Below, one piece after another: positions 1 to 24,000 of a stretch of 24,000 nt of DNA. This stretch comes from Thermophilibacter immobilis (GTDB lineage Bacteria; Actinomycetota; Coriobacteriia; Coriobacteriales; Atopobiaceae). The position numbers and the translations under genes are program-made. The stretch is taken from NCBI RefSeq assembly GCF_015277515.1, contig NZ_CP063767.1:1988770-2012769 (forward strand), given 5' to 3'. The first letter of the stretch is position 1; every line of letters begins with the position of its first letter. The notes below the pieces were generated by a model. That model did no database searches, was not told the origin of the DNA, and saw only the letters and a program-made list of their open reading frames with translations.

Positions 1-41
1 GCTGTTTGAGAACGGGGGTTGTCCCTCCGCCCTTTGAGAGG

Positions 42-776
42 TTACTCAGCCGGGCACATCGTCAGCGCGGCCTCGTCAGCAACCACCACGCAGTTGGTGT
101 GCAGCTGCAGTATGGAGGCGGGACAGGCGGGCGTTACCGGGCCGTAGCACATGTCGTAGACGGCCTGCGCCTTCTTCTTGCCGCTCGCGATCACCAGAAT
201 CTGACGCGCGGCCATGATCGTCTGCGTTCCCATCGTATAGGCCTGGCGGGGCACGTCGTCGGCATGCGCGAACAGGCGGCTGTTGGCCTGGATGGTCGAC
301 TCGGTCAAATCGACGCAGTGCGTCCCCTTGGAGAAGTGGTCGTCGGGCTCGTTGAAGCCGATGTGCCCATTGTTGCCGATGCCCAGAAGCTGCAGGTCAG
401 GGTAGCCGACCGCAGCCACCGCCTGATCATAGGCGGAGCAGGCGGCGTCGGCGTCGGGATTGGAGCCGTCGGGCACGTGCGTGTGGGCCGCATCGATGTT
501 GACGTGGTCGAAGAGGTTCTCGCGCATGAAGTGGTGGTAGCTCTGGGAGTCGTCGTGGGAGAGCCCGCGATACTCGTCCAGGTTGTAGGTCGAGACCTGT
601 GCGAAGTCGAGGTCCCCCTTCTGGTACCACTCGATGAGCTGCTGATAGGTGCCCACCGGCGTCGAGCCCGTTGCCAGCCCCAGCACGCAGTCGGGCCTGA
701 GTATGATCTGCGCCGATATGATGTTGGCCGCCTTGCGGCTCATGTCGGCATAGTCCTTAGCGCGCAGAATCTTCAT
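42..776 (-). CDS. nagB: Glucosamine-6-phosphate deaminase (NagB)
   Basis: I start at the ATG at 776 (MKILRAKDY...); the 18 upstream codons of the track ORF look non-coding. Family motifs GLATGSTP, YNLDEY and LLGIGNNGHIGFNEP are present. TAA stop at 42-44. Confidence 0.9.
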   Translation of the reverse strand: MKILRAKDYADMSRKAANIISAQIILRPDCVLGLATGSTPVGTYQQLIEWYQKGDLDFAQVSTYNLDEYRGLSHDDSQSYHHFMRENLFDHVNIDAAHTHVPDGSNPDADAACSAYDQAVAAVGYPDLQLLGIGNNGHIGFNEPDDHFSKGTHCVDLTESTIQANSRLFAHADDVPRQAYTMGTQTIMAARQILVIASGKKKAQAVYDMCYGPVTPACPASILQLHTNCVVVADEAALTMCPAE

Positions 777-1056
777 GGTGCATCCCTTCGTCCAGCGGCG
801 AGCGATCGTCCGCCCACCTCGCGGCCCCATCAGCCGCGGCCAATGTGACGGCGACCACCAGGGCGAGGTCGCACAGAGCTCAAAAAGGACTCACCGTGTC
901 GAGGCCCCTGCCCGTCCACGGAGATCGCGAGGCGCACTGCCCCACGGCACCACCATAGCGCGTCCGCGGGCCATCGGTGCCGAGTTTTATAGGAACGATC
1001 ATCTCGGACGCGTGAGTTAGGATAGGCACCCCGAGGCAGCATGAGCGGAGAATCGC

Positions 1057-1680
1057 CTAGAGCTTGGAGACCAGGTCCTCGAGGGCATGAAAGCGGTGAG
1101 AAATGCGGTTCTTCTCGTCAAGGGTGAGCTCTGCCATGGCACGACCGGGAGTCACGCTGGGTCGGAACAGGGGATCGTAGCCAAAGCCGTACTGGCCACG
1201 GGCCTCGTGACCAATCGCACCCTCACAGTCACCGTCTCCACGCAGCACCTCGTCTGTGCGCGCGAAGACCACCGTCGAGTGGAAGTGCGCCGTGCGTTTG
1301 GCATCCGCGACATCCTTGAGCTCGGACAGGAGCTTGGCATTGTTGGCGGCGTCGTTCCCATGTGCGCCCGCCCAGCGTGCCGAGAAGATGCCCGGGGCGC
1401 CATCGAGCGCGTCCACGCACAGGCCGGAGTCATCGGCCACGGCCAAGGGCAGTCCCGTGACAGTCTGCGCGTTTCGTGCCTTGATGAGGGCATTGTCAAA
1501 GAAGGTCTCGCCGTCCTCGACGGGGTCCTCGAAGTCCCCAAGCTCACCGAGGGCCACAAAGCGCACCCCCGGAAGAACCTTTGAGAGCATGGCCTCGATC
1601 TCCGTGACCTTGTGCGCGTTGCCCGTAGCCACGACCACGGTCTTTGCGGGGTCTAGGCTCTCTGTGTCAATGGCTGCCAT
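1057..1680 (-). CDS. rdgB: Non-canonical purine NTP (dITP/XTP) pyrophosphatase, RdgB/Ham1 family
   Basis: I start at the ATG at 1680 (MAAID...), preceded by GGGGAG. Motifs ATGNAHKVTEI, DDSGLCVDALDGAPGIFSARW, FGYDPLF and SHR are typical of RdgB. Confidence 0.9.
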   Translation of the reverse strand: MAAIDTESLDPAKTVVVATGNAHKVTEIEAMLSKVLPGVRFVALGELGDFEDPVEDGETFFDNALIKARNAQTVTGLPLAVADDSGLCVDALDGAPGIFSARWAGAHGNDAANNAKLLSELKDVADAKRTAHFHSTVVFARTDEVLRGDGDCEGAIGHEARGQYGFGYDPLFRPSVTPGRAMAELTLDEKNRISHRFHALEDLVSKL

Positions 1681-1908
1681 CTTGTCTCCCCTGTCCGTCT
1701 CCTGCACTTTAGGCCATCGACGCACGAAAAGGTAAATTCGCCGCAGCTTGGGCCTGTCGACATACGTGTCGCTCGCCTCTCAAGAGCCTTCTAAGACGTC
1801 TCATGATAGCTCAGCCCGGAAAAGCCCCGAGGGCGAGAAGATCCCCGCGCCCCCGGACGAACGAGCAATGAGAGCCCACCGCGATAAGCGGGCAAGGGGG
1901 GGCACCCC

Positions 1909-3237
1909 CTAGGCGCCGAAACGCCCCACGCCCTCCCGCGAGACACGCGCGAAGAAGTGCGGAACGGGTTCCGGCTGCTCATCGCGGATGTCATACACGC
2001 CCCGAAGGATGCGCTCCGCCTCGTCGAGACGCTCCTCGCTGTTGGCGTAGAGCGTGGCCATGAGGTCTCCGGGAGCAATCCGCGCGCCGGTCTTGGCCGC
2101 GAGCACGATGCCGGCCGCCGGATCGATGGCATCCTCCTTGGTGGCACGACCCGCCCCGAGCGCGACCGACGCGATGCCGCAGCGCCCCGTGTCCATAGCA
2201 AAGACCCAGCCTCCGTCAACGGAGCGGACCTCGCGAGAGCACGCGGGCTGTGCAAAGAGCGCGTAATCATCGAGGACCCGCGCGTCCCCGCCCTGAGCCG
2301 CGACCATCTCGTGCAGCTTCTGGAATCCCTGACCGTTGGAGATCTGCGTACGCGCCGTTTTGCGGCACTTCTCCAGGCTGCCCACGCCCGCGAGAAAGAG
2401 CATGTTGGCCGCAAGCTCCACGCAGGTCTCGGTGAGATCCTCGGAAGCCGTGCCCTTGAGCACATCGCAGGCCTCCATGACCTCGAGGGAGTTGCCGATG
2501 GCACGGCCCAGGGGACGTCCCATGTCGGTGATAAGGGCGACCGTGGTGCGGCCAACTTCCTCTCCCAGGTCGACCATGCACTGAGCAAGGGCTACGGCGT
2601 CCTCGGAGGTCTTCATGAAGGCGCCGCTTCCGCACTTGACGTCGAGCAGAATCGCATCGGCACCGGACGCGATCTTCTTGCTCATAATGCTCGAGGCGAT
2701 GAGGGGAAGCGAGTCGACGGTGGCGGTGACGTCACGTAGGGCATAGAGCTTCTTGTCCGCGGGGACGAGGTTGCCCGTCTGTCCGATGACGGCACAGCCG
2801 ACCTCGTTCACGATTCTGAAGAACCGCTCCATGTCCACGTCTACGGAAAGCCCAGGGATGGACTCGAGCTTGTCTAGGGTTCCCCCGGTGTGTCCCAGGC
2901 CGCGTCCGCTCATCTTAGCCACGGGCACGCCCAGAGACGCCACGAGCGGGGCTATGACCAGCGTAGTCTTGTCGCCCACACCGCCGGTCGAGTGCTTGTC
3001 GACCTTCACGCCTCGGATGGCGGAGAGGTCGACCATGTCGCCGGAACGGGCCATGTCCATGGTGAGACGCGCGGTCTCGCCGGCGTTCATGCCCTCGTAG
3101 AAGATGGCCATGAGCAGGGCGGACGCCTGATAGTCGGGGATGCTTCCCGCCACGTAGCCGTTGACGAAGAAGTCGATCTGGTCGTCCGTGAGCACGCCGC
3201 CGTTGCGCTTCTGCTCGATGATGTCGTACATTCTCAT
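1909..3237 (-). CDS. pdp: Pyrimidine-nucleoside (thymidine) phosphorylase
   Basis: 442 aa. N-terminus MRMYDIIEQKRNGG, plus KHSTGGVGDKTTL and SGRGLGHTGGTLDKLE motifs characteristic of Pdp/DeoA. It lies 24 nt downstream of cdd on the same strand. Confidence 0.92.
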   Translation of the reverse strand: MRMYDIIEQKRNGGVLTDDQIDFFVNGYVAGSIPDYQASALLMAIFYEGMNAGETARLTMDMARSGDMVDLSAIRGVKVDKHSTGGVGDKTTLVIAPLVASLGVPVAKMSGRGLGHTGGTLDKLESIPGLSVDVDMERFFRIVNEVGCAVIGQTGNLVPADKKLYALRDVTATVDSLPLIASSIMSKKIASGADAILLDVKCGSGAFMKTSEDAVALAQCMVDLGEEVGRTTVALITDMGRPLGRAIGNSLEVMEACDVLKGTASEDLTETCVELAANMLFLAGVGSLEKCRKTARTQISNGQGFQKLHEMVAAQGGDARVLDDYALFAQPACSREVRSVDGGWVFAMDTGRCGIASVALGAGRATKEDAIDPAAGIVLAAKTGARIAPGDLMATLYANSEERLDEAERILRGVYDIRDEQPEPVPHFFARVSREGVGRFGA

Positions 3238-3261
3238 GCCGAATCGTTTCCTTTCGTAGCG

Positions 3262-3714
3262 CTACGCCGATGTCCCGGGCGCGGGCCGTCCTAGATCCTC
3301 CGGTCCGAACCCCAGGGGCAAAAGCTCCTTCAGCGCGAGCGCGCGCGTCTCGAACGTGCCTGCCCGTGTGCCGGAGCGTCCGAGAATAACACGGAACGTA
3401 TCCTGGTCACAGAACTCGCGCATCACCTGGCGGCACACGCCGCAGGGCGCGCACCACTCACGCGGGGGCTCGCCCTCGGGCCCGCCCACGATGGCGATGG
3501 CCGCAAAGGAGCGCGTCCCCTCGCTGACGGCCTTGAAGAAGGCCGTGCGCTCGGCGCAGTTGCTGGGCGTGTAGGAGGCGTTCTCGATGTTGCACCCCTG
3601 GGTCACGCTGCCGTCGGACGCGAGCAGCGCCGCCCCCACGGCAAAGCGGGAGTACGGGACGTACGCCCGCTCGCGCGCCCCGACGGCCAGTCCGACGAGC
3701 TCCTCGTCCTCCAT
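3262..3714 (-). CDS. cdd: Cytidine deaminase
   Basis: 150 aa with zinc-ligand motifs CAERTA and PCGVCRQ, typical of the small Cdd family. It is packed tightly between the permease gene and pdp. Confidence 0.9.
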   Translation of the reverse strand: MEDEELVGLAVGARERAYVPYSRFAVGAALLASDGSVTQGCNIENASYTPSNCAERTAFFKAVSEGTRSFAAIAIVGGPEGEPPREWCAPCGVCRQVMREFCDQDTFRVILGRSGTRAGTFETRALALKELLPLGFGPEDLGRPAPGTSA

Positions 3715-3724
3715 GGTGCCCTCC

Positions 3725-4642
3725 TTATCGGCTGCCCTTCACGTACGGCACGCCATCGGCCTTGGGAGCCACGGAGCTGCCCACGAACAGGACGAGCGTG
3801 AGAATCGTGATGACGTAGGGCAGCATCGAGAGGATCTGGGACGGAATGGCCGCACCGCCGCCCAGCATGATGACGAGCGCCTGCGTGAAGCCGAACAGCA
3901 TGCACGCGCCATAGGTGCCAAACGGCTTCCACTTGCCGAAGATGACCGCAGCAAGCGCGATGAAGCCCTGGCCGGCGATGGCCGTCTGCGTGAACTGGGA
4001 GATGATGGCCAGCGTGACCGAGGCGCCCCCAAAGCCGGCGAGCATGCCGGAGGTGAGGACGCACAGCCAACGGGTGCGGGAGACGTTGATGCCGAGCGTG
4101 TCGGCAGCGGCGGGATGCTCGCCCACGGCACGCACGCGCAGCCCCCACTTGGTCTTGTAAAGCACGAACCAGACGGCGATGGTGGCAATAAGAGCGAGCA
4201 GCACCGTGACGTCCACGTTGAGGCTCGCAATCGGAGTGTCCGAAAGACCTCCGGCCCCAAAGACCTTGGGAAGCGTGGCGACGATGGAGGACATGGCCGC
4301 CCCGTCGAACATGCTGCGGCAAGCGAACAGGGCAATGCCCGGGGCGAGCAGGTTGATGGCCACGCCCGAGACCGTCTGGTCGGCCGTAAAGGTGACCGAC
4401 GCCAAGGCGTGGAGCGCCGCGATGAGCATTCCGCAGACGCCCGCGAACAAAAAGCCGAGCCACGGGTTGCCCGTGAGGTGGCTGCCCGCCACGCCGGCGA
4501 AGGCACCCACGGCCATCATGCCCTCGATGGCGATGTTGGTCACGCCGGAGCGCTCCGAGACCACGCCGCCCAGGGCCCCGAACACGTAGGGCGTGGAATA
4601 CGTAAGTGTGATGGCAACGAGCATGATCAGACTATTCAGCAT
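3725..4642 (-). CDS. ABC transporter permease (nucleoside/BMP-type uptake system, second permease)
   Basis: 305 aa, multi-pass hydrophobic protein. The N-terminus TYSTPYVFGALGGVVSERSGVTNIAIEGMM is typical of BMP-associated (RbsC-like) permeases. Its start overlaps the upstream permease gene by 11 nt. Confidence 0.85.
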   Translation of the reverse strand: MLNSLIMLVAITLTYSTPYVFGALGGVVSERSGVTNIAIEGMMAVGAFAGVAGSHLTGNPWLGFLFAGVCGMLIAALHALASVTFTADQTVSGVAINLLAPGIALFACRSMFDGAAMSSIVATLPKVFGAGGLSDTPIASLNVDVTVLLALIATIAVWFVLYKTKWGLRVRAVGEHPAAADTLGINVSRTRWLCVLTSGMLAGFGGASVTLAIISQFTQTAIAGQGFIALAAVIFGKWKPFGTYGACMLFGFTQALVIMLGGGAAIPSQILSMLPYVITILTLVLFVGSSVAPKADGVPYVKGSR

Positions 4643-5960
4643 CGCCGGCCTCCTTGCTGTTCGCGTCTGCGTCCGTGCCGCCGGGCGCGCCCACGTCGGG
4701 GTCAGCCGGCACAGGGCCCGGCTCCACCGGGGATGCCTCCTGCTCTATGGGATAGGCGGAGGTCTCGTTCTTCTCGGCGCCCATCTCGATGACGCCACCG
4801 GACGCATCCGTCGGACTCGCCCCTACGAGGGCGCCCTCGGCCGCGAGTGCGCGCCTGCGCTCGATGCGCTCGGCGAGCTTGGGCACGATGCCGCCCAGGG
4901 CCATGAAGAATACGATGGTGCCAATCATGATGTTGATAATCTCTGACGGCGCCCCCATGACCTGCTGCACCGTCTGGCCACCGTAGATGAGACCGGCAAA
5001 CAGCAGGGACGCGGGGATGCAGCCCAGAGGCGAGCAGCCGGCGATAAAGGCAACGGACAGGCCGTTGAAGCCGTAGTTCTCAAAAGCGGCGATCGTGGAG
5101 ATGGAGTGCGGGGAGATGCCCGTGATGGTGAGGGCGCCGGCAAGGCCGCACAGGCCTCCGGATATGAGCATGCACAACACGATGTTCTTCTGCACGTTGA
5201 TGCCAGCGAACTGGGCGGCGTCGCGGGCCAGGCCCACCGCGCGGATCTCGTAGCCCACCTTGGTCTTGGTGAGCAGCCAGGCGATGAAAATCGCGGCCAG
5301 AAGGGCGATGGCAAAGCCCACGTTGGCGTCGGTCTTGACGAGCGCCTCCTGGAGCCAGGGAATGCCGGAGAGCGCCTTCTGGCCCGCCTCGGACACCTTC
5401 CAGTTGGGAAGGATCATCGTGAAGCTCGACTCGTTGACCGGGATGGCCCCCGTGGAGTTGGCACGGTGGAAGGTGTCAGTCTGCACGACGAAGTTGCAGA
5501 GGTAGAGCATGATCCAGTTGAGCATGATGCTCGTGATGACCTCGTGGATGCCAAACTTCCCCTTGAGCCAGCCGACAAAGGCGCCCAGGAGCGCGCCTCC
5601 CGCCGTGCCCGCAAGGATCACGAGCGGAATCTGGAGGGGCGCCGGGAGATTGACCTGCGAGCCCACGACGACGGCGAGCACGGTGCCGCAGATGTACTGC
5701 CCCTCTCCGCCGATGTTGAAGAGCCCCGCCTTGTAGGCAAAGGCGACCCCACAGCCCGTGAGCAGGAGCGGCGTGGCCTTGATGATAACGTTGGCAATGT
5801 ACTTGGGCCTGCCGAGAGCCCCGTTGAACAGCGCGGCAAACGAGCCCGCGGGGTCATAGCCCGCGCTGGCGAGCACGATCGCCGCCACACCAAAACCAAA
5901 GAGAATGGCGACGATCGCCGAGACGATGGGCTTCTTCAGGATCTTGGTGAAGGTGCTCAT
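4632..5960 (-). CDS. ABC transporter permease (first permease) with an ~80-aa acidic, Pro-rich C-terminal tail
   Basis: 442 aa. The hydrophobic core contains GLFNIGGEGQ, the permease signature of this family. ATGA start/stop overlap with the ATPase gene at 5957-5960. Confidence 0.85.
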   Translation of the reverse strand: MSTFTKILKKPIVSAIVAILFGFGVAAIVLASAGYDPAGSFAALFNGALGRPKYIANVIIKATPLLLTGCGVAFAYKAGLFNIGGEGQYICGTVLAVVVGSQVNLPAPLQIPLVILAGTAGGALLGAFVGWLKGKFGIHEVITSIMLNWIMLYLCNFVVQTDTFHRANSTGAIPVNESSFTMILPNWKVSEAGQKALSGIPWLQEALVKTDANVGFAIALLAAIFIAWLLTKTKVGYEIRAVGLARDAAQFAGINVQKNIVLCMLISGGLCGLAGALTITGISPHSISTIAAFENYGFNGLSVAFIAGCSPLGCIPASLLFAGLIYGGQTVQQVMGAPSEIINIMIGTIVFFMALGGIVPKLAERIERRRALAAEGALVGASPTDASGGVIEMGAEKNETSAYPIEQEASPVEPGPVPADPDVGAPGGTDADANSKEAGDAE

Positions 5961-7486
5961 TTGCTCTCACCCCCTGCCATGAGAAGGCCAATCTGTCGCT
6001 CGTTGACCGTTCCCTGGTCGAAGGAGCCGACGATGGCACCGTCGTAGATGACGTCGATTCTGTCGGACACGCTCATGACCTCGTCAAGCTCGAGCGAGAT
6101 GAGCAGGATGGCGGCGCCTCGGTCGCGCTCGCGCACGAGCGCCTTGTGCACGAACTCGATAGCGCCCACGTCGAGGCCGCGCGTGGGCTGAACCGCAACA
6201 AGAAGATCGGGCTCGCGTGAGACCTCGCGCGCAATGATGACCTTCTGCTGATTGCCCCCGGAGAGGCCTCCCGCGGCGTGGTCCTCGCAGTCATCGGGGC
6301 GAATGTCAAACTCCCTGATGAGCTCGCGCGTATACGCGCGCATGCGGTCGTAGTCGAGCCGGATGCCCGAGCCAAACTCGTCCTGGTCGTGAATCTCGAG
6401 CACGACGTTCTCGGCCACGGTAAACGGCAAGACCAGGCCCCAGCGGTGACGGTCGGAGGGGATGGTGGCCACGGAGTGGTCGAGCACGTTTTTGATGCTC
6501 GTATTCTGCACCTCGACGCCCCGTACGCTGATGGTCCCCGACTCCACCTTGACAAGGCCGTCTATGGCGTCGGTGAGCTCCGCCTGCCCGTTTCCGTCGA
6601 TGCCCGCCACGCCCACGATCTCGCCGGCATGCACGTCAAGGGAGAGGCCCTTGACCTGCCCGATGCCACGCGCGTCCTTCACGTGGAGGTCGCGGATGGA
6701 CAGAACCACGTCACCGGGACGCGTAGAGCCCTTCTCCACGTTGAAGCTCACGCGACGTCCCACCATCCGAGAGGCGAGCTCCTCCTGGCTAGTCGTGGCA
6801 ACGTCCACGGTGCCCATGTAGACGCCCCGGCGGATGATGGTGCACTCGTCCGCGGAGGCCATGATCTCCTTGAGCTTGTGGGTGATGATGATGATCGTCT
6901 TGCCCTTGTCCACCAGGCCGTGCATGATCTTGATGAGCTTGTCGATCTCCTGAGGGGTGAGCACGGCCGTGGGCTCGTCCAAGACCAGCGTCTGGGCCCC
7001 GCGATAGAGGACCTTGAGGATCTCCACGCGCTGCTGCATGCCCACCGAGATGTCCTCGACCTTGGCGTCCAGGTCAACGTCGAAGCCGTACTCGTCGGCG
7101 ATCTGGGCGACGCGCTCGCGCGCTCGCCGGGGGTCCAGGATGCCGGGGGCGCCGCAGACCTCGTCGCCGAGCACGATGTTCTCGGTGACCGTGAAGTTTT
7201 CCACGAGCATGAAGTGCTGGTGAACCATGCCGATGCCCTGCGCGATGGCACCCGTGGGGTCCTTGATGCCGACCTGCTCGCCGTTGAGAAAGACCTCTCC
7301 CTCGTCGGCCTGGTACAGGCCATAGAGCACGTTCATGAGCGTGCTCTTGCCCGCCCCGTTCTCTCCCAAGATGGCATGGATGGACTGCCTCCTGACGTCC
7401 AGGTTCACGCCGTCGAGCGCCTTGAACGTGCCGAAGGTCTTGGTGATGCCGTGCATCTGCACCGCGTATGCCGGACTGACCTCCAC
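5957..7486 (-). CDS. ABC transporter ATP-binding protein, tandem-NBD (RbsA-like/nucleoside type)
   Basis: 509 aa. Walker A GENGAGKST, Walker B LVLDEPT, a second signature LSGGNQQK and a degenerate second P-loop GIDGNGQ. GTG start at 7484-7486, preceded by AAAGGAGG 6 nt upstream. Confidence 0.9.
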   Translation of the reverse strand: MEVSPAYAVQMHGITKTFGTFKALDGVNLDVRRQSIHAILGENGAGKSTLMNVLYGLYQADEGEVFLNGEQVGIKDPTGAIAQGIGMVHQHFMLVENFTVTENIVLGDEVCGAPGILDPRRARERVAQIADEYGFDVDLDAKVEDISVGMQQRVEILKVLYRGAQTLVLDEPTAVLTPQEIDKLIKIMHGLVDKGKTIIIITHKLKEIMASADECTIIRRGVYMGTVDVATTSQEELASRMVGRRVSFNVEKGSTRPGDVVLSIRDLHVKDARGIGQVKGLSLDVHAGEIVGVAGIDGNGQAELTDAIDGLVKVESGTISVRGVEVQNTSIKNVLDHSVATIPSDRHRWGLVLPFTVAENVVLEIHDQDEFGSGIRLDYDRMRAYTRELIREFDIRPDDCEDHAAGGLSGGNQQKVIIAREVSREPDLLVAVQPTRGLDVGAIEFVHKALVRERDRGAAILLISLELDEVMSVSDRIDVIYDGAIVGSFDQGTVNERQIGLLMAGGESK

Positions 7487-7516
7487 GTGTCGCCTCCTTT
7501 AGCTCGTCCTCCCATA

Positions 7517-7552
7517 GCGCGGGGGACACCTCATCGAGGCATCCCCCGGCGC
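7517..7552 (-). promoter_or_regulatory. Intercistronic stem-loop between the binding-protein gene and the ATPase gene
   Basis: GGGGGA (7521-7526) pairs with TCCCCC (7542-7547), and flanking GC pairs extend the stem with one bulge. 15-nt loop. It sits 20 nt after the lipoprotein stop and just before the ATPase RBS. Confidence 0.4.
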
Positions 7553-7571
7553 AATGGGCCTGCGTGCAGCC

Positions 7572-8660
7572 CTAGGCAGAGAAGGAGCTGAGCTCGCTCT
7601 CGTTTGCGGGAGGCTTGATGTCTCCGCTCTTGATCTTTTCGCCGATCTCGACGGCCTCGTTGTAGATCTCGTCGCCGATGATGTCATGCCCCTCGGGGAT
7701 CCCCACGCAGTCCTCGGTCATGCCCAGGCTGATCGTGGTGCCGCCCTCGAGGTCGCCGGACTCGATCCGGGTGGACACGTCCACGACGGCCACGTCGACG
7801 CGCTTGAGCGCCGAGGTGATGACGTTGTCCTCGGCGAGGTAGGACTGGTCCATGTCCACGCCGATCGCGTACTGGTTGGCCTCCTTGGCCGCCTCGATGA
7901 CGCCCGTGCCCACGCCACCGGCGGCGTGGAAGACGATGTCGCAGCCGTCCGAGAACATCTTCTGCGTGATGGACTTGCCCTTGGCGGAGTCGCTGAAGGA
8001 CTCGGCGTACTGGGCCTGGACCTCGACGCTCGTGCCCTTGGTGGAGTTGGCGTAGGCGACGCCGCCCTTGTAGCCAAACTCGAACTGGTCGATGACGTCC
8101 GAGGAGACGCCGCCCACAAAGCCGACCTTGCCCGTCTTGGTGAAGCACGCCGCGATGTAGCCGACCATGAACGAGGGCTCCTGGGCGCGGAACTGGACGC
8201 CGGTGAGGTTGGAGACGTCAGAGGCGTTCGCGTTGTCGACGATGGCGAACTTGACGTCGGGATTCTGCTGGGCGGACTTCTCGACGGCGTCGGCCATGGC
8301 AAAGCCCACGCCCCAGATCAGGTTAGAGCCGTCATCGACGGCCTTGTCCAGGTTGGTGGCGTAGTCGGCCTCCTGCTTGGACTCGAGGTAGCTCACCTCC
8401 CAGCCCTTCTCCTCGTTGAGCTGCTGAAGGCCGGCCCAAGAGAGCTGGTTGAAGGACTGGTCGTTGACGCCGCCGGTGTCGGTGATCATCTCGAGCTTGT
8501 AGCTGGCCTCGGAATCCGTGCTGGAGGAGCCGGAATCGGAGGAGGAGTCGGAGGTACTCGAGCCACCACCGCACCCCGCCAGGCCGAGACCCGCAAAGAC
8601 CGCCACGGCACCCATCCCCCCGATGAAGCCACGACGCGAAACGCTGTGATTCTCCCTCAT
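7572..8660 (-). CDS. BMP-family (PnrA/Med-like) nucleoside-binding lipoprotein, ABC substrate-binding component
   Basis: I start at the ATG at 8660 (MRENHSVSRRGFIGG...), preceded by AGAAGGAG. Twin-arginine-like SRRGFI is followed by the lipobox LAGC and a Ser-rich linker. The mature part (TDTGGVNDQSFNQ, GVGF, FVGG) is typical of the Bmp family. Confidence 0.88.
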   Translation of the reverse strand: MRENHSVSRRGFIGGMGAVAVFAGLGLAGCGGGSSTSDSSSDSGSSSTDSEASYKLEMITDTGGVNDQSFNQLSWAGLQQLNEEKGWEVSYLESKQEADYATNLDKAVDDGSNLIWGVGFAMADAVEKSAQQNPDVKFAIVDNANASDVSNLTGVQFRAQEPSFMVGYIAACFTKTGKVGFVGGVSSDVIDQFEFGYKGGVAYANSTKGTSVEVQAQYAESFSDSAKGKSITQKMFSDGCDIVFHAAGGVGTGVIEAAKEANQYAIGVDMDQSYLAEDNVITSALKRVDVAVVDVSTRIESGDLEGGTTISLGMTEDCVGIPEGHDIIGDEIYNEAVEIGEKIKSGDIKPPANESELSSFSA

Positions 8661-8683
8661 TGCAACGCTCCTTCTCTGTTGTA

Positions 8684-8754
8684 TCTCGGCTGGACGCCGA
8701 GACCCCTTTGAGACGGCCTTGTCCGTCTCCTTTTGAACGGGCCCGAAGACCCGT
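8684..8754 (-). promoter_or_regulatory. Three tandem stem-loops in the deoD-lipoprotein spacer
   Basis: Perfect stems are TCTCGGC/GCCGAGA (8684-8702), GAGACGG/CCGTCTC (8710-8729) and ACGGG/CCCGT (8737-8754). None is followed by a U-tract in the minus-strand (sense) RNA. Confidence 0.45.
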
Positions 8755-8787
8755 GAAGTGCCCGCTTTTTGTGCACTCCCCCTGGCA

Positions 8788-9513
8788 TTAGCGCACATCC
8801 GAGGTGGCAACTCCCAGCGCAACTTCCATCATCTGGGTGAATGACGTCTGGCGCTCCTCGGCCGGCAAAGATGCGCCCGTGAGGGGAAGGTCGGAGACGG
8901 TGAGCAGGGTCACAGCGCGCTTCTTGGCGCGCAGGGCGTTGAGGTACAGGGCGACCGACTCCATCTCCACCGCCAGCACCCCCATGCGTGCCCAGCGCTC
9001 GTTGACCGTCTCGTCGTCGTTGTAGAAGACGTCGGAGGACAGGACGTTGCCAACCTTGTAGTCAAAGCCAAGCTGCTCGGCCACCTCGACGGCGCGGCGC
9101 AGAAGGCCAAAGTCGGCGAGAGGGGCGAGCGTGCCGGGCATGTGGAACTGCGCGGCGTAGTTGGAGTCCGTGCAGGCGCCCATGCCCATGACCAGGTCGC
9201 GCAGCTGCACGTCGGGGGCTAGGCCGCCCGCGGTGCCAATGCGGATGATCGCATCCACGTCGTAGAAGTTGAAGAGCTCGTAGGAGTAGATGCCGATGGA
9301 CGGCATGCCCATGCCCGATCCCATGACCGAGACGCGCGCGCCCTGATAGGTTCCCGTGTAGCCGAGCATGCCGCGCACGGAGTTGAACTGATCGACGTCC
9401 TCAAGGTAGGTCTGGGCCACGAACTGGGCGCGCAGCGGGTCTCCGGGCATGAGGACCATCTTTGCGATCTGCCCCTTGGCGGCGGCGTTGTGCGGGGTGG
9501 GGGTGAGCGCCAT
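8788..9513 (-). CDS. deoD: Purine nucleoside phosphorylase, DeoD type
   Basis: 241 aa. Matching stretches include PGDPLRA, GMGMPSIGIYSYEL, RIGTAGG and VEMES, as in hexameric DeoD-type PNP. Its start is 3 nt from the deoB stop. Confidence 0.92.
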   Translation of the reverse strand: MALTPTPHNAAAKGQIAKMVLMPGDPLRAQFVAQTYLEDVDQFNSVRGMLGYTGTYQGARVSVMGSGMGMPSIGIYSYELFNFYDVDAIIRIGTAGGLAPDVQLRDLVMGMGACTDSNYAAQFHMPGTLAPLADFGLLRRAVEVAEQLGFDYKVGNVLSSDVFYNDDETVNERWARMGVLAVEMESVALYLNALRAKKRAVTLLTVSDLPLTGASLPAEERQTSFTQMMEVALGVATSDVR

Positions 9514-9516
9514 GTC

Positions 9517-10725
9517 CTAGCCCTCCAGGATCTGGTCGAGATGAGACGTTCCGATGGGGAGCATGGGAGCCCCCAGATAGTCGAGGACGGTCGCGGCGAC
9601 GTCGGCGAACGTGGGGAGCGTCCCCAGGTTCGCGCCCGGCTTGACGCGCGGGCCCGCGATGAGCCAGGGGACGTACTCGCGCGAATGGTCGGTCGAGGGA
9701 GTGACGGGGTCGCAGCCGTGATCGGCGCTGATCATGAGCAGATCGTCCTCGCCGAGACCCGTCAGGAGCTCGGGCAACTTGGCGTCAAAGTACGAGATTG
9801 CCTTGGCATAGCCCACCGCGTCGTTGCGATGGCCGTAGATCATGTCGGTGTCCACGAGGTTCGTGAAGCACAGGCCGTTGAAGGCGCGCCCCGTACGCTC
9901 GATGGTCTTGTCGATCCCCTCGGGGTTGCCCGAGGTGTAGACGAAGTCGGTCATGCCGCGATGGGCGAAGATATCGTAGATCTTGCCCACCGAGAGCACG
10001 TCGTAGCCGCTCTTGGAGAGGACGTCGAGCATCGTGGGTCCCGTGGGCTCCAGGGAGAAGTCGTGGCGACGCGGAGTGCGCGTGAAGGAGCCGTCCTCGC
10101 CCACAAACGGACGAGCTATGACGCGAGCGACGCCGTGCTCCCCGGTGAGAATCGCGCGGGCGATACGGCAGTACGCGTAGAGCTGCTCGACGGGAACGAC
10201 GTCCTCGTGAGCGGCGATCTGGAAGACGCTATCCGCCGAGGTGTAGACGATCAGCTTGCCGGTGTCCCGATGCTCCTGGCCAAAGTCCTTGATGACCTCG
10301 GTGCCGGAGTAGGGCCGGTTGCAGAGCACGCCGCGCCCCGTCTGGCGCTCGAACTCCTTGATGACCTCGGGAGGGAAACCCTCAGGGTAGGTCGGGAAGC
10401 GGCGCGGCGTGACGACGCCCGCCATCTCCCAGTGGCCGACGGTGGTGTCCTTGCCGGCCGAGGCCTCCCGCAGGCGCGCGAAGGCTCCCGTGGGATGCGC
10501 GATGGGCGCGAGGTCAACGTCACGGGGGCCCTCGAGCGCGCCCTCGATGTTAAGGAGGCCCAGCTTGGTGAGGTTGGGAATGTGAAGCTCTCCCGAGGTC
10601 TCGCATGCGGTAAGCGTGTTGCTCAGCTCGTCGTCGAAGTCGGGCCAGTCGGGCTCCGATCCTATGCCAAAGCTGTCAAGAACGACAAGAAACACGCGCC
10701 GATCGGCATGGGAAGCCTCACTCAT
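9517..10725 (-). CDS. deoB: Phosphopentomutase
   Basis: I start at the ATG at 10725 (MSEASHADRRVFLVVLDSFGIG...), preceded by GGAG. Metal-site motifs VVLDSFGIG and SADHGCDP are present. The 31 upstream codons of the track ORF were rejected. Confidence 0.9.
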   Translation of the reverse strand: MSEASHADRRVFLVVLDSFGIGSEPDWPDFDDELSNTLTACETSGELHIPNLTKLGLLNIEGALEGPRDVDLAPIAHPTGAFARLREASAGKDTTVGHWEMAGVVTPRRFPTYPEGFPPEVIKEFERQTGRGVLCNRPYSGTEVIKDFGQEHRDTGKLIVYTSADSVFQIAAHEDVVPVEQLYAYCRIARAILTGEHGVARVIARPFVGEDGSFTRTPRRHDFSLEPTGPTMLDVLSKSGYDVLSVGKIYDIFAHRGMTDFVYTSGNPEGIDKTIERTGRAFNGLCFTNLVDTDMIYGHRNDAVGYAKAISYFDAKLPELLTGLGEDDLLMISADHGCDPVTPSTDHSREYVPWLIAGPRVKPGANLGTLPTFADVAATVLDYLGAPMLPIGTSHLDQILEG

Positions 10726-10894
10726 GTGTACTCCAATCCCCGATGGGTCTGCACCCGCTCCCTGGCATGATGCACGAACTGTCGCTTGCCGTGACGTGCA
10801 TAAATATCTGCTTACCATCTTGTTACTTTGATTAGCCGACGTCAGTCTACTTCATCGCTTCTCTCGCACGAACCGCCCCTGCGCCTCAGTGTTA

Positions 10895-10948
10895 CGAGTG
10901 GCAGGTGATTTGCCGCGAGTGGCAGATGCGGGAAGGCGATGCTGCCAC
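10895..10948. repeat. Triple GTGGCAG motif: two direct CGAGTGGCAG copies 21 bp apart plus one inverted CTGCCAC
   Basis: CGAGTGGCAG occurs at 10895-10904 and 10916-10925; CTGCCAC occurs at 10942-10948. All three lie in the divergent deoB/psuK control region. Confidence 0.5.
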
Positions 10949-11066
10949 AGGAGACGCGGGGCGCGCCGGCCGTCACCAGAAATCTTCGTCTTCAGGGTGC
11001 AAAAGCACCTTCTGGCCCCCTTTTACGACCGCCTGACCCCAGCGGCGCCCTTTTCTCACAGCCTTC

Positions 11067-11095
11067 TTTACACAACGTCAGGGCCTCCGTATAAT
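11067..11095 (+). promoter_or_regulatory. Sigma-70-like promoter of the pseudouridine unit (TTTACA-N17-TATAAT)
   Basis: TTTACA at 11067-11072, an exact 17-nt spacer and TATAAT at 11090-11095. This sits ~55 nt upstream of the psuK-like ATG, in an otherwise GC-rich region. Confidence 0.55.
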
Positions 11096-11104
11096 GACGA
11101 GAAA

Positions 11105-11134
11105 TAAAGAAGTGATTACGTCTCTAAAGAAGTG
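11105..11134 (+). promoter_or_regulatory. Candidate operator: 10-bp direct repeat TAAAGAAGTG x2 at 20-bp spacing
   Basis: Identical copies lie at 11105-11114 and 11125-11134, between the -10 box and the RBS GAGGAGGAGG. That is roughly +3 to +32 relative to the predicted start site. Confidence 0.35.
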
Positions 11135-11150
11135 CTGAGGAGGAGGTCCC

Positions 11151-12257
11151 ATGCTCACCGAACGAGAACGGCAGATTCTTGACTGGATCCGCGAGGACCC
11201 CTCCGTCACCCAAAGGGAGATAGCCGAACGCGCGAGCATCTCTCGCTCCTCGGTCGCCGTCCACATCTCCAACCTCGCGCGCAAGGGGGCCATCCTGGGA
11301 CGGCAGTACGTCATCTCCGAGAGCCCCTACGCCGTGATCATCGGGGGTGCCAACATGGACATCGCCGGCCGGCCCGACCACGACCTGGTGCCGCGCGACT
11401 CCAACCCCGGCACAGTGCGCATGTCGGCGGGCGGCGCCGGTCGCAACATCGCCCATAACATGGCGCTTCTGGGCTGCAACGTCAAGTTCATCTCGGCCTT
11501 TGGCGACGACCTGCACGCCCGCGAGCTGCAGGATAGCTGCCGCTCCGTGGGCATCGAGGTCAAGGATTCCGTGACCATCCCCGGGGCGGCCACCTCGACC
11601 TACCTGTTCATCATGGACGAGACGGGTGACATGCAGCTCGCCATCGCCGACATGGCCATCTACGACCGTCTCACGCCCTCGTGCCTCGGGCGCAAGCTCG
11701 ACCTCATCGAACGCGCGGCCCTGTGCGTGGTCGACACCAACATTCCCGCAGAGAGCCTCCAGTGGCTCACCGAGCACGTCTCGGTCCCCCTCTTCTGCGA
11801 CCCCGTCTCCACGGCCAAGGCGCACAAGCTCGACGGCATCCTGGGCAAGCTCCACACCATCAAGCCCAACCAGCTCGAGGCCCAGACCCTCTCGGGTGTT
11901 GAGATCCATGACGAGAAGACCCTGCACCTCGCCGCTCAGCGCCTCCTGGACACGGGCCTGGAGCAGGTGTTCATCTCGCTCGACACACGAGGCCTCTACT
12001 GCGCCAACCACGATTGCCAGTTCGAGCTGTCCACGTTCGACAGCGAGGTGGTCAATGCCACCGGAGCCGGGGACTCGATGATGGCCGCCATCGCATGGGC
12101 ATACCTCGACGGGGCCGACCTCAGGGGGCAGGGACTGGCTGGCCTGGCCACCTCCTCCTTGTGCGTGGAGTCCGCCGGCACCATCAACCCGGCCATCACC
12201 GCAGCGGCGGTCCGCAGGAGGATGTCCGCGTCGCCCGGGGAGCACAAGTCCGCCTAG
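11151..12257 (+). CDS. psuK: HTH-fused PfkB-family pseudouridine kinase (PsuK/YeiI-like)
   Basis: 368 aa. The N-terminal ~55 aa form a winged-HTH-like segment (ERERQILDWIREDPSVTQREIAERASISRSSVAVHISNLARKG). The kinase core carries GGAGRNIAHN and NATGAGDSMMAA, the PfkB signatures. Strong RBS. Immediately upstream of psuG. Confidence 0.82.
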   Translation: MLTERERQILDWIREDPSVTQREIAERASISRSSVAVHISNLARKGAILGRQYVISESPYAVIIGGANMDIAGRPDHDLVPRDSNPGTVRMSAGGAGRNIAHNMALLGCNVKFISAFGDDLHARELQDSCRSVGIEVKDSVTIPGAATSTYLFIMDETGDMQLAIADMAIYDRLTPSCLGRKLDLIERAALCVVDTNIPAESLQWLTEHVSVPLFCDPVSTAKAHKLDGILGKLHTIKPNQLEAQTLSGVEIHDEKTLHLAAQRLLDTGLEQVFISLDTRGLYCANHDCQFELSTFDSEVVNATGAGDSMMAAIAWAYLDGADLRGQGLAGLATSSLCVESAGTINPAITAAAVRRRMSASPGEHKSA

Positions 12258-12309
12258 GGGCATGCGCCCGATCAAACCACGTAGCCAACCCTACATGAAA
12301 GGAACTGCC

Positions 12310-13239
12310 ATGAAGGAGCTCAACCAGTACCTGGACGTTGCCCCCGAGGTCAAGAAGGCGCTCGAGGAGGGCCGGCCTGTCGTCGCCCTGGAGTCCACCA
12401 TCATCTCGCACGGCATGCCCTACCCCCAAAACGTCGAGACGGCCCTCGAGGTCGAGCGCCTCGTGCGCGAGAGCGGCGCCGTGCCGGCGACCATCGCCGT
12501 CATCGGCGGGCGCCTGCGCGCCGGCCTGTCCAAGGAGGAGATCGACCATCTGGGCAAGAAGGGCCACGGCGTGGCCAAGGTCTCCCGCCGCGACCTCGCA
12601 GTGGTCTGCGCCCGGGGCATGGACGGCGCCACGACCGTCACCACCACGATGATCATCGCCCACATGGCCGGCATCGAGGTCTTTGCCACCGGCGGCGTGG
12701 GCGGCGTCCACCGCGGCGCCGAGACCACCATGGACGTCTCGGCCGACCTCGAGGAGCTGGCGCAGACCCCCGTCATGGTCATCTGCGCGGGCGCCAAGTC
12801 CATTCTCGACCTGGGCCTCACGCTCGAGTACCTGGAGACCAGGGGCGTGCCCGTCCTGGGCTACCAGACCCAGGAGCTGCCCGCCTTCTACACCCGCCAC
12901 TCCGGCTTCGCCGTGGACTACGAGGTCGACAGCCCCGAGGAGCTCGCGCGGGTCTTCCACACCAAGCGTGAGATGGGCCTGTCCGGCGGCGTCCTGGTGG
13001 GCAACCCAATCCCCGAGGAGTACTCGATGGACAAGGCCGTCATCGACCAGGCCATCGACCAGGCGCTCGCCGAGGCTGACGAACAGGGAATCCACGGCAA
13101 GGAGTGCACGCCGTTTCTTCTCGCCAAGGTCGCAGAGCTCACCGGCGGGGACTCGCTCGACTCCAACATCCGCCTCGTGTTCAACAACGTGGTCCTGGGG
13201 GCCAAGACCGCCGTTGCCCTGCGCGCCCTCGAGGGGTAG
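12310..13239 (+). CDS. psuG: Pseudouridine-5'-phosphate glycosidase
   Basis: I start at the ATG at 12310 (MKELNQYL...), preceded by AAAGGAA. Motifs VALESTIISHGMPYPQN and TGGVGGVHRG are typical of PsuG/YeiN (IndA-like). Confidence 0.92.
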   Translation: MKELNQYLDVAPEVKKALEEGRPVVALESTIISHGMPYPQNVETALEVERLVRESGAVPATIAVIGGRLRAGLSKEEIDHLGKKGHGVAKVSRRDLAVVCARGMDGATTVTTTMIIAHMAGIEVFATGGVGGVHRGAETTMDVSADLEELAQTPVMVICAGAKSILDLGLTLEYLETRGVPVLGYQTQELPAFYTRHSGFAVDYEVDSPEELARVFHTKREMGLSGGVLVGNPIPEEYSMDKAVIDQAIDQALAEADEQGIHGKECTPFLLAKVAELTGGDSLDSNIRLVFNNVVLGAKTAVALRALEG

Positions 13240-13268
13240 CTCCCTCTCGCGTCCCACGCCCGCCGTCT

Positions 13269-13313
13269 GCGCCCGCAGCCACGCCGCTCGCCGACATGGC
13301 TGCGGGCGCTTTT
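13269..13313 (+). terminator. Rho-independent terminator after psuG
   Basis: 12-bp perfect GC-rich stem GCGCCCGCAGCC (13269-13280) / GGCTGCGGGCGC (13298-13309), a 17-nt loop, then TTTT (13310-13313). Confidence 0.6.
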
Positions 13314-13327
13314 CCATAAAGGGACAT

Positions 13328-14149
13328 ATGTCCTCGAATGTAAACCAGCAGCTCCGTAGAATGGCCCAAAAGGGGTTCGATGACGCCGGAGAGAGGGCCG
13401 TGGACGTTCTCGGATACATCAGCGCGCTGAACGCGCCCACGCGCGAGGCGCTCATGCCGTGGGCGCGTCGCATCCCGGCTGGCCTCCTGGCGCGCTGCCG
13501 CCTCATCCACGTGGAGCGCGGCGAGGAGCTCGTGAGCATGTTCGATCGCTGCGAGCACGTCTACGTCCTGTGCGTGGGTCGCATTCGAACCACGACCCGG
13601 AGCGTCTCGGGCTCGAGCTTCACCATCGACGAGTTCGAGGCCCCCACGGTCTTCGGGGAGATGGAGCTCCTGGCCCAGAGCCCGATCACCCTGGGATCGC
13701 TCGTGGCACTGAGCGGCTGCTCGTTCATCGCGGCGCCGCAGGCGGACTACCTCGCCTGGCTCACGTCCGACCCCGAGGCCCTTCTCGCCCGCTCGCGCTG
13801 GGTCGTGAGGAGCCTCCTGCGTCAGATGGGCAACGCGCGCAGCCTCATGGGCTGGAGCGCAACGAGGCGCCTCATGTTCGTCTTGTTCCAGTCCTGTCAC
13901 CAGGGCACGGGGCGCAGCGAAAACGGAGGCGCCACCATCCAGGCCACGCGCGCGGAGCTCGCCGAGCGGGCCGGCGTGAGTACCAAGACCGTCTCGCGCG
14001 CGCTGGGCGAGCTCGAGGGCCGCCAGATGCTCAGGCGCTCAGGCAGAAAGATCGTCATTGACCGGGACGCCTACGAGCGCCTGGAAAACGAGATACGACA
14101 CGAGCTGGAGTCGGAGCCGCCCCAGGGCGGCAAGAGGGAGGAACAATGA
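13328..14149 (+). CDS. Crp/Fnr-family transcriptional regulator (cNMP-binding-like domain plus C-terminal HTH)
   Basis: I start at the ATG at 13328 (MSSNVNQQ...), preceded by AAAGGGA. The beta-roll motif FGEMELL and the HTH TRAELAERAGVSTKTVSRALGELEGRQMLRR are present. No FNR-type N-terminal Cys cluster. The stop overlaps the next start (ATGA at 14146-14149). The upstream part of the track ORF (12683-13327) overlaps psuG and was rejected. Confidence 0.72.
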   Translation: MSSNVNQQLRRMAQKGFDDAGERAVDVLGYISALNAPTREALMPWARRIPAGLLARCRLIHVERGEELVSMFDRCEHVYVLCVGRIRTTTRSVSGSSFTIDEFEAPTVFGEMELLAQSPITLGSLVALSGCSFIAAPQADYLAWLTSDPEALLARSRWVVRSLLRQMGNARSLMGWSATRRLMFVLFQSCHQGTGRSENGGATIQATRAELAERAGVSTKTVSRALGELEGRQMLRRSGRKIVIDRDAYERLENEIRHELESEPPQGGKREEQ

Positions 14150-15648
14150 GCGACAACGGGTACCTGAACATCATCACCGCGAGCAACCTCACCTACAAGC
14201 AGAAGGTGCTGCACCTGGCGCAGGCCGCCGAGAACTCCGTGCGCCCCCTCAAGACCACCAAGGAGTTCGACCGCTTCTTCGAGGCCCGCGCGCTCGACGA
14301 CATGCAGGAGGGCAACGCCCCCTATCGCCCGCGCTACATCTGCCCCGACTACCAGCACTTTTCCGGCCACGGCTCCGAGTTCCTTCACCTGGATGCCCCC
14401 AGGGACCTCGACGACCTGCTCTGGGGCCTCTCGATGGTCTATAACAACGTGCCCTCCGTCACGAGCCGTCCCGTCTCGGTGGGGCAGCTCGACAAGATCA
14501 TCGACCCGTTCCTTGACGGCGTCTCCGACGACGAGGCCAAGCGCGCGCTCAAGCACTTCCTGAACTACATCGACCGCACCGTAGCCTCTGGCTACTGCCA
14601 TGCCAACATAGGCCCCGAGGACACCCGAGCCGGTCGCCTGCTCCTTGAGGTCGAGGCCGAGCTCCAAAACGCCGTGCCAAACTTCACCCTGAAGTACGAC
14701 CCCGCGGTGACGCCCGACGACTTCATGCGCCTCGCGCTTACGACCGCCATGAAGTGCGCCAACCCGGCGTTTGCCAACCACGCCATTCACAAGCACACCT
14801 ATCAGGGCGGCTACCAGGTTGTGAGCTGCTACAACGTGCTGCCCCTGGGCGGCGGTGCCTACTGCCTGGACCGCCTCCTGCTGCCGGGCATGGCGCGCCT
14901 GGCCACGAGCGTCGACGACTTCCTGGACAACATCCTGCCCTCGGCCACCGGCGAGCTGTGCAACTACATGAACGAGCGCATCCGCTTCGAGGTTGAGGAG
15001 TCTAACTTTTTCCAGAGCTCCTGGCTCGTCAAGGACGGCCTCATCAGCCGCGAGCGCTTCACCGGGATGTTCGGCGTGGCTGGTATGAGCGAGTGCGTGA
15101 AGGAGCTCCTGCACCTGGGAGACGAGCGCGCCTACGGCACGGACCCCGAGGCCGACGAGCTGGCCGAGAAGATCATGCAGAAGATCTACGACCAGGTCAA
15201 CGAGTTCGACGCCGTGTACTCCGAGGTGGCGGGCGGCCGCTTCACCCTGCACGCGCAGGCCGGCTTCTCCGACCAGGTGGGCGTCACGCCGGGCGTGCGC
15301 GTCAAGGTGGGCGACGAGCCCGAGGTCCTCTACGACCACATTCGCCAGGCCGCGAGCCTGCACCGCTTCTTCAACGCCGGCGTGTCCGACATCTTCCCCG
15401 TCGAACCCACGGCCGAGAAGAACCCGGATGCCCTTCTCGACGTCATCAAAGCCGCCTTCTCCATCGACGACAAGTACCTGTCGTTCTACTCGTCCGACGG
15501 CGACCTCGTGCGCATCACGGGCTTCCTCGTAAAGCGCTCCGAGATGGAGAAGTACGCCAAGGGCGAGGCGGTTCTCGCTGATACCTCCCACGACGGCGAG
15601 GGCAACTGGCGCGCCAACGACCTTGCCGACCGCAAGGTCAGGCTCTAG
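14146..15648 (+). CDS. yjjI: YjjI-family (DUF3029) short glycyl-radical enzyme, substrate unknown
   Basis: 500 aa with RBS AGGGAGGAA. C-terminal glycyl-radical fingerprint DLVRITGFLV (Gly459 codon 15520-15522). Mid-protein VSCYNVLPLGGG (Cys228 codon 14827-14829). Blocks GNAPYRPRYICPDY, HANIGPED and FTLKYDP match my recollection of E. coli YjjI. A dedicated activase gene follows. Confidence 0.82.
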   Translation: MSDNGYLNIITASNLTYKQKVLHLAQAAENSVRPLKTTKEFDRFFEARALDDMQEGNAPYRPRYICPDYQHFSGHGSEFLHLDAPRDLDDLLWGLSMVYNNVPSVTSRPVSVGQLDKIIDPFLDGVSDDEAKRALKHFLNYIDRTVASGYCHANIGPEDTRAGRLLLEVEAELQNAVPNFTLKYDPAVTPDDFMRLALTTAMKCANPAFANHAIHKHTYQGGYQVVSCYNVLPLGGGAYCLDRLLLPGMARLATSVDDFLDNILPSATGELCNYMNERIRFEVEESNFFQSSWLVKDGLISRERFTGMFGVAGMSECVKELLHLGDERAYGTDPEADELAEKIMQKIYDQVNEFDAVYSEVAGGRFTLHAQAGFSDQVGVTPGVRVKVGDEPEVLYDHIRQAASLHRFFNAGVSDIFPVEPTAEKNPDALLDVIKAAFSIDDKYLSFYSSDGDLVRITGFLVKRSEMEKYAKGEAVLADTSHDGEGNWRANDLADRKVRL

Positions 15649-15663
15649 GTCGGAGCCCTAGTC

Positions 15664-16503
15664 ATGTCCGCACACGTCCCCATCAACAACATCATCCCGT
15701 TCTCCTTGGTGGACGGGCCGGGGGCTCGCTGCTCGGTGTTTTTGCAGGGCTGCAACATTCGCTGCGCCTACTGTCACAACCCCGAGACCCAGTCCCTGTG
15801 CGTGGCCTGCGGCGCCTGCGTGAGGGCCTGTCCGGCACGGGCTCTCACGCTCGAGGCGGGCGCAGTCGTGTGGGACTCCGAGCTTTGCACGGGTTGCGAT
15901 ACGTGCATTGGCACCTGCACGTATCGCTCCTCGCCGCGCATCCGCCACATGGACGCGCGTGAGGTCTTTGCCGAGGTATCCAGCTATCAGCCCTTCATCC
16001 GTGGCGTCACGACCTCGGGCGGCGAGTGCATGCTCTACCCGGAGTTTTTGCTTGAGCTCTTTGGCCTATGCCGCGCGGCGGGGATCGGCGCCCTCATCGA
16101 CTCCAACGGGACAATCGACTTCTCTGAGCACGAGGGGCTCCTAAACGTGGCCGACGGCGTGATGATTGACGTCAAGGCGTGGAGCGACGCGTGGTTCGTG
16201 CACCTCACGGGCACCGACGGCGCGACGGTGAGAAAGAACCTCGCCTTTCTGGCGGAGCGCGACAAGCTCGAAGAGGTGCGCGTCATCGTGACCGAGGGAT
16301 GGAACGACCCCGAGGATGCCGTGGACGGCATCGCGGCCACGCTGGGCAGGCGCGTGGGGGCCGCGCGTCTGCGCCTCATGCGCTTCCGCCACTTTGGGGT
16401 GCGCGGGCCCATGGCGAGCGCGCCCTCCCCCTCCGACGCACGGATGGACGCGCTGGAGGCACGAGCGCACGAGCTTGGCTTTGGCGAGGTCGTGGTCAGC
16501 TAG
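15664..16503 (+). CDS. yjjW: YjjW-type glycyl-radical enzyme activase (radical SAM)
   Basis: 279 aa. N-terminal SLVDGPGARCSVFLQGCNIRCAYCHNP carries the CX3CX2C triad (15751-15774). Two ferredoxin-like clusters, CVACGACVRACP and CTGCDTCIGTC, are present. TTSGGEC is typical of GRE activases. Confidence 0.88.
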   Translation: MSAHVPINNIIPFSLVDGPGARCSVFLQGCNIRCAYCHNPETQSLCVACGACVRACPARALTLEAGAVVWDSELCTGCDTCIGTCTYRSSPRIRHMDAREVFAEVSSYQPFIRGVTTSGGECMLYPEFLLELFGLCRAAGIGALIDSNGTIDFSEHEGLLNVADGVMIDVKAWSDAWFVHLTGTDGATVRKNLAFLAERDKLEEVRVIVTEGWNDPEDAVDGIAATLGRRVGAARLRLMRFRHFGVRGPMASAPSPSDARMDALEARAHELGFGEVVVS

Positions 16504-16556
16504 GGGGCGCACGGCTCGTCAGCTGCAGCTCAACCGGGCATCTCCCGTTCTTTGGT

Positions 16557-16622
16557 TCTTTGAACGCTATCGGCAGTTCGGAGGCTTGTTTCTCGTCCGC
16601 ACCTGCCGATAGCGTTCAAAGA
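16557..16622. repeat. 20-bp perfect inverted repeat with a 26-nt spacer
   Basis: TCTTTGAACGCTATCGGCAG (16557-16576) is the exact reverse complement of CTGCCGATAGCGTTCAAAGA (16603-16622). It lies 54 nt after the yjjW stop, between convergent genes, with no flanking U-tract on either strand. Confidence 0.75.
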
Positions 16623-16693
16623 GCGAGTCCAAGACGACAAGAAGCTCTCGCCCCCTGACAACTATGAACCGTGGAGTCTCTCGAGGCCACCGG

Positions 16694-17498
16694 CTATGGC
16701 GCCAGCACGTCAAGCGGTACGACCTGAATTCCTTCGTCTGTTACGTAAGCGGGAGCCCCATAGGCAACTACGACACATTTTGCGACGGGCGGTTTCTCTC
16801 CCTGCAAGCGTCGACTCGTTGCGAGCAAGCGAGGCAAGTAGGGCATTCACCTTATCGGGGCTACGACGCACACCATCTAACCTCGATATATCTGAATCGG
16901 CGACCGTCTGCACGTATTCTGCCGCTATTCGCATCGCCGCTTTCGTCGAAAGGCCGACAGACCGGGGCCACCCACCACGACATACAGCTTCCGCCACAGA
17001 CGGAAGACCAGACATCGATCCTTGTGCCCTGGTGAACGTGTCTCCGGAGAGTAACCGCGAAAGAGGAATTTCTCCCGTGGATCTTCCCGACTCAAAGAGG
17101 GTCATGGTATCCATTCTCAGCACGGAGAAACGCCCTACGCCACTATGCATAGGCTGAGCGGCGTCATGGGGGGTCGACGAGCCCGTGAGGATAAACTGCC
17201 CCGGATCTCCCCTACGGTCGCACTCAAAGCGAGCCGCATCCCATAACTTTGGCACCTCTTGCCACTCGTCTATGAGACGCGGCGTCGGCCCCTCCATCGC
17301 TGTCGCGGGGTCCGCAGTCGCCATGAGCCGTCCTGCGAAGTCACCGGCTGGATCAGTCATCGAGATTTCAGACTTTGCGTATCTGCGCCCGATCGTGATC
17401 TTGCCGCACCACTTTGGCCCGCGAAGCACGAGAGTACCGAATAGAGAAAGGTCTTCCTCAAGCCCGGAGTCCACGACGCGGGGGATGTACTCTCTCAT
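16694..17498 (-). pseudogene. Decayed AAA-ATPase gene (AAA_14/DUF4143 family) with an internal deletion/frameshift
   Basis: The N-terminal 230 aa match this family (IPRVVDSGLEE..., P-loop GPKWCGKIT with T->I in the usual GKTT). The frame then degenerates into an Arg-rich tail. In another frame the last ~35 codons read EKPPVAKCVVVAYGAPAYVTDEGIQVVPLDVLAP* (stop at 16694-16696), which resembles the family C-terminus. About 130-150 aa of the DUF4143 core are missing. Confidence 0.62.
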
Positions 17499-17809
17499 GA
17501 TGTGCCCTTCTCCCTCTTTAGCGGGATGGTTAAAATAGCGGCATCACCTGAACTAATGTGCAAATTTCCAGTGTTTTTGAGGGCACTTTTCCAGACCACC
17601 ACGATCACTTGAGCATTCTTTGAGCGGAGCGTAACCAGCATTTTATACAGAACGTCATCGAACTAGCCTCCTACGGGGAGCTACCCATTGGCAGCACGAT
17701 GCTCTTCGTGAGCGCTGGCTCAAGGCTGGGAAGAGATGTCCGGAGGACTCGCGCAGAGCCCTTATACAGGGATACTATCTAGACACACCATCTCGGAGGA
17801 GCGGCAGCC

Positions 17810-18280
17810 ATGGCCACGGAACCAGATCTCACCACGAGACAGTTCGTGAGAATTCTACGGGAGCTTCCCGCGCATACCCCGGCAGCGGGCCTCTTTATCA
17901 AGAGTGCATTGAACGGCCCCGGATACGCAGGCGTCTCAAAATTCGGCTATGCGGACGAACGAGAGCATATGCTCTCCTGGTTCGGCTGTCAGGACGGGAA
18001 CAACGGTAGCGGAGCCTATTCTCGCAAAGTTCCCAACACGAGCGCCCGCGTAGCCTATGGCAGACTCCAGAACGCCGGATCCCTTCTGTGGATTGCAGAG
18101 GCGCTCGGCGAAGATGAGAGCGCTGTGGAGCTCGTAGCCAAAGAGGCCCTGCAGGAGACCGACCATCGCCGCCGATGCAAAATCGTGCGCAGCCACTTCT
18201 CCTGGGAGCGCGTCTACGCTCTGGCAATGAAAACGAAGGGAATGTCAGCTGGGACGGGTCAACAGGGCTTCGTTCTTTGA
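17810..18280 (+). CDS. Hypothetical protein (156 aa), no family recognised
   Basis: Good RBS GGAGGAG 9 nt upstream of the ATG. Non-repetitive, balanced composition. It lies in the lower-GC islet. I recognise no motif. Confidence 0.5.
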   Translation: MATEPDLTTRQFVRILRELPAHTPAAGLFIKSALNGPGYAGVSKFGYADEREHMLSWFGCQDGNNGSGAYSRKVPNTSARVAYGRLQNAGSLLWIAEALGEDESAVELVAKEALQETDHRRRCKIVRSHFSWERVYALAMKTKGMSAGTGQQGFVL

Positions 18281-18316
18281 ACGAGCGAGGCAGAAAGGTG
18301 GCACGCGCCACGCGAC

Positions 18317-19060
18317 CTAGAGGCGAAAGCCCGTTACCTGGCTCTGCAGCTCCGTCAGCTGGGCGATACCCGCCTGGCCCAGGTCGAGTAGCTCGTCGAG
18401 CTGCTCCCGGCTCAGAAGCGCTCGCTCGCCGGTGCCCTGCACCTCCACGATCTGGCTCTTCTCGTTTCCCACCAGGTTGAGGTCAACGTCTGCATGGGAG
18501 TCCTCGGGATAGTCCAGGTCGAGCAGGGGCCTACCACCCACGATTCCCGCGGAGATGGCCGCCACCTGGCCCGTCAGCGGCAGGCGCGGCAGGCGTCCCT
18601 TCTCCACGAGGGACAAGAGCGCCGCGTGCAGCGCGACCCAGGCTCCCGTCACGGAGGCCGTGCGGGTACCTCCGTCCGCCTGAAGAACGTCGCAGTCGAG
18701 CGTAATCGTGACCTCACCCAGCCGGTCGAGCCGGCAGACCGCCCGCAGGCTCCGCCCGATGAGACGCTCGATCTCCATCGAGCGGCCCTTACGACCTCGA
18801 TACTCGCGCGACGTGCGACGGTTGGTGGAGGCGGGAAGCATCGCATACTCCGCCGTAACCCAGCCGGCATGGCTTCCCTTGCGCCAGGAGGGCACACCCT
18901 CCTCGACCGTTGCCGAGCAGAGCACGCGCGTGTCCCCGAACTCGGCCAGGCAGGATCCCGTCGCGTTCTTCATCACGTTCGGCGTGAGCGTGACGGGCCG
19001 CATCTGAGAGGCGGAGCGGTCCTGTGCGCGAGCAGGGGTGGAAGCAGAGTCGGAAGTCAT
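18317..19060 (-). CDS. rph: Ribonuclease PH
   Basis: I start at the ATG at 19060 (MTSDSAST...QMRPVTLTPNV...). Motifs GSCLAEFGDTRVLC, EYAMLP, RSL and LQADGGTRTASVTGAWVAL are typical of RNase PH. The upstream part of the track ORF runs into the tRNA gene and was rejected. Confidence 0.9.
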   Translation of the reverse strand: MTSDSASTPARAQDRSASQMRPVTLTPNVMKNATGSCLAEFGDTRVLCSATVEEGVPSWRKGSHAGWVTAEYAMLPASTNRRTSREYRGRKGRSMEIERLIGRSLRAVCRLDRLGEVTITLDCDVLQADGGTRTASVTGAWVALHAALLSLVEKGRLPRLPLTGQVAAISAGIVGGRPLLDLDYPEDSHADVDLNLVGNEKSQIVEVQGTGERALLSREQLDELLDLGQAGIAQLTELQSQVTGFRL

Positions 19061-19142
19061 GAACGTCCCTTCGGCCTCCTCGGCGGCCACGTTAAGAGCA
19101 AAAAAAGAATCAGGGGCCACGAGGAGCCCCTGAGCGCGTGCA

Positions 19143-19218
19143 TGGTGGGCGATGACGGGTTCGAACCGCCGACCTTGTGCGTGTAAAGCACCTGCGCTAG
19201 CCACTGCGCCAATCGCCC
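19143..19218 (-). tRNA. tRNA-Val (anticodon UAC), CCA encoded
   Basis: The reverse complement reads GGGCGAT-TG-GCGC-AGTGGCTA-GCGC-A-GGTGC-TTTACAC-GCACA-AGGTC-GGCGG-TTCGAAC-CCGTC-ATCGCCC-ACCA. This folds into a full cloverleaf of 76 nt with T-loop TTCGAAC and anticodon TAC. One G27-A43 mismatch. Confidence 0.9.
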
Positions 19219-19289
19219 GGACTCAAGAAGTCTACCACGGCACGCCGCAGCATGGCGTCTCCAGAGCTTCGTGTCCTATACTTAGCCGC

Positions 19290-20837
19290 ATGAATACGAC
19301 GACGCTCGCCTCGTTGGCCACGCTCCTCACCGAGCAGGGCCTTCTCGCAGGCACCCACAACCTCACGGCCGAGACGGGCACCATACCCGTCACCGGTGCC
19401 GACTGCAACTCGCGCGTCGTGCGCGCGGGCCATCTCTTTGTGTGCAAGGGCCGGGCCTTCTCGCCTGCCTACCTCACGAGCGCGCTCGAGCAGGGGGCCG
19501 TGGCGTATCTCTGCGACGAGGAGCACGCCGACGGGCTCGCGGCAACCGCCCCGGGCGTGCCGGCTCTCATAGCCTCCGACCTCAGGCGGGCCATGGCCGT
19601 GACGTCGGCGGAGGCCTTTGGCCATCCGGACCGCGACCTCACGACCATCGGCATCACGGGGACCAAGGGCAAGTCCACGGTCTCCTACATGCTGCGCGCC
19701 GTGCTCGACGGCGGCGAGCCCTATTCCACAGCGGGCGTCATCGGTTCCATCGAGACCTTTGACGGCGTCGAGAACCTCGAGAGCCACAACACCACGCCTG
19801 AGGCCCCCGACCTCTGGCGCCACATCGCGCACATGCGCGACGCGCACCTGGCCTACCTTGATATGGAGGTCTCGAGCCAGGGCCTCAAGTACGACCGCGT
19901 CTTGGGCCTTGACCTGGACGTGGCCTGCTTCCTCAACATCGGGCGCGACCACATCTCTCCCGTGGAGCACCCGAACTTCGAGGATTACTTTGCCAGCAAG
20001 CTGCGCATCTTCGATCACGCCCGCGCCGCCGTGATCAACCTCGACTGCGACCATGCTGACGTCATCCGCACCCATGCCGAGAAGTGCGAGCGCGTGCTGA
20101 GCTTCTCCGCCGAGACGCGTCCCGGGGCCGACGTGTGGGCAACTGACGTCCGCTCCTCCTGTGGCGTCGTGCAGTTTCGCGCTCACACTCCCAGCTGGGA
20201 GGGAAACATCGCCCTTGCCATGCCGGGCCTCTTCAACGTGGACAACGCGCTCGCCACGATTGCCATCTGCGAGCTCCTGGGTATTGGCCGGGAGCGCATC
20301 CAGGCGGCACTCGTCCGCGCCAAGGTTCCCGGTCGCATGGAGCTGCTCCTGACGCCCGACCAGAAGGTCGTGGGCCTGGTCGACTACGCGCATAACAAGC
20401 TCTCCTACCAGAAGCTCTTCTCCTCCCTCAAGAAGGAGTTCCCCGGGTTCAGGATCATCGCGCTCTTTGGGGCACCGGGCGGCAAGGCACACGAGCGCCG
20501 ACAAGAGCTGCCCCAGGAGGCAGCCAAGTGGGCCGACCACCTCATCTACACCGAGGAGGACCCCGCCCACGACTCCCTCGAGGAGATTTGCGCCCAGCTG
20601 GCAGACGCCACGCCGCGGGACACGTCCTACGAGGTCATCTACGATCGCCCCGCTGCCGTGCGACGGGCCGTGGAGCTGGGCTACGAGGGCGAGGACCGCG
20701 CGCTCGTGTGCCTTCTTGCCAAGGGTGACGAGACCCGCCAGCACGTGGGCGACGCCTTCGTGCCCTGTCGCACCGACGCCGACCTCTTCCAGGAAGCCGT
20801 ACGCGCCCACGCCCAGAAGGACGAGTCGGAAACGTAG
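19290..20837 (+). CDS. murE: Mur ligase, MurE type (UDP-MurNAc-L-Ala-D-Glu amino-acid ligase; resembles the L-Lys-adding subfamily)
   Basis: I start at the ATG at 19290 (MNTTTLASL...). P-loop GITGTKGKST, plus EVSSQGL, NIGRDHI, VPGRME and DYAHN. The N-domain FVCKGRAFSPAYLTSALEQGAVAY resembles streptococcal Lys-type MurE. The C-domain has EEDPAH instead of the DNPR motif of mDAP-type enzymes. Confidence 0.82.
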   Translation: MNTTTLASLATLLTEQGLLAGTHNLTAETGTIPVTGADCNSRVVRAGHLFVCKGRAFSPAYLTSALEQGAVAYLCDEEHADGLAATAPGVPALIASDLRRAMAVTSAEAFGHPDRDLTTIGITGTKGKSTVSYMLRAVLDGGEPYSTAGVIGSIETFDGVENLESHNTTPEAPDLWRHIAHMRDAHLAYLDMEVSSQGLKYDRVLGLDLDVACFLNIGRDHISPVEHPNFEDYFASKLRIFDHARAAVINLDCDHADVIRTHAEKCERVLSFSAETRPGADVWATDVRSSCGVVQFRAHTPSWEGNIALAMPGLFNVDNALATIAICELLGIGRERIQAALVRAKVPGRMELLLTPDQKVVGLVDYAHNKLSYQKLFSSLKKEFPGFRIIALFGAPGGKAHERRQELPQEAAKWADHLIYTEEDPAHDSLEEICAQLADATPRDTSYEVIYDRPAAVRRAVELGYEGEDRALVCLLAKGDETRQHVGDAFVPCRTDADLFQEAVRAHAQKDESET

Positions 20838-20966
20838 GCGCGAGCGCCCACTCAGCGCACCTCCTACGTTTACGCAGGTAGAAGAGTCGTTGGTTCTTGT
20901 CAGTCGAGGATTCCTGTCATTTGCGGCCGCACAAGCGAGAGAAGCTCGAGAGGGGCCGACGTCGAG

Positions 20967-20997
20967 AAAAAGGGCCGGAACCCGCAGGTCCCAGCCC
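20967..20997 (-). terminator. Rho-independent terminator of the original (pre-IS) PTS gene
   Basis: The minus strand reads GGGCTGGGACC-TGCG-GGTTCCGGCCC followed by TTTTT (A-tract 20967-20971 on the plus strand). The stem is 11 bp including two G-U pairs. It lies 25 nt downstream of the displaced native stop at 21022-21024. Confidence 0.55.
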
Positions 20998-21021
20998 CCA
21001 TACCAGGCGCGAAGCAGCTCG

Positions 21022-21068
21022 TTAGTTCTCAAAGTCCTTCTCGTCAAAGCCGACGACCCATGTCACCA
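21022..21068 (-). pseudogene. Displaced 3' end of the PTS EIIBC gene (last 12 codons plus stop), cut off by the IS insertion
   Basis: Read in frame from the left copy of the target duplication, it gives ...(V)VT-WVVGFDEKDFEN-TAA. This continues the ...TFVVT sequence that is interrupted at 22546. Confidence 0.65.
21061..21068. repeat. Target-site duplication, left copy (TGTCACCA)
   Basis: The identical 8-mer lies at 22546-22553. Both copies directly abut the 27-bp terminal inverted repeats. 8-9 bp duplications are typical of the IS256 family. Confidence 0.7.
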
Positions 21069-21134
21069 GGTAGTGTCTCAAAAGTTGGTGTAAGCGGTGC
21101 CTTCGCCCGTGAACCCGCTTCCTCCTAACGCATC

Positions 21135-22433
21135 CTATGCCGCCCTCCTCCTCGAGTCAACGCCGTCCGCCTTCACCAGCCGGATGATGGCGGCGGCATG
21201 CTCGGCCGCGGTTCCCTCGTACGTCGGTGCCGGCGCTGGCGTACGCTGGGAGTCCTCCTCGTAGGCCTCCTGGATGGACCCTGCGGAGAACCAGCGTCTC
21301 GACTGCCAGGCCTCGTCCATCTCCGAGAGAGCGGCACCGACGTACCTGAGGAGGCTCCTCCTCGAGGGGAAGACCTGCACGACGCGGCTCCTGCGCTTGA
21401 TCTCCCGGTTGGTGCGCTCCTGGATGTTGTTGGTCCTGAGCCTGATGTGGTGCTCGTAGGGGAAGTCGAGGTAGGCGAGCGCGTCAGCCTCGGTCTCCTC
21501 CAGGAGCTCGCCCGCCGCGGGGCAGATGGCGCCAACCTCGTCGATCGCCAGGTGGTAGAGCTCCCTGACGAGGTCCGGGTCACGCTCCGCGAACACGGCC
21601 GAGAGCACCTGCCCCACGAGGGCGCGCTGGCGCCTTGTCCTGGCGAGCGAGCAGCAGTTCCTCTCGAGGTGGACGATGCAGCGCTGCCAGGCGGCGCCCG
21701 GGAAGGTCTCCTCGATGGCACGCCTCAGCCCCTCGTGGGCGTCGGAGACGACGCAGATGACGTCCGCCACGCCACGGTCGCGCAGGCCCCTCAGGAACCC
21801 GAGCCAGGACGCGTAGGACTCCGTGTCGACCGCGTCGACGCCGACGAGGTAGCGGTGGCCGTCATCGGCGGCCGCTATCGCCGTCACCACGGCCACGGAG
21901 CCGACGTGCCCGCCCTCCCGGGCCTTGATGTAGGTGGCGTCGAGCCACAGGTAGGGGAAACGCAGGTCGCGGAAGACGCGCCCCTGCAGGTCTGCGACCG
22001 TCTCGTCGAGCGTGGCGCACATCCGGGAGACGGCATCCTTGCCGAGCCTGTCGGCACCGAGCGTGTGGGCCACGCGCTCGACCTTCCTCGTCGAGACCCC
22101 ACAGGTGACCATCTCGGCCACGGCCGCCACGATCGCGCGGTCGGTCCTGGAGTATCGCTCCACCAGGTCCTCGGGGAAGAAGGACCCGCGCCTGAGCTTG
22201 GGTATGCGGAGGGTGATCGTGCCGACGCTCGTGAGCAGCGAGCGCTCCCGGTAGCCGTTCCTCTGGTTGCCGCCCTCGCACTCGAGGTCGGCCTCGACGC
22301 TCATCACCTCGTTGACGACGGACTCGGCGAGCACCCTCGCCAGCTCGCCCACGTTCACCATCCCGTCGTCGAACCGGGGCAGCCCCGGTGTCACACCGTC
22401 CTGCCCATCGCCTATGATTGCCATAGCGGTCAT
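21135..22433 (-). CDS. IS256-family (Mutator-type) DDE transposase
   Basis: 432 aa with RBS GGAGAGG. Family blocks RNGYRERSLLTSVGTITLRIPKLRRGSFFP, WLDATYIK, VVSDAHEGL, WQRCIVH and NNIQERTNREIKRR are present. Confidence 0.93.
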   Translation of the reverse strand: MTAMAIIGDGQDGVTPGLPRFDDGMVNVGELARVLAESVVNEVMSVEADLECEGGNQRNGYRERSLLTSVGTITLRIPKLRRGSFFPEDLVERYSRTDRAIVAAVAEMVTCGVSTRKVERVAHTLGADRLGKDAVSRMCATLDETVADLQGRVFRDLRFPYLWLDATYIKAREGGHVGSVAVVTAIAAADDGHRYLVGVDAVDTESYASWLGFLRGLRDRGVADVICVVSDAHEGLRRAIEETFPGAAWQRCIVHLERNCCSLARTRRQRALVGQVLSAVFAERDPDLVRELYHLAIDEVGAICPAAGELLEETEADALAYLDFPYEHHIRLRTNNIQERTNREIKRRSRVVQVFPSRRSLLRYVGAALSEMDEAWQSRRWFSAGSIQEAYEEDSQRTPAPAPTYEGTAAEHAAAIIRLVKADGVDSRRRAA

Positions 22434-22483
22434 CGCCTCTCCTAGTCCCGATACGTCGCTGTTCGGGATTCTAGGGCGATGGC

Positions 22484-22517
22484 CGTTCCCCTCAGGCCTT
22501 CAGGCCTGAGGGGAACG
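22484..22517 (-). promoter_or_regulatory. 16-bp perfect hairpin inside the IS, between IRR and the transposase start
   Basis: CGTTCCCCTCAGGCCT (22484-22499) and AGGCCTGAGGGGAACG (22502-22517) are exact reverse complements. The hairpin lies ~50 nt upstream of the transposase ATG on the sense strand. Confidence 0.6.
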
Positions 22518-23916
22518 TGCTTACACCAACTTTCGCGACACGATCTGTCACCACGAAGGTCACCACGAACACGAGTGCCATGCCGATAAGGGCAACCACG
22601 AAGTTGTTGCCTCCTGCGGGATCGATGAACTGCGGCAGGCTCACCAGGGAGACAGTAATGAGCTCGAACACCTTGACATGCATGAGGCCGCAGTACAGGC
22701 CACCTACCGCGCAGCCCACGAACGTGGCAATGAGAGGCTTCTTAAGCTTGAGCGTGAGGCCATACATGCAGGGCTCGGTCACGCCAGCCGTGGCAATGGG
22801 AAGCACAGCGCTGCCAGCGAACTCCTTGATCTCGCGGCTCTTAGCCTTGAAGAAGATCGCCAGGGAGACCGCAAGCTGCGTGAAGTTGATAACGGCGAAG
22901 CCCACCCAGAGGAAAGGATCAAAGCCCAAGGTCGAGAGGTTAGAGAGGGCTGTGGGCATCAAAATCCAATGGCTTCCCGTAAGGATGAGCACGGGCATGA
23001 TAAGGCAGACAGCAAAGACGCCCAGCAGGTAGTAGTTCTGATACAGCGCGAGCATGGCGCTAGCGATGACCTCGCCGATGATGGAGCCCACGGGGCCCGT
23101 TACCAGGAGCGTCAGTGGGGCCATAACAATAAAAGTAGGCAAAAGCTCAATGAGGCCAAGCTTGTTGAAGAACGTCTTGGAGAACAGCCGCTCAACCTTG
23201 GACTGAGCCCACACGGTGATAAGCGCCGGGAGCAGCGACGAACTGTAGGAGATGGCGTGCACCGGCAGACCAAAGAGACTCACAGAATCACCTGCGCTCA
23301 CCAGGCCGGTGAAGGTGGGGTGCAGAAGAATTCCCACGAGCATGAGCGAGATCACGGTATTGCACTTGAAGTGTTTGGAGGCGCTCCATGCGATCATGAA
23401 CGGCATGAAGTAGAAGAACACATCGCTCATCATGTTGAGCAGCACGTACGTCTGACTCGTGGTGTCGAGCGCTCCGAGCAGGACAAGAATCGAGAGAACC
23501 GCCTTGAATAGCCCCGTGACCACGAGTCCGTTAAGGACCGGCGTGATGGTGGACGACATGGTATTCAAAGGAATGTTGATCCAATACGAGAAACCCTTCT
23601 TGACCGGCTTGACGGGCTTCTCGTCGGCGACGGACTCTGCGGCTACCTCACCCTCGCCGGTGATGCCTGGCAGGCTCGTCACGGCGTCGTAGACCTTCGT
23701 CACGTCATTGCCAATCACAACCTGATACTGACCGGCCGCGAGCGCGGTCCCGGCAACGCCCGATAGCTTCCTGAGGTGATCCTCCCGTACTGCCTCGTTG
23801 TCCTTGAGAGTAAAGCGGAGCCTGGTAAAGCAGTGCGTTACGCTTGAGACATTCGAGGGCCCACCCACGTCTTCAATAATCTGACGGGCAAGGTCTTCAT
23901 AGGTATCCACGGTCAT
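22492..23916 (-). CDS. PTS EIIBC component (glucose-glucoside superfamily, beta-glucoside/sucrose-like), 3' end replaced by IS-derived codons
   Basis: 474 aa as currently readable, with strong RBS GGAAGGGGAG. EIIB motif VTHCFTRLRF, followed by a multi-pass EIIC domain (FFYFMPFMIAWSASK, GVTEPCMYG). Codons from 22545 down to 22492 (DRVAKVGVSTFPSGLKA*) are encoded by the IS end. Confidence 0.85.
   Translation of the reverse strand: MTVDTYEDLARQIIEDVGGPSNVSSVTHCFTRLRFTLKDNEAVREDHLRKLSGVAGTALAAGQYQVVIGNDVTKVYDAVTSLPGITGEGEVAAESVADEKPVKPVKKGFSYWINIPLNTMSSTITPVLNGLVVTGLFKAVLSILVLLGALDTTSQTYVLLNMMSDVFFYFMPFMIAWSASKHFKCNTVISLMLVGILLHPTFTGLVSAGDSVSLFGLPVHAISYSSSLLPALITVWAQSKVERLFSKTFFNKLGLIELLPTFIVMAPLTLLVTGPVGSIIGEVIASAMLALYQNYYLLGVFAVCLIMPVLILTGSHWILMPTALSNLSTLGFDPFLWVGFAVINFTQLAVSLAIFFKAKSREIKEFAGSAVLPIATAGVTEPCMYGLTLKLKKPLIATFVGCAVGGLYCGLMHVKVFELITVSLVSLPQFIDPAGGNNFVVALIGMALVFVVTFVVTDRVAKVGVSTFPSGLKA
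22546..22553. repeat. Target-site duplication, right copy (TGTCACCA)
   Basis: Identical to 21061-21068 and directly abuts IRR. Confidence 0.7.
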
Positions 23917-24000
23917 CTCCCCTTCCGCTCGGCGGCTTACGGGCCGCTGCGTTGTTTTGAAGCTCTCATGTAGAAATATAGAAGGCAGAGAGCGTCGCGC

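Follow-up and report, generated by a model that had tools for sequence, protein, structure and literature searches.

The closest described relatives of the locus analyzed here are YjjI and YjjW of E. coli (b4380/b4379; TIGR04040/TIGR04041), of which YjjI falls into the family PF11230 ('YjjI-like', formerly DUF3029). In E. coli K-12 yjjW-yjjI lie beside deoCABD, as a first-pass annotation of our locus had stated, and are in divergent orientation to it. No gene for a Crp-family regulator is adjacent to E. coli yjjI, which is controlled by FNR through direct activation (PMC3688515); CRP sites are found in the shared yjjI/deoC region. In Yersinia, yjjI is induced 4.3-fold anaerobically (PMC3792023). 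The searchable literature contains no published function for YjjI and a June 2026 review of glycyl-radical enzymes does not mention it, in agreement with the first-pass statement that no substrate has been assigned. Two once-orphan E. coli enzymes, YbiW and PflD, are 1,5-anhydrohexitol-6-phosphate glycyl-radical C-O lyases/isomerases; they are redox-neutral, work on cyclic sugar phosphates, use one catalytic Cys, feed an aldolase and serve as precedent for redox-neutral glycyl-radical enzymes acting on sugar phosphates (PMC13450708).

We analyzed a window of 24,000 nucleotides from Thermophilibacter immobilis, in which a crp-like gene, yjjI and yjjW form a three-gene operon within a nucleoside-breakdown locus (Table 1). 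Upstream lie the genes for a PsuK/YeiI-like kinase and PsuG, which are predicted to convert pseudouridine to uracil and ribose-5-phosphate. The opposite strand carries a deoB-deoD-BMP-ABC-cdd-pdp operon. Both sets of neighbors had been named on first reading and were confirmed by family models. The hairpin 3' of psuG is predicted to fold at -34.3 kcal/mol, better than all of 200 shuffled sequences (z = -3.0). A simple terminator scan made no call at this position because the T-run is short. The hairpin nevertheless looks like a terminator dividing psuKG from the cassette.

Table 1. Features of the locus in window coordinates.
Feature	Position	Strand	Evidence or remark
Divergent nucleoside operon, whole	1909..10818	-	family models, gene by gene
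pdp	1909-3237	-	NF004747 587 bits
cdd	3262-3714	-	cytidine deaminase models above cut-off
Two permeases	4632-5960, 3725-4642	-	nucleoside operon members
ABC ATPase	5957-7486	-	nucleoside operon member
BMP/PnrA-like binding protein	7572-8822	-	PF02608 278 bits
deoD	8788-9513	-	NF004489 333 bits
deoB	9517-10818	-	NF003766 503 bits
psuK-psuG promoter, sigma-70-like TTTACA-17-TATAAT	11067..11095	+	11/12 consensus matches
HTH-PfkB kinase, PsuK/YeiI-like	11151-12257	+	NF007416 270 bits, NF007355 225 bits, PF00294 + N-terminal HTH
PsuG, pseudouridine-5'-phosphate glycosidase	12262-13239	+	PF04227 455 bits
Terminator-like G+C-rich hairpin, then TTTT	13269..13315	+	3' of psuG; inverted repeat 13269-13286/13292-13309
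Candidate operator GGGACATATGTCCT	13321..13334	.	conserved palindrome; fits consensus AGGACA-N2-TGTCCT
-10-like hexamer TAGAAT	13357..13362	+	22 nt 3' of palindrome
Shine-Dalgarno GGAGAGAGGG	13388-13397		ahead of GTG 13400
Crp/FNR-family regulator, 249 aa	13400..14149	+	PF00027 + PF13545; start revised to GTG 13400
Overlap of regulator stop and yjjI start	14146-14149		ATGA
YjjI-family glycyl-radical enzyme, 500 aa	14146..15648	+	TIGR04040 605 bits (cut-off 498), PF11230 686 bits
YjjI Tyr64	14335-14337		invariant
YjjI Cys228 (TGC)	14827-14829		in VSCYN; SCYN invariant
YjjI Gly459 (GGC)	15520-15522		in VRITGF
YjjW-family radical-SAM activase, 279 aa	15664..16503	+	TIGR04041 354 bits (cut-off 250); PF04055 + Fer4 families
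YjjW CX3CX2C (CNIRCAYC)	15751-15774

HMM searches placed both proteins above the curated cut-offs of the YjjI and YjjW families to which the first-pass annotation had assigned them, and its statements on the sequence (ORFs, DLVRITGF, VSCYN, CNIRCAYC, two further Cys clusters) all held when rechecked. Near the C-terminus the YjjI ORF contains SSDGDLVRITGFLVKRSE, which includes Gly459. The protein aligns over its full length with E. coli YjjI (38% identity, 495 aligned residues) and shares with it the motifs SCYN and VR[IV]TG[YF], an adjacent activase with a ferredoxin-type insert and the neighborhood of deo genes. Positions 151 and 317 are Cys here, but Met and Ala, respectively, in the E. coli protein. 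The two ferredoxin-type 4Fe-4S motifs of YjjW read CVACGACVRAC and CTGCDTCIGTC; its runner-up model is a PflC/PflE-type activase (149 bits), while NrdG models reach only 48-69 bits. This YjjI is a further member of an already known orphan family, and what is new is a sharper hypothesis.

In contrast to E. coli, the present locus encodes a dedicated regulator which is translationally coupled to yjjI; the ATGA overlap described earlier was verified. The regulator start had been placed at ATG 13328. We rejected this codon and favor GTG 13400, because ATG 13328 is located inside the conserved palindrome and homologues begin at the position of GTG 13400, as seen when the N-terminus was aligned with those of 8 orthologues. 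At the homologous codon the regulator of locus L011 has an ATG, preceded by GGGAGAGAG. The true regulator ORF most likely is the one listed in Table 1. Scores against the CRP, YeiL and FixK models were far below the cut-offs, with YeiL as the second-best NCBIfam match. The E. coli YeiL gene sits in a psu/rih nucleoside cluster. In the alignment with the 8 orthologues there is neither an FNR-type N-terminal cysteine cluster nor any invariant cysteine in the regulator.

Crp/FNR-family activators have 14-bp palindromes as binding sites, TTGAT-N4-ATCAA for FNR and TTAACA-N2-TGTTAA for PrfA. Like class II activators of this family, the regulator combines a cNMP-binding-like domain with a Crp-type HTH, and the palindrome upstream of its gene has the same length and half-site spacing; the half-site AGGAC/GTCCT and the missing FNR-type Cys cluster distinguish it. 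The same palindrome precedes yjjI or the gene of the orthologous regulator in loci from Coriobacteriia, Clostridia, Tissierellia and Bacilli. With at most one mismatch we counted 25 matches in 1.32 Mb, 20 of them intergenic, against 2.55 expected and a maximum of 5 in 20 Markov simulations. Within the window the site is the only good match. A -10-like hexamer follows the palindrome by 21-23 nt in most other loci read (e.g. L011, L022, L038, L040, L045, L048, L055, L060, L064). The spacing of 22 nt to TAGAAT puts the palindrome center near -41.5, the geometry of class II Crp/FNR activation, and would place the transcription start about 41.5 bp downstream of that center. We regard the palindrome as the putative operator of a class-II-type promoter. 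It also heads operons including the transporter and DeoD in L040-L042 and L076, the latter with DeoB as well. The cassette does have a Crp-family regulator, as first annotated, but this is not peculiar to the locus: the regulator is conserved as a partner of yjjI, and so is its putative operator.

To assess the genomic context of yjjI, loci from 80 genomes and E. coli were compared (82 loci counted); as the 80 genome loci are those closest to the window, the sample is biased towards Coriobacteriia and Bacillota. Within 10 kb of YjjI we found DeoD in 41, a BMP-ABC transporter in 43-45, DeoB in 29, DeoC in 26 and PsuK/PsuG in 25-26 of the 82 loci. Dereplication at 75% YjjI identity resulted in 31 groups, 24 of which contain at least one nucleoside gene (BMP-ABC, DeoD, DeoB, DeoC, Cdd or PsuK/PsuG). 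The cross-phylum link to nucleoside catabolism suggested on first reading therefore holds, although the chance rate to which it is compared is an estimate. The nucleoside transporter is the most constant neighbor (20/31 groups). In several Clostridia YjjI-YjjW are part of one tight operon with nucleoside genes, e.g. YjjI-YjjW-BMP-ABC-perm-perm-(Crp)-DeoD-DeoD-Cdd, with gaps of -4 to ~90 nt. Edwardsiella shows the arrangement deoCABD <> yjjI yjjW nupC, and divergent YjjI members adjoin an IU-nucleoside hydrolase, a PfkB kinase, PNP and Bmp. In 7 of the 31 lineages and in several divergent or archaeal members nucleoside genes are absent within reach. Some neighborhoods hold genes for adenosine deaminase, Fe-alcohol dehydrogenase or transketolase.

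The pairing across bacterial phyla points to an oxygen-sensitive radical step on a nucleoside-derived ribose phosphate. FNR activation in E. coli and anaerobic induction in Yersinia speak for use of YjjI under anaerobic conditions. Alternatively, the link could have regulatory or historical grounds and no metabolic one, with anaerobic control or an inherited neighborhood as all that is shared. YjjI would then act on an unrelated small molecule, such as a product of a nucleobase or a derivative of glycerol, of a phosphodiester or of an amino acid. This would fit Bacteroidales, Proteus, one archaeal contig and several divergent members, where nucleoside genes are not nearby, the MFS and glycerophosphodiesterase genes adjoining YjjI-YjjW in L090, and the grouping of E. 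coli expression with nitrate and anaerobic respiration genes (PMC3228777; PMC6643234). However, the association recurs in Actinomycetota, in several classes of Bacillota, in Spirochaetota and in Enterobacterales, with differing gene orders and enzyme families. YjjI and nucleoside genes also share single tight operons behind the same operator. By our estimate, chance would place a given gene family within 20 kb in ~1-3% of cases, a rate that cannot yield 17-20 of 31 groups. We consider a non-metabolic link very unlikely.

An AlphaFold2 model of YjjI (pLDDT 87.8) has as its top PDB matches in Foldseek the NrdD proteins of P. copri, S. thermophilus and phage T4 (TM 0.72-0.75). Aligning 22 diverse YjjI with 6 NrdD sequences by hhalign gave 97% probability, E = 1.2e-10 and 394 columns. 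YjjI is a true NrdD homologue, descended from the NrdD barrel: both share the ten-stranded barrel and the thiyl Cys on the finger loop, and the YjjI Gly loop RITGF/YLV equals RITGYLV of P. copri NrdD. Gly459 and Cys228, proposed earlier as radical residues, are invariant across diverse members and sit at predicted hairpin (finger-loop) tips. Cys228 pairs with the NrdD thiyl Cys384 and Tyr64 with NrdD Cys175, each with a local posterior of only ~0.5 in an otherwise confident alignment. Unlike NrdD, YjjI lacks the ATP cone and the C-terminal Zn ribbon (0/4 Cys), is ~200 residues shorter than the E. coli protein, carries an invariant Tyr64 in place of the second redox Cys175 and has a gap opposite Met382. 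It is paired with a PflC/dehydratase-type activase that has two additional Fe-S clusters, whereas the activase of NrdD is NrdG. Cys228 is the only invariant Cys among the 22 YjjI sequences (34-56% identity), as positions 151, 204 and 317 vary. With one conserved Cys and no second NrdD Cys, Met partner, Zn ribbon or ATP cone, the reaction is most likely redox-neutral. Of the class III ribonucleotide reductase precedent and the structural comparison suggested earlier, the homology stands; it should not be taken to imply a reductase, since the NrdD reduction residues are absent. YjjI is probably not a reductase, and 2'-reduction of the RNR type appears unlikely.

As a catabolic RNR-like enzyme, YjjI could still draw on formate or another external reductant to remove the 2-hydroxyl from ribose-5-phosphate, ribose-1-phosphate or a ribonucleoside, after which DeoC would split the 2-deoxyribose phosphate into glyceraldehyde-3-phosphate and acetaldehyde. 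Besides the homology itself, the residue at Cys+2 is not Glu, as in formate-dependent E. coli NrdD (Cys384-Arg385-Ser386 versus Cys-Tyr-Asn in YjjI). DeoC is found within 10 kb in the 26 loci given above and adjoins in E. coli, in Edwardsiella and in many Atopobiaceae, the last with an Fe-alcohol dehydrogenase as well, and the pathway could be redox-balanced with formate from pyruvate formate-lyase. Yet the family has no second conserved Cys, thioredoxin, glutaredoxin and formate-related genes are not among the recurring neighbors of YjjI in the 82 loci, and DeoC occurs in only 9 of the 31 dereplicated groups. Such a reduction seems improbable to us.

Taking together gene identities, NrdD homology, residue pattern, genomic association and conserved operator, we infer regulator activation, reaction type and substrate as follows. 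The cassette would be a self-contained, probably auto-activated operon among the genes with which an Atopobiaceae-like anaerobe uses nucleosides. Its Crp-family regulator may bind the palindrome and activate its own gene, yjjI and yjjW, as the conserved site and spacing suggest. According to the family chemistry YjjW would use S-adenosylmethionine and its Fe-S clusters to put a radical on Gly459, which would move to Cys228, and Cys228 would take a hydrogen atom off the substrate. Gene context cannot name this substrate, as the first-pass annotation had also said of the sequence. The most likely candidate is ribose-5-phosphate, or else a phosphorylated ribosyl compound close to it, because ribose-5-phosphate is the one metabolite at which all neighboring routes meet, whether by phosphorylase and phosphopentomutase, by pseudouridine kinase and glycosidase, or by nucleoside hydrolase and a PfkB kinase. 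Outside the Gly loop three arginines (R63, R243, R385) are invariant in the 22 sequences and would fit a substrate that is anionic and phosphorylated. The outcome could be dehydration, cleavage of a C-O or C-N bond, or isomerization, with Cys228 giving the hydrogen back and the product entering central fermentation. We put forward this redox-neutral step in an auto-activated operon tentatively. It counts against the proposal that the pentose phosphate pathway is already the standard outlet for ribose-5-phosphate, over which a radical route has no evident advantage.

YjjI might instead take a nucleoside or nucleotide while it is still intact and cleave a C-N or C-O bond in it as a radical lyase, freeing the base or opening the ribose ring, perhaps of modified ribonucleosides from RNA turnover that are poor phosphorylase substrates. 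The ancestral NrdD chemistry, 3'-hydrogen abstraction followed by loss of the neighboring group, favors this, and it would suit the constancy of the transporter, the position of YjjI-YjjW first and directly ahead of the transporter in some operons, and the co-occurrence with pseudouridine and ADP-ribosylglycohydrolase-family genes. However, ordinary nucleoside-cleaving phosphorylases, hydrolases and deaminases are almost always beside YjjI, the arginines suggest an anionic substrate (though a nucleotide also fits), and nothing points to any particular modified nucleoside. We give this possibility little weight.

For the redox-neutral step on a ribose phosphate, a functional resemblance to YbiW and PflD is our working hypothesis. 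These are among the structural neighbors of the YjjI model (8id0, 8id7, 8yjo), but they are PFL-like proteins of 770-810 residues with Cys-x-Glu, whereas YjjI is NrdD-like with 500 residues. Sugar-phosphate isomerases and 1,2-eliminases keep Cys-x-Glu; with its invariant Cys-Tyr-Asn the acid/base chemistry of YjjI would have to differ.

To our knowledge YjjI is the last glycyl-radical enzyme of E. coli without a function, PflD and YbiW having been assigned in 2024. NCBI labels the models of YjjI and of its activase YjjW as "hypothetical equivalogs", and the family is absent from a June 2026 review of the glycyl-radical superfamily. In agreement with the first-pass annotation, which had stated that no substrate is assigned, we found no function for YjjI, YjjW, DUF3029, TIGR04040 or PF11230 in the searchable literature, subscription journals being outside its scope. 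The sole functional guess was nitrogen metabolism, from a 2011 co-expression paper (PMC3228777).

The same annotation had proposed a YjjI/YjjW cassette consisting of a 500-aa ORF with a candidate thiyl-radical cysteine and a glycyl-radical motif, a 279-aa radical-SAM ORF with two ferredoxin-type cysteine clusters, and a Crp-like ORF overlapping yjjI through ATGA at 14146–14149. All of these were found in the window exactly as described. The yjjI product matched TIGR04040 (YjjI family glycine radical enzyme) with 605.2 bits (cut-off 498.3; residues 7–499 on profile positions 4–497) and PF11230 with 685.6 bits (cut-off 23), and the yjjW product matched TIGR04041 with 353.9 bits (cut-off 250.2). 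With both NCBI models above their curated cut-offs, these genes are genuine representatives of the YjjI and YjjW families. The coordinates of the features are collected below.

Features of the yjjI cassette and its surroundings (window positions)
Feature	Position	Strand	Length	Remarks
Ham1/RdgB-type NTP pyrophosphatase gene	1057–1725	−		one end of the nucleoside island
psuKG promoter	11067–11095			near-consensus sigma-70
"psuK"	11151–12257	+		
Palindrome (candidate operator)	13321–13334			GGGACATATGTCCT
-10-like hexamer	13357–13362			TAGAAT
Crp-type regulator gene, revised	13400–14149	+	249 aa	GTG start, preceded by GGAGAGAGGG
yjjI	14146–15648	+	500 aa	VSCYN with Cys228 at 14827–14829; DLVRITGF with Gly459 at 15520–15522
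yjjW	15664–16503	+	279 aa	starts 15 nt downstream of yjjI
Inverted repeat	16560–16576/16603–16619		17-nt arms	26-nt loop
Stretch of lower G+C	16710–18300			AAA_14-domain ORF (262 aa), 156-aa ORF
RNase PH gene	18317–19204	−		other end of the nucleoside island
tRNA gene	19146–19218	−		Rfam, 61.9 bits
Mutator-family (IS256-like) transposase gene	21135–22433	−		PF00872, 326 bits
PTS EIIBC gene	22492–23916			

The YjjI family is small and slowly evolving. Its profile retrieved 590 representatives among 1.84 billion, only about 20 of which are full-length clusters at 50% identity, and the enzyme occurs in at least 582 species-level genomes, many of them of gut anaerobes. The nearest named relatives of the window's YjjI belong to Olsenella and Atopobiaceae (79% identity), which points to an Atopobiaceae-like member of the Coriobacteriia as the source of the window. 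On an archaeal contig with eIF-1A, NMD3 and RIO1 as neighbors (locus L092, 8001–10364) we found a homologue of 532 aa together with an activase of only 247 aa that has no ferredoxin-type Pfam matches. Archaea thus also have members of the family, there paired with a simpler activase. One Oscillospiraceae locus (L075) carries two YjjI copies on either side of a single yjjW, at 10001–11497 and in the next ORF after yjjW.

An alignment of 22 diverse YjjI sequences was used to assess the radical residues. Gly459 (in VRITGF) and Cys228 (in SCYN) are both invariant, which is consistent with the roles claimed for them at first reading. Cys228 is the only invariant cysteine of the family. Further invariant positions are E55, R63, Y64, Y99, D116, D143, H152, N179, T189, S227, N230, R243, H369, Q371, R385 and R456. 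Cys151, Cys204 and Cys317 are kept in close relatives and vary further out, E. coli having Met at 151 and Ala at 317. Cys204 or Cys151 had initially been favored as a second redox cysteine owing to their conservation in close relatives, and both were dropped on the basis of the diverse alignment. No solved YjjI structure was found by a profile search of PDB sequences. A confident AlphaFold2 model (pLDDT 87.8, pTM 0.88) places Cys228 and Gly459 each at the tip of a beta-hairpin, corresponding to the Cys and Gly finger loops typical of such enzymes.

Comparison of this model with solved structures by Foldseek gave class III ribonucleotide reductases (RNR) as the best matches throughout (NrdD of P. 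copri, S. thermophilus and phage T4; TM 0.72–0.75, with E = 9e-17 at TM 0.75), followed by the PFL-like enzymes PflD, YbiW and HypD. Profile-profile comparison with hhalign pointed to the same relationship: the 22 maximally diverse YjjI sequences aligned with six NrdD sequences (E. coli and five phage genes) at 97% probability (E = 1.2e-10, 394 columns). With the E. coli NrdD sequence alone in place of this set, the YjjI profile gave no informative match (1.2% probability). In the profile alignment Cys228 pairs with the thiyl cysteine of E. coli NrdD, Cys384. We conclude that the YjjI barrel is homologous to that of NrdD and carries its thiyl cysteine on the finger loop.

The two enzymes are nevertheless distinct, since three defining features of NrdD were tested and none was found, so that the cassette is not NrdD proper. 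The alignment begins at NrdD residue 144; the N-terminal part of NrdD has no counterpart and no Pfam match to an ATP cone was obtained for YjjI, which lacks the cone and the allosteric specificity apparatus. The zinc-ribbon cysteines C644, C647, C662 and C665, invariant in the NrdD alignment, are missing in YjjI, which in the window has no cysteine between residue 318 and the C-terminus. No second invariant cysteine exists among the 22 diverse members: the second catalytic cysteine of NrdD, Cys175, pairs with the invariant Tyr64, and Met382, the partner of Cys175 in formate-dependent enzymes, falls into a gap, the local alignment confidence for the pairing of Cys175 with Tyr64 being about 0.5. 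The match of the window's YjjI to PF13597 was only 26.9 bits (cut-off 26.2, residues 306–447). YjjW contains CNIRCAYC at residues 30–37 (a CX3CX2C radical-SAM motif) and the clusters CVACGACVRAC and CTGCDTCIGTC. It scored 149 bits on the PflC/PflE model versus 48–69 bits on NrdG models, all below cut-off. By its sequence it belongs with the PflC/dehydratase activases, has two auxiliary clusters and is not an NrdG. A Neobacillus MAG (L048, 15884–18252) has canonical nrdD-nrdG genes 4–6 kb downstream of yjjI-yjjW; YjjI is thus found together with a genuine class III RNR, not in its place.

These comparisons bear on the type of reaction. NrdD's thiyl cysteine is kept, the residues for its reducing equivalents appear to be gone, and in the 82 loci described below no redoxin or formate gene is a regular companion of yjjI; a 2'-reduction of the RNR type is therefore unlikely. 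For the same reasons we consider it improbable that YjjI is a reductase whose product feeds DeoC, although kinship with NrdD and the presence of deoC at part of the loci would suit such an enzyme. A redox-neutral radical step, in which Cys228 would both take and return the hydrogen, would fit better than a reduction, and dehydration, C-O or C-N cleavage and isomerisation are candidate reactions. That orphan E. coli glycyl-radical enzymes can act on sugar phosphates in a redox-neutral manner is known from YbiW and PflD, which convert anhydrohexitol phosphates (PMC13450708). The glycyl-radical 1,2-eliminases and isomerases GDH, CutC, HypD, YbiW and PflD, however, carry Cys-x-Glu on the Cys loop (motif described in PMC13450708), whereas YjjI has an invariant S-C-Y-N. 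Since the loop differs, the details of the reaction must differ from those of YbiW and PflD.

We next turned to the gene context. The 80 genome loci most similar to the window, with flanks of up to 10 kb, were analyzed together with E. coli K-12, and counts were made over 82 loci. ORFs were selected by summed homology score and clustered, and the clusters were named using Pfam and NCBIfam. Selection of the longest ORF was discarded, as in DNA of 65% G+C it picked antisense ORFs instead of yjjI. Greedy clustering at 75% YjjI identity reduced the loci to 31 groups; single-linkage clustering at 65% left only three because YjjI is so conserved.

Gene families in the neighborhood of yjjI
Family	Loci (of 82)	Groups (of 31)
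YjjW	75	30
Crp-like regulator	46 (directly upstream of yjjI)	19
BMP-ABC transporter	43–45	20
DeoD	41	17
DeoB	29	10
DeoC	26	9
PsuK	26	9
PsuG	25	
Cdd	17	10
Fe-alcohol dehydrogenase	16	

At least one nucleoside gene was present in 24 of the 31 groups, compared with an estimated chance rate of about 1–3% per family within 20 kb (given 1–3 copies per 2–5 Mb genome). The recurrent link to nucleoside catabolism proposed from the sequence is thus borne out. In Lacrimispora and Hungatella the genes follow each other as YjjI-YjjW-BMP-ABC-perm-perm-Crp-DeoD-DeoD-Cdd spaced by −11 to 86 nt, and a candidate operator stands before yjjI; at L076 the candidate operator heads DeoB-Crp-YjjI-YjjW-BMP-ABC-perm-perm-DeoD, and at two further loci (L059, L078) Cdd directly follows YjjW. 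In Edwardsiella deoCABD is divergent from yjjI-yjjW, followed by nupC, and in Proteus the deo neighbors are lost. Such variation between lineages makes it less likely that a single ancestral block was simply passed on.

Among the most divergent family members (35–43% identity), two have an inosine-uridine nucleoside hydrolase next to an ADP-ribosylglycohydrolase-family gene (PF03747; L093, 195–3788, and L099, 7449–8973), one of these two with a PfkB kinase, PNP and a Bmp transporter also nearby, and another adjoins a BMP-type permease. The PF03747 gene was noticed as a recurring partner of divergent yjjI-yjjW pairs. The neighbors of the remaining divergent members, including the archaeal contig and a locus with MFS and glycerophosphodiesterase genes, are uninformative or different. 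Such loci would be compatible with a substrate unrelated to nucleosides, which in view of the recurring nucleoside link we regard as the least probable explanation.

Three biochemically independent routes are found beside YjjI: phosphorylase with phosphopentomutase, pseudouridine kinase with glycosidase, and nucleoside hydrolase with a ribokinase-type kinase. Their common product is ribose-5-phosphate. Three invariant arginines of YjjI lie outside the Gly loop and would suit a phosphate ester. Taken together, the shared product and the arginines make ribose-5-phosphate or a close phosphorylated ribosyl relative the most likely substrate. A lyase on intact nucleosides or nucleotides would be in keeping with the same neighborhood; we judge it to have little probability. 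Our tentative explanation, which we consider possible, is that YjjI catalyzes a redox-neutral radical step on ribose-5-phosphate or such a relative and that the operon is activated by its own Crp-type regulator. More doubtful is the wider proposal of a distinct NrdD-derived, single-Cys, non-reducing class with a new ribosyl-phosphate reaction, opening an anaerobic route into fermentation that bypasses the pentose phosphate pathway and is controlled by a dedicated Crp-family activator with an AGGACA-N2-TGTCCT operator. Anaerobic use of yjjI is supported by its direct activation by FNR in E. coli (PMC3688515) and by its anaerobic induction in Yersinia (PMC3792023).

The regulator consists of a cNMP-binding-like domain (PF00027, 41.2 bits, cut-off 27.5) followed by a Crp-type helix-turn-helix (PF13545, 40.5 bits, cut-off 27). 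It is not an ortholog of CRP, YeiL or FixK by the respective models (43.6 vs 266, 29.3 vs 180 and 25 vs 300 bits), and an alignment of nine orthologues contains no conserved cysteine and hence no FNR-type cluster. Its start had first been placed at ATG 13328. This codon lies within a perfect 12-bp palindrome, GGACATATGTCC, and the start of orthologous regulators coincides with GTG 13400 (ATG in L011), the N-terminal MDVLGY being conserved; the gene was therefore reannotated.

The palindrome was found without prior assumption by counting 5-N(2–8)-5 inverted repeats in intergenic regions of related loci. Its consensus, AGGACA-N2-TGTCCT, precedes the regulator orthologue, yjjI or the first gene of the operon in loci of Coriobacteriia, Lachnospiraceae, Oscillospiraceae, Tissierellia and Bacillaceae. 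With up to one mismatch it matched 25 times in 1.32 Mb, 20 of the matches being intergenic, whereas 20 Markov simulations gave 2.55 matches on average and 5 at most. In most loci read a -10-like hexamer follows 21–23 nt after the palindrome. With this spacing the site would be centered about 41.5 bp upstream of the expected transcription start (in the window near 13369), as is classical for class II activation by Crp/FNR. We therefore read 13321–13362 as the putative promoter and candidate operator of the regulator, with both its binding there and the transcription start being predictions. The window, including its deoB/psuK intergenic region, contained no further copy with up to two mismatches. 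A second conserved palindrome, CGACGTACCCGTCG, was noticed about 55 nt upstream of yjjI in Atopobium-type loci (L006–L030, e.g. L009 9935–9948). It lies in the roughly 150-nt spacer between regulator and yjjI of 16 loci; the window, whose regulator gene and yjjI overlap, does not have it.

As far as can be told, four points are new here: that the nucleoside link is broad and extends to shared operons, that the neighboring routes converge on ribose-5-phosphate, that a Crp-family partner is conserved together with a candidate operator and promoter geometry, and that the family shows a single-Cys, Tyr-for-Cys pattern, which argues against reduction. The vague hint of the E. coli deo adjacency becomes a concrete programme with a short list of substrates around ribose-5-phosphate, a testable prediction of the reaction type (redox-neutral, no second cysteine) and a candidate regulator with a defined operator usable to find the inducer. 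We consider this of above-average interest because an old open question becomes directly testable. If true, it would mean a new reaction class for radical enzymology and, for the gut microbiota, a new branch in the anaerobic breakdown of nucleosides and pentoses. It would also illustrate how catabolism came to reuse the RNR scaffold.

The surroundings in the window are as first described: genes for an HTH-PfkB kinase and PsuG precede the cassette on its own strand, and deoB, deoD, BMP/PnrA-type ABC transporter, cdd and pdp genes form a divergent operon. The "psuK" product has an N-terminal winged helix and scored 270 bits on NF007416/PRK09954, a model for sugar kinases like YeiI of E. coli, and only 225 bits on NF007355, the pseudouridine kinase model; both scores are below cut-off. 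E. coli likewise has a cluster of YeiI, PsuG, PsuK and a Crp-family protein, YeiL. A strong hairpin with a short T-run follows psuG (−34.3 kcal/mol, z = −3), so that the cassette looks like a transcription unit of its own and not a simple continuation of psuKG. Rfam models matched no riboswitch in the locus, only a tRNA.

The nucleoside island comprises about 16.5 kb. As rph and rdgB are adjacent in many bacteria and the corresponding genes lie at its two ends here, the whole island may be inserted between them. The longest ORF for RNase PH overlaps the tRNA gene at its 5' end; since the family model matches only from residue 59 of this ORF, rph probably starts beyond the tRNA, on its downstream side. 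A perfect inverted repeat, TTGAACGCTATCGGCAG ... CTGCCGATAGCGTTCAA, separates yjjW from the convergent AAA_14 ORF and has no T-run after it on either strand. The adjacent stretch with the AAA_14-domain ORF and the 156-aa ORF, the latter without a family match, has a G+C content of 0.567 versus about 0.65 elsewhere and may be a remnant of foreign DNA. The transposase gene adjoins the PTS EIIBC gene, and a mobile element is close to the nucleoside/yjjI locus.
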